A stretch of 64,000 nt of DNA, taken from positions 12,175 to 76,174 of the forward strand of contig CANGWH010000002.1 of NCBI GenBank assembly GCA_947457565.1, written 5' to 3'. Position 1 is the stretch's first letter, and each line of letters begins with the position of its first letter. The stretch comes from Flavobacteriales bacterium. Lineage in GTDB: Bacteria; Bacteroidota; Bacteroidia; NS11-12g; UBA955. The notes under the pieces are model-generated. The model saw only the letters and a program-made list of their open reading frames with translations, was not told where the DNA came from and did not search any database. This document shows positions 1 to 64,000 of the stretch, piece by piece. The translations under genes and the position numbers were made by a program.

Positions 1-10
1 TAGTTTAAAT

Positions 11-1168
11 TTGCACTTTTATTCCATGTCATTTCAAGATTTTTTTACGTCGATACAATTAAACAACATAGATCAGGCCTTATTAATTGCCAGCGGACTT
101 TTTATAATTATCTCGTGGTTGTATTTCTTTCTGGTTTTCTCAAAGGTTAAGTTATCAACCAAAACCGAAATTAACCAAAAACTCCCTGGAATTAGCCTTG
201 TGATTGCTGCCAGAGACGCAAAGAAACATCTCCTTGAAAATATACCGCTTTGGCTGAAACAAGATTATCCCGAATTTGAAATTGTTATTGCGAACGACAG
301 AAGTTCCGATGGATCCACGCTGTTTCTCACCGAACAAGCAAACCAACATCCACAATTAAAAATCGTTCATCTGGATATCGATGTGGTTAAATCAGGCGGT
401 AAAAAACTGGCCTTAACATTGGCCTTGAAAAAAGCAAAATATCAATACTTTGTCTTGACCGATGCCGATTGCAAACCTGCATCCGATCAATGGTTGCGTG
501 GCATGGTTAACGGCTTTGCTCAAGGATACGACATAGTCCTTGGCGTTTCGCCTCTCACCACTGGCAATGGTTTCTTAGGCCGGCTTATTCATTACGAAAA
601 CACCCTAACCGCTCTATCATACTTAGGTTTCTGCTTGCAACAAAAAACATACATGGGAGTTGGTAGAAATCTTGCTTACACGCGCAAAGCCTATGACAGT
701 GTAAGCGGATTTTCATCGCATTACCATATTCCCGCAGGCGACGACGACCTTTTCGTTCAAGAAGCCTCACAAAAAAATGCTACAGGAGTAATTATTCAGC
801 CCGATTCTTACACTACTAGCGCAGGACCATCTACTTGGAAACAGTATTGGAAACAAAAACAACGACATCTTTGGGTAGGTAAAAACTACTTGTCCAACGC
901 AAAATTCCAGCTATTTTGGTTCCCATTTTCTCAACTTGCGTTTTACTTGTTGATTGGGTTTTGGTTCCTTACGGGAACAAATTTATTTTGGCCATTGCTA
1001 ATGATATTCATTAAATGGATTCCCGAATGGATAATTTTCGGTATCAAAGCTAAATTGTTAAATATGCCTAAAGCCACACCCATTTATCCCATTTTAAATA
1101 TTTTTCAAGCCTTTTGGTATTCAGTTACTGGTATTTTTGCCTTTTTCAAAAAGAAAATTGTATGGTAA
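11..1168 (+). CDS. Family 2 glycosyltransferase, membrane-associated (C-terminal TM helices)
   Basis: The translation has GT2 motifs (VIAARD...EIVIANDRSSDGS, LTDADC DxD-like) and a hydrophobic C-terminus. The ORF-track start at 11 is a TTG; the first ATG is at 26, so the start is uncertain. Confidence 0.6.
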   Translation: MHFYSMSFQDFFTSIQLNNIDQALLIASGLFIIISWLYFFLVFSKVKLSTKTEINQKLPGISLVIAARDAKKHLLENIPLWLKQDYPEFEIVIANDRSSDGSTLFLTEQANQHPQLKIVHLDIDVVKSGGKKLALTLALKKAKYQYFVLTDADCKPASDQWLRGMVNGFAQGYDIVLGVSPLTTGNGFLGRLIHYENTLTALSYLGFCLQQKTYMGVGRNLAYTRKAYDSVSGFSSHYHIPAGDDDLFVQEASQKNATGVIIQPDSYTTSAGPSTWKQYWKQKQRHLWVGKNYLSNAKFQLFWFPFSQLAFYLLIGFWFLTGTNLFWPLLMIFIKWIPEWIIFGIKAKLLNMPKATPIYPILNIFQAFWYSVTGIFAFFKKKIVW

Positions 1169-1791
1169 CTTCTGACATCATCTTTAAGTATTTCCCCGAT
1201 TTATCCGAGGTACAAAAAAATCAATTTAGACAATTGGGCGATTTGTATCTATTTCACAATGAACGAGTAAATTTAATTTCACGAAAAGACATACAAAATT
1301 TATACACCAACCATATCTTACATTCCCTAGCATTAGCCAAGTTCTGCGATTTCCTACCGGGTAACCATTATATGGATATTGGCACTGGAGGTGGTTTTCC
1401 AGGCATTCCCCTAGCTATTTTATTTCCTAAATCACAATTTACTTTGGTTGATTCGATAGGAAAAAAAATACAAGTAGTTAATGACGTAATCGCGAAAACC
1501 GAAATTCTCAATGCCACAGGCTTTCATCTGCGTGCTGAGCAAATGCCAATAAAAGTTGATACCATCGTGGCAAGGGCCGTTGCACCCTGTATTGAATTAT
1601 GGAATTGGAGTACCGGACTTTGGAAAAAGAAACCATCCTTCTATTTGCTCAAAGGCGGTGATTTAGCGGAAGAAATCAATGAAGTGTTAGCCATTTCACC
1701 CAAAACCAAAGTACAGATGCATGCCATTTCCGACATTTTAGGTGAATTTGAGTTTTTTGAAACAAAAAAGGTTTTGAAAATAATCGCATAA
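1162..1791 (+). CDS. rsmG: 16S rRNA (guanine527-N7)-methyltransferase RsmG/GidB
   Basis: It has an SAM-binding DIGTGGGFPGIPLAI motif and the overall RsmG pattern (KYFPDL...Q...F..L..LY..WN.RVNLIS). The start is an internal ATG at 1162 that overlaps the upstream stop as ATGGTAA. Confidence 0.75.
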   Translation: MVTSDIIFKYFPDLSEVQKNQFRQLGDLYLFHNERVNLISRKDIQNLYTNHILHSLALAKFCDFLPGNHYMDIGTGGGFPGIPLAILFPKSQFTLVDSIGKKIQVVNDVIAKTEILNATGFHLRAEQMPIKVDTIVARAVAPCIELWNWSTGLWKKKPSFYLLKGGDLAEEINEVLAISPKTKVQMHAISDILGEFEFFETKKVLKIIA

Positions 1792-1903
1792 GTTCACCTC
1801 TTTTTTCGATATCAATTTTCATTTTCCATTATGTAGAAAAACGTTCTATTAATCGGTGACTATACTAATTTGATATTGCTATTTTCTATTGTGATCTGTC
1901 GTC

Positions 1904-1926
1904 AGTTGTACCACAACTATTTTTAG
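1904..1926 (+). terminator. Weak hairpin plus T-run downstream of rsmG
   Basis: AGTTGT-acc-ACAACT is followed by ATTTTTAG. The stem is short and AT-rich. Confidence 0.25.
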
Positions 1927-2007
1927 TTACCTCCATCAACCAATAAATTAAGGCCACTTCTATTCAAGTATAATTAAAGTTTTCAAGGCAACAACCTCAA
2001 AATTAAA

Positions 2008-4644
2008 TTACTCGAAATAATTCTTTAACGCGATAACTGCATTTTCGATTCCTGAGACGTCTTTTCCCCCGGCACTTGCAAAGAAAGGCTGTCCGCCGCC
2101 GCCGCCTTGGATATTCTTAGCAACTTCTCTCACCAACACGGCTGCGTTATACCCTTTTTCTGCTACCAAATTTTCATCAATATATAAGGCAATTCCTGGC
2201 TTACCATCGGCCGTAAATACCAAGCCAATAATAGAATTAGGTATTTCATTTTTCAATTGAAAACAAAGCTGTTTAGCGGCATCCGCAGAGGGCAACCCCA
2301 AGGATTTAATCAATAAATGCATCCCATTAACTTCGTTAAACGATGTTTTCAGCGATTGTTTAATTGCGGCAATTTGAGATAATTCGATGGCTTCTAATTT
2401 CGACTTCAAATCTGCATTTTCTTGCAGTAATTTTTCAATCGCCTGTACCGGATCTTTGGTATTATTTAATGCTTGCTCAACGAATTCCAACAATTGTAAT
2501 CTACCATTAATCAACGACTGAGCACCGTGATTTGTTACTGCCTCAATTCTTCGAACTCCGGCGGCAACGCTTGATTCGGAGGTAATCTTAAATAGACCAA
2601 TTTCCGCAGTATTGGCCACGTGGGTACCTCCGCACAATTCCATGCTATAATTACGATCGAACTCAATTACTCGAACAAAATCGCCATATTTTTCACCAAA
2701 CAACGCAGTAGCCCCCATAGCCGTAGCTTCGTCGATTGGAATATTCCTATGCTCTTGCAATGGAATTGACGCACGAATTTGTTCATTAACTCTCAGTTCT
2801 ACTTGTGATAATTCCTCCTCGGTCATTTTACCGAAATGCGAAAAATCAAATCGTAAATATTCAGAATTAACCAAACTTCCTTTCTGTGCAACATGCGAAC
2901 CAAGTGCCTCTCGCAGAGCCGAATGCATCAGGTGCGTTGCGCTATGGTTGGACGAAATAAGATTACGTTTCGACTTATCTACCGTTGCAACAAAATTTTG
3001 ATTGGGATTTTGCGGCAGTTTATCTACCAAATGAATATGTAATTTATTTTCTTTTACGGTATCCAACACACGCAATATTTCGCCATCTTTTTCCCCTTTT
3101 AATTCCCCTGAATCTCCAACCTGTCCACCACTTTCAGCATAAAATGGAGTATTATCTAAAACCAGTTGATACTGCTGTTTATCCCCTTTTACTATGACCG
3201 TTCTGTGTCTGCTAATAACGGTTTGATTTTCTGTAACATCGTAGCCGCAGAATAATTCTTCACTCTCTTGGTTTATCAGTTGCCAATCGCCCATTTGCTT
3301 GCTTGCATCGGCTTTTGAACGATTTTTCTGTTCGTCTAAACAACGCTGAAATACAAGCATGTCTACCGAAAATCCATTTTCTCTAGCCACTAAATCGGTT
3401 AAATCAATGGGGAATCCGAAAGTATCGTATAATTCGAAGGCAACTTCACCAGCAATAATCCGAGAATTGCTCTCTGAAATTATTGCCGTTAACCGATGCA
3501 TACCGGCACTCAATGTGCGGAAGAAAGACACCTCTTCTTCTTTTACCACGCGCATTACGAAACTCTCTTGGGATTTAAGTTCGGCAAAAGCGTGTTGAAA
3601 ATAATCGGCTAAACCAGGAATCAATTTATGAAAAAAGGGCTCTGTAAATCCTAGATAGGAATAGCCATAACGCGCTGCTCTACGCAAAATCCTTCTAACC
3701 ACATAACCTGCACCATTATTAGATGGTAACTGACCATCGGCGATACACATACTAACGGCACGAATATGATCAGCAATTACGCGAAAAGCGATGTCTTGTT
3801 TTTCATCATCGCCGTACGACTTCCCCGCGAGTTTCGCTGTTTCTTGAATAATAAATTGGAAGACATCGGTATCGTAATTACTGGTTTTACGTTGAATGCC
3901 ACGCACCAATCGTTCAAAACCCATACCGGTATCTACGTGCTGGGCAGGGAGTCTAACCAAACTACCATCAGACAATCGATTGAATTCCATAAACACGAGA
4001 TTCCAAATTTCTACTACTTCCGGGTGATCATTATTCACCAAATCGGCACCACTCACCGCTGCCCTATCCGCCTCAGATCGCATATCGAAATGAATTTCGG
4101 TACATGGTCCGCAAGGCCCTGTATCACCCATTTCCCAAAAGTTATCTTTTTTGTTTCCTTTTAATATTCTATCGGCCGGAAAAAATTGGTTCCAAAAGTT
4201 AAATGCATCCTGATCAAAATCGATATTGGAAGCTTCATCGCCTTCAAAAACAGTAACATACAATTGGTTGGCGGGCAATTGATACACCTCTGTTAGCAAC
4301 TCCCACGCCCATGCGATCGCATCTTTTTTGAAGAAATCCCCAAAACTCCAATTTCCCAACATTTCAAACATTGTGTGGTGGTAATGATCATGTCCAACCT
4401 CTTCCAAATCATTATGTTTGCCACTAACACGTAGACATTTTTGAGAATTAACGGCCCTTTTGTATGGAGCCATGCTATTTCCTAAGAAATAATCCTTGAA
4501 CTGATTCATCCCAGCATTGGTAAACATTAGGGTTGGATCCCCTTTCACAACGATGGGTGCCCCCTTTACAAACGTGTGTCCTTTGGATTCAAAAAACTGA
4601 ATGAATTTCGTTCGAATTTCGTGAGAAGTAAGCATAAAGTGCAA
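2008..4644 (-). CDS. alaS: Alanine--tRNA ligase
   Basis: This is an 878-aa class II aaRS with the characteristic AlaRS N-terminus (FIQFFESKGH, FTNAGMNQFK), an editing domain HxxxH (SATHLMHSAL) and a C-terminal DHHA1-like GGGGGQP motif. Confidence 0.95.
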   Translation of the reverse strand: MHFMLTSHEIRTKFIQFFESKGHTFVKGAPIVVKGDPTLMFTNAGMNQFKDYFLGNSMAPYKRAVNSQKCLRVSGKHNDLEEVGHDHYHHTMFEMLGNWSFGDFFKKDAIAWAWELLTEVYQLPANQLYVTVFEGDEASNIDFDQDAFNFWNQFFPADRILKGNKKDNFWEMGDTGPCGPCTEIHFDMRSEADRAAVSGADLVNNDHPEVVEIWNLVFMEFNRLSDGSLVRLPAQHVDTGMGFERLVRGIQRKTSNYDTDVFQFIIQETAKLAGKSYGDDEKQDIAFRVIADHIRAVSMCIADGQLPSNNGAGYVVRRILRRAARYGYSYLGFTEPFFHKLIPGLADYFQHAFAELKSQESFVMRVVKEEEVSFFRTLSAGMHRLTAIISESNSRIIAGEVAFELYDTFGFPIDLTDLVARENGFSVDMLVFQRCLDEQKNRSKADASKQMGDWQLINQESEELFCGYDVTENQTVISRHRTVIVKGDKQQYQLVLDNTPFYAESGGQVGDSGELKGEKDGEILRVLDTVKENKLHIHLVDKLPQNPNQNFVATVDKSKRNLISSNHSATHLMHSALREALGSHVAQKGSLVNSEYLRFDFSHFGKMTEEELSQVELRVNEQIRASIPLQEHRNIPIDEATAMGATALFGEKYGDFVRVIEFDRNYSMELCGGTHVANTAEIGLFKITSESSVAAGVRRIEAVTNHGAQSLINGRLQLLEFVEQALNNTKDPVQAIEKLLQENADLKSKLEAIELSQIAAIKQSLKTSFNEVNGMHLLIKSLGLPSADAAKQLCFQLKNEIPNSIIGLVFTADGKPGIALYIDENLVAEKGYNAAVLVREVAKNIQGGGGGQPFFASAGGKDVSGIENAVIALKNYFE

Positions 4645-4729
4645 AGATACTAAAACCTATGGGATCGACTTAAAAATACACCCTGAAAAACGACTAAAAA
4701 AGCAAACTGTTAAAACCTTGTGGATAAAC

Positions 4730-4760
4730 TTGAAAAACTATAGAAAATCCTTTATGTTTG
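4730..4760 (+). promoter_or_regulatory. Putative Bacteroidetes sigma-A-type promoter for the injection-system operon
   Basis: TTG lies at 4730-4732 and TATGTTTG (TAnnTTTG -7 consensus) at 4753-4760, with 20 nt spacing. The predicted start site is at or within a few nt of the ATG at 4765, which implies a leaderless or very short leader. Confidence 0.3.
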
Positions 4761-4764
4761 CCGC

Positions 4765-5124
4765 ATGAATCCAGATATTTTATTTAATCGGTTGGAGCAA
4801 AGAACAGAGCGGGAATTATTCCGTAGAAGTTTCAAAGCTGCTGCGGATAGTCAGGATTCAATGTTTAAGAAGTTTGAGAACCGCAAGCGAGAACAACTAA
4901 AAGTAACCATAGCTAGAGAGGTGAAGTGGTTTTTAATAACCATTATCCTAGCCCCTGTTCTAGGTTTTGTTTTTTTCTATGCTTTTGCGAATTTAATGCA
5001 GGAGACGATGATAGAATTAGCTATTTTTTTTAATGGTGTTGAAACTCTATTTTTAATAATCTCTGGAATTACCTTTTTAGGAATTTATTTAGCTCGACTA
5101 ATTATTTGGGCATTGAAGCAGTAA
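4765..5124 (+). CDS. Small two-TM membrane protein, first gene of the injection-system operon (holin-like or anchor?)
   Basis: This 119-aa ORF has a charged N-terminal half followed by two predicted TM helices. It sits 3 nt upstream of the cap-like gene. No family was recognised. Confidence 0.4.
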   Translation: MNPDILFNRLEQRTERELFRRSFKAAADSQDSMFKKFENRKREQLKVTIAREVKWFLITIILAPVLGFVFFYAFANLMQETMIELAIFFNGVETLFLIISGITFLGIYLARLIIWALKQ

Positions 5125-5127
5125 ATT

Positions 5128-5694
5128 ATGATTTACGAATCCCTTAGAGCCCTGGAATTAGAGATTAACTCTCACCTTAAATACGTTACAGGTTCTAATG
5201 AGGAATTATTGGTCCTTAGCAACATTGCCGATCAATCAGGTGCAAAAGCATTACAACAAGACAATGTAGTTTATTTTTCCTTACTAAGAATTGACGAAGA
5301 CAAGACGATAAATAAATCAGGCGGATATCCGAATAATTTCAAAAAGGGAGTGCCCACTTTATTGGTACTTTATGTAATGTTCGCTTCTTCTCATTCAGGA
5401 AACAGATATAAAGACGGAATATTTTTAATTGATAAAATCATTGGTTATTTCCATGAAAATTCGGTTTTAAAACAAACCGATATTGATGGATTACCCGCAG
5501 AAGTTGATTCCCTTGTCTTTGATTTGCAGAATATTGATTTTAGAGAGGTTTCCAATATATTTAGTGCTACCGGATCAAAATTAATGCCTCATGTAATTTA
5601 TAAAATTCGACTTTTACCTGTTTTCGGAAATGACAATAATAGATCATTACCAAGCATGAAGGAGCTAAATCGAAGGCTAAATGACAATGAATAA
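5128..5694 (+). CDS. DUF4255 (Pvc16/Afp16 N-terminal domain)-like protein, a putative tail terminator or cap
   Basis: This 188-aa protein has the DUF4255-like pattern (hydrophobic heptads, then VYFSLLRIDED...). Its position and tight spacing are consistent with an injection-system cap or terminator gene. Confidence 0.45.
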   Translation: MIYESLRALELEINSHLKYVTGSNEELLVLSNIADQSGAKALQQDNVVYFSLLRIDEDKTINKSGGYPNNFKKGVPTLLVLYVMFASSHSGNRYKDGIFLIDKIIGYFHENSVLKQTDIDGLPAEVDSLVFDLQNIDFREVSNIFSATGSKLMPHVIYKIRLLPVFGNDNNRSLPSMKELNRRLNDNE

Positions 5695-5702
5695 TTTCTT
5701 AA

Positions 5703-6539
5703 ATGAAAATTGTTGATTGGCTAAATATCAGTGCGAAACACGAACTTACTGGAGACGAGGAGTTATTCAGCTTTGGAATATTTCCAGATAATGAAACTCA
5801 ACGAAAACTTAAAAACCATAGACATTTATGGAATTTAGAGCGTGGCAAATTAACCGCCAAGTTTTTTACCCATGCCATAAATACGGAGTTACCAGAAATT
5901 GATTTTTTAGAACCAACGGTAACATTTAATTTTATTTTAGCTACAAAAGATTCGAATTTTCAATTAATTACTAAGAATTTAGATATTCCATTTTTTTATG
6001 AAAATCACCGACATGAAATTTCTATAGATGGCGCTAATTCAGCACCAGATGAAGTAGCTATTGTTTTTGCAAACGGGAATAAATACAAACCATCCCCTAT
6101 GCAACTACCCAATGGTTATCAATCTATTGGAAATCTAATATTAACTATAGAAAATCAGGTGGAATTTTTTAAAAATATAGTTAATCTCAAAAGACCACTT
6201 TCACTAAATTTCCAATTCAAATCAGCGGCTTATCCCATATTAATTGAGCTGATACCCGATATGAATACCGGCCCCTTACCAGAAATTGTGGAAGACGACA
6301 ATGGTTATGCACATTTTTCTTTGCAAAATGTGAATAACAACACCACTGTTTTCGCTCTATCCACCGAACCAATAAACCTTGTTTCTGCAAGCAAATTATC
6401 TATCCAAAGTTATTATATATCAACAGATAAGGAAAAGAAAAGGATAAAGCACAAAAACGTTAGATTTAGCATTGACAATCTCACTAACCACCCAAGTTAT
6501 CCACAACATCCTCTATTGTACAAGAAAGTAAAGTTGTAA
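5703..6539 (+). CDS. Hypothetical protein, injection-system-associated
   Basis: A 278-aa ORF with no recognisable motifs. Its codon usage is like its neighbours and it is 8 nt from the upstream gene. Confidence 0.5.
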   Translation: MKIVDWLNISAKHELTGDEELFSFGIFPDNETQRKLKNHRHLWNLERGKLTAKFFTHAINTELPEIDFLEPTVTFNFILATKDSNFQLITKNLDIPFFYENHRHEISIDGANSAPDEVAIVFANGNKYKPSPMQLPNGYQSIGNLILTIENQVEFFKNIVNLKRPLSLNFQFKSAAYPILIELIPDMNTGPLPEIVEDDNGYAHFSLQNVNNNTTVFALSTEPINLVSASKLSIQSYYISTDKEKKRIKHKNVRFSIDNLTNHPSYPQHPLLYKKVKL

Positions 6540-6578
6540 AGCCTTAGTTTTGTCCAAATCGTTAATTATTTAACAACT

Positions 6579-8444
6579 ATGGCAAATTACAGAACTCCAG
6601 GTGTGTACGTAGAAGAAATTTCTACCCTACCACCGTCGGTTGGTCAGGTACCAACTGCTGTTCCTGCGTTTGTTGGATATACTGCAAAAGCTCAAAAAGG
6701 CGGTAGCAGCATCCTAAACACAGGCGTTCACATCTCTTCTATGTTAGACTACATCGATTATTTCGGTGGTGGTTATGTTCCTGCTGAGATCCAAGTTTCT
6801 TTGGATGAAGGCAAGCAAGTTACCGGAGTTAAGTTTGACAAAAACTTCTACTTGTACGATGCAGTGCGTCTTTTTTTCGCTAACGGCGGAGGAGAATGCT
6901 ACATAGTATCCGTTGGTACTTATTCAGATGACATAAACTTCGAATCATTACTAGCTGGTTTGGAAGCTTGCAAGCGTGAAGACCAACCTACAATTTTGGC
7001 TATACCGGATTCTGTATTACTTGCTAAAGCTGACGAGTGTTTTTCTTTACAGCAAGCAATGTTAATGCAGTGTGCTGAAATGCAAAACCGTGTTGCTATT
7101 TTGGATGTTTACGAAGGCTATATTCACCGCAACGACAAGGATGTTGTGTTAAACTTCCGTAACGGTATTGGTGTTAATAATCTAAAATACGCTGCTTCTT
7201 ATTATCCTTGGATTTATTCAGCACTTCCACATAAATACAACCATGAAACCATAAAAATCAAGGTTGCCGATGAAGACAAAAGCTTAGAAGATTTAGCTTC
7301 TCACCCAATTTCTGTGAAGAATTTAAATGCTGCAATATCGGACATGGCCAAGATTCGTGATTTTTCAAATAAAGATTACAAATCTACAATCACTCCTTTA
7401 TTGGACAATTTGGATGGTTCAGCTGCCGATTTAAATGCGGGAGCCGGTGCTATTGCAACTTCTATGAAAGAGTTGTATGATTTCGCACTTGGTTTGTTCG
7501 ATAGCGCTCCTATCGCCAACGAAATGAGCGTTAAAGTAAATGCTAGTTCTAAATTCTCGGCTTTGTTGAAGAATTTTGCCAGCGTTGACGCTGCTATCGG
7601 TTCTGGGGCTTATAAAGGTGGTGACTTCTCTACGTTGGATTTGGGTGAACCCAATCCAAATGCTGCAATTGCTAACCAAGAGAACGCTGATATCAAGACT
7701 AAAATGTCTAAAGATGCTTTGTACAAGTTCGCCGATGAATTAAAAGGTATTTTAAACAGTGTTGCAGAAGATGCTGAAGCCATTAAAGAAAACCTAAGCA
7801 AAATCGCTTACGACCACAATCCTATCTTACAGAATATCGTTAATGAAATTTTGAAAGAACTGTCTAAAGCACCTACTGCTGGCCCAATTAGCGGTGTATA
7901 TGCAATGGTTGACAGTCAGCGTGGTGTATGGAAAGCTCCAGCAAACGTAAGTTTATCTTCTGTTGCTAGACCCTGTATCAAAATTGACGATCGTCAGCAA
8001 GAAGACTTAAACGTAGATGTACTTAGCGGTAAGAGTGTTAATGCTATCCGTACCTTCACAGGAAAAGGAACTTTAGTATGGGGCGCTAGAACATTGGCTG
8101 GAAACGATAACGAGTGGCGTTATATTTCTGTTCGTCGATTCTTCAACATGGTTGAAGAAAGCGTTAGAAACGCAACAGGATGGGCAGTATTTGAGCCAAA
8201 CGATGCATCCACTTGGATTCGCGTTAAAGCAATGATTGAAAACTACTTAACAAACCTTTGGAAAGCTGGAGCAATGGCTGGAGCATCTTCGGATCAGGCG
8301 TTCTTTGTAAACATTGGACTTGGTACAACTATGTCTGCTGTTGACATTTTGGAAGGTAGAATGAACATCGAAATAGGTATGGCCGTTGTAAGACCTGCGG
8401 AATTCATCGTATTGAAATTCTCACACAAATTACAAGAGTCATAA
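6579..8444 (+). CDS. Contractile tail sheath protein (Afp2-4/Pvc2-4-like)
   Basis: The N-terminus (YRTPGVYVEEISTLPPSV...VPAFVGYT) is the hallmark of phage and Afp sheath proteins. It has a conserved C-terminal sheath domain (VWGARTL...GMAVVRPAEFI) and is 621 aa long. Confidence 0.9.
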   Translation: MANYRTPGVYVEEISTLPPSVGQVPTAVPAFVGYTAKAQKGGSSILNTGVHISSMLDYIDYFGGGYVPAEIQVSLDEGKQVTGVKFDKNFYLYDAVRLFFANGGGECYIVSVGTYSDDINFESLLAGLEACKREDQPTILAIPDSVLLAKADECFSLQQAMLMQCAEMQNRVAILDVYEGYIHRNDKDVVLNFRNGIGVNNLKYAASYYPWIYSALPHKYNHETIKIKVADEDKSLEDLASHPISVKNLNAAISDMAKIRDFSNKDYKSTITPLLDNLDGSAADLNAGAGAIATSMKELYDFALGLFDSAPIANEMSVKVNASSKFSALLKNFASVDAAIGSGAYKGGDFSTLDLGEPNPNAAIANQENADIKTKMSKDALYKFADELKGILNSVAEDAEAIKENLSKIAYDHNPILQNIVNEILKELSKAPTAGPISGVYAMVDSQRGVWKAPANVSLSSVARPCIKIDDRQQEDLNVDVLSGKSVNAIRTFTGKGTLVWGARTLAGNDNEWRYISVRRFFNMVEESVRNATGWAVFEPNDASTWIRVKAMIENYLTNLWKAGAMAGASSDQAFFVNIGLGTTMSAVDILEGRMNIEIGMAVVRPAEFIVLKFSHKLQES

Positions 8445-8488
8445 AATTAATTAACCCAACGTTTAACAATAAAAAAAATTAAAACAAT

Positions 8489-8920
8489 ATGGCGAATCCA
8501 GATTATCCACTACCAAGGTTTCACTTCCGTGTAACTTTTGATAGCACAGTAATCAACTGCAGCGAGGTAACCGGTCTTAACACCAATTTGGATGTTATCG
8601 AATACCGCGATGGTGCAAGCGTTGAATTCAGTACCCAAAAAATGTCCGGCTTGAGAAAGTTTGGAGATATTGTAATTAAAAAAGGCGTTTTCCAAGATCA
8701 CCAAGAATATTGGGATTGGTACAATGCAGTTGAAATGAACAACCCAGTTCGTAAAACTGTAACCATCGAGTTATTGGATGAACAACATGCGCCTGTTATG
8801 ACTTGGGCATTGAAGAATGCTTGGCCTAACAAGGTTGAAAATCCCGATTTGAAATCGGATGCCAGTGAAGTAGCGGTTGAAACAATCACTATATCGCACG
8901 AAGGTTTATCCTTGGCATAA
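8489..8920 (+). CDS. Inner tube protein (Afp1/Pvc1-like)
   Basis: This 143-aa protein has the tube hallmark YPLPRFHFRVTFDS and the expected size. Confidence 0.85.
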   Translation: MANPDYPLPRFHFRVTFDSTVINCSEVTGLNTNLDVIEYRDGASVEFSTQKMSGLRKFGDIVIKKGVFQDHQEYWDWYNAVEMNNPVRKTVTIELLDEQHAPVMTWALKNAWPNKVENPDLKSDASEVAVETITISHEGLSLA

Positions 8921-8974
8921 TCTTTCCGAATAAGAACCCAACTATACGTTGATTCCCTATTTTTGTATTGAGCT

Positions 8975-9451
8975 ATGGCAAAAAAACAAAGCGTAGGTAA
9001 TCAGCCGTTAGTTGGGTTTCATTTTAGTGTTAACTTTCTTTTCAACACAAAAAACAAAACCACCGAAACAGGGTTTAAAGAAATAAAAGGAATTGAAAGA
9101 ACCATACTGTATAAACCTTCCGTAGAAGGAGCCACATCTTCGGATATGCTCGGTATAGATAAAGTTCAATACGGTACTCTCATTTTAAGTCGTGGTGTAG
9201 TTACCAATTCAAAAATTCACGAATGGTATGAAAAACATATTACCACTTTTAAAAAATACCCCATCCCAATCACGGTAAATGTGTTGGACAGCAACCATAA
9301 GCCTTTGTATTTTTATATCTTCTATGATGTCTATCCTGTAAAAATGGTCACCTCCGGATTTAATGCTATGAAGTCAGAAATTTTAATTGAAGAACTGCAC
9401 TTAGTCTACTCTAAATATACCCAAAGTACATCCGGCAGCTTTCAAAAATAA
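8975..9451 (+). CDS. Second inner tube protein (Afp5/Pvc5-like)
   Basis: This 158-aa protein has the VGFHFSVNF tube motif and is paralogous to the preceding gene. Confidence 0.8.
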   Translation: MAKKQSVGNQPLVGFHFSVNFLFNTKNKTTETGFKEIKGIERTILYKPSVEGATSSDMLGIDKVQYGTLILSRGVVTNSKIHEWYEKHITTFKKYPIPITVNVLDSNHKPLYFYIFYDVYPVKMVTSGFNAMKSEILIEELHLVYSKYTQSTSGSFQK

Positions 9452-9453
9452 CT

Positions 9454-9639
9454 ATGGTAGAGATTAAAAAGTTGATAATTAAAGCTTCTGTGAATGAGCA
9501 GAATGCCAACCAAGAAAACAATAGCGAAATTGAAGAAATTCAAAAGATTTATGAACATATCGAGGAAGTTAAACAAGAAATCCTCCATGATGTTGATGAA
9601 AGAATTGTGGAACTTATTGAAAAACGATTTAGAAAATAA
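9454..9639 (+). CDS. Small acidic coiled-coil protein, equivalent in position to Afp6/Pvc6
   Basis: A 61-aa E/K-rich ORF that starts 3 nt after the tube gene stop, with a same-strand operon context. Confidence 0.4.
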   Translation: MVEIKKLIIKASVNEQNANQENNSEIEEIQKIYEHIEEVKQEILHDVDERIVELIEKRFRK

Positions 9640-9647
9640 TAATATCC

Positions 9648-10394
9648 ATGGCTACAAGTTCAAACCAGATTAGCAAATTTGAAATAACAGCCTACGAAGA
9701 TGTTGATTGCACCAAAGCAGTTTCGCCTACATCTCAATCCAGCAAAGCCTTCGATTCAAGTAAATTAAAATATATATTTCCGTTTATTTCAAGTACGTTA
9801 AATCTTGAAAATACGCATACTTATAATTCCCAACAACCCATTGGTTTTTCTGGCGTTGATCCCAAATTTAAAAGTATAAAACCAAAGAATTTAAAACTAG
9901 ATCTGATTATTGATCCAGGTATAGAGCCTGATTATTCCTATTCTATGAATGAGGGAATGCCTATTAAAGAAGGGTTCATGACATTAACGGATAGGTTGGA
10001 ACTTTTCGAAAAACTGGTTGGATATAATTCTTCCACTCATAGACCCAATTATTTAGTACTATCTTGGGGTAGTAATTTTAGCATGAAAGCTACGCTTTCT
10101 TCCTATTCCATTGCCTATGACCGCTTTAACGCCAAAGGAGAACCTACAAAAGCAACCATTAAAGCTAATTTCCAGGAAGTAATTTCTTCAAAAAAAATGT
10201 TATCTGAACAAGATAGACAATCACCGGATGTTAGTCATTCCTTTGAAATAGAAGAAGGCGAGAATTTAATTCAACTCTGTGAACGTGTTTATGGAGACTC
10301 TAAATTCTATTTGCAAATAGCAAAAATTAATGGGTTAACATCCATTAGAAACTTACCCGTGGGAACTCGATTATATTTCCCTCCATTAAAATAA
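9648..10394 (+). CDS. Tube-initiator or baseplate hub protein with a C-terminal LysM domain (Afp7/Pvc7-like, T4 gp53-like)
   Basis: The C-terminal roughly 45 aa form a LysM fold (NLIQLCERVYGDSKFYLQIAKINGLTSIRNLPVGTRLYFP). Size and position match Afp7. Confidence 0.7.
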   Translation: MATSSNQISKFEITAYEDVDCTKAVSPTSQSSKAFDSSKLKYIFPFISSTLNLENTHTYNSQQPIGFSGVDPKFKSIKPKNLKLDLIIDPGIEPDYSYSMNEGMPIKEGFMTLTDRLELFEKLVGYNSSTHRPNYLVLSWGSNFSMKATLSSYSIAYDRFNAKGEPTKATIKANFQEVISSKKMLSEQDRQSPDVSHSFEIEEGENLIQLCERVYGDSKFYLQIAKINGLTSIRNLPVGTRLYFPPLK

Positions 10395-10400
10395 CTTACT

Positions 10401-12161
10401 ATGTCTTCCACCAAAGATCCAAGCACGGTTAGTTTCGAATTGTCCATTAACGGGGCAACATCCAAATTATCACCTCACATTCTTAAAATTCAAATCAATA
10501 AGAACATTGGTAAAATTTCAAGGGCAAAAGTAGTTATCCACGATGGCGATAGTTCTAAAGAAAAATTTGAGCTAATAGAGACAAATACCCCTAAAATCGG
10601 CGATACCGTAGAAATAAAAATAGGGGGCGATCCAACTTCTTTAAAATCCGTTTATAAAGGTGTAGTAAGCGGGTTAAGTGCCGAAGTTAGTAACTTTAAT
10701 CAACACGTTACTATTGATTGCGTGGATAAAGCTTTTCAAATGACGAAAGGTAGAAATACCTCTATTTTTCTAAAGAAAAAAGACGATGCAATTATAAAAG
10801 AAATTATAGGAAACTATGCAGGTATTACCGTTTCTGCAGATACAACAACAACCGAACATGAAAAATTAATTCAATACGGGGTGACGGATTGGGACTTTAT
10901 GTTAATGCGAGCAGAGGCAAATGGGCTTTTGGTAAGCAACTCAGATAACGAAATTGCTGTTAAGAAACCAAAATTAACGGAGGCAGCGAAACACACATAC
11001 AGCAATGGCACAAACATTCTAAATGTTCAAATTCAAGCCACCGGTGAGCCTGCGATTAGCTCAATGAGCATACAACATTGGGATTACGATTCCGGTGGAG
11101 TAAAGACAGGAAAGAGCGATGCAACAGATAAACCCAACTATCCAAGCTTGGTAACTGCAGATAGTGTTACAGCCTTTCAAAAGCCGAAAGAAGCAATAAA
11201 CGTTTATACCGCTGGCATCCACAAAGAAAACGCATTAAAGGGTATTGTAAACAACAAGGTTGTTCGATCCATGATTGCAACAGTTCGTGGTCAAGCAACA
11301 GTTTTTGGTGATTCTACCGTTAAACTCTGTGAAATAGTAGAACTTAAAGGCTTGGGGAAATTTAGTGGGAAGTTTTTTTGCAGTGGTATTGAACACAATA
11401 TGTCTGACGGAATTTTTTCTACTACAATACTTTTCGGGATAGACGATAAATCTTTATGGGAAAGAGACCCTAGTATTTTTCAAGAATCTGTAGGAAGTAC
11501 AATCTCTCCCGTTTACGGTTTACACTTGGGAACTGTAGTTAAATTAGATGGCGATCCAAACAGCCAGTTACGGATACAAATTAAACTTCCTATGTTCGGA
11601 TCTGATGCCTTAGTTTGGGCTCGACTCACCTTCCCTGACGCAGGAAAAAACCGAGGCATTTTCTTTGTTCCAGAAAAAGATGATGAAGTGGTGGTTTCTT
11701 TCTTAGATGGCGACCCAACCCAGCCCATAATTTTAGGAACATTGTATAATAAAAAAAGTACTGTACCAAAAACTTGGGATGCCAAAAACAATATTCGTAA
11801 AATCGTTTCAAAGAATAAAGTAGAAATTGAATTTGATGATGAAAAGAAAAATCTTACGCTAAAAACACCGGGTGGAAATTCAATTTTAATGGACGATGCA
11901 AAAGGTATTACCATTAAAGATAAAAATGGGAATAGCATCGAACTAGGCAGTTCAGGAATCACCATTAAATCTGCCAAAGACGCAACACTCAAAGCCTCTA
12001 AAAATGTAACCGTTCAAGGCGATGCAGGAGCAGTAACGATAAGTGGATTAGACGTAACCGCGGATGCTAAAAAAGCACTAAAAGTGGCGGGAAAAGCAAC
12101 TGCTGAAATAAGTGCCGCTGGAATACTGACAGTTAAAGGGGCGATGGTAAAAATTAATTGA
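10401..12161 (+). CDS. VgrG/gp27-gp5-like central spike protein (Afp8/Pvc8-like)
   Basis: This 586-aa protein has a gp5 OB-fold region (FGSDALVWARLTFPDAGKNRGIFFVPEKDDEVVVSFLDGDPTQPIILGTLYN) and C-terminal beta-helical repeats. Confidence 0.85.
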   Translation: MSSTKDPSTVSFELSINGATSKLSPHILKIQINKNIGKISRAKVVIHDGDSSKEKFELIETNTPKIGDTVEIKIGGDPTSLKSVYKGVVSGLSAEVSNFNQHVTIDCVDKAFQMTKGRNTSIFLKKKDDAIIKEIIGNYAGITVSADTTTTEHEKLIQYGVTDWDFMLMRAEANGLLVSNSDNEIAVKKPKLTEAAKHTYSNGTNILNVQIQATGEPAISSMSIQHWDYDSGGVKTGKSDATDKPNYPSLVTADSVTAFQKPKEAINVYTAGIHKENALKGIVNNKVVRSMIATVRGQATVFGDSTVKLCEIVELKGLGKFSGKFFCSGIEHNMSDGIFSTTILFGIDDKSLWERDPSIFQESVGSTISPVYGLHLGTVVKLDGDPNSQLRIQIKLPMFGSDALVWARLTFPDAGKNRGIFFVPEKDDEVVVSFLDGDPTQPIILGTLYNKKSTVPKTWDAKNNIRKIVSKNKVEIEFDDEKKNLTLKTPGGNSILMDDAKGITIKDKNGNSIELGSSGITIKSAKDATLKASKNVTVQGDAGAVTISGLDVTADAKKALKVAGKATAEISAAGILTVKGAMVKIN

Positions 12162-12174
12162 TTATTTTCGCGAT

Positions 12175-12474
12175 ATGCCTCCTGCAGCTAGAGTAACAGA
12201 CATGCACATGTGCCCAATGCAAACACCGGGTATAGTTCCTATTCCACATGTAGGAGGACCCATTGTTGGACCCGGCGCATCCAAAGTATTGATCGGAGGG
12301 CTTCCTGCAGCTTTAATGGGTGACAACTGCGTTTGTGTGGGTCCACCCGATAAAATAGTAAAAGGTTCTGCTACCGTATTAATTCAAGGGAAACCCGCTG
12401 CGAGGATGGGCGATACAACGGCTCACGGTGGTACGGTTATGAGCCTTTGCCCAACAGTTATGATTGGAGGATAA
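12175..12474 (+). CDS. PAAR-domain spike tip protein (Afp10-like)
   Basis: A 99-aa Gly/Pro-rich protein with the PAAR pattern (RVTDMHMCP...GGP...AARMGDTTAHGGTV). Confidence 0.85.
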   Translation: MPPAARVTDMHMCPMQTPGIVPIPHVGGPIVGPGASKVLIGGLPAALMGDNCVCVGPPDKIVKGSATVLIQGKPAARMGDTTAHGGTVMSLCPTVMIGG

Positions 12475-12475
12475 T

Positions 12476-12889
12476 ATGATTAGTGAATCAGAAAAAAATA
12501 ATTTCATTGGAACCGGAATACAATTTCCAATAAAAATCAATCCAAGTACTGGGAAAATTGAAACTGCACAAGGTAAAAATCTAATTGAACAAAGTATTAA
12601 ATTATTACTAAGCACTAAGCCCGGTGAACGATTATACCATAGTAATTATGGAATTGATTTAACCCCATTATTATTCGAAATTCCTAACGATAGCACATTA
12701 AAAGAAATTGAAGAGCGAATAAAAGATAGCATCGTTTTGTTCTTGCCAATGATCATTGTTGATTCTGTTGATTTTGAAATCAATGCATTGGAAGGGTTAA
12801 TTTACATTCAAATTGGATATATAGTAAAAGCCACAAACGCTCGAGCGAATTATGTTTATCCTTTCTACATCAAAGAAGCTAATCAATAA
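12476..12889 (+). CDS. gp25-like baseplate wedge protein (GPW/gp25 lysozyme-like fold, Afp9-like)
   Basis: It has the GPW_gp25 motif (G.GIQFPIKINPSTGKIETAQGKNLIEQSIKLLLSTKPGERL) and is about 137 aa from the internal ATG at 12476. Confidence 0.8.
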   Translation: MISESEKNNFIGTGIQFPIKINPSTGKIETAQGKNLIEQSIKLLLSTKPGERLYHSNYGIDLTPLLFEIPNDSTLKEIEERIKDSIVLFLPMIIVDSVDFEINALEGLIYIQIGYIVKATNARANYVYPFYIKEANQ

Positions 12890-12895
12890 TAGGCA

Positions 12896-15800
12896 TTGAA
12901 CCGCGATAGAAACTATAGTAGATACGAAATTCAAGACGTCAATGAATTAGAATTTAGCACCTTACTAAATAGTGCAACCCTATTTCAGAAAACAACGAAA
13001 GAGAATATTGTTACCGCAATTTTGGCTTTATCAAAACAAATCCAATTTTACAATTACAACGGTGAAACTGACGGTGATTTAAAACGATTTTTTGCTAGTA
13101 GTTTACCATTAATACTACTGCACACAACCGGCGAATCCATTTCTCAAAACATTAGAGATGCCAAAGATCTAGGTATTCAAATTGAACGATTACGATTAAA
13201 AGGAAATGATATAAATAGAAAATTACGAAGTGATTTGACTCAATTAATACGCGTTCAGTTAGAGAACTTAGAATTATTGAAAAATTCAGCATTTAGTGAA
13301 CAAAAATTCATTGAAGAACTTCTACCGTCTTTTCAATCACTTTCAAAATTATACCTTGATTTTTTTAATAATTGTATTAGTGATGGTTTAATTCCCTTAA
13401 ACAGAAAAGTTAAGCAACAATTTTACAATTTACTGCCTGCTCCAGTCTTTAACTCACAAATATCTTCGGAACATTGGTCGGTACAATTACTTCAATACAC
13501 TAATATTCTTGATGAAATAGATTTATTATGGAAATCTATACAATCAGAATCAAAAATTTTACTACAAAATATCATTAAGGATCAAAGTATTGATCCAATC
13601 TCTTCTCTAGCTTTTGTTTTAGGTGATTTATTAGAGGAAATTGGCAAAACAAATACAGATACCATTGATAAGTCTATCGCTGATTATTTTTTTAAAACCG
13701 TTGCTAAAATTGCTCCTTTTGAAACCGTATCAGACACCCTATACGCTCAGTTTGAAGCAATTCCCAACGATGAAATCAAAACAATCCCTGAAGGTTTAAA
13801 ATTCAAAGCTCTAATATCTCCTGAAATAGATGATTTCAATGTAGAATTAACCTGCGCTGAAAATACACCTATCAATAATCAGGAAATTATTAATCGTAAA
13901 ATTGTGAATTTCAGTTGGGACCAAATCAATACTGAAATAACAGATCAAGTAATACAAATAAGATCAACCCCACCCACTCGATACCAACTTGAAAAATTAA
14001 AGGCTCAATTTACAAATCTAAAATCTCCATTTTATTTTACTGTTTCTAGTCCATTATTATCCGTCGATGGAAACACCGTTAAATGGAAAATTTCCTTAGA
14101 ATTTTCAACATTGAACCTGTTAACAATACTTGAAAATTCATTTGACAAAAATCCTGATCTAAAACGTAGTTACGACAATCTTTCAATTGAGGATATTTTT
14201 ACAAGCTGGATAGACAACGGTTTTCTTCTGTCGTATCAATCCACAGAATCGATTGTAGAATTATCAACAGATAGGATATTTTTCACAGCCCAAAAAACAC
14301 TAGAGCAAAATTATGAATTTTGTTGGTCTTTGATGCTTGATAGTGATGACCCACTGCCCGTAGCGAATCCGGATGGTAACGTTCAGTTAACCTTTAATTT
14401 CATAAACGACTACTTATTCCTTTATCCATTATTTTCCAATTTAAAACCCAATACACTATCAATTGAAACAAGTGTACTTGATGTAACCAATTTAGAATTG
14501 TTTAATGACTTTGGGAAATTAGATACTACAACACCCTTTAATCCTTTTGGTACAAGGCCAGAAATTGGGTCAAAGTTTTACGTAGGACACCCATTGCTAT
14601 TTTCTAATGCACTAACTAATTTAAAAATAAATTGGCAATGGTATGGCCTACCGGACACTAACGGTGGATTTAAAGAACATTACAATAATTACGATTTAAT
14701 TGAATCAAACGAAGATTTCCTAGTTTCCATTTCAAGTTTACAAGGAGGCACTTGGTATCCAGAAACCGATAAACAAGTACTGCCTTTATTTACTACAACA
14801 ACAATAACCGAGAACACAGAAGATAAAGCAATTTCAAATATTCGCAGAATGAATGAAATCAATCTTCAACACCTCAACCTAGATAAAACTCATCGTAATT
14901 TCGAACAACTAAAAGAACCAAATAAAAGTAAATTTGGTTATTTAGCCTTTGAATTATTTTCACCTGCCGGTGCTTTCGGGCACAGTCGTTTCAATGACTT
15001 GGTTCAACGGAATATGAACAATAAGAAACCGGCAACAGTACAAGAGCCCTACACGCCATTAGTTACTGGAATTTCGGTTGAAGCAGTAATGCATGAAATT
15101 GTTGCTGAGGATTTAATCAACACAAGAATTTCCTGCTTTGGTGTTGAAGAATTAATAATGAATCAAGAAATCATCTCTTCTTATTCGTTAATGCCACGAA
15201 CGAATTACCAATCCGCTATGTATCTGGAATTTTCCAATTTTGACGATGGTAAGGCAAGTTTATACTTTCAATTACCAGAGAGATTTAATGGCATTCAAAG
15301 TAAATCCAAGAAGCAATGGTATCAATGGGAGAATAAAAAATGGAATGAAGTTGAAACAGCAAACATAGTAAGGGATGAGACACTTGCATTTGAATGTTCA
15401 GGCCAAATTTTAATCAATGAACTAATTGAAAACGAACCCTATATTAATAACTGGCTTAAAGTTACATCCTTTTCAGACAATGTTTTAACCAGGGTTAATC
15501 AGGTTTTAACGCAAACAGTAAAATTCAATATCAACGGGAGTGAAAGCCCAGCTCATGACTTAGAAATTACCGGAATTGAGATCCCTGATGAATTTTCTCT
15601 CGCTATTGGTGAAGTGAAACCAATTCATCAACAATCAATAAAAGCATTGCCCAATTTAGGCTATAAAAACGGCCCCTATTCGTTCCAATTTAAAACTCAA
15701 AATCGAATTGCCGATTTACAAGATTTGAAGCAATTTTTATTGTTAAAATTTCCAAAAATTCAGGAAGTACTTATCATTTCACATAAAGACAACCAAGATG

Positions 15801-16498
15801 CTAACGTACCTGGTTTAGTTCGTGCCATTTTAATTCCTCGATCAAAAAGTGATAGTTTATCGATAGCAAACTGGCCAAAATTCTCCACGTTAGAATTAAA
15901 ACAAATACAACATTTTTTAAACGACCATTCGGTTGTTGGCTGTCAGTATTCCGTTGAAAACCCTATTTATGAAGAAATTGTATTAAAAGGCAATATTGTT
16001 ATCAAAGCAGGGGTGGATAAAAACGAAGCTTCGTTAACCATTAATCAAGCTGTGTTAAAAGGATTTTTAGACTTTACAGGGATACAAAAAAAAGGATTCA
16101 GCTTTGGAAAAAGTATTTATACATCGAAGATTCTGAGTATTATTCGAAATTTACCATTTATTCAATCGGTAACAAACTTTGCCTGTTATACACGATTCGA
16201 TAATGAATTGTTGCTACCGGAGAATTTTAATAGTTTAAATTATCGGGTTGAACCGTCTAATATTAATCACATTTTAATTCCATCGTCGCAGCATTTTCTT
16301 GAAATTAAAGAATCAAACAAGACCCTTAGCGATGGCATTGGGGTATCGAATATGGCTCTTGAAACAGATTTCGTTATTGACAAATCAAGATACCTGCAGA
16401 AAAATTTGGGAATCGGAAGTCGAAAATTAGGAATAAATTTGCAAATTAATGGGGATTTTGACACTGAAAATCATGCAATCACGGAATTATTTCTTTAA
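12896..16498 (+). CDS. Large baseplate J (T4 gp6)-like protein (Afp11/Pvc11-like), 1200 aa, TTG start
   Basis: The size and its position immediately after gp25 match the invariant gp25-gp6 synteny of contractile systems. There is no in-frame ATG for more than 60 codons, so the start is TTG at 12896, 3 nt after tandem TAA-TAG stops. Confidence 0.5.
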   Translation: MNRDRNYSRYEIQDVNELEFSTLLNSATLFQKTTKENIVTAILALSKQIQFYNYNGETDGDLKRFFASSLPLILLHTTGESISQNIRDAKDLGIQIERLRLKGNDINRKLRSDLTQLIRVQLENLELLKNSAFSEQKFIEELLPSFQSLSKLYLDFFNNCISDGLIPLNRKVKQQFYNLLPAPVFNSQISSEHWSVQLLQYTNILDEIDLLWKSIQSESKILLQNIIKDQSIDPISSLAFVLGDLLEEIGKTNTDTIDKSIADYFFKTVAKIAPFETVSDTLYAQFEAIPNDEIKTIPEGLKFKALISPEIDDFNVELTCAENTPINNQEIINRKIVNFSWDQINTEITDQVIQIRSTPPTRYQLEKLKAQFTNLKSPFYFTVSSPLLSVDGNTVKWKISLEFSTLNLLTILENSFDKNPDLKRSYDNLSIEDIFTSWIDNGFLLSYQSTESIVELSTDRIFFTAQKTLEQNYEFCWSLMLDSDDPLPVANPDGNVQLTFNFINDYLFLYPLFSNLKPNTLSIETSVLDVTNLELFNDFGKLDTTTPFNPFGTRPEIGSKFYVGHPLLFSNALTNLKINWQWYGLPDTNGGFKEHYNNYDLIESNEDFLVSISSLQGGTWYPETDKQVLPLFTTTTITENTEDKAISNIRRMNEINLQHLNLDKTHRNFEQLKEPNKSKFGYLAFELFSPAGAFGHSRFNDLVQRNMNNKKPATVQEPYTPLVTGISVEAVMHEIVAEDLINTRISCFGVEELIMNQEIISSYSLMPRTNYQSAMYLEFSNFDDGKASLYFQLPERFNGIQSKSKKQWYQWENKKWNEVETANIVRDETLAFECSGQILINELIENEPYINNWLKVTSFSDNVLTRVNQVLTQTVKFNINGSESPAHDLEITGIEIPDEFSLAIGEVKPIHQQSIKALPNLGYKNGPYSFQFKTQNRIADLQDLKQFLLLKFPKIQEVLIISHKDNQDANVPGLVRAILIPRSKSDSLSIANWPKFSTLELKQIQHFLNDHSVVGCQYSVENPIYEEIVLKGNIVIKAGVDKNEASLTINQAVLKGFLDFTGIQKKGFSFGKSIYTSKILSIIRNLPFIQSVTNFACYTRFDNELLLPENFNSLNYRVEPSNINHILIPSSQHFLEIKESNKTLSDGIGVSNMALETDFVIDKSRYLQKNLGIGSRKLGINLQINGDFDTENHAITELFL

Positions 16499-16512
16499 TA
16501 TTACACGATAAA

Positions 16513-17217
16513 ATGGGGTCACGTAAACGTTCAGAATTAAAAAACTATTTTATTAAGGGAAGAATCCCAAAAGAAGAGGATTTTCAAGATTTAATTGATT
16601 CTACCGTCAACTTAATGGACGATAGAATTGACGTGGATGAAGATAATGGTTTGTTGCTTGAACAGAAAGAGAATAACGCCGTTGTAACCATTAGAAAAAG
16701 TATAGATAATGAAGACTCTTTTTGGAGAATAGAATTAGACGAAACGGATAATGATAGTTATCTACAGTTTAAGCATAACCAAAACGATATACCCATTGTA
16801 AGCTTATCGAAAAACGGCAATGTGGGTATCGGTATTGAAAAACCAATTCACAAACTTGACGTAGACGGGTTGATTGGATATCATGGTAGACTTGGTTATT
16901 ATCGATTTGGTGAAGTAAGTGCTGATGGCCAATGGCATAATATAATTGAAGGCATCTCTTCCCCTATGGCTGTTGAAGTTATAGCAAATTGTGGAGAAAA
17001 GGGAGCACATGCAATTACGCATGCTATTGCTGTTTGCACCTTTGGAAATAGTAAGGGTGGAATTCAAGCTACCCAAAATTATTTTGGCAGATCTAGAAAT
17101 AAAATTGAAGTTCGATGGTTTGGCGATTACTTCAATTATTCGTTGCAAATTAAAACCGGACGAGCATTTTCAAGGGAAACTAAAATAAAATATCATGTAG
17201 CTCTATTATGGGAATAA
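16513..17217 (+). CDS. Hypothetical protein (injection-system lineage-specific; fibre, adaptor or cargo candidate)
   Basis: A 234-aa ORF in tight operon context with no recognisable motifs. Confidence 0.45.
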   Translation: MGSRKRSELKNYFIKGRIPKEEDFQDLIDSTVNLMDDRIDVDEDNGLLLEQKENNAVVTIRKSIDNEDSFWRIELDETDNDSYLQFKHNQNDIPIVSLSKNGNVGIGIEKPIHKLDVDGLIGYHGRLGYYRFGEVSADGQWHNIIEGISSPMAVEVIANCGEKGAHAITHAIAVCTFGNSKGGIQATQNYFGRSRNKIEVRWFGDYFNYSLQIKTGRAFSRETKIKYHVALLWE

Positions 17218-17218
17218 T

Positions 17219-17419
17219 ATGGCATTATCGAAAAATTCAATTATAGAGCTAAATTTAAGTGCACAAGAAATCAATATTATCTTGGATGGTTTGGCTGCAA
17301 TGCCCTACAAAAATGTTTACCATTTAATAGAAAAAATCCACGCTCAAGTTAATACGCAGTCTAATCCTACCCATATAGGTAACCAAGATCCCAATTTTAC
17401 AAAAAAGTCCTCTCAGTAA
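17219..17419 (+). CDS. Hypothetical small protein
   Basis: A 66-aa ORF that fills the gap between operon genes exactly (1 nt after the previous stop). Confidence 0.35.
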   Translation: MALSKNSIIELNLSAQEINIILDGLAAMPYKNVYHLIEKIHAQVNTQSNPTHIGNQDPNFTKKSSQ

Positions 17420-17432
17420 AAACAAAACTGCA

Positions 17433-19970
17433 ATGAGTGACATTAACCAAAAGTATTCCATTGATGCGGAATTTGAAATTCCCGAGGCTTTCGATATATA
17501 TGCTTTAAGAGATAAAGGAATTAAACTAATTCAACAATACAGTGGTACAAGTTGGACTGATCACAACCTTCATGACCCTGGAATTACCATACTCGAGCAA
17601 ATCTGTTTTGCCATTGCCGATGTAAGTTACCAGACAACGCAAGCTATTGAATCTGCTATTGAATCGAATCAATTTGCGTTTAGTCCCTATTTCAAAATCG
17701 ACTCTACAACACCTTCATTTTATACTTTCGAAGATCTTGCTAAAATCATACAACAAGATGAACGAGTATACAAAGTATTCGTAATTCCCTCCTTAACCTA
17801 CCCCACTGTATCTGGAGTATACGATCTTGTAATTTTTTGTGAACAAGGTGCCAATAGAGAAGATGTAAAAAAATGGGTAAATGAGATTGCCAATCAATGG
17901 AGACCGTTATGTACTAAAATTGAAAGTATTCATTTACCGCCAATAAAACCAATTATTATTGATCTTGAAGTTGAGGTAAATTCAACAGAAAACATACAAG
18001 ATATTCTACAGTCCTATATAGGAGTTATTAAAGATTTTCTTAAAGGCAAAAACAATTCATTTACATTTTTTAACGAACAGATAACAGATCCTATATCTTT
18101 TTCAAAAAAAATAGGAATTCAATTACAAGCCGCTGACTTAGTTGCCGCAATCAATCAAATAAAATTCACTAAAGATATTATAAATATTAAATTAAAAGAT
18201 CCGGAACAAGAGTTTATTTGGACTTTAATTTTCGATATTCCTTATGAATTAACAATTGATCCAAAAAGTAAAATTACCTTTAAATATTCAGGGACTACAA
18301 TTCATGTATGTACAGACAAACAGTTATTCCAATTTGATAAAAAGAACCAATTTAAAAGAAAACAATCCAATTTCAGAGGTAATGACAATTTCAACCGATA
18401 CACCCAATTTTCGTCATTACAAAAAGGATTACCTTCTATTTATAACTTAGAACGCGATTTCAGAGACCCTATAAAAACAGAAGATGCCGGAGCGTTACAG
18501 CTGAAAGGTTTGCTATCGGTATTTGATCTTGTGATTTCTAATTTTATTGGAAAACTAGAAGTAATTTATTCGTTTTTAAATAAAAAACATATAAAATTTG
18601 CTGATTTAGCAGAGGATATGTTACTTAAAATACCCGGTATTGAATGGGTTTGGATTGATTTTATAAATAATTTTGAAGAAGTAAAAGTTACAAAAAGTAA
18701 ACCTCAACGGTATACCTATTGGAAAAACTACCTAAATACTTACAAAGATAAACTCCACGAAATGGTAAGTATGAGTTCACGAGCTGAACTCGACAATATT
18801 GAACAACTAATTTCATCCTATTTGTACCTTTTACAGTTAATGGGATTTAATTTAGAATTAATTGTAAAGCCACTTAAACAGTTAACAGCCCTAGATAGAG
18901 CATTCTATTTAGAACGATTATTGGAATATTGGATAGATAATAAAAATCATAGGATTCATACGCAAAACAACTTCTATCAAACTTCAATTCAGCCAAGCAA
19001 TACCGGTTATAGGGGTTTGATTTCAGCAATATTAAATTTAAACTTTGATACATTCAGCTTTTCTCAAAACATATCAAAAACATGGTCTAAACTAAGTAAA
19101 CCTGAGAATCATGCGTTCAAAATTGAACAAATAAAGTCAATTGCAGATTTATTTATTTATGGTAGAAATGAAAAGAATTATGTTTTGTCAGAAAAATCAG
19201 CTACAATAATTAAATCCCCAGACAATCCTATAGGTTTCATAAACAAATTTATTACCCAAGAGCAAATTGTTGATTTGTGCAGGAAACTTAAAGATATCCA
19301 TGATAAATCAGAAGGTTTTTTGTTATTTGAACATGCATTATTGGCCCCAGAATTAGAAGAATCTGTCTTTGGATTAAATTGTCAAATTGAGCATTCTTTA
19401 TATTTTTACATCGAACCCAATTATACTGTTAGAGATATTTACCGAAAAATATCAGAAATAGAGTCTTCTATAACCAATAACTCCTTTAAAATCATCACAA
19501 AAAATGAAGGTAAAAGGCAATATTGTAATTTTTTAATGATAGATGACACTGAATTTAAAATTGATAAATTTTATGGGGCAGAAAAGGACGGTGTTGAAGA
19601 CGCACAAAGAATAGGTAGAATTATCAGAGATAAAGGAATCAAATTTCATATTATCGATTACCTATATTACAGGTTCGCCAATCAAATTGATCCCTATAGT
19701 TTTACAATTTCACTTTGTTTTCCAAACTGGATTGACAAATTCGCTACAGCATCGCAAATAAATTCGATTTTACAAATTATTGATAAGACTGCCCCTCCAC
19801 ATCTTGTAGTTCAATGCAAATGGTTAAACCCTAAAGAGTTTGAGTTTTTAATGGAGAATTTCAATAAACTTACTAAAGGGAAGAGTATTGACACAGAGAA
19901 AAGTGCGGCAAGAATAAATTTATGTAATTTGCTAATGAAAGATGAAGTCCAACCATCTATTAATTCATGA
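17433..19970 (+). CDS. Large hypothetical protein, possibly an Afp12/Pvc12-like (gp7-like) baseplate component
   Basis: An 845-aa protein placed where Afp12 lies in canonical loci. It has no NTPase motifs and overlaps the downstream giant gene by 29 nt. Confidence 0.35.
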   Translation: MSDINQKYSIDAEFEIPEAFDIYALRDKGIKLIQQYSGTSWTDHNLHDPGITILEQICFAIADVSYQTTQAIESAIESNQFAFSPYFKIDSTTPSFYTFEDLAKIIQQDERVYKVFVIPSLTYPTVSGVYDLVIFCEQGANREDVKKWVNEIANQWRPLCTKIESIHLPPIKPIIIDLEVEVNSTENIQDILQSYIGVIKDFLKGKNNSFTFFNEQITDPISFSKKIGIQLQAADLVAAINQIKFTKDIINIKLKDPEQEFIWTLIFDIPYELTIDPKSKITFKYSGTTIHVCTDKQLFQFDKKNQFKRKQSNFRGNDNFNRYTQFSSLQKGLPSIYNLERDFRDPIKTEDAGALQLKGLLSVFDLVISNFIGKLEVIYSFLNKKHIKFADLAEDMLLKIPGIEWVWIDFINNFEEVKVTKSKPQRYTYWKNYLNTYKDKLHEMVSMSSRAELDNIEQLISSYLYLLQLMGFNLELIVKPLKQLTALDRAFYLERLLEYWIDNKNHRIHTQNNFYQTSIQPSNTGYRGLISAILNLNFDTFSFSQNISKTWSKLSKPENHAFKIEQIKSIADLFIYGRNEKNYVLSEKSATIIKSPDNPIGFINKFITQEQIVDLCRKLKDIHDKSEGFLLFEHALLAPELEESVFGLNCQIEHSLYFYIEPNYTVRDIYRKISEIESSITNNSFKIITKNEGKRQYCNFLMIDDTEFKIDKFYGAEKDGVEDAQRIGRIIRDKGIKFHIIDYLYYRFANQIDPYSFTISLCFPNWIDKFATASQINSILQIIDKTAPPHLVVQCKWLNPKEFEFLMENFNKLTKGKSIDTEKSAARINLCNLLMKDEVQPSINS

Positions 19971-22900
19971 GCTTGAAATAGACATTCAGGGAGTATCTGC
20001 AGAATGGGTTGAATTCCATCGAGAGTCCATCGTACAGAAACTTGTACAAATTTTTAACGATTTCCCGGAAAATGATCTGCAAATATTTCTCGAATTTATA
20101 TCCATTGATATCGGAAAATTCAATAACATTGGTGATTTTCTGCTTTTTCTTGACCTTGAGTTAACGCGATGGCGCCGTCAAATCCTAGAAGATAATTCAA
20201 TTAGCGAAAAACAAAAGTTAGAACCCAATTATTACTCAGACTTTTCCCAAAATGATTGGGATACTGTATTCCTTGAAACCAAAGATTTTTTCAATCCTGA
20301 ACTTGCAACGGACACCGATAAGTTAAAAATCAAATTCATTGAAATCTCTTCTCTATTACAACGAAATCGCGAACAATTTTGGAGATGGCTATTGGATTTA
20401 GGTATAAGTAATGAGTTGATAAGTAAATTTCGTAAATTCATTACCAATCAACAACTACCTAATGAAGCTATAGTTGCTTGGATTACCAGTATGATGGTTT
20501 TGAAGGATAAAAAACCCGATCAATCCTTCGAAAAAATACTCATTCAAATACTCTACAGAAACTTTACAAATTCCTATAAACTTTCAATATTCCTAAAAAG
20601 AAATGACGACGAATTTATACAAATACTGACAGCAAATACAAATAATAATCTCGCACCAGCTAACACGAAATTAATGGGCATTGAAGAATCGGATTGGCTT
20701 TATCTGGACTCCATTAATAATTGGCAGGAATTAGTTGGTTCTAAAATACTATCTCCTGAAATAATTAAGCAGATTCCTTTATCCTACCTCGTAAAGATTT
20801 TATCATCAAACAACTGGAATGATGATTCAATCTTTTGGGACAGTTTATCTCTTTTTTTAATTAATAATAATTTAATTAAAAAATCCGAATTACATAAACC
20901 AATTTCAACTGAGGATTCTCAACAAAAATTCTTCATCATTCAACAATGGTTTTTTAACACATTGCCCGCTGATGATAAAACCGCAGAAATTTCTACGGCA
21001 ATCTTAGTGATACTTTCTCTCAATCAAGACAAATCATCTACAGTAAAATTATTACAGGATTTTATTACTGAAATCTCACCCAATATTTCAACCGCCGAAT
21101 TTCTGCTATTCGAACAAATATGGATAGATATAATTCAAAAATTGAAAAATAATGAATATTCAATCAAATCGTTTAGTAATAAATTTCAGCAGATTTTCAT
21201 ACTAATTAACAAACTACTTAAAACAGAAGAACAGCCTAATTTCAACTTATTTGAATTTCTACAGTCAAAACCTATTGCAATTATCGTTTCAGAAAAAGAG
21301 ATAGATGTAACTCCACTATCAGCGAATGAACTTGGTATTAAAGAAAATGAATCCAATTATCTCTTAACCAATTTATATCGCAACTTTAAGTCTTTTGTAT
21401 CACTATTTCGTTCTAATGAAACGGTAGTTAATATCCTTATAGAAATCAGCAATAAAATTGCCGATAAATCGATTACGACAAATAAAGAAATCCTCCAAGC
21501 ATTTAGGCGCTATTATAAAATTAAAAAATTAGAGTTACTTACAAATTCTATTTCAGCGATTGATAAAAAATTCTTTGTTTCCAATAATATTAGTAATGAA
21601 CTAATACATTGGATTGATTGGATTAATTGGCTAAGTTTAAACCAGTATAAAAAAATCAATTTATCCTTTGATTTTTGGAAATTAACTTATTATAAAAAAG
21701 AAAATAATTCATCCAATCTATACGAAAAAATAAATACGAATATTATCAATATTATAAAAAGTGAAATTTCAGAATCACATAACAAAATTGATAATACACC
21801 TCCGTTATTTAATAAAGAAGAGCTGCTCTGGTTTGAGTCATTTATAGAGGAAATAGACAGTAATGTTTCATTAAATACAAATGATATATCCAATGAAACT
21901 CTAGAATTCTATTTTTCACTATTTAATTACATTCTAATTGAGGAAGCTAGTATTCAGAAATACAATAAATCAAATATTGAGCTACCTAACATTTCTCCTA
22001 ATACTAAAATAGAATTAATTATAGATCTTTACAAAAGACTAACCTCTCCAAATTACATCAATTTTACGTATGATTTATTACGAAAAATTGAAACGAATGC
22101 AGAACTGCAACAAACAAACAATCTCAGTTCTATTTATATATTCAGAGATTCTTTACGCTCAATAATTGAAACTAATTTATTCGAAAATTCAATTAATCAG
22201 ACGATAAAAAATGTACTATCCAAGTTGTTATTAGACCAATACGTTAATGATACAGAAACCAACCATAAATTGCCTGTTTCAGCGTATATCAATGCTGTCT
22301 TTGGCTTTTTTCTGTCATGGCAAGAACAATTAATTGAATTCCAGAAACAAAAATTTTCCAAAACAAATAATCAATTAGAACTTACTGCACCAAAGTTGAT
22401 CAATGCAATCCAGCTTTGGTTAGAAAGCACAAACGCCACATGGGTTAATCCTAAACAATTACCCGTAGAATTAGGAGAATCTCTTGTGGAATTTATGACA
22501 CAGTTGAAGAAAATTGATTTTATCTTTCAGGAGATTCAAGACAAGAATACCGATATTGATATTCAACAATTACAGAAAATTTATCAGTTAGATATTTCTA
22601 TTTTATTTTCTGACTTCTTTGATCAAATTAATTTTCAGCACGAAATTAGTGCAACAATAAAAATCAACTATTTACTCCAAAATAGTATTATAAAAACCAA
22701 TTTAATCATTAAAAATTTAATACACGAATTAATACCCCCTAGCTTCACTATAAATAACCTTATCTCCAATTATGCAGCCATTGGTGATAAAGTATTTGAT
22801 ACATTTATACCCACTTTAAGTGAAATTCATTTGTTTACACTTGTAGATATTCACAACCAATTACAAGAACAAACAAAGCATTTAATACTGAGTATCAATG

Positions 22901-25900
22901 AATATCAAAAATCGTCATTAGTAAATCCTTTCCAAGAAGATATTTTAAACAAAGCATATACGTTGGATATCAATCCTATTATTTTCAAAAATATTTCCAA
23001 AGTCCCCCTCTCTTATTCCATCAATACATGGACCAACAACTTAGAATATTCATATACCATTGATTCAATTTTAAACGACTCAAGTCTCTTTCTAAACCTA
23101 ATTCTAAACCAACATAGAATACCTATCGTTACTGTTACTAATTCTAATCAATCCATTAATAAATATATCTCGAAAGTTGAATTAATCAACGTATTATTTG
23201 GACATCCACGATGGAGAGAACTTTATGTACAATTAACAAGGCGAGAAGGTGAAGGGTTTAAGCAATTAGCCAATCAATTAAATATAGCGGACGTTTTTCT
23301 TATTGTAAACAATAAATTCCCAAGTTCCAATAACTATTCTACAGATATCGAGAACTTAATTACTATTGTTTTGTCCAATATTAATAAAAGTACTAATTTT
23401 TTACAAACGTTTAAATTTTATTGGATACAAATCACACAACCGCCAAATCCTGTAAGAATCCTCCAAATAATTTTAGAAACCTATTTAACGATAAATGAAT
23501 CGAATATTTTACAATTTATTCAATCAATAATAATTCCTTCAACGATATTCAAACGACTTCAGAAATCAGAAAAAAAAGCTCTCGATGAATGGATTAACAA
23601 TCAATTAAAAAATTTCCAACCACGAAAAGAGAATGAATTTTTCGAGACCATACAGCGATTAGAAGAGATTAACGCTATCCCCAAAGAACTAATTAATCAA
23701 ATCGTACTAAAGAAACAGAATTATTCCGTTCGAAATAATTCTCTTAATCAATCGAGGAATCTATCCTTTGATGATTCTAATGATATAAACAATATAATGA
23801 GGGGAAATGAAGTGGATAATAATTTAAAGGAACAACGGAGCGAATCAGAAGATAAATTATCAAGGGATATACCCAATAGCCCCGATCTGAATGAAATTGA
23901 GATAAATTTCACTAATGAAACTACTGAGAAAAAACAAATAGAATTTACCGCTTTCGATGACCCAAATCTAAATGAGTCAACCACGATTGAAGGAAACAAT
24001 GTATTACAAACCGCTGAAAATAAAACAGTCCCTATACTTCCTGGCACGAATCCTTCAAATTCAGCAGATCAAGAAGCTAGATTAATAGATTTCAATACAC
24101 TAGACAACAACAATAATATCCAACAAGAATCATCTCAAGATTTCGTTTCAATCTTCGAAAAAAACAATAACAGTTGGAGTACATTAATTAAGGAAATCAA
24201 CTATAAACTTTTAAGTACCCCAACTATTGCTGAAACCGTTATTGCCGAACAAGTATATTTAATTGCTGAAAAGAAACTACCCAACAATACCGATATAATA
24301 GAGCTTCAAGGCTTCTTTAGGAAAATAATAACCTACAGTATATGGTTTGAGCTATTAGACATTATTCCAACAACCATTTACAGCAGTTTTAATTCATTCT
24401 CGGTTTCCCAAAAAACAGGAATTATAACCTTAATAAAAAACTCAAAAACAAATATTTCAAATGAAATAAAAGTAAAATTTTTAAGTCACATTATTTGGGA
24501 ATATTTAAATTCAAAATCAACGCATTGGCTAATTAAACCCAGTTTTGATTCAGTAACGAGTCTACTCATTGAGATAAAAACTATTAAGCCTTTGCTGTTT
24601 TCAGAGATATTAGCTCAACCTACATTTAAAAAAATTCTAATAAATCGTCAATGGAATTTGCCGATTCAAGAATTCAAAGAATATAGTGACAACCTAAACA
24701 TAAAAGCAAAGCCCATTGATGCCCAGCAAAATATCAACCCCTCAAATAAGGCCATTTATTTCCCAATAATTGAAACTAACTGGGCTGTTTGGCAACAACT
24801 GGACACTCCTTCTGACTCTACCAATATCGAGATTATCCGCTCTATATTAAACAAATATTTATCTTTAAACTATAGCAAATCAAACAGTGTATTAACGTGG
24901 ATAGATTCTTTATTAAGTTTAACCTATTTTAACGAAAAAAATCAATATCCCGAATTTTTATTCAACAAACTGATTATCAATCAATGGATTATAAATGGAA
25001 AAACAAATTTTACTCGATTAAAAAGTGACTCGATTTTCTCTATTTTCAATTACACTATTAACCAAATATCTGGTAATAATGATTTAACTCGACTACCATC
25101 GTCCATTGGTATTAATTTTCATAAAAGTATCGAGGGTCTTTCAAAAGTAGAAGACGAGAGTTTACTTCAAGAAATTGATAACAACTTTAAATTATTAAGC
25201 GACTTTTTTGTAGAAATAGCTACTAAGGTTAAAGATAGAACTACTAACTTAAATACTTCTGAAATTTTAAATACTGTAGAAATTACTGAAGTGCTTAATT
25301 TGAATTTAATCAAACTGTTACTTTCAACTAAACAGCGGAATGCTGATTGGTTCAACAACAATTTTGAATTAAATCAATTTGACAAAATTATTACGTTCAC
25401 CCTAGAAGAACTAGAACTACTTACAACCAAAATATCATCTAATGAACCTAAAATATTAATTACCCAATTAAATCAATTTCACCAATTTATAATTGAATTC
25501 AACAACGGTAAAAACTCCGATAACAATCCGATTTATTGGCAGGTGAGTATAACTGTAATTATTGATGCATTAATTAAGAAATCAATTAATTTATTAAATA
25601 AATATGGTAATAAAACTACTGTAAATAGCCTTTCACAATATCCGATTTTTTCGATTGATGACTTTTTTGATAGTGAATTATTAATTGAGTCGCTTAAAGA
25701 AACTGCGAATTCATCGTTAGAATTAATACGTAAAACGTTGAATCTCACCTCCAATATTGAAACCAGTCTGGTAATATATTGGCTATCTGAAAATTTCAAT
25801 TTCCATCTATCTGAATTTAAACCCTCAGATAATCCTTTGTTAGAAATATTCTTCGATAAATCTGAACAAATACCTGAATCTGATCATGTAATAGAACTTT

Positions 25901-27129
25901 TGGTCCAACAATTAATTGAACTCAACTACGAAGCAGGTTTTAGTACAGATGAGTACTTTATTGAAAGTTTAATTCCATCATTATTGTTATCATTTACCTA
26001 CAGCAGGCCGCAACAAATTAATGAAATTATAGAAAATCGACTCTCGGAAGAATGGAATGAATCGGATACCGAAGAAGATAATAAACAGCCATTATCGAAA
26101 CTAGAAAGTAAAATAAATGAGTCTACTAGCAGCACCGTTGATTCCAACCAAGTTGTTAGTTCCAACAATGTTAAAAGTAGCAAAGATATCAGCTTGAATC
26201 GTAGCAATGGAAGTGACTCAGGAGTTGGTTTAAAGAATGAGGATGACCAAACATTGGGCAATACTGAAGATAGCAGCGTAGGATCAAGTTCCGCACCAAC
26301 CATTCAATTGCCTTATTCTAGAGAATCCATTACGCAGCAACTATTTAAAAATACACCTAATATTTATGGGTCGCTCCGAGAATCATTTATTGAAATTTCG
26401 AATAAAATCAACCCCTCTGAAATTGAAAAACTTGTTGCAAGGATAAAGTCAGCATGGGAGAATCAAATAAAAGCAAGACAAATAATAGAAGGCCATTTAC
26501 AGCAGCCCAATTTATTTAAGGCTATAGAATCCATTCCATTAAATAAAAAAATTGAAATTAAGACAACTAACGAAGTAAAACAGGATAATTCTGCAATTAA
26601 AAAAGCCGTTAACCAAGGGACTCGATTTGCAACTGGGCTTTGTGGAATGATAATGTTAGCACCCTATTATGGGACATTATTTCGCAGAATGAATCTAATT
26701 GAAAATAATAATTTCAAATCGGAAACTGAACAATTAAAAGCTTATTCCATTATATTCCAATTGGCTAAATTACACGAAGAAACACCAACCGATTATCAAG
26801 ATTTAGTACCTAGAATTATAGTGGGCATTCCACCAGAAGCTACGGTTACGGGAATTGTACAATTAAGCGAAGAGGAATTAGAAGAAATTGAAAAATTTTT
26901 AACAGCAGTTAAGGCTCAATGGAAACTCATGAATAATGTAAGTTTACGCGGATTTATTCAATCATTTTTGTTAAGAACCGGTAAAGTCTGGAAAGAAGGT
27001 GATAAATGGAAGATAGAGGTTGACACCCACGGCGCAGATATTATATTAAAAACCGTACCTTGGGGTTTCTCATTTATAAAATACCCTTGGAATCCTTATA
27101 TTATTGAAACCAAATGGGAATTGGAATAA
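19942..27129 (+). CDS. Giant 2395-aa low-complexity, predicted alpha-helical protein; candidate tape-measure (Afp14-like) or cargo protein
   Basis: One uninterrupted ORF, strongly N/I/K/L/E/Q-rich. It has an S/D/E-rich segment near aa 2050-2150 and a more complex, roughly 250-aa globular-looking C-terminal region (GLCGMIMLAPYYGTLF...WKIEVDTHGADIIL). It is the last gene of the operon. Confidence 0.6.
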   Translation: MKSNHLLIHELEIDIQGVSAEWVEFHRESIVQKLVQIFNDFPENDLQIFLEFISIDIGKFNNIGDFLLFLDLELTRWRRQILEDNSISEKQKLEPNYYSDFSQNDWDTVFLETKDFFNPELATDTDKLKIKFIEISSLLQRNREQFWRWLLDLGISNELISKFRKFITNQQLPNEAIVAWITSMMVLKDKKPDQSFEKILIQILYRNFTNSYKLSIFLKRNDDEFIQILTANTNNNLAPANTKLMGIEESDWLYLDSINNWQELVGSKILSPEIIKQIPLSYLVKILSSNNWNDDSIFWDSLSLFLINNNLIKKSELHKPISTEDSQQKFFIIQQWFFNTLPADDKTAEISTAILVILSLNQDKSSTVKLLQDFITEISPNISTAEFLLFEQIWIDIIQKLKNNEYSIKSFSNKFQQIFILINKLLKTEEQPNFNLFEFLQSKPIAIIVSEKEIDVTPLSANELGIKENESNYLLTNLYRNFKSFVSLFRSNETVVNILIEISNKIADKSITTNKEILQAFRRYYKIKKLELLTNSISAIDKKFFVSNNISNELIHWIDWINWLSLNQYKKINLSFDFWKLTYYKKENNSSNLYEKINTNIINIIKSEISESHNKIDNTPPLFNKEELLWFESFIEEIDSNVSLNTNDISNETLEFYFSLFNYILIEEASIQKYNKSNIELPNISPNTKIELIIDLYKRLTSPNYINFTYDLLRKIETNAELQQTNNLSSIYIFRDSLRSIIETNLFENSINQTIKNVLSKLLLDQYVNDTETNHKLPVSAYINAVFGFFLSWQEQLIEFQKQKFSKTNNQLELTAPKLINAIQLWLESTNATWVNPKQLPVELGESLVEFMTQLKKIDFIFQEIQDKNTDIDIQQLQKIYQLDISILFSDFFDQINFQHEISATIKINYLLQNSIIKTNLIIKNLIHELIPPSFTINNLISNYAAIGDKVFDTFIPTLSEIHLFTLVDIHNQLQEQTKHLILSINEYQKSSLVNPFQEDILNKAYTLDINPIIFKNISKVPLSYSINTWTNNLEYSYTIDSILNDSSLFLNLILNQHRIPIVTVTNSNQSINKYISKVELINVLFGHPRWRELYVQLTRREGEGFKQLANQLNIADVFLIVNNKFPSSNNYSTDIENLITIVLSNINKSTNFLQTFKFYWIQITQPPNPVRILQIILETYLTINESNILQFIQSIIIPSTIFKRLQKSEKKALDEWINNQLKNFQPRKENEFFETIQRLEEINAIPKELINQIVLKKQNYSVRNNSLNQSRNLSFDDSNDINNIMRGNEVDNNLKEQRSESEDKLSRDIPNSPDLNEIEINFTNETTEKKQIEFTAFDDPNLNESTTIEGNNVLQTAENKTVPILPGTNPSNSADQEARLIDFNTLDNNNNIQQESSQDFVSIFEKNNNSWSTLIKEINYKLLSTPTIAETVIAEQVYLIAEKKLPNNTDIIELQGFFRKIITYSIWFELLDIIPTTIYSSFNSFSVSQKTGIITLIKNSKTNISNEIKVKFLSHIIWEYLNSKSTHWLIKPSFDSVTSLLIEIKTIKPLLFSEILAQPTFKKILINRQWNLPIQEFKEYSDNLNIKAKPIDAQQNINPSNKAIYFPIIETNWAVWQQLDTPSDSTNIEIIRSILNKYLSLNYSKSNSVLTWIDSLLSLTYFNEKNQYPEFLFNKLIINQWIINGKTNFTRLKSDSIFSIFNYTINQISGNNDLTRLPSSIGINFHKSIEGLSKVEDESLLQEIDNNFKLLSDFFVEIATKVKDRTTNLNTSEILNTVEITEVLNLNLIKLLLSTKQRNADWFNNNFELNQFDKIITFTLEELELLTTKISSNEPKILITQLNQFHQFIIEFNNGKNSDNNPIYWQVSITVIIDALIKKSINLLNKYGNKTTVNSLSQYPIFSIDDFFDSELLIESLKETANSSLELIRKTLNLTSNIETSLVIYWLSENFNFHLSEFKPSDNPLLEIFFDKSEQIPESDHVIELLVQQLIELNYEAGFSTDEYFIESLIPSLLLSFTYSRPQQINEIIENRLSEEWNESDTEEDNKQPLSKLESKINESTSSTVDSNQVVSSNNVKSSKDISLNRSNGSDSGVGLKNEDDQTLGNTEDSSVGSSSAPTIQLPYSRESITQQLFKNTPNIYGSLRESFIEISNKINPSEIEKLVARIKSAWENQIKARQIIEGHLQQPNLFKAIESIPLNKKIEIKTTNEVKQDNSAIKKAVNQGTRFATGLCGMIMLAPYYGTLFRRMNLIENNNFKSETEQLKAYSIIFQLAKLHEETPTDYQDLVPRIIVGIPPEATVTGIVQLSEEELEEIEKFLTAVKAQWKLMNNVSLRGFIQSFLLRTGKVWKEGDKWKIEVDTHGADIILKTVPWGFSFIKYPWNPYIIETKWELE

Positions 27130-27152
27130 AAAAACCTTTGCTTTGATGAAGT

Positions 27153-28400
27153 CTACTTTTTAGGTAAAGTTGCAGTTGGGGCTTCCCCCGTTATATTACT
27201 TTGGATTGTTGGTGCAACAGTTATATTGGATTGTGTAGAATTCAAGGTTGCTGTTTGATTTATACCATTTTCTTTTTTCCAAAGATTCATACCTCTAGCT
27301 TTTTCTTTATCTTCAATTGCTCCTTTAAAATCCCCAATTTTAACCCTCAATACTGACCTAAGAGAATAGGCTTCTGGATAGTTAGAACGTAACGCAATTG
27401 CATCCGATACCTCAATTAATGCCGTAGCAGAATCACCAAGTGCCATTAAATTTTTAGCTAAAAAATAATGAAACTCCGGAATAGAGTCTGCAATTTTTTC
27501 AATTCCCAAATAAATCTCGTTAGCATTATTGTACTTATTTAATCCATCAAAACCTCTGGCCTTTGATAAAAGTAGTGGAATACTATTGGGGTCAGATTGT
27601 AATCCTTTCTCGGCAAATGCCACTGCCAAAGGATACTCCCCTATTATTAAATAATACTCAGACATTACCTGATTCATCATAGTTGCCTCAGGCGCAATTT
27701 TACGTGCCTTTTCCAAATAATTCTTAGCGGTATCTAGCGCATTTACTGCCAACAAGTTTTTGGCCATTACCACAGACGCCTGCCAATTATCAGAATTTCT
27801 AAATAATACGCGTCTACAATCAGCCATTGATTTTTCATATTCACCCATTTCGTAATAAGCACTACTTCTGGACAAATAGACTAAAGAAGAAGTATCGGAT
27901 ATTTTCAAACAATCATTGAAGTATTTTAAAGCAAATCCAAAATTCTTTTTCATCAGGTTTAAGGACCCTAAACTTCGAAGTGCCTCGTAGGAAGTATTTT
28001 GTGATACCTGGGCCGATTTGAAATCATTTTCAGCAGCTACATAGTCTTGAATTTTCAAATTAGATTTCCCACGAATAAGATAAGCCATACCCTCCAATGG
28101 ATCTAATTCAATCGCCTTTGTTAATGACTCAACCGCAAGATTATATTGAGCGCTTTCGTATAGTAATATTCCTTTATTCAAATACGCAATCTTATTATTA
28201 GGGTTTATTCCTATGATTTTATTATACACTTCTATGGCTTCAGATACTTTGCCATTTTGAGCTAATTCGCTTGCGGCTTCTATAAGCAAAGATTCTTGTC
28301 TACCATTACAACTGGCAAAAATTACAAGTGCTATTGTTAAAAATTTTGTAATAAAAATCCGCATATTGAGTAAAAATGTGGGATAATTGTGGATATCCAC
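27153..28400 (-). CDS. TPR-repeat lipoprotein
   Basis: It has a lipoprotein-type signal (FASCNG) followed by multiple 34-aa TPR-like repeats (A..Y/L...G...A). Confidence 0.7.
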   Translation of the reverse strand: MDIHNYPTFLLNMRIFITKFLTIALVIFASCNGRQESLLIEAASELAQNGKVSEAIEVYNKIIGINPNNKIAYLNKGILLYESAQYNLAVESLTKAIELDPLEGMAYLIRGKSNLKIQDYVAAENDFKSAQVSQNTSYEALRSLGSLNLMKKNFGFALKYFNDCLKISDTSSLVYLSRSSAYYEMGEYEKSMADCRRVLFRNSDNWQASVVMAKNLLAVNALDTAKNYLEKARKIAPEATMMNQVMSEYYLIIGEYPLAVAFAEKGLQSDPNSIPLLLSKARGFDGLNKYNNANEIYLGIEKIADSIPEFHYFLAKNLMALGDSATALIEVSDAIALRSNYPEAYSLRSVLRVKIGDFKGAIEDKEKARGMNLWKKENGINQTATLNSTQSNITVAPTIQSNITGEAPTATLPKK

Positions 28401-28439
28401 GAAAGTACTAGGTTTTTTTATTAGATTCGCAATGTTTTA

Positions 28440-30356
28440 ATGAAAATAGTTTTAAGACATACCCATCTCTTACGCACGCTTTTCGCATTTTTTTGTGCAG
28501 CCACTGTCCAATATGGAACACAAGAACTATTTGCACAAACTGACATTAAAACACCGAGTTTAAATTCTCAAATTGAAGCATTTAAAAATTCGGACACCAA
28601 AGAAAAAAAAGAAAAAACTGGCAAGATAAAAGCCTTCATATCCGATACTATACCAACCTACACCGAAGCATTTGGCACATATTTAAAGGAAGTATTAGAA
28701 TATCAGAATCGCCTGGATTACTTAGACGGAGTTAAGCCAACAGCTAATGCCAAACCTAATGCTCAAACGCCAAGACGTGTATTAGAGTTGAATTATTACC
28801 AAACGGTAAAAAAGGCCAATGAAAAAGATTGGACAGGTTTAGAGTATTTGCCTTTTAACGAGAACAATCGCTCCAAAGAAATAAACAAAGAGGTTTATGG
28901 TTTTCATTGTTATTGGCAGGGAAATAAATATGAAAAGTACGATTGGAATGCATTAACTAGAATTGGATATGTTGGGTACGAAATAAATCCAGGAAATGGT
29001 TCCCCTGTTTCCACCCATAATTGGCGGAATACGGCATTACATAAACGAGCAATGCAATACGACGTAGATGTTGATATTGTTGCTAGTATTCGAGGAATTT
29101 CCAACACCAATACTTTTTTAAGTAGAAAGGAAAGTTGGAAAACCTTTGCAGATTCTCTTGTACAATTGCTTAATTTTAGCCAAGGAGATGGTGTAGTGTT
29201 AGATTTCCCTGATGTAAATAAGCAAAATGCTATGGCTTTTGTGGAATTTACACGTTTAGTAAAATATGTACTGAATGAGAATTCGCCACGATTTGAAGTA
29301 GGAATTGCACTACCCCCAGTAGACATTAACAAAGGATTTTCAGTAAAAGACCTAAAAGGGATTGCCGATCGATTTATAATATTTGCCTTTGATTACAACG
29401 ATTTCCAAGGTGTTTTTTGTGCTCCCAATGCTCCGATGCTATCCCCTAACTCCGATGCGTACAGCATGGACAGAAGCTATAATTTCTATGTTGCACAAGG
29501 GATGTTGCCAGAAACTATTACCATGGTTTTGGGAATGTACGGTCAACAGTGGGTTATGGATCAGCCGAACCCTATGAATTCAAAGGCAATTTTTGGTAGG
29601 ACGTTTTCCATTTTCGATTTCGAAGAAGACATGTTAGTTAGATTTAAACCTAACTATGACGATAAATCATTCCAATACTATTCTACGTATTCTTTGGGTG
29701 GGAAATGGATGGTTAATTGGTGTGAAAATATTTATTCGATTTCTATAAAGTCAGATTATATAAATAACAAGAAAATTGGAGGGATTGGATTCTGGGATCT
29801 TGCTCAAACCGTTAGTGGCAATGAGACATTAACAAAATTCTGGCCCTTGATTTATAAAAAATTCTCTAAACAAGACGCCAAACTTCCCGATCAAATTATT
29901 AATCAGTTCTCTGGAATAGGTAATTATAACATGGATAGTATTATTGCCTCGAACGATGCGTTAATAATGTCGGCAATTGATTTAGCTGAAAATCCATTTT
30001 TACCCGAGCAAATAGATACTAAACTATTATCAAAAGCACAGAAAAATGGTTTCCAATATAAGGAATTGGCGAAAGCCATTGGATTGCTTTTTACAATTTT
30101 AAGTGTTTGTGCTGCCATTGCCTTAGTATTTGCAATGTTCGATGAAAAGGCAAGAGAAGTTGTTTTGCACGAACACGGTGCCATGTTATTTGCACCAATA
30201 GCAATGATTTTAGTAGTAATAACTCTTAGAGTTACTAAAATAATACTCAATTCCGAAATGGAATTCCTAATTGGTGCATTATTTGGAATTGGAAGTTATT
30301 ATTTGATACAATATTTAAAGAATCGACAAATTCAAAACAATGAAGAAACCCCTTAA
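28440..30356 (+). CDS. Secreted GH18 (chitinase-like) domain protein with degenerate catalytic motif and C-terminal TM helices
   Basis: It has a signal peptide. DGVVLDFPD stands where GH18 has DGxDxDWE, so the second Asp and the catalytic Glu are replaced. GIGFWDLAQT matches the GH18 C-terminal barrel motif. The C-terminal roughly 100 aa contain 2-3 TM helices. Confidence 0.45.
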   Translation: MKIVLRHTHLLRTLFAFFCAATVQYGTQELFAQTDIKTPSLNSQIEAFKNSDTKEKKEKTGKIKAFISDTIPTYTEAFGTYLKEVLEYQNRLDYLDGVKPTANAKPNAQTPRRVLELNYYQTVKKANEKDWTGLEYLPFNENNRSKEINKEVYGFHCYWQGNKYEKYDWNALTRIGYVGYEINPGNGSPVSTHNWRNTALHKRAMQYDVDVDIVASIRGISNTNTFLSRKESWKTFADSLVQLLNFSQGDGVVLDFPDVNKQNAMAFVEFTRLVKYVLNENSPRFEVGIALPPVDINKGFSVKDLKGIADRFIIFAFDYNDFQGVFCAPNAPMLSPNSDAYSMDRSYNFYVAQGMLPETITMVLGMYGQQWVMDQPNPMNSKAIFGRTFSIFDFEEDMLVRFKPNYDDKSFQYYSTYSLGGKWMVNWCENIYSISIKSDYINNKKIGGIGFWDLAQTVSGNETLTKFWPLIYKKFSKQDAKLPDQIINQFSGIGNYNMDSIIASNDALIMSAIDLAENPFLPEQIDTKLLSKAQKNGFQYKELAKAIGLLFTILSVCAAIALVFAMFDEKAREVVLHEHGAMLFAPIAMILVVITLRVTKIILNSEMEFLIGALFGIGSYYLIQYLKNRQIQNNEETP

Positions 30357-30963
30357 TAAAGGCATTTCAAATTGTATATTGTTAGGTCTTTTGAGTTCGA
30401 TACTCATTTCGGCTTGTGCCAGGCGATCATTTTCTCAAGATTTTATTGCTCGTTTTGGCGTTGATTCATCCATGATGACTCAAATGTATTATTTTCCTAA
30501 TAGACCGTTTAATCTTCAATTTGGTATTAGGGATATTAAATTTAAAGACAATAATGGTAGTTATATAATCACCCGATATAGGAATGTAGATGAATATTTA
30601 TTTACACCAAAAACAAGGGGGATTCTTAGGTACTATTCTAAAGATACCGTAAAAATACAATTCTCAGACAGTTCAACAGGTGTGCTAAGATTTGTTAGAG
30701 ACACAGAAAACGACAGATATTTTTTAAGTGCTGACACCATTCTCGGTGAAAGATTTATCATTAATTATTTAGGATATAATTGTATAAGCAGTACACGTAT
30801 GCCTAGAATCAAATTAACCGTCCAAGGGGTTGAATTAACAAAAGTTAAACGACATAGAAAAATTCAATCTGGGGTAAGTCGTGGCAATAGTGAACTGCAA
30901 ATCCAAAGTGAACCGAAAAAACCGAAAAAAACTAGAATAAAGCCAGCTCCGGTTATAGAGTAA
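30340..30963 (+). CDS. Hypothetical lipoprotein
   Basis: A 207-aa protein with a LISAC lipobox-like signal and a basic C-terminal tail. Confidence 0.5.
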   Translation: MKKPLNKGISNCILLGLLSSILISACARRSFSQDFIARFGVDSSMMTQMYYFPNRPFNLQFGIRDIKFKDNNGSYIITRYRNVDEYLFTPKTRGILRYYSKDTVKIQFSDSSTGVLRFVRDTENDRYFLSADTILGERFIINYLGYNCISSTRMPRIKLTVQGVELTKVKRHRKIQSGVSRGNSELQIQSEPKKPKKTRIKPAPVIE

Positions 30964-30971
30964 AATTCACA

Positions 30972-30993
30972 CCAATTACATTGAACTAATTGG
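30972..30993. terminator. Hairpin between convergent genes
   Basis: CCAATTA-cattgaac-TAATTGG has a 7-bp stem. The flanking T/A runs are weak. Confidence 0.2.
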
Positions 30994-31059
30994 CTAGCGC
31001 ACTAAACAACATTCTTTATTCTAGTTGTACGTTCATCAAGAATGCATAGCATTGGAGCT

Positions 31060-34041
31060 CTACACGATATATTTTTTAATTAACGCTCTCCGCTGATTAA
31101 ATATCATTTCAGGATGCTCTTTTGAATCCCTAAGTTTCTTTTCACTTTCAAAACTATTTAACCAATCAACTAAGATTTCTGAACCAATAAATACGTCTTC
31201 CACTGATTTCAATTCGGCTTTACCAATAAAACGCTCTATAGTTGTTCCAAATTTGGAAGAAGAAGAAGATACCGCTGCGCGTAACGAGGTTATGTTTGAC
31301 TTTCTAAAGGCGGTTAATTTCTCAGGATTATAATGCTTTTTATGTAATATTCTTAAGGCCCAAAATTTAATTGAAACAGGAATTAACGAAAAATCTTTCA
31401 ACGCTATATCCAGATACCTCTCATTTAAATCACCGGAGAACAATGGGATTAACTGTCTCCATTGATCAATTTTTTGAGCAAACGTAGTTGGTTCGTAGAT
31501 AGGTAATAAATAAGGCTTTACAGCCGGCGGCAAAATTTCTCCCAATAGTTCTAAATTAAATATCACATCGGTATCTGTTTCAATATTATTTAAATAATTC
31601 TCAACACGTTGGGCTCCATGAATACCTAAATTAAAAGAGAGAATCTGAATAATCTGTATTTGAACTTGCTTACTTAAATGATACATATTACTTAACATAA
31701 ACAGATCTTCCACAGACTGACCATGTATTTCACTTATATTAATTTGCAACCATACCAACAACTCACTTGTATCTTTCAACAAACCAACAAATTTGGGGTA
31801 TAAATCATGCTCCGTATGAATTATTGTTTGCTGGTCCCATTGCTTGAAAATTTGGTTTCGTAAAGCAACAGGAGAATAGCTAATCAATGTGAGTATGTCA
31901 GTAATTGAGTATTTGTTTGATCGAATGATTTCAATTGCCTGAAATTGACTGCTTAATTCATTACTATTTAACAACCTCCCCAAGTCAATAACCCTATTCC
32001 CGCTAATAATTGATTCTTCTACGATTTCCTCCTCATAATCAACATCCACCGTTCTTAGAAACTCTTCCTCATTATTAATTGCTTCTGCTACCGATGTTGA
32101 TGAAACCACTGCGATTTCGTCTTCCATAATTTCGTCATGTTGCAAATATTCAATGTGCGAAATTTGTGTTTGCAACTCACCTTCTTCTACAAATTCATCA
32201 ATATTTTCTGGATTATGATCTAGATTTTCATCGTTTACAACCAATGATGCAAAATCTCCATTTTCAGACAGTATTTGTAATAGATTTTTGTAAGGCGATT
32301 TAGGCCTATCGATTTCATTGCTACTGATTGTTAACTCTGAACTAGAACTATTAAGGACTGTGAATCGCTCATAATATATTGATGGCGGGAGAACTTTAAT
32401 ACCTACACTTTCCTTATCCAAATCACTACCCAACGTATTATCAAAGGCTGATTCTAAATTATTTAAATATCCAGGTTCACCTGCAGATGAGGAACTTAAT
32501 AATTGGCTAGAATTCTCCGTATCATTGAATTTAGCCGAATTTTCATCAATTTCTCTTGATTTCAATGAGTCTGTTGATGGGAATTCTAGTTCGGTATTTG
32601 CTTTTTCTGAGGGATCAACACTCAAATTATCAACTATATTACTTTGAGGAATATCCTTAGCTGTATTGTTATTATTGCTTTGATATCCAACCGCTGACAA
32701 CTGTAAATTCTCTTTTAACGTTGTAAATCTATTCTTATAAAGTGTTGCAATGCCCTTAGACAAATTAACCCAAACCAACGATAAAATCAGGCTTGAATAT
32801 ATTAGAAATTCATTCACCGGCACATAAAAGGAAAACCAAGGGAAATATCTAAGAATTACAGGAATTAGGATAATTCCAACGGCGAGAAACCGTATTTTAA
32901 AACCAGTAAGTATTCTACGCGTTGCAAATTTCTCTGCTGCACTGCAATGATTAAGAGCAACATCTAGCATTGCCTCTGAAATATTTGCCCCTCCAACCCA
33001 AACTATGATAAAAAGAACACTAATCGAAAAGTTATAAAAAAGAGATTGTTCATCGCCAAACACCCGATTAGCCACCAATATTATTGAAAACAATAAAGTA
33101 AGAACTGGAATGATTATCACACTTACCGTTGTTTTAATTCTCCTTAATTGGGTTTTCCCAAATTCTTGATAGATTACGGCAAAGACATTCAACCAAATTA
33201 CCAAAGTAATAAACCTCTGAAAATTTTTATCATGGTTTAAGGTAAGCTTTTCCAATTCCATAGAAAATACAGATGCCGTAAAGATTAATAATATCAGAGT
33301 ACTCAAATAAATAAGTCGGAAATAATTACTTGATAAATAGACACTATTCTTCTTAATCATGTTTGGAGGTTTAATTTCTTGAATGGCCAAACCATGGTTA
33401 CCCGATTTAATATTGTCTGTTAAATTAAATCGAAATAACCATAAAATTCCAAAAGTTGTGATCCACAAATAATCTTGTGGAAGAAACATATCACTTAAAA
33501 ACCACTCGATGAAAATTAATGTTCCAACTATTGAAACTGAATAAATGGTTCTATTGATATTTATGCGATTAAAATCTGGGACATCCGCTAGACCTTGTTT
33601 TTTGTTTATACTAAATAATTGCGCAGATTGTACTTCTAAAATACTTTTAAAACCTGTGATAATAGGAAATACGATAGATAAATTAACAATTTTGAGCAAT
33701 CGTAATATAAGCGGGTGGTCAATCGGCCACGAATATTGTAATAACAATAATGTTATAAATGCTAAAACAAAAATACCAAAACGCCTCAGTGCACCCAAAT
33801 AGCCGTAATCGGTTAACAGTAGCTTTGACAACCGATTAAAGAGGACTTGAAAACCTATATAACAAACTGCAATTAATAATACATCTATCTCAATACCTGT
33901 AGAATAATCTTTTCTATAAACTCCTTCAACAAGCAGGGCTGAGATTACACCTAACAAAACAAATTGATAGCCTAGCTTTTTTGCGATCCAAAATCCACCA
34001 GTAGAAAGACCGCTATAAAACCATTTTCTTAACCAATTCAT
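31060..34041 (-). CDS. 993-aa polytopic membrane protein with a low-complexity linker and a large C-terminal soluble domain
   Basis: About 10 predicted TM helices in the first 450 aa, then an S/N/E/D-rich linker, then a roughly 430-aa C-terminal domain with no recognised motif. It follows the TonB-dependent receptor gene by 3 nt. Confidence 0.6.
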   Translation of the reverse strand: MNWLRKWFYSGLSTGGFWIAKKLGYQFVLLGVISALLVEGVYRKDYSTGIEIDVLLIAVCYIGFQVLFNRLSKLLLTDYGYLGALRRFGIFVLAFITLLLLQYSWPIDHPLILRLLKIVNLSIVFPIITGFKSILEVQSAQLFSINKKQGLADVPDFNRININRTIYSVSIVGTLIFIEWFLSDMFLPQDYLWITTFGILWLFRFNLTDNIKSGNHGLAIQEIKPPNMIKKNSVYLSSNYFRLIYLSTLILLIFTASVFSMELEKLTLNHDKNFQRFITLVIWLNVFAVIYQEFGKTQLRRIKTTVSVIIIPVLTLLFSIILVANRVFGDEQSLFYNFSISVLFIIVWVGGANISEAMLDVALNHCSAAEKFATRRILTGFKIRFLAVGIILIPVILRYFPWFSFYVPVNEFLIYSSLILSLVWVNLSKGIATLYKNRFTTLKENLQLSAVGYQSNNNNTAKDIPQSNIVDNLSVDPSEKANTELEFPSTDSLKSREIDENSAKFNDTENSSQLLSSSSAGEPGYLNNLESAFDNTLGSDLDKESVGIKVLPPSIYYERFTVLNSSSSELTISSNEIDRPKSPYKNLLQILSENGDFASLVVNDENLDHNPENIDEFVEEGELQTQISHIEYLQHDEIMEDEIAVVSSTSVAEAINNEEEFLRTVDVDYEEEIVEESIISGNRVIDLGRLLNSNELSSQFQAIEIIRSNKYSITDILTLISYSPVALRNQIFKQWDQQTIIHTEHDLYPKFVGLLKDTSELLVWLQINISEIHGQSVEDLFMLSNMYHLSKQVQIQIIQILSFNLGIHGAQRVENYLNNIETDTDVIFNLELLGEILPPAVKPYLLPIYEPTTFAQKIDQWRQLIPLFSGDLNERYLDIALKDFSLIPVSIKFWALRILHKKHYNPEKLTAFRKSNITSLRAAVSSSSSKFGTTIERFIGKAELKSVEDVFIGSEILVDWLNSFESEKKLRDSKEHPEMIFNQRRALIKKYIV

Positions 34042-34044
34042 TGG

Positions 34045-36750
34045 TTAAAAATTAAATACCATACTACCAAAAAACATCCTACCATACTGAGGTATCATTG
34101 CACTATAACTGCCAGTACCTAGGCGAGCTCCGGGGCTGAAAAATTTGGCGTTCGTTAAATTATAGCCTTTTATTTGCAAGCTAACTTGCTTAAATAATTG
34201 TACATCAATATTCATATTCACCAATTGATAACCCGGTATTTCTTTAAGATTAGAAAGACTACCAAACGTCTCCCAACCTGTTGGTTTCGCGGAAACATGA
34301 TTTAACATAAACTGAATATTCGTTTTAATATGAGGTAAAAAAACGCCCAATCCTGCATTGGCATTAAACGGGGATATATCAGACATAACTTTTACCCTAG
34401 CACTATCTGTTTCATTAACTTTTGTATTTAAATGGGTAGTGTTTGCATAAAAATATACATTTTCTGAGATATTTAATTTCAATACTGTTTGAAGGCCCAT
34501 TACTTCAGCGGTTCCTGTATTTTCAAATATTTCCAATTTATCAACTAAACCGTTTCGAGTAATATTCAAATACGAAGCATAAAATCCATTTACCTCAATG
34601 GAAGACTGATTCTCCGATCCCAAGGCTTTAAAGACAACTAATTCCAAATCACGCACTTTTTCAGGTTTCAATAACTCATTACCAACCTTTACATTTGGGA
34701 TGGTTGAAAATCGATTATATTGGCTTGCATCCATGATTGCTTCAGAGTATACCGCTTTAACAATCCATTTATTGGGATAATACACTATTGAATATCGAGG
34801 ATTAAATTTCAATCGATAGCCCAATGTGCTTCGCTCATTAAAAATTTTGTTATCTACCCTACCCCCAATTCCGATATTTAAAAATTTTGACGGATTGGAG
34901 TAATTATACTGACCAAAAGTACCAAAATCTACAACGGTAATATGGTTTCCTCCTTCTAACTTAGGATTAACCCTCCCATATAATGACGGATTTTCTCTTG
35001 GATAGGTAATATAATCTACTTGTAAAAGTCCATTTCTAATTTCGGCTCCAAAAATTAAATCACTGTGTTGGCTTAATTGATAATTAAATCTCAGTTCATC
35101 CCTGTACTGCTTACTTTGTTGGGAATAGTATCTGCGCAAATATCCAGGTTCTACATTTTTTATTAAACTATCCAGCGTCAATTGTCCAACACCTCCGCCA
35201 CCATTCGCAAATGATCTATATTGAGTAATGATCGAATTGTTCCCAAAATCTGATGTTTTGAAATAGGTATTATTAGTAACTATTAATTTATCTCCAAAAC
35301 GTTTGGTATACTTACAAAAGTATATCTGTTGTCGTACATGCCAAGAATTAAAATCGCTATTTACAGCAAATAGACTATCTACATAATCGGGCGATGCCCC
35401 TTCAACGCTTTCCCAAAATTGTCCACCTACAACAAAGTCACCCAGCGTAATTTTAGTAGAGAAATAATAATTTGCATCCTTTTCCTTAAAGAGATTTCTA
35501 CCGGGTTTAAATTGTTGTCCGGCTTCCCCTAGATACTTTTTACCGAGTTGGTAATTGGATTGATCCAGTGAATCCATCTTTTTAAGTGCATATTCGGTAG
35601 GAATTATTCGTGTACTGTCCGCTGAATACGTGTGGTAAAGTCCATTTTTATCGATTGATTTAAAATAACCTATGGCATTTGTATCGCCTTTCGCGCCATA
35701 ACGCTTAAAGGTATCAATCGTCATTATTTCTCTGTAATAGTCAGGGGTTGATTTCCATTTTCCATCCCAATTAGGAAACTGACTTAAATCCAAATCCTCG
35801 GTGGTATACACTCTGGCTGTTGCTTGCGCGAAAACACCATTAGACCCCAAACTACCATTTATTTCAGCCATATTGGTATTGAGTGCTCCTTTAGTAGCGA
35901 TACCGTTTACATTTACCAAACGCTTACCTGCAATATCTTTATTTTTAAATACATCCGACGGTGATTTAGTTACGATATTTACAACTCCTGTAAAAGCATT
36001 AGGTCCATAGATAGTAGATGCCGGACCATAAATAATTTCAATTCGTTTAATATTTGAAACGGGAAACTGACGAGACAAAAACACAGCGTTAGTCCATAAT
36101 TCGTTATCATCTACCCCATCAATCATAAATAACATACGCTCTGTTAATGCCGAAGTTCGATAACCACGTTGATAAACGGTAGCGTATGATGTACCAAAGG
36201 TTCTAGAAACATCAAAACCAGGCAAATCATAAAATATCTGTGTAATATCTTGATATCCTCTGCGCTTAATATCTTCCTCTGTTATTACCTGTATAGTTGC
36301 GGGCGCTAATTCAATTTTCTCTGCTTTTTTAGAAACCGATGTAGTGAGATTGGCCTGCATCGACGCACGAATAAATCTAACTTGTAATTTTAATCGCTCT
36401 GGATCTCTTAGTTCTGTTTCAAAATTATCCTTTAGAGTTAAAATAGCTGTTATTGTGCGGTTCGCTGCTTCAATAGAATCCATAGCTAAGTAAGCCATTG
36501 CAATCCATTTCATGGCATCTATTTTTTCATTCTCAGCAAAACCATTGCGTTGTATACAGGTATTTAATCTTGAAATACAGGTAAAGAATCCCCCCAATTG
36601 ATAGTCTAATTCAGCTTGGGTTATTGTATTTTTCCCACAAATAGACGACTCGATATTCGACATATCGGTGGTATCGGATTGTGCCTTTACACTGCCAATA
36701 CAAATTTGAAATAATAAAACTAAAACTACTGCTAAAATTTCTTTTCTCAT
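34045..36750 (-). CDS. TonB-dependent outer-membrane receptor with an atypical Cys-containing N-terminal extension
   Basis: It has a signal peptide, a plug-domain motif (IEIIYGPASTIYGPNAFTGVVNIVTK) and an 800-aa barrel with a C-terminal aromatic residue (FNF). The roughly 130 aa before the plug are not like CarbopepD_reg. Confidence 0.7.
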   Translation of the reverse strand: MRKEILAVVLVLLFQICIGSVKAQSDTTDMSNIESSICGKNTITQAELDYQLGGFFTCISRLNTCIQRNGFAENEKIDAMKWIAMAYLAMDSIEAANRTITAILTLKDNFETELRDPERLKLQVRFIRASMQANLTTSVSKKAEKIELAPATIQVITEEDIKRRGYQDITQIFYDLPGFDVSRTFGTSYATVYQRGYRTSALTERMLFMIDGVDDNELWTNAVFLSRQFPVSNIKRIEIIYGPASTIYGPNAFTGVVNIVTKSPSDVFKNKDIAGKRLVNVNGIATKGALNTNMAEINGSLGSNGVFAQATARVYTTEDLDLSQFPNWDGKWKSTPDYYREIMTIDTFKRYGAKGDTNAIGYFKSIDKNGLYHTYSADSTRIIPTEYALKKMDSLDQSNYQLGKKYLGEAGQQFKPGRNLFKEKDANYYFSTKITLGDFVVGGQFWESVEGASPDYVDSLFAVNSDFNSWHVRQQIYFCKYTKRFGDKLIVTNNTYFKTSDFGNNSIITQYRSFANGGGGVGQLTLDSLIKNVEPGYLRRYYSQQSKQYRDELRFNYQLSQHSDLIFGAEIRNGLLQVDYITYPRENPSLYGRVNPKLEGGNHITVVDFGTFGQYNYSNPSKFLNIGIGGRVDNKIFNERSTLGYRLKFNPRYSIVYYPNKWIVKAVYSEAIMDASQYNRFSTIPNVKVGNELLKPEKVRDLELVVFKALGSENQSSIEVNGFYASYLNITRNGLVDKLEIFENTGTAEVMGLQTVLKLNISENVYFYANTTHLNTKVNETDSARVKVMSDISPFNANAGLGVFLPHIKTNIQFMLNHVSAKPTGWETFGSLSNLKEIPGYQLVNMNIDVQLFKQVSLQIKGYNLTNAKFFSPGARLGTGSYSAMIPQYGRMFFGSMVFNF

Positions 36751-36754
36751 CCCA

Positions 36755-39700
36755 TTATTTTTTGAGTTCTGCTTCTAAATATACCAAGTCCAACAGATGA
36801 AAACGAATTGAAAAATCCTCAGAAATTGAAACCAGACCATGGTGATTAGGGATCCAACGACTATCATAAATCCATGAATCATGAATTTTCATTTTAACCA
36901 CTTTGTTCGCATAATCTGAGGTTAAAAATTCATCAATTCCAATGATTCGTAGATAATTATCAAACCCCGTTGATAATATGACCGCTTTACCATTTAAATC
37001 ATAAACCCAATTTAACGATGTTACTTCCGATAAATGCAATGTTTTAAAGACTGAAAATGTATTTTGATTGGTATAATAATAACCCATTCTACCTCGTCTA
37101 CTTCCTATTGCGATAGTATCACCGGTTGAAGAAAACGACATAGCAGTTACAAATTGAACATCTATTTTGGCTGATTTGGTAGGTTTACCAAGTAAATTCT
37201 TATTATCTGCAAAGAATTCCAAATTACCATTTCTTATCCATGCCACGGAAGATTTATTTGAGAATGCAACGGCAGAAACTCCCGATACAATAGTTGGTGT
37301 TTGCATCGTTTCGTTCCAAATGTACGCCGTTGTACCTTGTTGAATTATTACATTTCCAGCGATAACATTCACTTTTGTAAAATTATTAAATGGTATTTTG
37401 GCCGGTATTTGTTTTTCTACTACTAGGTTATTGGCCGCAACGGATGCAACAGCCAAATTACCATTTTTTAAACCCAAATAAAATTTGCCGGTTATCTCAT
37501 TAAGAGCAATAGATTGAATTCCATTAATCGTTTTTGTAGAATTTATTAGATTTAAACGATTATGATCTGCTGAAATTTTAAAGACACGAACGGTTCCATT
37601 TTCCGATAAAGCAATTACTTGGTCGAGTTTCTTGTAATACAACATCTGCCTTACAGGACTGCCAGTTCGTAGCAAATTTCTTTCCTGATTATTCCAAGCC
37701 CAGTTAAAATACATTGGCAAAAGAATATGGTTGTAAAAATCTGTAAATTTAAGTTTCCTAGCATCTTCCAAAGCTGTCAGAACTTCTTGTTTACTTTTTT
37801 CAAATTCTTTTTCTTCTAATTTAATTACAGAGCTTAAGGCTGTTTGAGCAATAACTGATTTTTTTGTATTCTCTTCAACAATGGCGGTTTGTTTTTCTGC
37901 AAATTTTCGTTGATTCTCTGCATATTCAGCAGCAGCCGTTGCTTTGGTTTCGTTTGATTTTGCTAATTCTGCCGCAATCTTTGCTGCCTTTGTGGCATTA
38001 TTGGCTTTCACTAGATTCGCTTCTGCTTGCACTTGCAGTGCTTTAATTTCTTTAAATTGCTTTTCTAAATCGGACTGAGCAGAAGAAATCTCCTTTACTA
38101 AAAGATCTGCCTTTGCTTTTTCACCTCTGGCTATTTCTGTTTGTTCTTTGGCTTCTATTTCTTTTAACTCTGCTTTTTTTCTATTTTCCTCTGCTTTGAT
38201 TCGTTCAAAAAATGCCCATACTCCAAAGCCTAAGGCTATTACACCAATAATTGAAATTGTAATAGAAAACCTTCTAGCCCGAAGTAATTTTTGTTTCTGC
38301 TGATTTTCTGCAAATTCAATTTCCCGTTTTTGTTGTTCTTCGGAGTATTCCAAAAACAACATTGCTCGTTCAAAATTTCCATTAATTCTTGATGCCCAAG
38401 CAATATTGGGCGAATTATCGGCTCTCCATTTTAAGGCTAATGTAAGCTCTGGATCTCGCCATAAACTACCTTTTCTATTTTCGTACTGATCAGCAGCTTC
38501 ACACAATCGAACATACATATCAATCGACTCACTTTCTTCTTCCACCCAACGAATTAATCGCTGCCAAACACGCATTAAACTCTCGTGAGAAATATCTAAA
38601 ACCGAAGATTCTGATAGCGAAGACTTTGCTGCAGGAACTAAAAATGCTCGTCCTACTTTTCTGAATGTATTTGCAACTTGTGAAACCTCTTCAAAACTAG
38701 CACCTACTAATTCCATCACCTTGGACATCGGTGTAGGCCTGCGAACACCTCTACCATCGTTACCTCGATCTGTTAAAGTTCGAAACAAGGCTCTACAAAC
38801 ATCCTGTAATCTATCGGTTTTTAATTCTAAAAAGGCTTCTTCAGCGTGTAGCGATAAGGCTTGCGTTACTGTACCCACCTCCTCATAGTGAAAAACATCT
38901 AATTTACCTTCTCGCTTATATTTATCATTCCAACATTCCCAAACTCGCATAAGTACATGCTGTAAAATGGGTAATTGATCTTGATTCTCACCTATGTCTT
39001 GCAGCAAACGATTAACCAACTCATTGCTTACTGTCGCACCACCCACTGCTGCGGGGCCAACAATAGCAGATCGTAGCTGATCACTCGTCATTTTAGGTAC
39101 TAAGTAATTTCCTTCGTTAATTGCTTCGGGAAGTCCTTCAAAATGGGTACAATCACCCAAAAAATCAGAGCGCATTGTGATGACAACAAAAATCGGTAAT
39201 TCTGTAAACTTAGTTGCCCATAACAAGTTATCTAACAAATGTTTGGCTTCAATAAAATGCGTAGAATTATCGGCAGATGTAAATCGAAACAACTCTTCAA
39301 ATTGGTCGATTAACAACAGAAGATTTTCACCAGGTACTGCAAATTTTTGATAAAATTGTTCCAAACCATGGGCGGATTTTTTCAGTGTGGCTTCTATCGA
39401 ATTTAAACCATCATTACTATTCAACCCAAGTTGTTCTAAATGATTCTTCGTATTATCGAACAACGCTTTGGCTAAGTTTTTCGTAGGGTTTGACCCAGGG
39501 CGAAAATTAACAACATTCCATAAAGAACTTGTTCCAGACATGAATCCGCTATACAGCGATGGTATTACCCCGGATTTCACCAATGATGATTTACCACTTC
39601 CAGAAGTACCTAATACAGCTAAAAACTTATTCTTTCTTAGTTTCCTTATTAAATCATCTATTTGCTGTTCTCTACCATAAAATAAAAAATCTTCTTCAGG

Positions 39701-39766
39701 TTCAAAAGACCTTAATCCTGGGTAAGGATTGGAAACCTCAATACTATTAATTATTAGTTCTTCCAC
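36755..39766 (-). CDS. STAND-class NTPase (NB-ARC/AAA_16-like) with coiled-coil and C-terminal WD40-like beta-propeller
   Basis: The N-terminus (NPYPGLRSFEPEEDFLFYGRE...FLAVLGTSGSGKSSLVKSG) is typical of bacterial STAND-WD40 proteins. It has a Walker B (LLLLIDQFEELF), a TM or amphipathic segment, a K/E-rich coiled coil around aa 500-650 and repeated beta-strand blocks in the C-terminal 350 aa. Confidence 0.7.
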   Translation of the reverse strand: MEELIINSIEVSNPYPGLRSFEPEEDFLFYGREQQIDDLIRKLRKNKFLAVLGTSGSGKSSLVKSGVIPSLYSGFMSGTSSLWNVVNFRPGSNPTKNLAKALFDNTKNHLEQLGLNSNDGLNSIEATLKKSAHGLEQFYQKFAVPGENLLLLIDQFEELFRFTSADNSTHFIEAKHLLDNLLWATKFTELPIFVVITMRSDFLGDCTHFEGLPEAINEGNYLVPKMTSDQLRSAIVGPAAVGGATVSNELVNRLLQDIGENQDQLPILQHVLMRVWECWNDKYKREGKLDVFHYEEVGTVTQALSLHAEEAFLELKTDRLQDVCRALFRTLTDRGNDGRGVRRPTPMSKVMELVGASFEEVSQVANTFRKVGRAFLVPAAKSSLSESSVLDISHESLMRVWQRLIRWVEEESESIDMYVRLCEAADQYENRKGSLWRDPELTLALKWRADNSPNIAWASRINGNFERAMLFLEYSEEQQKREIEFAENQQKQKLLRARRFSITISIIGVIALGFGVWAFFERIKAEENRKKAELKEIEAKEQTEIARGEKAKADLLVKEISSAQSDLEKQFKEIKALQVQAEANLVKANNATKAAKIAAELAKSNETKATAAAEYAENQRKFAEKQTAIVEENTKKSVIAQTALSSVIKLEEKEFEKSKQEVLTALEDARKLKFTDFYNHILLPMYFNWAWNNQERNLLRTGSPVRQMLYYKKLDQVIALSENGTVRVFKISADHNRLNLINSTKTINGIQSIALNEITGKFYLGLKNGNLAVASVAANNLVVEKQIPAKIPFNNFTKVNVIAGNVIIQQGTTAYIWNETMQTPTIVSGVSAVAFSNKSSVAWIRNGNLEFFADNKNLLGKPTKSAKIDVQFVTAMSFSSTGDTIAIGSRRGRMGYYYTNQNTFSVFKTLHLSEVTSLNWVYDLNGKAVILSTGFDNYLRIIGIDEFLTSDYANKVVKMKIHDSWIYDSRWIPNHHGLVSISEDFSIRFHLLDLVYLEAELKK

Positions 39767-41217
39767 GACTCAATCCAATTTTTTAATTCCAACGAAAAGT
39801 CCGAAGAGGATTCTGCGATTAAGTCAAAATCTTTACTTTTCAATTGTATTGCCGATTTTTCTTTACCTCGAACAATTAATTTGGGCATAGACTTATTAGC
39901 CCTCCCGTAAGAAGTTGCACGTAACAAGTCTCTAGATCTACTTTGTAACCAATTGGTTGATCCTGAAGCAAAGTACAATATCACAGCGTCACAGTTTTGA
40001 AGTGACCTAGAATGAGCTAGTCTTATTTCAGATTCATCTACGTTTGGATCAATCTGTAATACTTCACAACCTTCCAATTTGCAAATTGTATACACTTCCT
40101 GAATATTGGAAGAATCGGCAACATCCGCAATCAAATAGACCTTATTTGGCTTTGATTCACTGTCATTCATTTCTACTTTTTTTGAATTCAAGAGTTTTCT
40201 TGCTTCTTCAATTTTACTAGGCAATAAAGATTGTAATTCTGTAAGTTCCCCTTCTATTAGTGTAGTATTTTCCGATTTAATCGAACTTCGCAGATCCTCA
40301 ATCAGCAATTTCTGTCTTTCATCTGTTAACTTTACATTCTTAGGAATCCAAATAATCTTTGTTAAACTGTTATCAACAGAAAACTCTTCTGAAATATCAT
40401 TTTGGATTTCAGCCAATGATCGTGCTGTTCCTTCGGGTACCGTCCCATAAATTCCGCCTAGTAGATGAATGGCCAAATTACATTGCTGCATATTTCTACT
40501 GATTTCCATTTGACATGAAGGCATTCGCTGAACAATATTCGTTCTTGGAATAATCGTATAACCCTGTTTTAGCAAATCTCTTCTGATGGTTTCTCTCGCT
40601 ACTAGTTGATCTTCTGCCGCCTCTGCTAAATAAATTGTCAAATTTTTCTCATCGGGTTTATTCTCCATCCAACGATGATTGGTTTGAATTGAATCTTTAT
40701 TTAAAAACTTAGCAATATCTGATGCTAATATTTCCAATAACTCATCATATTCCCTACTCGTATTATTGTAGTTGCTTGGCGACATTTCTAAAACCGTATT
40801 GGATTCCTCATCCTTTTTAAAAAAGGGATATTGGATATCAGAACTCAATACTAAAGGGACCAATTCAACTGGAACAGGCTGTCTTAAAACCGGGAAAAAT
40901 TTCATATTGGAATCACCATTAAGTAATTCCTTCGAAATTTCCTCTAACTCCACAGTAAACTTATCGGATCGAACGGATTTGAACGATAATATCGAAATAA
41001 TGGCAGCAACTTTTTTTAATTCACTGCAATATTCAGGCTCAAATCTATCCAATGAATTTTTAGATTTAACCTCTAAAACCGTAATTTCTCTATCCAATAA
41101 AACTTCGATTTTAGGAATTAAATGTTCTTTTAATTCAAGTAGCCAACTCTTACTGGAAGTAGCGGTTCCGGCATCAAATACCGAAAAATTAAATCCAATA
41201 TCAAATTTGGCCAACAT
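39754..41217 (-). CDS. Multi-domain protein with repeated Rossmann-like, TIR- or DUF4062-like modules; partner of the STAND NTPase
   Basis: A 487-aa protein with segments such as NLTIYLAEAAEDQLVARETIRRDLLKQGYTII and KVYLIADVADSSNIQEVYTICKLEGCEV that resemble TIR-like or DUF4062 openings (beta-strand, acidic residue, helix). It overlaps the NTPase gene by 13 nt. The assignment is tentative. Confidence 0.35.
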   Translation of the reverse strand: MLAKFDIGFNFSVFDAGTATSSKSWLLELKEHLIPKIEVLLDREITVLEVKSKNSLDRFEPEYCSELKKVAAIISILSFKSVRSDKFTVELEEISKELLNGDSNMKFFPVLRQPVPVELVPLVLSSDIQYPFFKKDEESNTVLEMSPSNYNNTSREYDELLEILASDIAKFLNKDSIQTNHRWMENKPDEKNLTIYLAEAAEDQLVARETIRRDLLKQGYTIIPRTNIVQRMPSCQMEISRNMQQCNLAIHLLGGIYGTVPEGTARSLAEIQNDISEEFSVDNSLTKIIWIPKNVKLTDERQKLLIEDLRSSIKSENTTLIEGELTELQSLLPSKIEEARKLLNSKKVEMNDSESKPNKVYLIADVADSSNIQEVYTICKLEGCEVLQIDPNVDESEIRLAHSRSLQNCDAVILYFASGSTNWLQSRSRDLLRATSYGRANKSMPKLIVRGKEKSAIQLKSKDFDLIAESSSDFSLELKNWIESWKN

Positions 41218-41237
41218 GTTGCAATTGTGAAGAAGTT

Positions 41238-41267
41238 CAAATCTATTGATTTATCTAATATAATCAA
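41238..41267 (-). promoter_or_regulatory. Putative Bacteroidetes-type promoter of the 41217-31060 operon
   Basis: On the minus strand TTG lies 19 nt before TAGATTTG (TAnnTTTG). The motif ends 20 nt upstream of the ATG at 41217. Confidence 0.35.
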
Positions 41268-41282
41268 CACTTTGTGGAAATA

Positions 41283-41317
41283 AAAAAGCCCATAGAAATA
41301 GATTCTAAGGGCTTTTT
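41283..41317. terminator. Rho-independent terminator downstream of pckA (bidirectional geometry)
   Basis: AAAAAGCCC-(17 nt loop)-GGGCTTTTT is a 9-bp stem including the GC core, flanked by T-runs on both strands. It lies between the pckA stop and the downstream operon promoter. Confidence 0.6.
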
Positions 41318-41391
41318 TTATTAATTGTTAGTACAACTTTAACTAATTCAATAATTGTACCGGTTTAATAAGCTATTTTCGATCAAATCTA

Positions 41392-42990
41392 CTACTGCTC
41401 AGCAGCCAATTTCGGTGCAGCTTGGATGATTTCTTCGCTAGCTCCTTCTGCAAACTTCTTGAAGTTATCGTTGAATAAAACTGCAAGTTTATTACACTGA
41501 GCATCGTAAGCAGATTTATCATTCCAAGTATTTCTTGGGTGTAATAATTCTGCGGGAACATTGGGACAGCTATCGGGCATAAGAACACCGAATGTTGGAT
41601 GAGCGGTAAAGCTGCCATTTAAATTACCCTCTAAAGCAGCGGTAATCATAGCACGAGTATAGCTCAATTTCATTCTACTACCAACACCGTAAGGACCTCC
41701 AGTCCAACCAGTATTTATCAACCATACATTTACGTTTGGATTGGCTTCTAATTTCTCTCCTAACATTTTAGCGTACTTGGTAGGATGTAACGGTAAAAAT
41801 GCTTGACCGAAGCAAGCAGAGAATGTTGCTTGCGGTTCAGTTACTCCAGCTTCTGTTCCTGCAACTTTAGCGGTATAACCGCTAATAAAATGGTACATAG
41901 CTTGACCCGTGGTTAATTTTGAAATCGGAGGAAGTACACCGAAAGCATCGGCAGTTAAAAAGAAAATATTCTTTGGTGCATCGCCAACGGAGGGAACTGC
42001 AATATTATCAATATAATCGATTGGATACGCTGCCCTAGTGTTTTCAGTAACAGATATATTATCGTAATCAACTTCGTTACCACCGTCGCGGAATCGAACG
42101 TTTTCAACCAATGAACCTGATTGAATAGCATTCCAAATCTGAGGTTCCTTTTCTTCGGTTAGGTTAACACATTTCGCGTAACAACCGCCTTCAAAGTTAA
42201 ATACAGAATTAGCGCCCCATCCGTGCTCATCATCGCCAATTAACTTACGATTAGGATCGGCACTTAGCGTTGTTTTACCCGTTCCTGACAAACCGAAGAA
42301 AATCGCTGTATCGCCTTCTGCCCCTATATTCGCTGAGCAATGCATACTCAACACGCCCTTTTCCTGCGGAAGAATGTAATTTAAAACTCCGAAAATACCT
42401 TTTTTGATTTCACCGGTATAACCACTGCCTCCTATCAAAATGATTTTACGAGACATGTTTACGATGGTAAAATTGTGTTGACGTGTACCATCAACGGCCG
42501 GATCCGCCTTAAAACTAGGAGATGCAACAATTATCCATTCTGTTGGTGCCGTTGAAATTTCTTCTGCCGTTGGACGTAAGAATAAATGCTTAGCGAATAA
42601 ATTCTGGTAGGCTGATTCTGTAACCACCTGAATATTTAATCGATAAGTGGAATCCGCACAGGCGTAAGCGTTTCTAACAAACAACTCCTTGCCCCCCATG
42701 TGGTTTATAACTTTATTCAGTAAAGCATCAAATGCCGCGGACTCGAAAGGCTGATTTACGGTACCCCACCAAGCCGTTTCTGCGGTTAAATTGTCTTTAA
42801 CTAGAAATTTGTCTTTAGGACTTCTTCCTGTAAATTCACCAGTATCAGCCGCTAAAGCACCAGATGATGCAATAACACCCTCGTTTCTTTCCAAGGCTTT
42901 CGCCACTAATTCCTCTGTAGTGAGGTTTTCGTACACAGCAGCGGCGTTTTTCTTTAGCCCTGCAATAATTTCATTATTCTGCATTACCAA
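41392..42990 (-). CDS. pckA: Phosphoenolpyruvate carboxykinase (ATP)
   Basis: It has the kinase-1a motif FFGLSGTGKTTLS, is 532 aa long and shows PEPCK-ATP family motifs throughout. Confidence 0.9.
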   Translation of the reverse strand: MVMQNNEIIAGLKKNAAAVYENLTTEELVAKALERNEGVIASSGALAADTGEFTGRSPKDKFLVKDNLTAETAWWGTVNQPFESAAFDALLNKVINHMGGKELFVRNAYACADSTYRLNIQVVTESAYQNLFAKHLFLRPTAEEISTAPTEWIIVASPSFKADPAVDGTRQHNFTIVNMSRKIILIGGSGYTGEIKKGIFGVLNYILPQEKGVLSMHCSANIGAEGDTAIFFGLSGTGKTTLSADPNRKLIGDDEHGWGANSVFNFEGGCYAKCVNLTEEKEPQIWNAIQSGSLVENVRFRDGGNEVDYDNISVTENTRAAYPIDYIDNIAVPSVGDAPKNIFFLTADAFGVLPPISKLTTGQAMYHFISGYTAKVAGTEAGVTEPQATFSACFGQAFLPLHPTKYAKMLGEKLEANPNVNVWLINTGWTGGPYGVGSRMKLSYTRAMITAALEGNLNGSFTAHPTFGVLMPDSCPNVPAELLHPRNTWNDKSAYDAQCNKLAVLFNDNFKKFAEGASEEIIQAAPKLAAEQ

Positions 42991-43186
42991 AATTCAATAA
43001 CTTTGACCATACAAAGGTACTTTATCCAATTGGTAAGGTCACTGATTTTAATCATCCTTTACCAAGTTAAATTACCAACACACAAAAATAAAATTATTGG
43101 TTAGCTATAAAAATAACAATATATTGAAATACAACAATTTAAAGCATACCCATAAATTGAAAAGTGTAGTTTTGACACTTAAAAAA

Positions 43187-43876
43187 ATGTGCATTATTGT
43201 TTTGGCATCCAGTGCTTTAACAACAAATTTATTCGGTCAAAATCTTCAGTTATCTTCAAAAAGAGAAGTAACCCTCGGAAGTAGTATGATACTGCTTTCG
43301 GGAGCATCCTTTTATCTTAGCCAACACTATAACACGCCAAGTAACACCTGGCAGATAAAAGGTATTGACCAATGGAATCAACCTTATTTAAATAAACGCA
43401 ATGCTACTATTTCGGATATTACTTTCATAAGCACACTCGCTGCTTCAACTCTATCAGGACTTGCTCTGCCAAAACAACAACAACTAGCCTATGGTGTTGT
43501 TATGGCACAAAATGTATGGCTCACGGCCAACGTTGTACAAATAAGCAAAGTTCTTGTAGGTAGAAATAGACCCTACGTTAAGGGAACTGGATTAATTGAA
43601 GAAGAGCATTCGGATAATTATTATTCATTTTTTAGCGGACACTCTGCTCTTTGTGCTACGATGGCTACCACTGCACTGCTGGCAACCTACAAGAATTATA
43701 ATGGTTCCGCACTCAACTGGGGCAAAGCCACTGCATTGTCGGGTGTTGCATTAGCACTGAGCACGGGCATTTTGCGCATCACAGCGGGAAAGCACTACCC
43801 CTCCGATGTGCTTACGGGTTTAATTGTTGGCACCAGTATCGCTCTAATTAATACTATGTTGCATGAAACGAAATAG
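43187..43876 (+). CDS. PAP2-family phosphatase (secreted or membrane)
   Basis: It has PAP2 motifs (KxxxxxxRP: KVLVGRNRP; SGHS; SRITAGKHYPSDV). A signal peptide starts at the internal Met 43187. Confidence 0.7.
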   Translation: MCIIVLASSALTTNLFGQNLQLSSKREVTLGSSMILLSGASFYLSQHYNTPSNTWQIKGIDQWNQPYLNKRNATISDITFISTLAASTLSGLALPKQQQLAYGVVMAQNVWLTANVVQISKVLVGRNRPYVKGTGLIEEEHSDNYYSFFSGHSALCATMATTALLATYKNYNGSALNWGKATALSGVALALSTGILRITAGKHYPSDVLTGLIVGTSIALINTMLHETK

Positions 43877-44564
43877 ATTGGTACAATTCTTCTTTATTTT
43901 CTCGAGTCTTTTCGTCTCATTGTTCACCGCTTGCGGTGGTTTTTTATCAAAAAATTCAACCAATAATTACGAGACAACTTCCAATAAAAACAATGAAATT
44001 CGCAGTATGAAATCAAACGAATCAATACAAGGAACTGAAACTGCCGTGCTAGCCGGTGGTTGTTTTTGGTGTTTGGATGCGGTTTACCAAAAACTAGAGG
44101 GCGTAACAGCCATTGAATGTGGCTATAGCAACGGAACCAAAGAAAATCCCACCTATGAGGAAGTTTGTTCAGGGATAACAAAACATGCCGAAGTTATTAA
44201 AATCACCTACGATACTTCCAAAATCAGCTACCAAGAATTATTGGAAGTTTTTTGGAGAATTCACGATCCAACAACATTAAATCGGCAGGGGAACGACATA
44301 GGCACTCAATACAGGAGTGGGATATATTATCAAAATGAAGCTCAACGAATCATCGCGTTCGCAAGTAAAGAAGCCGTAAAATCATCCGGGTTGTGGGAAG
44401 GCACTATAGTAACTGAGATTATTCCTTTGAATAATTATTACACAGCAGAATCGTATCATCAAGATTATTTCACTAATAACCCAGAGAATCAATATTGTGT
44501 TTATGTAGTAGGGGCAAAAGTGGAGAAGTTCAAAAAAGAGTTTAAGGATAAGCTAAAGAAGTAA
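43863..44564 (+). CDS. msrA: Peptide-methionine (S)-S-oxide reductase, lipoprotein
   Basis: It has the GGCFWC active site, the MsrA fold motifs (GYSNG, HDPTT) and a lipobox (FTACGG). Confidence 0.85.
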   Translation: MKRNRLVQFFFIFSSLFVSLFTACGGFLSKNSTNNYETTSNKNNEIRSMKSNESIQGTETAVLAGGCFWCLDAVYQKLEGVTAIECGYSNGTKENPTYEEVCSGITKHAEVIKITYDTSKISYQELLEVFWRIHDPTTLNRQGNDIGTQYRSGIYYQNEAQRIIAFASKEAVKSSGLWEGTIVTEIIPLNNYYTAESYHQDYFTNNPENQYCVYVVGAKVEKFKKEFKDKLKK

Positions 44565-44583
44565 CCTCGGTATTTCCCAATCG

Positions 44584-44910
44584 TTACCCCTTGGTTTTAT
44601 AACCCTGAGCTTGCAAGAACAACTTAACCTTTGCGTGTAAGTCGCCTTGGATAATTATATCCCCTTCTTTAGCAGATCCACCTACACCACAATGATTTTT
44701 TATCTTGCGTTCCAATTCTTTAAGATCTTGTGAATTACCGATGAATTCTTTTATAACAACACAGGGTTTCCCATTTCTTACTTCGCGCCGAACATATAAT
44801 ATCTGTTGCGTTATAGGTAATGTTTCTTGCTCTTCGGATTCAGTCTCGTAAGTATAATTGGGATTGGTAGAGTAAACCACCCCGTTTTTATTTTTATTCT
44901 TATTACTCAT
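44584..44910 (-). CDS. SUI1/YciH-family translation initiation factor
   Basis: A 108-aa protein with the SUI1 domain pattern (KGKPVTVI.G...DLKELAKKLK..CGCGGSVKDG.IEIQGD...V...L...G). Confidence 0.8.
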   Translation of the reverse strand: MSNKNKNKNGVVYSTNPNYTYETESEEQETLPITQQILYVRREVRNGKPCVVIKEFIGNSQDLKELERKIKNHCGVGGSAKEGDIIIQGDLHAKVKLFLQAQGYKTKG

Positions 44911-44936
44911 GACAAGGCCAATATAAAGGGATATTT

Positions 44937-45698
44937 TTATTTACGCACAATTACACCCGCAACCGCCTGCGCTTGAGGCATAATCACTAAATCATTGATA
45001 TTAACATGGGGTTTTCTGCTCACTACCCATGAAATTGCATCGGCTATATCTTCTGCTACTAAATTCTCAAAGCCCTGATATACGGCTTTGGCTCTTTCTG
45101 AATCACCCTCAAAACGCACTATGGAGAATTCCGTTTCCGCAGCCCCAGGGTGTATTCCGGTTACTTTCACACCGTGTTCTGCAGTTTCTATCCGCATCGC
45201 TTTGGTTAAAGCATCAACGGCAAACTTAGTAGAGCAATAGACATTACCTTTATCGTAAACCTCTTTTCCTGCTATGGACCCAATATTTATAACATGGCCT
45301 GATTGCCTTTCTATCATGCCAGGAAGTACTTGTCGACTTACATATAACAAACCTTTCACATTGGTATCTATCATAGCATCCCAGTGCGATAGATTTCCAT
45401 CATATACCTTTGATAACCCCTGTGCTAAACCCGCATTATTAACCAATACATCGATACTTTTCCAATCATTTGGTAAATTCTGAAAGGTATTTTCTACGGC
45501 CTTTGAATCGCGCACATCCAATACAATGGATAAAACATCGGCTCCTTTGGTTTGTAGATCTGACGTTACTTTTTCCAATCGATCCGCTCTTCGAGCTATG
45601 ATTATCAAACGAAAACCAAGGCTAAATAATGCGTGAGCGGTTGCCTCTCCAATTCCACTGCTAGCTCCAGTAATACACGCTATCTTAGACTGATCCAT
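44937..45698 (-). CDS. Short-chain dehydrogenase/reductase (YdfG-like NADP-dependent)
   Basis: It has TGASSGIG, NNAG and YCSTK catalytic motifs. Confidence 0.8.
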   Translation of the reverse strand: MDQSKIACITGASSGIGEATAHALFSLGFRLIIIARRADRLEKVTSDLQTKGADVLSIVLDVRDSKAVENTFQNLPNDWKSIDVLVNNAGLAQGLSKVYDGNLSHWDAMIDTNVKGLLYVSRQVLPGMIERQSGHVINIGSIAGKEVYDKGNVYCSTKFAVDALTKAMRIETAEHGVKVTGIHPGAAETEFSIVRFEGDSERAKAVYQGFENLVAEDIADAISWVVSRKPHVNINDLVIMPQAQAVAGVIVRK

Positions 45699-45701
45699 AA
45701 C

Positions 45702-46436
45702 TTATTGGTTAGATGCAATTATTATCATATTGGGTGTAAACACAATATTCCGAGTACTTCTGGCCGTTGCAAACAATTGCAACTTTAATCTAATTAGCAT
45801 TACTTGATAAATGATTTTTCGTAACAGTTCTTTCCAAACAGATTTTACTTGCATAAAGCTCGATAGAATCTGAACATTATTGAACCCCGTAGCTAACAAA
45901 ACTTGTTGGGCCGATGAGGCATTTAGATAGTTTTCGTGGGTAAAATCTCCATTAGCAAAAACGGAGGCCATGGGGGAATCTAAGTTGGGAGTCCTGAAAA
46001 TCACAATCCCATTAGGGGTTAAAGCGCGCTTTATCGTTTGCAATAATTCAACCAACTCATCCTTGGTAAAATGTTCAATAATATCCATTCCAAGAATTAC
46101 ATCATAGGTATGAGTGCATGCTTCTAGAAACTCTAGACCATTGCCCATTTCAACACAATTTACGCCCAAAGAATGCGCAAGTTCTACTTGTTCTTTACTC
46201 AAATCCATACCCGAAATATTGTTGAATCCCACATTGGATAGCGCTTGCAATAAACTTCCACTTCCGCATCCTAAATCAAATACTTTGGCCGACTTAGCTA
46301 CTGTTGAAAGTAAAGGGATTATTTCCTTATCGAACTGATCAACTTCCCTTTCGAACAACTGTTTTGCATCGGTTAATGAAGCCCGGCCACTTTGGGTGGA
46401 ATGATAATTAGTATATAAGGTTTGCCGGTATTTCAT
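45702..46436 (-). CDS. Class I SAM-dependent methyltransferase
   Basis: It has motif I VFDLGCGSG and motif post-I (ISGMDLS). Confidence 0.7.
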   Translation of the reverse strand: MKYRQTLYTNYHSTQSGRASLTDAKQLFEREVDQFDKEIIPLLSTVAKSAKVFDLGCGSGSLLQALSNVGFNNISGMDLSKEQVELAHSLGVNCVEMGNGLEFLEACTHTYDVILGMDIIEHFTKDELVELLQTIKRALTPNGIVIFRTPNLDSPMASVFANGDFTHENYLNASSAQQVLLATGFNNVQILSSFMQVKSVWKELLRKIIYQVMLIRLKLQLFATARSTRNIVFTPNMIIIASNQ

Positions 46437-46459
46437 GGAGCAAAGTTAGCCGTTTCTTT

Positions 46460-46900
46460 TCACTTAGCAGATACCGTTGGAATGTCCACAGCCGCCATAA
46501 TTGAGACACAGGTTGCCACTAATTTTTCATCGCCATTCGCAAATACATCATAAACTTCCCCTTCACAGAATATCAAGGATTTACCACTTTTCTTCACTTT
46601 CCCAATGGCTTTAATTCTTGGGGCTGTTGAGGGATTAACATAACTTACCTTTAAATCCACGGTAACTACATTCAGCCCTTTGGGCGCTGTGGTGTAGGCC
46701 GATATTCCGGTAACTACGTCACAAATAGTAGCAGTAACCCCGCCGTGTGTAAATCCAGTATGTTGCATATGGTGATTTTCTATGTCGATATGCATCTCCG
46801 CAAATCCGGCTTCAATATCATCCAACGATAATCCAATAAATTGAATAAACTGATTTTCTTTTAATCTGGGTTGCATGTAATTGAACAAATCTTGATTCAT
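46460..46900 (-). CDS. PaaI/hotdog-fold thioesterase
   Basis: It has the HGG motif (HGGVTATICD) and is 146 aa long. Confidence 0.75.
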   Translation of the reverse strand: MNQDLFNYMQPRLKENQFIQFIGLSLDDIEAGFAEMHIDIENHHMQHTGFTHGGVTATICDVVTGISAYTTAPKGLNVVTVDLKVSYVNPSTAPRIKAIGKVKKSGKSLIFCEGEVYDVFANGDEKLVATCVSIMAAVDIPTVSAK

Positions 46901-46906
46901 AATGTA

Positions 46907-48031
46907 TTATTTGATAGGATTGTAAGTTGATTGTTGTAATAATGTATTGGCATCTTTTATTTTCCAAAGATTGTATAAATTATAATCGCCTTGTTCTTTA
47001 ACCCAAGCTTGAACTATACGCAGGCCTATATAATTACCTATCAATGGCGGACAATCTTCAGGGACACCACCACCGAAGGTTTTTAAACCATACGCGAAGT
47101 ATCGTTTATAGTCCTGAAATCGGGTAGTAAATAGCAGTTTATTGTCGATAAAATGCTTCCAAATTTGACCTTCTTGACTTTCTAACCACTGCCATTCTTT
47201 TTCGGTATACCCTATAATTTCCCATGGCTTTTTATTTGGAAAAGCTTCTAACGCAGAATGCCATATTTTGCCTTGGAAAACGGCCTCATCTAGCATAGAT
47301 TTCCTTACATAATCGGGCTCATAGCGCATTTTCAAATAACCCATAACTAATTGATATGCTATTTGATTAGTTGCGCAGTACTTAGTAAAAAACGATGGTA
47401 AATCCAGTTGCGAATACACTGGAAATGTATCATTTAGAAACATCTCTTTGCTGTATGCTAAGATGTATTTTTTTCGTTTTTTACCATTTTCCATCACCAT
47501 TTGCTCATCCGTAAATGTGCTGTAATTACTAAATTGGGATAAATAATCGTATACTTCGAAGGTTGCGGCCAGGGAATCGTTAAACGCGTTCAGCTCGCCG
47601 TGAAGTCTGGTTAACCCATTACTTAATAAATCTTTATATTCTGTTTCTCGTTGATAATGATTTTTAACCCATAGAAAAACCCTAGAATTTTGGTTCATCC
47701 AGAATTGAAATTGAGCTGTTTTTACTGAATCGGTTGCCATATTCAAAACCCCGAGTCCCATTACTTCGTACCACCATAAATCAAAGAATCTACCGTGTTT
47801 TTTCTTTAATGCTACAATATCTTCTGCGGTACATCCGTTAATCCGTAAACTATCCAATTCACCTACGAAGGATTTATATTCAATTTTCGGTTGTGTATTA
47901 AGGGAATCTCTCCTATTTTGTGTACAAGAAAACAGAATTACCGAAACAAGGGGATAAATCCATAGTCTAGGTGGTATAAATTTTACAGATTTTTGCATGA
48001 ATACGATTATGAAACTACAAAGAAACATCAC
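46907..48031 (-). CDS. Hypothetical lipoprotein
   Basis: A 374-aa protein with a signal and lipobox (VILFSCTQ). The start is ambiguous: 48031, or 47998 which is more likely. Confidence 0.5.
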   Translation of the reverse strand: MMFLCSFIIVFMQKSVKFIPPRLWIYPLVSVILFSCTQNRRDSLNTQPKIEYKSFVGELDSLRINGCTAEDIVALKKKHGRFFDLWWYEVMGLGVLNMATDSVKTAQFQFWMNQNSRVFLWVKNHYQRETEYKDLLSNGLTRLHGELNAFNDSLAATFEVYDYLSQFSNYSTFTDEQMVMENGKKRKKYILAYSKEMFLNDTFPVYSQLDLPSFFTKYCATNQIAYQLVMGYLKMRYEPDYVRKSMLDEAVFQGKIWHSALEAFPNKKPWEIIGYTEKEWQWLESQEGQIWKHFIDNKLLFTTRFQDYKRYFAYGLKTFGGGVPEDCPPLIGNYIGLRIVQAWVKEQGDYNLYNLWKIKDANTLLQQSTYNPIK

Positions 48032-48827
48032 TTTTGGCTTAACTGCGATGATTAGTAGCGCGCTTTTTAGTCAATCCACCTCCCAAGCATTGAAAACTAT
48101 GGAGTTGGGAATACGAATCAGTCCAAATATTGCATGGGCGAAAATACAAAGTGGATCAATGAAAGCAAACGGTGCCGGTGTAGGATTCACCTATGGTCTT
48201 ACCGGGGACTTTGCCTTAGGAAATAGTGGAAATTATTTCTTTTCAACGGAATTGAATGTTAGCACAATTCCAGTAAAAGTGGCTTCCACAACTACCATGA
48301 AAAATGTTACTCCAAAAATTGGTGGTGGATACGATACCACTAGTTTCCGCGGTGGTGAATTAGAGTTTAATTACGCTAACCAATATTTACAAATTCCCTT
48401 GGGAATTAAAATGAAAACCCAAGAAATTGGCAACATGAAGTATTATATTCAAGTGGGTATTGCACCGTCATTTATGATGAGAAGCAGGTTAACCACTACA
48501 ACTATAGGTACTCAACAGCGAGTTTATCCCGATAACAAAGGCATTTCGTTTCACGATCCTAATTTAGAGGCGGATGATGTGTATCAATTCTCAGGAACAA
48601 ACGTTGTAGGTTCTGCCGTTGGGGAAAAAGAATATGATTTCAAGGACGATGTAGCTCGAGTACGATTCCCTGCAATTATCGGCGTTGGCTTGGATTATAA
48701 ATTAACGGGCAATACACGGTTCACTGCAGGATTGCGTTTTGACAATGCGATCAATGATTTCTTTAAAGACAAACGTGTAAATGCGCGCAGCAACATGATT
48801 GCCATCAATATGGGTATCATTTTCTAA
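47997..48827 (+). CDS. Outer-membrane beta-barrel protein (porin/OmpA-barrel-like)
   Basis: It has a signal peptide, alternating amphipathic beta-strands and a terminal aromatic residue (GIIF). The start is 47997 or the internal ATG at 48009. Confidence 0.55.
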   Translation: MNTIMKLQRNITFGLTAMISSALFSQSTSQALKTMELGIRISPNIAWAKIQSGSMKANGAGVGFTYGLTGDFALGNSGNYFFSTELNVSTIPVKVASTTTMKNVTPKIGGGYDTTSFRGGELEFNYANQYLQIPLGIKMKTQEIGNMKYYIQVGIAPSFMMRSRLTTTTIGTQQRVYPDNKGISFHDPNLEADDVYQFSGTNVVGSAVGEKEYDFKDDVARVRFPAIIGVGLDYKLTGNTRFTAGLRFDNAINDFFKDKRVNARSNMIAINMGIIF

Positions 48828-48834
48828 TCAATAG

Positions 48835-50472
48835 ATGGCTAATCTAAAGATTGCCCTAGCCCAATTAAATTATAAGGTTGGTGATTTTGAGAGAAACACG
48901 GCAAAGATTGCGGATGTATTATTTGAAGCGAAGCAAAATAAAACAGATTTAGTAGTATTTTCGGAACTCTCCGTTTGTGGTTATTCGCCGGATGATTTAT
49001 TGGATTATCCTTGGTTTATAGAAAAATGCGAGCAAAGTTTAGAGGCAGTAGCCATGGCATGCGATGGTATCGCGGCCATAGTGGGCGGTGTGATGAGGAA
49101 TCCTGGAAAAGGCAGACAATTACAGAATGTTTGCTGCTTTATTCATGATGGCAAAATCGATCATATCATACCCAAAACACTACTACCCACTTACGATGTT
49201 TTTAATGAACGTCGATATTTTGAGCCTGGGAATCAACCACAAGTTATTGAATACAAAGGAACTAAAATCGGCATTGCCATTTGTGAAGATCTGTGGGACA
49301 TTTACAATGATTTTGAATATTTACAGCATCCCGGTGAAGATTTAGTGACATTGGGGGCTGAAATAATTATAAATCCTTCAGCATCACCCTTTCATATTGG
49401 TAAACAATCGTTAAGAAACCGTGTTTTTGCAGGACAAGCAAGTCGATTTGGTGTTCCCGTATTGTATTGCAATCAGGTGGGGGTACATACAGAATTACTG
49501 TTTGATGGCAGTTCAAGAGCCATCAATGCAACGGGGGAAGTTGCGGCACAATTACCTAGTTTTGATGAATCCGTAGTTTATCTTCACTATAAAGAAGGGG
49601 AATTTATTGCTGAAAAATCCGTCCCGTTAGAAACTGATGACATCGCTTTGTTGCATCAATCCTTGGTATTTGGAATCCGCGATTATTTCTCGAAAATGGG
49701 ATTTAAATCGGCAACTTTTGGTGCGAGTGGGGGAATCGATAGTGCCGTAATCCAAGCGTTAGCAACGGAGGCATTGGGGGCCAATAATGTGCACCCTGTT
49801 TTAATGCCTTCGATGTACAGTTCGGACCACAGTATTAACGATGCTTTAGAACTATCTAGACGATTAGATAATAGTTCGATAACCTTACCCATTGAAGATA
49901 TCTATAATTCAACCATCAAAACACTTAAGCCAATTTTTAAAAACTTACCCTTTTCGTTGGCTGAAGAGAATTTACAAGCGCGCACCCGGGCTGTATTACT
50001 CATGGGTATTAGCAATAAATTTGGCTATATTCTATTGAATACCAGCAATAAAAGCGAAATGAGTGTTGGGTATTCTACGTTGTATGGCGATTTGTGTGGT
50101 GCCTTATCCCCCATTGGTGATGTTTATAAAACCCAGGTATATGCACTGGCCAAATACATCAATCGAAACCAGGAATTAATTCCCAAAAACATTATTGAAA
50201 AAGCGCCATCGGCAGAACTGAGACCGGGCCAAAAAGATCAAGATTCCTTACCGCCTTATGAAGTATTGGATGAAATACTCAAAAACTATATTGAGTTGAA
50301 GCGGGGGCGAGACGAAATCATCACCTTAGGTTACGAACCATCTACCGTAGACAAGGTAATTGCTTTGGTTAACGGTAGCGAATACAAGCGCTATCAAGCT
50401 CCGCCTATACTTCGTGTGAGTTCGAAAGCATTTGGCAAAGGAAGAGTAATGCCGTTGGTTGGGAAATATTAA
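48835..50472 (+). CDS. nadE: Glutamine-dependent NAD+ synthetase
   Basis: It has an N-terminal CN-hydrolase domain (E-K-C triad context, CEDLW) and a C-terminal NAD-synthase PP-loop SGGIDSAV. It is 545 aa long. Confidence 0.9.
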   Translation: MANLKIALAQLNYKVGDFERNTAKIADVLFEAKQNKTDLVVFSELSVCGYSPDDLLDYPWFIEKCEQSLEAVAMACDGIAAIVGGVMRNPGKGRQLQNVCCFIHDGKIDHIIPKTLLPTYDVFNERRYFEPGNQPQVIEYKGTKIGIAICEDLWDIYNDFEYLQHPGEDLVTLGAEIIINPSASPFHIGKQSLRNRVFAGQASRFGVPVLYCNQVGVHTELLFDGSSRAINATGEVAAQLPSFDESVVYLHYKEGEFIAEKSVPLETDDIALLHQSLVFGIRDYFSKMGFKSATFGASGGIDSAVIQALATEALGANNVHPVLMPSMYSSDHSINDALELSRRLDNSSITLPIEDIYNSTIKTLKPIFKNLPFSLAEENLQARTRAVLLMGISNKFGYILLNTSNKSEMSVGYSTLYGDLCGALSPIGDVYKTQVYALAKYINRNQELIPKNIIEKAPSAELRPGQKDQDSLPPYEVLDEILKNYIELKRGRDEIITLGYEPSTVDKVIALVNGSEYKRYQAPPILRVSSKAFGKGRVMPLVGKY

Positions 50473-51716
50473 TGGAAACGGCCAAAATCCTGCCTAACTC
50501 TTCCAACTATCCCAAGGAATTTTGGATAATGTGTGTGGGTGCACTTAGTTTTTTTCTATCCTTCAATATTGTATTGCCCGAATTAGCTACAGAATTACGA
50601 CATCGTGGGGGTGGTGCTTACGTAAGTTGGATTATTCCGTTGTTTTCTTTTAGTGCCTTAATTGCTAGGCCATTCAGCGGTTGGTTGGCCGATAATGTAG
50701 GCCGAAAGGTGGTAATGATTGGTGGTTGTATTTTCTGTTTAATTGCCGGCTGGTTTTACCCCATGGTTGGTTCCGCGATTTCTTTTTTATGGTTACGCGT
50801 TTTTCATGGCTTTTCTACAGGCTTTACCCCAACTGGATTCACTGCATTTACCGCGGATATTGTACCTGAAAGTCATAGAGGACGAGCGATGGGTTGGCAG
50901 GGTATGTTCAACAACATAGGCACCACCTTGGGATATGCTCTTGGAGCTAAAATTGCATTTCATCTAGGATCAAATTGGTTGTTTTATTTTAGCTCTGGGT
51001 TTGCCGCCATAGCTATGATTATGTTTCAACTATTACCTGAAACTAAACCTTATCGAACCGAAAGAAAAAAGTTCGAATTTAAATTCTCGGCCTTATTCTA
51101 TTGGCCCGCGTGGAAACCATCATTATTAATGGGTTTAGTTTGTATTTCCTTAGGGACTTTACTAACGGTGATGCCAGATTTTACTCAAATGCTGGGGTAT
51201 AAAGACAAAGGATTTTATTTAAGTATTTATATTGCCACATCGCTATTTTTTCGATTAATCAGCGGAAGAGTTTCGGATAAACTAGGCCGGGCTTGGAGCA
51301 CAGCTATTGGAACTTTTTTCCAAATAATATCGATGGCTCTATTGGTTGGTATCGCTAGCAAATATATCTTATCTATTGAAATTGCGTTTGTTACGTCTGC
51401 ACTTTGTTATGGTTTAGGGCAAGGGTTCAATGCTCCCAGTTTATTTGCATGGGGCACTGACACCGCCGGAGATTTACATCGTGGCAAAGCCATGGCAATG
51501 ATTTTTATATTTTTGGAACTTGGAATAATTGCAGGTGGATTAATTGCCGGACATTATGCGGTTGTACCCATAGTTCCTGCGGGGATTTCAGAGGAATCCA
51601 TAGTAGGTGCCTATTGGAATTATTCGGCTATTTTCGGCGTGAATTTAATTAGTTTTTTAATTGCCTTTGTATTCTCGGCCTATCAAATTATTGCAACTAA
51701 AAAGAGAGAATTTTAA
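50472..51716 (+). CDS. MFS transporter
   Basis: 12 predicted TM helices and an MFS motif GRKVVMIGG between TM2 and TM3. Confidence 0.75.
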   Translation: METAKILPNSSNYPKEFWIMCVGALSFFLSFNIVLPELATELRHRGGGAYVSWIIPLFSFSALIARPFSGWLADNVGRKVVMIGGCIFCLIAGWFYPMVGSAISFLWLRVFHGFSTGFTPTGFTAFTADIVPESHRGRAMGWQGMFNNIGTTLGYALGAKIAFHLGSNWLFYFSSGFAAIAMIMFQLLPETKPYRTERKKFEFKFSALFYWPAWKPSLLMGLVCISLGTLLTVMPDFTQMLGYKDKGFYLSIYIATSLFFRLISGRVSDKLGRAWSTAIGTFFQIISMALLVGIASKYILSIEIAFVTSALCYGLGQGFNAPSLFAWGTDTAGDLHRGKAMAMIFIFLELGIIAGGLIAGHYAVVPIVPAGISEESIVGAYWNYSAIFGVNLISFLIAFVFSAYQIIATKKREF

Positions 51717-52354
51717 TTATCCGATGGGATACTAAGCGCAGGATCATTGTATTCCTGTATTGGAACAGCGGGTTGATTTGCGTCTTGAATCTTTTCCAAT
51801 ACTTTTAAAACATCATTCCTCCACCGAACGTTGGTATTATATATTCCGTATAGATATCTTACCATTTCCTGATCGGATTGCGTTGGTCTGCCATTTTTCT
51901 TTGTAAAACTGCGATTAATTCCATCGAGGTACAACCCAAAATCCAGAATACAATCATACCACGAAGCATAAATTGAGTAGTTGGTTTTTGATTTTGCAAC
52001 GGCCGTTGTTTTTCTAGAACGAGGGAAACGCATACCTACCAAGTTATTATAAAGTCTGGAGTATTTCGAATATTGGCCATCTACTCCTGATTCAATTATT
52101 TTAACCGCAGTGAAAATATTCGCCCACTGTGGAATTGCCTCTGTGGCTACATGATGCATGGCCATAACCGAAGGAATCTTCTTTAAAGAAAGGGTCAAAG
52201 TATCGTAAAATAGAGTATCATTCCGCAATACAATTGCGGTATCCGACGCCTTAATCAAAGATGTCTTAGAAGTTTCAAAGGTTGCTTTTCCAATCACCGC
52301 CGCACTACACAAAATCAGAACTGTGGTTGGAAAAATCCACTTGCTTCTGAGCAT
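51713..52354 (-). CDS. Secreted glucosaminidase-domain (FlgJ-like) peptidoglycan hydrolase
   Basis: It has a signal peptide and the segment VKIIESGVDGQYSKYSRLYNNLVGMRFP, which resembles the PF01832 ESGWG...NNLFGIK core. Confidence 0.5.
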   Translation of the reverse strand: MLRSKWIFPTTVLILCSAAVIGKATFETSKTSLIKASDTAIVLRNDTLFYDTLTLSLKKIPSVMAMHHVATEAIPQWANIFTAVKIIESGVDGQYSKYSRLYNNLVGMRFPRSRKTTAVAKSKTNYSIYASWYDCILDFGLYLDGINRSFTKKNGRPTQSDQEMVRYLYGIYNTNVRWRNDVLKVLEKIQDANQPAVPIQEYNDPALSIPSDN

Positions 52355-52402
52355 AAGTACAAAGATAGTAAACTAAGAAAATTGCAACTGATTAATTAAT
52401 AA

Positions 52403-54352
52403 TCAATTAATCCACATGTTGCTCACAGCCATTCCCAATACCGCTGCAATTTCTCTTTTTTGTTCATTTAAAAATTCCACATACAGCAATAATTCCTCCA
52501 TGTCGCAATCGGGATTTTTCAACTCTAATAATTTGGAATTAATGAGTTTATCTATTTTTTTACGTTTGAAATGAAGCAACAAATTAATGGCCACTTCAAG
52601 GTACTGTGTTTCCTCTGTACTTACGTCAATTAAGTTAGCAGCAAAAGCTTCACTTAACTCATGACTAGCGGTTAATTCGCCGGCGGCCCACCGAGCAATT
52701 TCCTCATTTTCGTGATTAAGAAAGAACCCAGCATCGGGAATATCTTCTGTATTTAAAAAATACGGTATCAATAATTGGGCAAAGGGCTCGTGAAATTCCA
52801 AAAAATCATCTTCTTGAATTTTTTGTTTCAGAAAATGAAATAAGGAATTAGATTCCAGCGCTGGTTTATTTCCATGCAACAACATCAATCGGAAAAATCC
52901 CATCTCTTGTTCCTTATCCGTAAGCGGTTCTTGAATATGAATTTCTGCGGGTACCTCTTTGGTTGATTGCGAAACATTATTCAACAGTTGTTGACTTTCC
53001 TTAATTTTCTCTTGCCGCAGTAATTTGGCTAATTCGGAGGTTAAAATAACCTCTTCCATTTGACAAACTCCGGCCAATTGTTGGAGCAAGGTACTACGTT
53101 TTAAGCCATCTTTAATCAGAGCTACACTTTTAAGAATTTCCTTTACCGCATCGGACTTTCTCAAAGGATCCCCGTCTGTTTCTTGCAGCAATAATTCAGC
53201 TTTAAACACAATAAATGTTTTTTCGCTTTGATCAACAAACCTAGAAAATCCTTCGCCACCTAATTGTTGGCAATAGGAATCTGGGTCTTCTCCATCGGGC
53301 AGTAGAACCACCCTAACGTTAAGATCTTCTTCTAATAGTAAATCAATCCCGCGCAGAGAAGCTTTGATACCGGCAGCATCTCCATCGTAAATAACCGTAA
53401 CATTTTGGGTAAATCGTTTCACTAATTTAATTTGACCTGGGGTTAAGGCAGTGCCGCTGCTTGCCACCGCATTCTCAACTCCATTTTGATGCATGGTAAT
53501 TACATCGGTATAGCCTTCACAGAGCAATACTTTATCCAATTTTTTAATGGCATTTTTCGCTTGAAAAACACCAAACAATACTTCACTTTTCTTGTATAAT
53601 TCTGTTTCTGGGGAATTAACGTATTTAGGCGCATTATCGGCATTACCCATTTTCCTTCCACCAAAGCCAATAACTTTTCCAATGACACTGTGAATGGGGA
53701 ATATTACACGATTTCTAAATAAATCGTAATACGACCCATTATCTCTTTCTTTAATCAACCCTGCTCCCAGTAAAAAATCGGATTTATACCCTTTATCCAA
53801 TGCGGCTGTTGTAAATGATTCCCAGCCTTCGGGATTATACCCCAACTGCCATTTTTTAATCGTTTCTAGGGTAAATCCTCGTTCCCTGAAATAAGGCAAG
53901 GCGATGGAAGCACCTTCTTCTGTATCGTGCAGTTGCTGTTGAAAATAATCGGCGGCAAAATCTACCGCAGCTTGTATTGATTCTCGATGTAGTTGTTTTT
54001 CTTTAAAGTTATCTTGATCTTCTATTGATCGGGTTTCTTCCAGGGTTATTCCGTATCTATTGGCCAATATCCTTGCTGATTCTGCAAAAGACAGGTTATC
54101 GATATCCATTAGAAATTGAATAGCATTTCCACCTTTTTGACAGCCAAAACACTTGTAAATCCCTAAGGTTGGAGAAACCACAAAACTGGGCGTTTTTTCA
54201 TTGTGAAACGGACAAGGCGCTTTGTAACGCGATCCACTTTTCCGCAAAGAGACATAATCGCCAACTACCTCATCAATCGGTACAACCGTTAATAAATGTT
54301 GAATGGACTGTTCGGTAATCATGCTATAATCTAAACTACTAATATACTCCAA
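52403..54352 (-). CDS. dnaG: DNA primase
   Basis: It has a CHC2 zinc finger (CPFHNEKTPSF...CFGC) and a TOPRIM domain (EGYTDV, DGDAAG). Confidence 0.9.
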   Translation of the reverse strand: MEYISSLDYSMITEQSIQHLLTVVPIDEVVGDYVSLRKSGSRYKAPCPFHNEKTPSFVVSPTLGIYKCFGCQKGGNAIQFLMDIDNLSFAESARILANRYGITLEETRSIEDQDNFKEKQLHRESIQAAVDFAADYFQQQLHDTEEGASIALPYFRERGFTLETIKKWQLGYNPEGWESFTTAALDKGYKSDFLLGAGLIKERDNGSYYDLFRNRVIFPIHSVIGKVIGFGGRKMGNADNAPKYVNSPETELYKKSEVLFGVFQAKNAIKKLDKVLLCEGYTDVITMHQNGVENAVASSGTALTPGQIKLVKRFTQNVTVIYDGDAAGIKASLRGIDLLLEEDLNVRVVLLPDGEDPDSYCQQLGGEGFSRFVDQSEKTFIVFKAELLLQETDGDPLRKSDAVKEILKSVALIKDGLKRSTLLQQLAGVCQMEEVILTSELAKLLRQEKIKESQQLLNNVSQSTKEVPAEIHIQEPLTDKEQEMGFFRLMLLHGNKPALESNSLFHFLKQKIQEDDFLEFHEPFAQLLIPYFLNTEDIPDAGFFLNHENEEIARWAAGELTASHELSEAFAANLIDVSTEETQYLEVAINLLLHFKRKKIDKLINSKLLELKNPDCDMEELLLYVEFLNEQKREIAAVLGMAVSNMWIN

Positions 54353-54367
54353 AAAAAGTTATTAGAT

Positions 54368-55597
54368 TTGCAAAGAACCCTCTACTTACGGGAAAATCCA
54401 AATACCATGGTTAATAAAGCAGCGATACAGGAAAAAGCCAAGGCGCTATTGCCACGATTAATTGAAATTCGCAGATTGATTCACGAGAATCCAGAATTAT
54501 CGTTTCAAGAACACGAAACGGCCGCACTGGTTGAACGTTATTTACAACAGTCGTTGGGGTTGAAAACGGAACGATTAGCCAATACAGGTGTTGTAGCCAC
54601 CATCGAAGGTAGAAATCCAAATTCAAAAACGGTGGGTCTGAGGGCCGATATGGATGCTTTGCCAATTGTTGAAGTAAATGATGGTAGAGCATACCGCTCC
54701 AAAAAGGAAGGAATTATGCATGCCTGTGGTCACGATGCCCATACCACGAGTTTATTGGGTGCAGCAACCATTTTAAATGAGCTGAAAGATCAATTTCAAG
54801 GTAGAATTAAACTTGTTTTTCAACCTGGAGAAGAAAAACTACCCGGTGGAGCATCGTTAATGATAAAAGAGGGTGTACTTTCCGATATAGACGTTATGAT
54901 TGGCCAACATGTTATGCCAGCCATTTACACCGGCAAAGTAGGATTCCGACCAGGATTATACATGGCAAGCACGGATGAAATATATGTAAAAATCCATGGA
55001 AAAGGTGGCCATGGGGCTATGCCACATTTAACGGTAGATCCAATTGCAATTGCGGCAAATTTAATTGTTGCCCTACAACAAATTGTATCTAGAAATGCCA
55101 ATCCCACCCTACCCTCTGTTCTTACTTTTGGCAAAATAATTGGCAACGGAGCCACCAATGTTATCCCATCGGAGGTGATTTTGGAAGGGACGTTTAGAAC
55201 ATTAGACGAAACTTGGCGAACTAGTGCGCACGAGAAAATGGTTACAATGGCTAAGGGAATCGTTGAAAGTATGGGCGGTACGGTAGATTTCAATATTGTT
55301 CGAGGATATCCGTTTTTAAGGAATAACGAACCCCTAACAGAACGCTGTATTAGCTCAGCCAATGAATACATGGGTTCAGAAAATGTAGAACCGTTAGGTA
55401 TTTGGATGGCCGCAGAAGATTTTTCGTATTATTCGCAAGAAGTACCGAGTTGTTTTTATCGATTAGGTACAAAATCTGACAGCAAAAATACCGGCATAAG
55501 TGTGCATAATGCTGGTTTCGACATTGATGAAGATGCGTTGGAGTTTGGTTGCGGATTGTTGAGTTGGTTAGCGTTAAATGAACTTAACCACCAATAA
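54368..55597 (+). CDS. M20D-family amidohydrolase (N-acyl-L-amino acid amidohydrolase-like)
   Basis: It has the HACGHDAHT metal-binding motif and is about 400 aa long. Confidence 0.8.
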   Translation: MQRTLYLRENPNTMVNKAAIQEKAKALLPRLIEIRRLIHENPELSFQEHETAALVERYLQQSLGLKTERLANTGVVATIEGRNPNSKTVGLRADMDALPIVEVNDGRAYRSKKEGIMHACGHDAHTTSLLGAATILNELKDQFQGRIKLVFQPGEEKLPGGASLMIKEGVLSDIDVMIGQHVMPAIYTGKVGFRPGLYMASTDEIYVKIHGKGGHGAMPHLTVDPIAIAANLIVALQQIVSRNANPTLPSVLTFGKIIGNGATNVIPSEVILEGTFRTLDETWRTSAHEKMVTMAKGIVESMGGTVDFNIVRGYPFLRNNEPLTERCISSANEYMGSENVEPLGIWMAAEDFSYYSQEVPSCFYRLGTKSDSKNTGISVHNAGFDIDEDALEFGCGLLSWLALNELNHQ

Positions 55598-55982
55598 TAT
55601 ATTTAAGACTGTCTACAGCAGCATCCCAAATAGAAGCCGCCATTTCTTCTTCTCCTTCGTCTACAAATTCGGTAATGAGCAAATCAACATCCCCAGTTAT
55701 TTCGTCTTGTTGAATCCGAAACTCTAAAAACTCTTCTGGCGAAGGCGAGGCAGCTACACTAAACTTCACGTACTTATTAACCACATTTTTAATAAGATTC
55801 GCTTCGGTTTTCGTTCCATCGTCCCATTGAAAAACATATTGGGTCCCACTTTTTACGCCTACGTGATCGGCAAACCAACTTTGTAAACCGGATGGATTAG
55901 AAATATACTGATATATTATTGTTGGTGAGGAACGAAGTGGGTATTCCAATTCTATTTTTATTCTCGCATTACCTGTAGCCAT
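55584..55982 (-). CDS. SRPBCC/AHSA1-like small protein
   Basis: About 130 aa from the internal Met (MATGNARIKIELEYP...). The pattern is weakly like the activator-of-Hsp90 or START superfamily. Confidence 0.4.
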   Translation of the reverse strand: MATGNARIKIELEYPLRSSPTIIYQYISNPSGLQSWFADHVGVKSGTQYVFQWDDGTKTEANLIKNVVNKYVKFSVAASPSPEEFLEFRIQQDEITGDVDLLITEFVDEGEEEMAASIWDAAVDSLKYIIGG

Positions 55983-56007
55983 ATTGCATTGATTTGGGGT
56001 ATCTCTA

Positions 56008-56688
56008 GTGCAAAAAAGGCATTTTGATGTTAATTTCAAAATTATCTGCCATGAAGTTAGAATTATATTTGTACACATGATCCATTCCTCCACCTATACT
56101 CAAGGAGCTTTTGTGCTGTTTTTATCGGCGTTTTTAATAGCTATCGGTGGATTAAATATGCCCATTACTTGGTATATTCATCGAAATGGATTTCACGAAG
56201 CCGATGTTTTTTTTAATTTCTACACCCAAACGGCCGAGTGGCTTCTTATTGTAATCGCCGCAATATTATCGTTTTACACCAATCGTATTGTAGGAATTGT
56301 ATTTTTGGCAACCGCATCTATTCAGGGATTAATCGTATTAGCTATAAAACAATGGGTGAATGCACCTAGGCCGGCCACCGTTGCAATTGAACAAATACGA
56401 TCTATACCTGGGGTACCACTACAGTATTGGAACTCTTTTCCGAGTGGTCATACGGCAATTGCCGTTTTATGCTATGGATTCATTGCCCTTAGTATTAACA
56501 CTCTTTTACGAAAAAATAACAAAATAGTACAGCTGTGTTTATTGTATTTAGCCGCAGCAATGGCATATTCGCGTATATATTTGGGTCAGCATTCCTTACT
56601 AGATGTAAGTATCGGGGGGATATTAGCTCTTATATTCTTGCAAACATCCCAATGGATAATACGCAATTGGCTTACCAAAGTTGTTTAA
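56008..56688 (+). CDS. PAP2-family membrane phosphatase
   Basis: It has the KxxxxxxRP (KQWVNAPRP), PSGHT and SRIYLGQHSLLDV motifs and is polytopic. Confidence 0.75.
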   Translation: MQKRHFDVNFKIICHEVRIIFVHMIHSSTYTQGAFVLFLSAFLIAIGGLNMPITWYIHRNGFHEADVFFNFYTQTAEWLLIVIAAILSFYTNRIVGIVFLATASIQGLIVLAIKQWVNAPRPATVAIEQIRSIPGVPLQYWNSFPSGHTAIAVLCYGFIALSINTLLRKNNKIVQLCLLYLAAAMAYSRIYLGQHSLLDVSIGGILALIFLQTSQWIIRNWLTKVV

Positions 56689-56740
56689 GCGCAGGGAATC
56701 TAGTTAATTGCCATTATTCTTCTTACTGCAATCAGAAAAT

Positions 56741-58441
56741 ATGTCAAAACTCACCATCCATATTCTATTAACAATAGTTGCTGCGCTGCTACTATTGCCT
56801 GGACTTGGCTTGGTACCCTTATTTGATTGGGATGAATTAAATTTCGCCGAATCGGCCCGCGAAATGGCATTAACAAACAATTGGTGGTATGTTCAAATGG
56901 GCTTCGAACCATTTTGGGAAAAGCCCCCATTGGCCATAATATTTCAAGCACTGGCTGTAAATATATTTGGGGATCACTCTTGGGTTTATCGATTACCCAA
57001 TGCCGTTGCAGGCATCGTAACGGTAAACTTCGTTTATCATGTAGGAGAATATTTAGGCAGGAGGATGTTAGGTATATTTTGGGCAATTACCCTGCTTTGT
57101 ACGTTTGCCACGTTTATCTATTGGAAATCCGCAATTATTGATCCTGTTTTCAATTTACTTATTGTCTTGTCCTTGTGGAATTGGTATAAAATAAGTCGGG
57201 CCGAAATTCACGGTGAGCGCTCCCATATTTATTATTTACTTAGCGGTTTGTTTATTGCCCTTGCTACGTTAACCAAAGGGCAGGCAGCTTTAATTATTTT
57301 CTTGGCTATTATTGGTTGGATTACGCTCTATCGAGGTCGATGGCACGATTTATTAACGGGTAAATTTTTCTTGTTTCTATTGCCCATTTTTATACTCGTT
57401 GGAGGTTGGGTATTTAAGGTTTATCAACTGTTAGGGAGTTCTTTTTTTGTGTCATTTTTCTCTTATCAACAAGAATTAATACGAGGTCAATTTGAATGGC
57501 ATACACAACCTTGGTTTTACCACATCGTTGTTTTGCTTATTTTGTGCTTTCCATCATCGGCAATTGCTGTAAAATACTTAACAAAGAAAGGAGAAGAAGA
57601 CTATATTTTGGAGAGTTGGCATTTTTTAATGCGCAGCATGTTTTGGATAGTTCTTTTGATTTTTTCCATTGTTTCCACTAAAATCATCCATTATTCTAGT
57701 CTTTGTTGGTGGCCGATTACTTACTTTGCTGCCTATCATTGTTATTTGGTTTATACCAATAGAGCCGTAACCACATCTGGGCAAAAATTATGGTTAATAT
57801 TGAGTGGATTCATCCTGTGTATTGTGCTTTGGGCGGGTCCTATAGCGCTAAATTGGGTAGATTGGAGGCATAGCCGATGGTTCAGCAGCTTGGATTCTTA
57901 TGCTATAGCAATATTGGAATCGGGACCTTGGTCTACAATCACTTTACTACCGGGTTTAATACTATTTATTGGAATTGTTTTCATCGTTAAAATGATATTT
58001 CAAACAGGGAAAAAAGAATTCATGGAGGGCAACTTATTATTAATAACCTTGTTGGTAGCCATTGCATCCTATACCCTCTTACTACCCTCTGCCGCTAACA
58101 CCCTACAAAATCCATTGTCTTTGTATATCAAGAAATTGAATCACAAACAAATTCTCATTGAAAATCAAGGCTTTAAAACCTATGCTATCTATTACCATGG
58201 TAAATTTACACCCAGAAATTTTACCGGTAGCTGGTTTACATCTTCAGCTATGGTCCGCGATAAAATCAAAGGCCATCCTTATCCTAAACAGGAAGCTAGA
58301 AAGGTATGGATTCGCGATGGCGAACCGAGCGAGCCTTCCTATTTAATAACAAAAAACACCTATAAACCCGACTTATATTTCTTGCATCAATTTAAACAAA
58401 CCGATTCATTTATTGGATATAGGGTTTGGAAACGCAAATAG
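56741..58441 (+). CDS. GT39/GT83 (ArnT/PMT-like) membrane glycosyltransferase
   Basis: It has an N-terminal loop motif (PLFDWDELNFAESAREM, the DE motif of ArnT/PMT), many TM helices and a C-terminal periplasmic domain. Confidence 0.7.
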   Translation: MSKLTIHILLTIVAALLLLPGLGLVPLFDWDELNFAESAREMALTNNWWYVQMGFEPFWEKPPLAIIFQALAVNIFGDHSWVYRLPNAVAGIVTVNFVYHVGEYLGRRMLGIFWAITLLCTFATFIYWKSAIIDPVFNLLIVLSLWNWYKISRAEIHGERSHIYYLLSGLFIALATLTKGQAALIIFLAIIGWITLYRGRWHDLLTGKFFLFLLPIFILVGGWVFKVYQLLGSSFFVSFFSYQQELIRGQFEWHTQPWFYHIVVLLILCFPSSAIAVKYLTKKGEEDYILESWHFLMRSMFWIVLLIFSIVSTKIIHYSSLCWWPITYFAAYHCYLVYTNRAVTTSGQKLWLILSGFILCIVLWAGPIALNWVDWRHSRWFSSLDSYAIAILESGPWSTITLLPGLILFIGIVFIVKMIFQTGKKEFMEGNLLLITLLVAIASYTLLLPSAANTLQNPLSLYIKKLNHKQILIENQGFKTYAIYYHGKFTPRNFTGSWFTSSAMVRDKIKGHPYPKQEARKVWIRDGEPSEPSYLITKNTYKPDLYFLHQFKQTDSFIGYRVWKRK

Positions 58442-58500
58442 ACTTGGGGTTTGTATTCATAAATTTTTCTTCTAAATTGCAAATTATCAACCCCGGGAAT

Positions 58501-59451
58501 ATGAAAGCGAATAGAACATGTGTAATCACCTCCAACTGGGAAAAAGGCGCTGGAAAGATTGGAACTTCTTTAGGCCCATCGCGAATAAAATCATTATTAG
58601 AATCTAATACTTTAGGACAGCGATTTATTGAAACCATCACTGTAGAATCGAAATCAACTATTGAACCTAACAGCAGCCAATCAATAGAATTCAATCCAGC
58701 AAAGCACATTGAAGAATTAATTCAACATTCGCAACAACTAAGCACTACGGTTGAAGATTGCATAATTTCCGGGTATAACGCATTGGTTCTTTCCGGTGAT
58801 CATTCCAACGCCATTGGCACAGTTAGCGGGTTATGCCGATCTTTAGGGGGTGAAAACATAGGCGTAATTTGGATCGATGCCCATTTGGATTTACACTCGC
58901 CCTACACTACTCCATCGGGGAACATTCATGGAATGAGTGTAAATGCATTATTGGGAGACGATAATAAGGACCAAGCTGTAAGAATCTTAACGCAAGAACA
59001 ATTAGAATCTTGGAATTCTTTGAAAACAATAAAGAACAACAAACCTCAAAATTGTATTTTACCTAAAAATTTAATTTTCATAGCCACAAGATCTTTCGAA
59101 AAAGAAGAATGGGCGTTAATTCAAAAGCATAATATACTTGTAATTACAGTACAAGAAATCAAAGAAAATGGCAATGATTGGTTAAATAATCAAATTAATG
59201 AACACCTAAAACATTGCTTATATCGATATGTGAGTTTTGATGTTGATTCCCTAGATTCTAGTATTTCTTCAGCAACAGGGACACCGGAACCCCAGGGGCT
59301 GAACATTGAAATCTCCTCTTATTTATTTGAGCAGTTGTGGAATCATCCGCAAACGGTTTGTATGGAAATTACAGAATTCAATCCATCATTACCTGAGCCA
59401 GAAAAATTAGACCACGCCTTATTGAATTGCTTTCAATCGGTGGTTATCTAA
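58501..59451 (+). CDS. Arginase/agmatinase/formiminoglutamase-family ureohydrolase
   Basis: It has the Mn-binding motifs SGDHS, DAHLD and SFDVDSLD. Confidence 0.75.
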   Translation: MKANRTCVITSNWEKGAGKIGTSLGPSRIKSLLESNTLGQRFIETITVESKSTIEPNSSQSIEFNPAKHIEELIQHSQQLSTTVEDCIISGYNALVLSGDHSNAIGTVSGLCRSLGGENIGVIWIDAHLDLHSPYTTPSGNIHGMSVNALLGDDNKDQAVRILTQEQLESWNSLKTIKNNKPQNCILPKNLIFIATRSFEKEEWALIQKHNILVITVQEIKENGNDWLNNQINEHLKHCLYRYVSFDVDSLDSSISSATGTPEPQGLNIEISSYLFEQLWNHPQTVCMEITEFNPSLPEPEKLDHALLNCFQSVVI

Positions 59452-60498
59452 TAACCACTGAACGGTATCTACATTATCTGCAAAATCCACTAAGGTGGTG
59501 CATTGGGTATTACCTAATTCTACTATTGAGATAGATTCCACCTTATTCCAATGAGATATTTCCGGCATATTCGTTGCAAGAACCTGAATATTACTACCCC
59601 AAGATACTATTTTATGTTCTATGTCAATATTGTTTTCATAAAAGCTGTAATGCAGCATCCCAACTGGAGCATATAATTCTTCACTTTCTTTGGCAATAAC
59701 GTAGCCGGTATCCACATGTGGATCTAAGTTCATTAATAATAGAGCCTTATGATAGTGATAGTTATTTACATACTTATTGTGATTAACCAACGTGTTTAAA
59801 TACTCCTTGTCCCACAGTTTAAAAATTCTACCAAGATCATAATTCATGGGCAAAACCAAGTGTGTAACATTTCTACAACCAAGACCAAAATAATCAAAAA
59901 CATCTTTTCCTAACCCAATTATTTCCTCTTTGGATTCACTACCGGAAAGGACAGCAACACTGTTACGGTTTTTACGAATTATATGGGGAATATTGCGGAA
60001 ATAATAATCAAAATATCTACTGCTATTATTGCTTCCGGTAGCTATAGCCGCATCAATTCCTTTTAAGTCATCACTCCAAACAATTTGCTGATTCCATAAA
60101 GGTTCCCATTGGGTGGCTCGATTAATTAAATATGTAATTAAAACATCATCAACCGAAGAACGTTTTACTTTCAATTTATATCCGCAAAGAACTCCATTGA
60201 TTACATCTTGTAACCCTACCAGCGGAATATTTCCCGCTAGAATTAACCCTAAAACAGGATGATTGCCCAATTCATCATTGAAATTATGCTTAGGCCATTG
60301 ATACTTTAATACAAATTCATTTATCGATGGTTCATTTAATGCAATTTGCCATTGTCTCAAGGATTGATTAATTGTATCTGGTTCAAACCAACGATTTTTA
60401 ATACTGGCCTGGGTAACCGTAGATTTCCATTCTTCATCATTCTCGAAATTATCCAAAGCTCGTTGCAGCGAGATTAATAATGATTGTTGAATATCCAT
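59419..60498 (-). CDS. Acyl-CoA reductase (LuxC)-like protein
   Basis: About 360 aa. The LGLILAGNIPLVGLQD segment resembles the LuxC family. The start is the internal ATG at 60498. Confidence 0.4.
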   Translation of the reverse strand: MDIQQSLLISLQRALDNFENDEEWKSTVTQASIKNRWFEPDTINQSLRQWQIALNEPSINEFVLKYQWPKHNFNDELGNHPVLGLILAGNIPLVGLQDVINGVLCGYKLKVKRSSVDDVLITYLINRATQWEPLWNQQIVWSDDLKGIDAAIATGSNNSSRYFDYYFRNIPHIIRKNRNSVAVLSGSESKEEIIGLGKDVFDYFGLGCRNVTHLVLPMNYDLGRIFKLWDKEYLNTLVNHNKYVNNYHYHKALLLMNLDPHVDTGYVIAKESEELYAPVGMLHYSFYENNIDIEHKIVSWGSNIQVLATNMPEISHWNKVESISIVELGNTQCTTLVDFADNVDTVQWLLDNHRLKAIQ

Positions 60499-60636
60499 AG
60501 TGCAAAGGTAACTAGGTAATCTAGGAGTGCCCAAGAGGAATGGTTATTTTTGCAATTAATGCAACACTTTACAGAGGATTTGTTAATTTTCATAGAACAA
60601 TTACCATTAAGGTATCTAATTATGTAGGTTTGCAGT

Positions 60637-61374
60637 ATGAAATTCCTAATTAATAGGCATCGTATTTTTATACTTGGTTTCTATTTCATTGTTAATACTA
60701 GCTTCGGTCAGAGTGACGACCGATTATCTAAGTATTTCATCGGGTTCACGCCTGGAATTAACTTTTCAAAAACATCGCCGAACGATACAGCCAATTTAAA
60801 TTTTAGTTCTCGAAATAAAACAGGATTCAATCTTGGATTAGCTACTGCATACAACATAAAAGATAATATTTCGATTACCAGTGGTATTGGGTTTGTTTCG
60901 CATGGCTACCGAGTATTTTGCGATACATTGCCTGTAAACAATAAAATTGTACGTAATACCGTTAATTTAACGCTTCCTCTAGGGATGTCCTTTAGACAAG
61001 GAGGCAGCACAAAAAGTCAGATTCATGAGAAATTCGGGGTTGTTCTTAACTATAATTTCGCTTCAAAATCAGATACACTAACGAATGCAATCCTAAATAC
61101 TAGGTTTCGTGTAACTGAGACGAATAATAACAGAATTTATCCTACCTTTTATCTGGGAGTGGGATTAGGTGGAGGATCTGGGAAAGGGGATCGTTATGAA
61201 TTTGGATTTACCTATCACTATTCATTGATTAATATTCGTAGTATGAAAGTAGAAGGTGGTGAATTTTACAAATCGTACTTCCCATTGAATTATCGAGGGG
61301 GAATGTTACAAGCTAGCTTTACCTATTATTTTAACACAGGGAATTTAAAAAAATCCGATGAATATTTCTATTAA
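60637..61374 (+). CDS. Outer-membrane beta-barrel protein
   Basis: It has a signal peptide, alternating beta-strand pattern and a terminal aromatic (YFY). Confidence 0.5.
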   Translation: MKFLINRHRIFILGFYFIVNTSFGQSDDRLSKYFIGFTPGINFSKTSPNDTANLNFSSRNKTGFNLGLATAYNIKDNISITSGIGFVSHGYRVFCDTLPVNNKIVRNTVNLTLPLGMSFRQGGSTKSQIHEKFGVVLNYNFASKSDTLTNAILNTRFRVTETNNNRIYPTFYLGVGLGGGSGKGDRYEFGFTYHYSLINIRSMKVEGGEFYKSYFPLNYRGGMLQASFTYYFNTGNLKKSDEYFY

Positions 61375-61425
61375 ACCCTAAGGCTAGCTACTGTAAAAAC
61401 TGTTTTAATACAATAACCACTTATC

Positions 61426-62253
61426 ATGGAAACGCTTGTACATTTTTTTGAAGGACTCAGTCCGCTAATGCAAGGATTTACGGGCAGTTTATTTACTTGG
61501 TTTATTACAGCATTAGGTGCCTCAATGGTCTTTTTCATTAAGGACATACGAAAAGGCTCCATGGATACATTGCTGGGATTTACGGGCGGTGTAATGTTAG
61601 CCGCTAGTTTTTGGAGTTTACTAAATCCAGCCATTGAGATGGCTCAACAACAAGGTTATTCAAAAATGGCTTGGATGCCTGTAGGCATTGGGTTTTTAGG
61701 CGGGGCTATATTTTTATATTTATTGGATCAATTCCTACCCCATTTACATTTAAGTTCGCCCATAGAACAAAAAGAAGGTGTTAAAACCAATTGGAACCGT
61801 ACTGTTTTACTTGTTTTAGCAATTACCCTGCACAATATTCCCGAAGGATTGGCGGTTGGGGTTGCGTTTGGCGCTGTTGCAGAAGGGTTACCTGGGGCTG
61901 ATTTGGCTGGAGCAATCGCTTTGGCTATAGGTATAGGGATTCAAGATTTCCCAGAAGGCATGGCCGTGGCCTTACCCCTTCGGAGGTATGGTTTATCGCG
62001 CAGGAAATCGTTTATGTGGGGACAATTAAGCGGGATGGTTGAACCCATTGCGGGTGTTTTAGGGGTAGCGCTGGTAATGATTGCTAGCAGTATTTTACCC
62101 TATGCCTTGGCGTTTGCTGCAGGAGCAATGATTTATGTAGTTGTGGAAGAGGTTATTCCCGAATCTCAAAGCAGTGGGCACAACGACAAATCCACGTTAG
62201 GATTTATGTGTGGGTTTGTGCTAATGATGGCCTTAGATGTTGGTTTAGGATAA
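61426..62253 (+). CDS. ZIP-family divalent metal transporter (ZupT-like)
   Basis: It has the HNIPEGLAVG and QDFPEGMAV signature motifs. Confidence 0.85.
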   Translation: METLVHFFEGLSPLMQGFTGSLFTWFITALGASMVFFIKDIRKGSMDTLLGFTGGVMLAASFWSLLNPAIEMAQQQGYSKMAWMPVGIGFLGGAIFLYLLDQFLPHLHLSSPIEQKEGVKTNWNRTVLLVLAITLHNIPEGLAVGVAFGAVAEGLPGADLAGAIALAIGIGIQDFPEGMAVALPLRRYGLSRRKSFMWGQLSGMVEPIAGVLGVALVMIASSILPYALAFAAGAMIYVVVEEVIPESQSSGHNDKSTLGFMCGFVLMMALDVGLG

Positions 62254-62299
62254 GTTTCATCGTATCTACACAGAGACTGACTGTGTATGGCGACTGCCT

Positions 62300-62944
62300 T
62301 TAATGGACACGATCACCACGAAGGGTCCAATTCTCCATTACCGAAGCTTCATAATCCAACCATTCCTGCCAGCGTTTTTTTACCTTATCTGGGGGGAAAT
62401 AGGTTCTTGCTAAGTCTAAAAATAATGTGTAGTGGCCGGCTTCTGAGACCATGAATTCGTAGTAAAACTCTTTTAGTTGTTCATCGGTACAATATAAACT
62501 CAACAACCGAAATCGTTCGCAACTTCTTGCTTCAATTAAACCACATAACAACAATTGTTCCAGCAAGTGATCTTCCTTGGGTCCGCCTTTTATTACAAAC
62601 TTCAATAATTCTAACACATATTCATCTTTTCGAGATTTACCCAATTCCAGTCCACGTTTCTTTAATTCCTTGAGAACTTTGCGAAAATGGCCCCATTCTT
62701 CGGAGACAACTGGGGCAACTTTCTCTACAATTTTTGGATAATCGGCAAAACGAACAATTAATGAAATACACTGAGTTGCCGCTTTTTGTTCGCAGAAAGC
62801 GTGATCAACTAAAATCTCATGAATCGATTTTTCGGCAATATTAACCCAACGGGGATCTGTGGCTAATTTCAAGCCTAACATCCTTACCGCCTCTAAGTTC
62901 TGTTCTTTGGTAAAATCTTTACTTGCTTTGAAATTGTCACTCAT
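62300..62944 (-). CDS. tRNA-(ms2io6A)-hydroxylase MiaE-like ferritin-fold protein
   Basis: About 214 aa with a pattern of conserved E/H pairs (HAFCEQKAA, EEWGHF, IEARSCERF) typical of di-iron MiaE. Confidence 0.45.
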   Translation of the reverse strand: MSDNFKASKDFTKEQNLEAVRMLGLKLATDPRWVNIAEKSIHEILVDHAFCEQKAATQCISLIVRFADYPKIVEKVAPVVSEEWGHFRKVLKELKKRGLELGKSRKDEYVLELLKFVIKGGPKEDHLLEQLLLCGLIEARSCERFRLLSLYCTDEQLKEFYYEFMVSEAGHYTLFLDLARTYFPPDKVKKRWQEWLDYEASVMENWTLRGDRVH

Positions 62945-62959
62945 AAAATTGTCGCTTTT

Positions 62960-63397
62960 CTAGGCTTCAATTTTTGCTACTCTATTTTGGTGTCTTCCGC
63001 CTTCAAATTCTGCAGATAAATAAGCATTTACAATTTCAAAGGCTTTTTCTTGAGAAATAAAACGAGCGGGTAAACACAAAACATTGGCATTGTTATGCTG
63101 TCTAGCTAAAGCGCCTAGTTCCGGTTCCCAACACAATGCAGCTCTTACACCCGCGTGTTTATTGGCAGTGATGCAAACGCCATTGCCACTACCACAAACT
63201 AGGATACCTAATGAATTCTCACCCGAAGCCACTGAATTAGCTACCTTATGAGCATAATCGGGATAATCAACGCTATCGGCAGAATCCGGTCCCATATCTT
63301 GCAATTCGTACCCTTGTTCTAACAAATAAACCAATAGTTCATTTTTTAGTTCAAAACCCGCATGGTCTGAACCCAAAGCCAACGTTATTTTAGTCAT
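62960..63397 (-). CDS. rpiB: Ribose-5-phosphate isomerase B
   Basis: It has the LGSDHAG and CGSGNGVCITANK motifs and is 145 aa long. Confidence 0.85.
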   Translation of the reverse strand: MTKITLALGSDHAGFELKNELLVYLLEQGYELQDMGPDSADSVDYPDYAHKVANSVASGENSLGILVCGSGNGVCITANKHAGVRAALCWEPELGALARQHNNANVLCLPARFISQEKAFEIVNAYLSAEFEGGRHQNRVAKIEA

Positions 63398-64000
63398 TTT
63401 CCTTTTGTTTTTCTACTCTTTTTGCTACTTGAATTCCAACTACATACAACAACAACAATGGTGTTCCCAGTAGTAGCTGACTGAAAACATCCGGAGATGG
63501 TGTTGCAATTCCTGCGATGATAAAGATAATTACTACCGCATATCGCCAATTCTTTGTTAAGAACTCGGCAGAAACTAAGCCGATTTTCGCCAATATGTAT
63601 ATTAATACTGGAAGTTCAAACACCAGTCCCGTGGCCAAACTCATAAACGTTACAAATCCCGTGACCGAGGCGATGGTGGGGATATTGCGTATTTGCGGAC
63701 TTAACTGATACCCTAACAAGAAATTTGACGCTAACGGCACTAGAAAGAAGTAAGCGAAAGATAAACCCGTAAAGAACAATAAGGAAACAATACCTAAACT
63801 ATTTTTAGTCTTTTTTATCTCTTTTTCGCTCAAAGCGGGTTTTACAAAGCTCCAAATTTGATAAATAATATAAGGAAAAGCAACCACAAATCCAACTACT
63901 AATGCTATTTTAAATGCGCTAACAAATTGGCCTTGAATTTGTTGACTTTGCATTTCTAACAAGGGCGGTTCCCAACACAGTGCATCGGTATTAAATAGAT
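63390..64000 (-). CDS. tatC: Sec-independent translocase TatC (5' end beyond the window)
   Basis: It has TatC TM topology and motifs (PSPDVFSQ). The ORF runs open to the window edge. Confidence 0.8.
   Translation of the reverse strand, partial: LFNTDALCWEPPLLEMQSQQIQGQFVSAFKIALVVGFVVAFPYIIYQIWSFVKPALSEKEIKKTKNSLGIVSLLFFTGLSFAYFFLVPLASNFLLGYQLSPQIRNIPTIASVTGFVTFMSLATGLVFELPVLIYILAKIGLVSAEFLTKNWRYAVVIIFIIAGIATPSPDVFSQLLLGTPLLLLYVVGIQVAKRVEKQKEND

What the first reader, a model, noticed from the sequence alone, without database searches (positions are those of the whole stretch)
31060..41217. Tightly coupled four-gene operon: TIR/Rossmann-like protein, STAND NTPase-WD40, atypical TonB-dependent receptor and 993-aa membrane protein
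Gene boundaries overlap or are 3-4 nt apart (39754-39766 overlap, 36750/36755, 34041/34045). A Bacteroidetes-type promoter motif sits just upstream and a clean terminator at 41283-41317 insulates it from pckA. STAND NTPases with WD40 sensors and TIR-like partners usually act as cytoplasmic conflict or defence switches. Here they are co-transcribed with an outer-membrane TonB-dependent receptor carrying a novel Cys-containing N-terminal extension. The fourth gene is a polytopic inner-membrane protein with a large cytoplasmic domain. This suggests a trans-envelope signalling or defence module linking an extracellular ligand to a cytoplasmic NTPase switch. I do not recognise this as a described system.
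Basis: partly seen in the sequence, partly recalled or inferred. Interest (0 to 1): 0.7.

Follow-up and report, generated by a model that had tools for sequence, protein, structure and literature searches.

The report
Envelope-spanning STAND switch beside injection system
Four tightly packed genes encode a set of proteins predicted to reach from the cytoplasm to the outer membrane, built around an ATP-driven switch protein. The set sits next to a phage-tail-like injection machine here and in several distant bacteria, so it is an undescribed candidate for controlling or anchoring that machine.

Summary
Four minus-strand ORFs (487, 1003, 901 and 993 aa) overlap or lie 3-4 nt apart, downstream of a strong pckA terminator.

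The domain guesses were mostly right:
- P2 is a full-length nSTAND1 NTPase (E 1.9e-95).
- P3 has a TonB-receptor plug.
- P1 belongs to a TIR + DUF4062 family.
- P4 belongs to an MFS-like + HEAT-repeat family.

First, P2 has one transmembrane helix after the NTPase, seen in 76 of 83 homologues across phyla. A roughly 170-residue alanine-heptad coiled coil and the WD40 propeller follow it, so the sensor is predicted periplasmic. Second, the window carries a complete contractile injection system (CIS) cluster at 5128-27129.

The same four-gene order recurs in Chitinophagia, Sphingobacteriia and the window's own lineage. Nine of 11 such loci with usable flanks lie within 10 kb of CIS genes. The other gene arrangements of this family are rarely CIS-adjacent, and most sampled CIS loci lack the cassette.

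P3's N-terminal domain is conserved, is also found fused to small outer-membrane barrels, and weakly resembles TssQ of the Bacteroidota T6SS membrane complex.

Best reading: an envelope-spanning STAND/TIR signalling module attached to the CIS. I found no published description. The function is inferred, not shown.

The parts
41283..41317 (-). Intrinsic terminator of pckA, upstream of the operon
   Evidence: Ten-pair stem with one mismatch, followed by a T-run. Folds at -18.5 kcal/mol, z = -5.7.
41238..41267 (-). Candidate Bacteroidetes-type promoter: TTG, 19 nt spacer, TAGATTTG
   Evidence: Read directly from the sequence. It is a consensus match only and was not tested statistically.
39754..41217 (-). 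P1: cytoplasmic protein of three alpha/beta domains. Domain 1 is a degenerate TIR (about residues 5-175), domain 2 is DUF4062-like (192-345), domain 3 is a further alpha/beta domain (356-487).
   Evidence: - The window protein has only a sub-threshold DUF4062 hit.
- In the family, DUF4062 hits 35 of 40 members and TIR_2 hits 30 of 40.
- The AF2 model (mean pLDDT 67.6) shows three alpha/beta domains, and Foldseek matches TIR domains at probability about 1 but E 0.005-0.05.
- The Glu of the SxWCxxE motif is kept (E90), but W is replaced by K and C by F.
36755..39766 (-). P2: membrane-spanning nSTAND1 NTPase (whole gene)
   Evidence: PF20703 at E 1.9e-95. Thousands of full-length homologues of about 1000-1070 aa.
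38471..39727 (-). P2 nSTAND1 NTPase module (residues 14-432), predicted cytoplasmic
   Evidence: Matches profile positions 1-375 of 379. Walker A and Walker B are invariant across 10 homologues. There is no N-terminal signal peptide.
38207..38263 (-). P2 single transmembrane helix (residues 502-520)
   Evidence: Hydropathy 2.27. A helix at the same offset, about 450 residues after the P-loop, is present in 76 of 83 homologues across phyla.
37697..38206 (-). P2 periplasmic coiled-coil stalk (residues 521-690), K/A/E-rich
   Evidence: Invariant Ala every 7 residues (A525, 532, 539, 581 ... 616) in 10 homologues of 35-43% identity. At 0.15 nm per residue this gives about 25 nm; that figure is an inference.
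36758..37678 (-). P2 C-terminal WD40-like beta-propeller (residues 697-1003), predicted periplasmic
   Evidence: Several beta-propeller/WD40 Pfam families hit at E 1e-7 to 1e-8, all below their curated cut-offs. Homologues hit many WD40 families.
34045..36750 (-). P3: outer-membrane TonB-receptor-type barrel (whole gene)
   Evidence: Plug domain, 75 bits. TIGR01786 aligns to residues 138-901 but below its cut-off. Orthologues at 38-42% identity hit TonB_dep_Rec_b-barrel.
36346..36681 (-). P3 N-terminal extension (residues 24-135): helical, TPR-like, TssQ-like domain with conserved Cys38. It is followed by a conserved (L/I/V)xSSVSKKAE segment at the position where a TonB box would sit.
   Evidence: - Conserved in 22 sequences, fused either to full TonB-type receptors or to small OMP_b-brl_2 barrels.
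- 18 of 22 members hit NCBIfam TssQ_fam (best E 1e-6; the window protein scores 21 bits against a cut-off of 65).
35983..36306 (-). P3 plug domain (residues 149-256)
   Evidence: PF07715 at E 7.4e-21. Matches the plugs of CirA, BtuB and PhuR in the PDB.
31060..34041 (-). P4: polytopic inner-membrane protein. It has about 10-12 helices in residues 1-450, an acidic low-complexity linker at 451-676, and a helical-repeat domain at 677-993.
   Evidence: - No Pfam hit for the window protein.
- In the family of 32 members: HEAT_2 hits 21, MFS_1 hits 16, cNMP_binding hits 12 and TLC hits 1.
- Hydropathy supports the helices.
- The C-terminal domain is the conserved part.
- The AF2 model failed (mean pLDDT 36).
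5128..27129 (+). Neighbouring contractile injection system cluster. It encodes the Pvc16-like cap, sheath, two tube proteins, a Cis7-like tube protein, a VgrG-like spike, PAAR, gp25, a 1200-aa baseplate protein, 234- and 845-aa proteins, and a 2395-aa tape measure.
   Evidence: Pfam hits. The PAAR ORF was read. The sheath is closest to AlgoCIS (7adz, E 7.7e-129) and to the Anabaena thylakoid CIS (7b5h).
27153..30963 (.). Three envelope proteins between the CIS and the cassette: a TPR lipoprotein (27153-28400, minus strand), a GH18-like protein without the catalytic motif and with C-terminal TM helices (28440-30356, plus strand), and a 207-aa lipoprotein (30340-30963, plus strand).
   Evidence: The same three genes lie between the tape-measure gene and the cassette in L009, L013 and L014. 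A GH18-like gene also lies between the cassette and the CIS in Sporocytophaga L050.

Best explanation
The four genes are one operon. Together they encode an envelope-spanning signalling module that is an accessory of the adjacent contractile injection system (CIS).

Proposed parts:
- P2 is the core. Its nSTAND1 ATPase sits in the cytoplasm. One transmembrane helix carries a roughly 25-nm alanine-heptad coiled-coil stalk and a WD40 propeller across the periplasm.
- P3 is the outer-membrane partner. Its barrel serves as an anchor. Its periplasmic TssQ-like N-terminal domain, the part conserved across barrel types, is the likely contact for the P2 propeller.
- P1 (TIR + DUF4062 + a third alpha/beta domain) is translationally coupled to P2. 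It is the cytoplasmic output or adaptor recruited when the NTPase oligomerises.
- P4 (MFS-like membrane domain + HEAT-like cytoplasmic domain) is a membrane scaffold or a responder to a nucleotide signal.

Proposed working: an event at the outer membrane or in the periplasm, such as target contact or envelope damage, changes the P3-P2 contact. The signal crosses the inner membrane through the P2 stalk and helix. The STAND module then oligomerises in a nucleotide-dependent way and assembles P1. This sets when or where the neighbouring CIS is assembled or fired, or commits the producer cell to death and so releases particles.

Shown here: the gene structure, the domain families, conservation of the gene order, the transmembrane helix, and CIS adjacency.

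Inferred: the topology, the P2-P3 contact, the direction of signalling, the nature of the output, and every link to CIS activity.
For: 1. Operon structure with overlaps and 3-4 nt gaps. The same tight order recurs in Sediminibacterium, Olivibacter, Daejeonella and two uncultured lineages, at 25-42% protein identity.
2. P2 is a full-length nSTAND1 match. It has a single TM helix about 450 residues after the P-loop in 76 of 83 homologues from Bacteroidota, Acidobacteriota, Cyanobacteria, Planctomycetota and Chloroflexota. The stalk has invariant heptad alanines.
3. An outer-membrane partner is a recurrent theme, but the barrel type is interchangeable: a full TonB-type receptor in 19 loci, or a small OMP_b-brl_2 barrel in 31 loci. 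Both carry the same N-terminal domain.
4. That N-terminal domain hits TssQ_fam in 18 of 22 members. TssQ is a component of the experimentally defined T6SS-iii membrane complex of Bacteroidota (PMC10781749).
5. CIS adjacency, by gene arrangement:
- Cassettes with the window's gene order are within 10 kb of CIS genes in 9 of 11 evaluable loci: the window, L009, L013, L014, L006, L016, L095, L096 and L097. These fall into two different gene arrangements.
- Independent junctions occur in Sporocytophaga L050 and Acidobacteriaceae L061.
- The published eCIS gene tables list similar pairs in Microscilla marina and Dechloromonas aromatica (PMC8213781 Supplementary Data 3).
- The same paper's table lists WD40 as 15-fold enriched in eCIS loci across 6 phyla.
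6. Three more envelope proteins (two lipoproteins and a membrane-anchored, non-catalytic GH18-like protein) sit between the CIS and the cassette, and are co-conserved with them.
7. A related CIS in Aureispira has a C6-symmetric OM-periplasm-IM complex whose proteins are not assigned in the paper I read. Its authors propose signalling from outside the cell to the baseplate (bioRxiv 10.1101/2024.01.29.577165).
Against: - The link to the CIS rests on gene neighbourhood only.
- Outside this gene order, adjacency is rare: 1 of 29 loci with P4 first, 1 of 38 loci with only P1-P2, and 0 of 9 other receptor-containing loci. The wider family can therefore sit, and perhaps act, without a neighbouring CIS.
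- In the reverse direction, only 2 of 80 metagenomic CIS loci found through their AAA ATPase carry the cassette downstream. Among roughly 27 with at least 8 kb downstream, only 1 does.
- Several of the 9 positive loci share ancestry. They represent two deep lineages, not nine independent events.
- Genome-wide co-occurrence could not be tested.
- The TssQ similarity is far below the curated cut-off and lies in a TPR-like domain.
- The window's own P1 is a degenerate TIR, and its P4 matches no profile.
- No evidence bears on what is sensed or on what the output is.
Confidence: 0.5

Rival explanations
1. Autonomous envelope-surveillance immune or abortive-infection module. A membrane-spanning STAND senses phage entry or an attack in the periplasm and activates the TIR protein to deplete NAD+ or make a nucleotide signal. 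It lies near CIS loci only because conflict genes tend to cluster.
For: - STAND + TIR is the classic defence pairing, and nSTAND1 was defined within predicted conflict systems (PMC8195603).
- TIR_2 hits 30 of 40 P1 homologues. The Glu at the position of the catalytic Glu of TIR NADases (my recall of that motif) is present in 26 of 40, including the window's E90.
- Most P1-P2 loci outside this gene order have no CIS within 10 kb.
- P4 relatives carry cNMP-binding domains (12 of 32), and Chitinophagia add a TrkA_N/RyR protein. Both fit nucleotide signalling.
Against: - No PADLOC model matches beyond a trivial P-loop hit.
- No relatives were found on viral contigs.
- The flanks are housekeeping genes, and the locus is syntenic across lineages whose P2 proteins are only 41% identical. 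That is unlike a mobile defence island.
- 9 of 11 cassettes with this gene order abut a CIS, in two different arrangements, with further junctions in other phyla.
- A dedicated outer-membrane partner and a periplasm-spanning stalk are not features of known defence STANDs.
Confidence: 0.2
2. Structural membrane complex. P2, P3 and P4, with the neighbouring lipoproteins, form the trans-envelope anchor of a cell-attached, T6SS-iv-like CIS. The NTPase would serve assembly rather than signalling.
For: - The architecture reaches from inner to outer membrane.
- P3 carries a TssQ-like domain.
- Tape measures at cassette-linked loci are long: 2395 aa here and 1365-1517 aa for the complete genes in Chitinophagia. 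The only solved comparison I have is the 92-nm AlgoCIS sheath.
- Aureispira T6SS-iv has a three-part OM-periplasm-IM complex, with no proteins assigned to it in the paper I read.
- In Microscilla the WD40/barrel pair abuts the CIS locus that lacks fibre genes and has the long tape measure, not the locus with fibre-like genes.
Against: - Most sampled CIS loci of the same clade lack an adjacent cassette, although they also have long tape measures.
- A 22-stranded barrel is too narrow for a CIS tube (my recall of tube diameter, about 8-9 nm), and it is replaced by a small barrel in Cytophagales.
- No TssN, TssO, TssP or TssR homologues were detected.
- A STAND switch with a TIR partner is a signalling design, not a scaffolding one.
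- Whether Aureispira has the cassette could not be checked.
Confidence: 0.15
3. An ordinary TonB-dependent nutrient or metal uptake locus with its own regulator proteins.
For: P3 has a plug domain. Its best NCBIfam alignments are to haem, transferrin, B12 and siderophore receptors. P4 relatives look like MFS transporters.
Against: - All the receptor hits are far below the family cut-offs (for example 83 bits against 324).
- The locus has no SusD, ExbBD, TonB, sigma/anti-sigma or binding-protein genes.
- The receptor is replaced by a small, plug-less barrel with the same N-terminal domain in 31 loci.
- The conserved core of the family is the TIR + STAND pair, not the transporter.
Confidence: 0.03

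Closest known systems
nSTAND1 NTPase conflict systems (Kaur, Burroughs, Iyer and Aravind 2021, eLife; Pfam PF20703)
   Same: The P2 NTPase module is a full-length, high-scoring member. A TIR-type partner and a repeat-domain 'sensor' follow the general STAND logic.
   Different: The described nSTAND1 systems use effector-associated adaptor domains, FGE/lectin sensors and cytoplasmic logic. Here the effector-like protein is a separate gene, and the protein spans the membrane with a periplasmic stalk and propeller. It has dedicated outer-membrane and polytopic inner-membrane partners and sits at CIS loci. None of these features is mentioned in the papers I searched.
TonB-dependent transducers / cell-surface signalling (FecA-FecR-FecI type)
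   Same: An outer-membrane plug-and-barrel receptor carries an extra periplasmic N-terminal domain ahead of the TonB-box position. It is encoded next to a single-pass inner-membrane protein whose cytoplasmic part is a switch.
   Different: The N-terminal domain is not the STN signalling domain but a TssQ-like helical domain. The inner-membrane partner is a STAND ATPase, not an anti-sigma factor. There is no ECF sigma factor. The receptor can be swapped for a small barrel.
T6SS envelope modules: the TssNQOPR membrane complex of Bacteroidota T6SS-iii (PMC10781749), and the TagQRST-PpkA-PppA threat-sensing pathway of Pseudomonas H1-T6SS (recalled from my own knowledge)
   Same: Envelope-spanning accessory proteins encoded beside a contractile machine. 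P3 has a weak TssQ-like domain. A Bacteroidales variant of the cassette adds a HAMP-PP2C phosphatase gene, which recalls PppA.
   Different: No homologues of TssN, O, P, R, PpkA or Fha. The associated machine is an Afp/AlgoCIS-type CIS, not T6SS-i or T6SS-iii. The switch is a STAND NTPase rather than a kinase.
Trans-envelope complex and antenna of the Aureispira T6SS-iv (Lien et al., bioRxiv 2024)
   Same: A CIS of the same broad clade in Bacteroidota with a long sheath. It has an OM part, a periplasmic part and an IM part, with proposed outside-in signalling to the baseplate.
   Different: That complex is known only as tomographic density, and the paper I read assigns no genes to it. I could not test whether Aureispira encodes the cassette. 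Nothing in the cassette accounts for a 132-nm antenna.
Apaf-1-like WD40 STANDs and bacterial Avs/NLR-related defence proteins
   Same: P-loop STAND + WD40 propeller. Activation by oligomerisation is the expected mechanism.
   Different: Those proteins are soluble, with cytoplasmic sensors and fused effectors. No sequence match to any solved STAND was found.

Membership tests
nSTAND1 NTPase (PF20703) | Full-length profile match above the gathering score | tested here: met
   321 bits against a cut-off of 27.1. Residues 14-432 cover profile positions 1-375 of 379.
nSTAND1 NTPase (PF20703) | Intact Walker A and Walker B motifs | tested here: met
   GTSGSGKSS and LLLLIDQFEE. G53-S61 and D154-E158 are invariant across 10 homologues.
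Known anti-phage defence STAND systems (Avs, bNACHT and others in PADLOC) | Match to a curated defence-system model | tested here: not met
   PADLOC gives only a 16-bit P-loop hit to mad8 for P2 and nothing for P1, P3 or P4.
Known anti-phage defence STAND systems | Soluble protein with a cytoplasmic sensor and a fused effector | tested here: not met
   A single TM helix lies between the NTPase and the propeller in 76 of 83 homologues. The effector-like P1 is a separate gene.
Known anti-phage defence STAND systems | Defence-island or mobile-element context | tested here: not met
   The flanks are pckA, msrA, PAP2, gldB, nadE, dnaG and similar genes. Synteny holds across lineages. No relatives on viral contigs.
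TIR domain (PF13676/PF01582), NAD+-cleaving type | Profile match above the gathering score | tested here: not met
   The window's P1 has no TIR hit at E <= 0.01. Homologues do: TIR_2 in 30 of 40, best E 2e-15. The fold search gives TIR domains at weak E-values.
TIR domain, NAD+-cleaving type | Conserved Glu in the SxWCxxE segment (catalytic Glu, per my recall of TIR NADases) | tested here: inconclusive
   E90 is present in the window protein, and Glu is present in 26 of 40 homologues, but the neighbouring W and C are K and F here. Activity cannot be tested with these tools.
DUF4062 (PF13271) | Profile match above the gathering score | tested here: not met
   18.2 bits against a cut-off of 24.7 for the window's P1, residues 195-268. 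35 of 40 homologues match at E <= 0.01.
TonB-dependent receptor | Plug domain | tested here: met
   PF07715, 75 bits against a cut-off of 23.9.
TonB-dependent receptor | 22-stranded barrel profile (PF00593) and a TonB box | tested here: inconclusive
   No PF00593 hit in the window protein. Orthologues in L006, L007 and L095 do hit it. TIGR01786 aligns to residues 138-901 below its cut-off. A conserved (L/I/V)xSSV segment sits where a TonB box would be, but its function is untested.
TonB-dependent transducer (FecA type) | STN signalling domain, with adjacent anti-sigma and ECF sigma genes | tested here: not met
   No STN hit. No sigma or anti-sigma genes in the locus.
T6SS-iii membrane complex TssNQOPR | TssQ family match | tested here: inconclusive
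   The window's N-terminal extension scores 21 bits (E 2.8e-4) against a cut-off of 65. 18 of 22 homologous extensions hit the model, best E 1e-6.
T6SS-iii membrane complex TssNQOPR | Presence of TssN, TssO, TssP and TssR | tested here: not met
   No such NCBIfam hits for P1-P4 or for the P4 family.
CIS (Afp/PVC/AlgoCIS/T6SS-iv) accessory gene | Encoded beside CIS core genes, in independent lineages | tested here: met
   The window. 9 of 11 evaluable loci with this gene order, plus L050, L061, L098 and L101. Microscilla and Dechloromonas in published tables.
CIS accessory gene | Present at most CIS loci of the clade, or genome-wide co-occurrence with CIS | tested here: not met
   Only 2 of 80 CIS loci found through the AAA ATPase have the cassette downstream.
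MFS / nucleotide-transporter-like + HEAT protein (P4) | Profile matches to MFS_1 or TLC, and to HEAT | tested here: inconclusive
   The window's P4 has none. The family has HEAT_2 in 21 of 32, MFS_1 in 16, cNMP_binding in 12 and TLC in 1. The NTP/NDP exchanger model hits 1 of 32.

The most novel reading that the evidence does not exclude
The cassette encodes the protein components, so far unassigned in the literature I could search, of the envelope-spanning trigger or anchor of long, cell-attached contractile injection systems (T6SS-iv-like) in Bacteroidota and beyond. Oligomers of a membrane-spanning STAND ATPase would form periplasmic stalks that bridge an outer-membrane barrel to the inner membrane. 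They would convert target contact directly into firing or assembly of the machine. This would be the first STAND NTPase acting as a trans-envelope receptor, and the first molecular identity for the complex seen by tomography in Aureispira.
Probability: 0.15. Interest if true: 0.9.

Novelty: new variant of a known kind. Interest (0 to 1): 0.68.

Why it matters
STAND NTPases are studied as cytoplasmic sensors in immunity and cell death. A widespread subfamily that spans the inner membrane, presents its propeller in the periplasm and has a dedicated outer-membrane partner would extend that model to sensing across the cell envelope.

Contractile injection systems of the Afp/AlgoCIS/T6SS-iv clade are abundant in Bacteroidota. 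How they are anchored, triggered or released remains largely unknown. The trans-envelope complex imaged in Aureispira has no proteins assigned to it in the paper I read.

This cassette gives four concrete, conserved candidate genes. They can be deleted, tagged and imaged in culturable carriers such as Sediminibacterium, Sporocytophaga and Microscilla. It also explains an uninterpreted statistic in a published survey: WD40 domains are 15-fold enriched at eCIS loci.

Tried and rejected
- Viral contigs. The scan with the P2 alignment returned 363 pattern matches and no relatives.
- PDB sequence searches. P1, P2 and P4 matched nothing. The tape-measure C-terminus also matched nothing.
- P4 structure. 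The AF2 model, built on a shallow 5-sequence alignment, reached only mean pLDDT 36. I did not use it for a fold search.
- P1 structure. The AF2 model is of moderate quality (mean pLDDT 67.6). The Foldseek hits to TIR domains are weak in E-value, so I treat them as supporting evidence only.
- Single-sequence searches. P4 and P1 recover only close relatives (5 and 6 in the word-indexed search; 21 for P4 in the exhaustive search), because both proteins evolve fast.
- K+ channel idea for the TrkA_N/RyR partner in Chitinophagia. Rejected because it has no selectivity-filter motif.
- GH18 as an active chitinase or lysin. It has no DxDxE motif.
- Universal CIS component. Rejected by the reverse survey.
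- Organism identity. Not resolved: the cluster members carry no taxon names. Related MAGs are labelled only Bacteroidota or Bacteroidia.
- Aureispira. The supplement held for that paper has no WD40, TonB or TIR entries, so presence of the cassette there is untested.
- Sigma-70 promoter scan. No more sites than chance, and not suited to Bacteroidota.

Full report
**Observation.**
- P1: 39754-41217, 487 aa
- P2: 36755-39766, 1003 aa
- P3: 34045-36750, 901 aa
- P4: 31060-34041, 993 aa

P1 and P2 overlap by 13 nt. The P2/P3 gap is 4 nt and the P3/P4 gap is 3 nt. Upstream, pckA ends at 41392. A hairpin at about 41283-41317 follows it, folding at -18.5 kcal/mol (z = -5.7) with a T-run after it. A TAGATTTG box with TTG 19 nt upstream lies 20 nt before the P1 start codon (read). 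This is a consensus match only. The sigma-70 scan is uninformative here.

**What the four proteins are.**

*P2.* It is a full-length nSTAND1 NTPase: PF20703, 321 bits, residues 14-432, with invariant Walker A and B motifs. After the NTPase comes a single hydrophobic helix at residues 502-520. A K/A/E-rich stretch follows, in which an alanine is invariant every seventh residue across homologues of only 35-43% identity. That pattern marks a coiled coil of about 170 residues. The last 300 residues hit WD40/beta-propeller profiles at E 1e-7 to 1e-8, below their curated cut-offs. The N-terminus has no signal peptide and an NTPase needs cytoplasmic nucleotide. I therefore infer that the stalk and propeller are periplasmic. 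A helix at the same offset, about 450 residues after the P-loop, is present in 76 of 83 homologues from five phyla. It is a defining feature of this subfamily.

*P3.* It has a signal peptide that would be cleaved before Gln24, a 112-residue extension, a plug domain (75 bits), a divergent barrel, and a C-terminal FNF.

*P1.* In the window it gives only a sub-threshold DUF4062 hit. Of 40 homologues, 35 hit DUF4062 and 30 hit TIR_2 (best E 2e-15). An AF2 model (mean pLDDT 67.6) shows three alpha/beta domains, with weak Foldseek matches to TIR domains. The Glu of the SxWCxxE segment is kept (E90), but the flanking W and C are not.

*P4.* It matches no profile. It has about 10-12 hydrophobic helices in residues 1-450, then an acidic linker, then a helical C-terminal domain. 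Among 32 homologues, HEAT_2 hits 21, MFS_1 hits 16, cNMP_binding hits 12 and TLC hits 1.

**Conservation of the arrangement.** Close relatives (about 70% identity) share the whole neighbourhood, so they say nothing about selection on the arrangement. Distant ones do. The same P1-P2-P3-P4 order, with gaps of -1 to 22 nt, occurs in:
- Sediminibacterium ginsengisoli
- Olivibacter sitiensis
- a Daejeonella MAG
- two further long contigs (L095, L096)
- a second uncultured lineage (L009)

Protein identities to the window proteins are 26-35% for P1, 35-41% for P2 and 38-42% for P3. For P4, only the C-terminal domain is recognisable.

A scan of one genome per species gave 80 loci. An HMM survey of these shows that the core of the family is the P1-P2 pair. 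It is present in 65 of 82 loci (the 80 scan loci plus earlier ones), across Bacteroidota, Acidobacteriota, Cyanobacteria, Planctomycetota and Chloroflexota. P4 occurs in 41 loci and a full TonB-type receptor in 19.

In Cytophagales the order is P4-P1-P2, followed by a protein of about 350 aa. The N-terminal 100 residues of that protein align with the P3 extension, and the rest is a small OMP_b-brl_2 barrel. The extension is therefore a separable, module-specific domain, and the barrel it sits on is interchangeable.

Aligned over 22 sequences, the extension has a near-invariant Cys, invariant Tyr50 and Gly53, and a TPR-like helical pattern. Taken one by one, 18 of 22 members hit the NCBIfam TssQ family (best E 1e-6), while other TPR families hit at most 3. 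All scores are far below the curated cut-off, so this is a lead, not a membership. TssQ belongs to the experimentally defined membrane complex of the Bacteroidota T6SS-iii (PMC10781749).

**The missed context.** Positions 5128-27129 of the window encode a complete contractile injection system: Pvc16-type cap, sheath, two gp19-type tube proteins, a CIS_tube protein, a VgrG-like spike, a PAAR protein, gp25, a 1200-aa baseplate protein, and a 2395-aa tape measure. The sheath is closest to AlgoCIS and to the Anabaena thylakoid-anchored CIS among solved structures.

Three envelope proteins lie between this cluster and the cassette: a TPR lipoprotein, a GH18-like protein, and a 207-aa lipoprotein. 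The GH18-like protein has a signal peptide and three C-terminal membrane helices but lacks the DxDxE catalytic motif.

Neighbourhoods elsewhere:
- In Sediminibacterium (two species) and in three further homologues that I picked only for contig length, the cassette follows the CIS tape-measure and AAA-ATPase genes on the same strand. The two are directly adjacent or separated by a few genes.
- In the window's lineage and its relatives at 39-41% P2 identity (L009, L013, L014), the cassette is convergent with the tape-measure gene, and the same three envelope genes lie between them.
- Altogether, 9 of 11 loci with this gene order and usable flanks have CIS genes within 10 kb. The exceptions are Olivibacter and Mucilaginibacter hurinus.
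- Other junctions occur in Sporocytophaga (cassette variant, then GH18-like, then cap, sheath and tubes) and in an Acidobacteriaceae MAG (P1-P2, then cap, sheath, tubes and spike).
- The gene tables of Geller et al. 2021 list two more. In Microscilla marina, a 1071-aa WD40 protein and an OMP_b-brl_2 protein lie directly before afp7. In Dechloromonas aromatica, a TIR_2 gene and a 1211-aa WD40 gene follow afp15 and a toxin gene. I could not verify that these are nSTAND1 proteins.
- The same paper's enrichment table gives WD40 as 15-fold enriched in eCIS loci (31 occurrences, 6 phyla), filed under 'Other'.

**Limits of the association.**
- Outside this gene order, adjacency is rare: 1 of 29 loci with P4 first, 1 of 38 loci with only P1-P2, and 0 of 9 other receptor-containing loci.
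- In the reverse direction, I scanned metagenomes with the CIS AAA ATPase and obtained 80 CIS loci. Only two carry the cassette downstream. Of about 27 loci with at least 8 kb downstream, only one does.
- The cassette is therefore an accessory of a subset of CIS loci, not a core component.
- The nine positive loci represent two deep lineages plus a few extra junctions, not nine independent events.

**Mechanism.**

*Shown:* the four genes form a conserved, tightly packed unit. P2 is a STAND NTPase with a conserved membrane helix. An outer-membrane protein with a shared N-terminal domain is a recurrent partner. The cassette with this gene order is usually encoded at a CIS locus.

*Inferred:* P2 is oriented with the NTPase inside the cell and the stalk and propeller outside. 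The stalk would be about 25 nm long at 0.15 nm per residue, which is similar to the width I recall for the periplasm. The propeller would meet the P3 N-terminal domain under the outer membrane. A change there would be relayed across the inner membrane and drive nucleotide-dependent oligomerisation, as established for STAND proteins generally. That oligomer would assemble the translationally coupled TIR/DUF4062 protein.

*The output is open.* It could be a nucleotide signal. Supporting hints are that P4 relatives carry cNMP-binding domains, and that Chitinophagia add a membrane-anchored TrkA_N/RyR protein and Bacteroidales a HAMP-PP2C phosphatase. It could instead be a scaffold that positions or fires the CIS. 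Or it could be NAD+ depletion and death of the producer cell, which would release particles.

I put 0.5 on the general statement that this is a CIS-linked, envelope-spanning STAND signalling module. I put much less on any specific output.

**Rivals.**
- *Autonomous envelope-surveillance immune module (0.2).* This fits the STAND + TIR pairing and the many loci without a CIS. It is disfavoured by the absence of any PADLOC match, the housekeeping flanks and deep synteny, and the repeated CIS junctions.
- *Purely structural trans-envelope anchor for a cell-attached, T6SS-iv-like CIS (0.15).* This fits the architecture, the TssQ-like domain, and the unassigned OM-periplasm-IM complex seen in Aureispira. 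It is disfavoured by the many CIS loci of the same clade that lack it, the interchangeable barrel, and the signalling-type components.
- *Ordinary TonB-dependent uptake (0.03).* Unlikely, because the receptor is dispensable in the family and no uptake partners are present.

**Comparison with what is known.** P2 is a member of nSTAND1. Beyond that, the cassette is not a member of any described system that I could test:
- It fails the features of defence STANDs (soluble protein, fused effector, curated model match).
- It fails the features of FecA-type transducers (STN domain, sigma and anti-sigma genes).
- It lacks the rest of the TssNQOPR complex.

It resembles cell-surface signalling and the T6SS threat-sensing cascade in logic only. 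Full-text searches found no paper that describes a membrane-spanning nSTAND1, its outer-membrane partner, or its link to CIS.

I rate it a new variant of a known kind: STAND/TIR signalling modules. There is a 0.15 chance that it is the component set, unassigned in the literature I could search, of the trans-envelope trigger or anchor of long CISs, which would be a new kind of system.

**Unresolved.**
- The organism (an uncultured freshwater Bacteroidota MAG lineage).
- The fold of P4 (the AF2 model failed).
- Whether P1 is catalytic.
- What is sensed.
- Whether the many cassette loci without a neighbouring CIS depend on a CIS encoded elsewhere in the genome.

Noticed in passing
window 5128-27129: Complete contractile injection system cluster with a very long tape-measure gene (19942-27129, 2395 aa). 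That gene lies in the lowest-GC part of the window (29% against 35-40% elsewhere). No Afp15/Cis15-type AAA ATPase is encoded anywhere in the window, although Chitinophagia relatives have one directly after the tape-measure gene.
   Followed up: partly
window 12175-12465 (+): An unlisted short ORF encodes a PAAR-repeat protein with three PAAR motifs (PPAARVTD, GLPAALMGD, GKPAARMGD). It lies between the spike gene and the gp25 gene.
   Followed up: no
window 28440-30356 (+): A GH18-like protein with a signal peptide and three C-terminal membrane helices. It lacks the DxDxE catalytic motif (DFPDV in its place). It is co-conserved between the CIS and the cassette in L009, L013 and L014, and a GH18-like gene also sits between the cassette and the CIS in Sporocytophaga (L050:15064-16663). 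It may bind a glycan or peptidoglycan rather than cleave it.
   Followed up: partly
window 27153-28400 (-) and 30340-30963 (+): A TPR lipoprotein and a 207-aa lipoprotein with no Pfam hit flank the GH18-like gene. Both are conserved together with it next to the tape-measure gene in related lineages.
   Followed up: partly
L006:6521-8476, L007:6526-8472, L095:6481-8439: In Chitinophagia and Sphingobacteriia, a fifth gene directly precedes P1. It encodes a roughly 650-aa membrane-anchored protein with a TrkA_N (NAD-binding-type) domain and a C-terminal RyR domain, and has no K+ selectivity filter. It is absent from the window's cassette.
   Followed up: partly
L029:6581-8593, also L040 and L041: A Bacteroidales variant of the cassette has a HAMP + SpoIIE/PP2C phosphatase gene between P4 and P1.
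   Followed up: no
L026:14143-15441 and 28 other loci: In the Cytophagales variant, a conserved protein of about 430 aa with no Pfam hit follows the small-barrel gene. Its function is unknown.
   Followed up: no
L059:4272-8459, L061:4122-8366, L042: In Acidobacteriaceae, a 1200-1400-aa OMP_b-brl_4/CarboxypepD_reg/Plug outer-membrane protein lies next to P1-P2. This is another, unrelated outer-membrane barrel partner.
   Followed up: no
L096:15681-17159: In one Chitinophagia-type locus, PhzF-like and acetyltransferase genes are inserted between the receptor gene and P4. An Asp/Glu racemase-acetyltransferase gene follows P4 in L006 and L095.
   Followed up: no
L089:7635-9977 and L090:2407-10569: The Planctomycetaceae relatives are much larger: P1 is about 780 aa and P2 reaches about 2700 aa. 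One of the 40 P1 homologues scanned carries a protein kinase domain; by its size it is probably L089, but the tool does not report which member.
   Followed up: no
window 46907-48031 (-): A gldB gliding-motility lipoprotein gene, so the organism is probably a gliding member of Bacteroidota. The other flanking genes are housekeeping (alaS, pckA, msrA, nadE, dnaG, tatC).
   Followed up: no
PMC8213781 Supplementary Data 3 (Microscilla marina contigs 1 and 55): Microscilla marina has two CIS loci. The WD40 + small-barrel pair abuts the locus with a 1301-aa tape measure and no fibre-like genes. It does not abut the locus with Peptidase_S74 fibre-like genes and a roughly 600-aa tape measure.
   Followed up: partly
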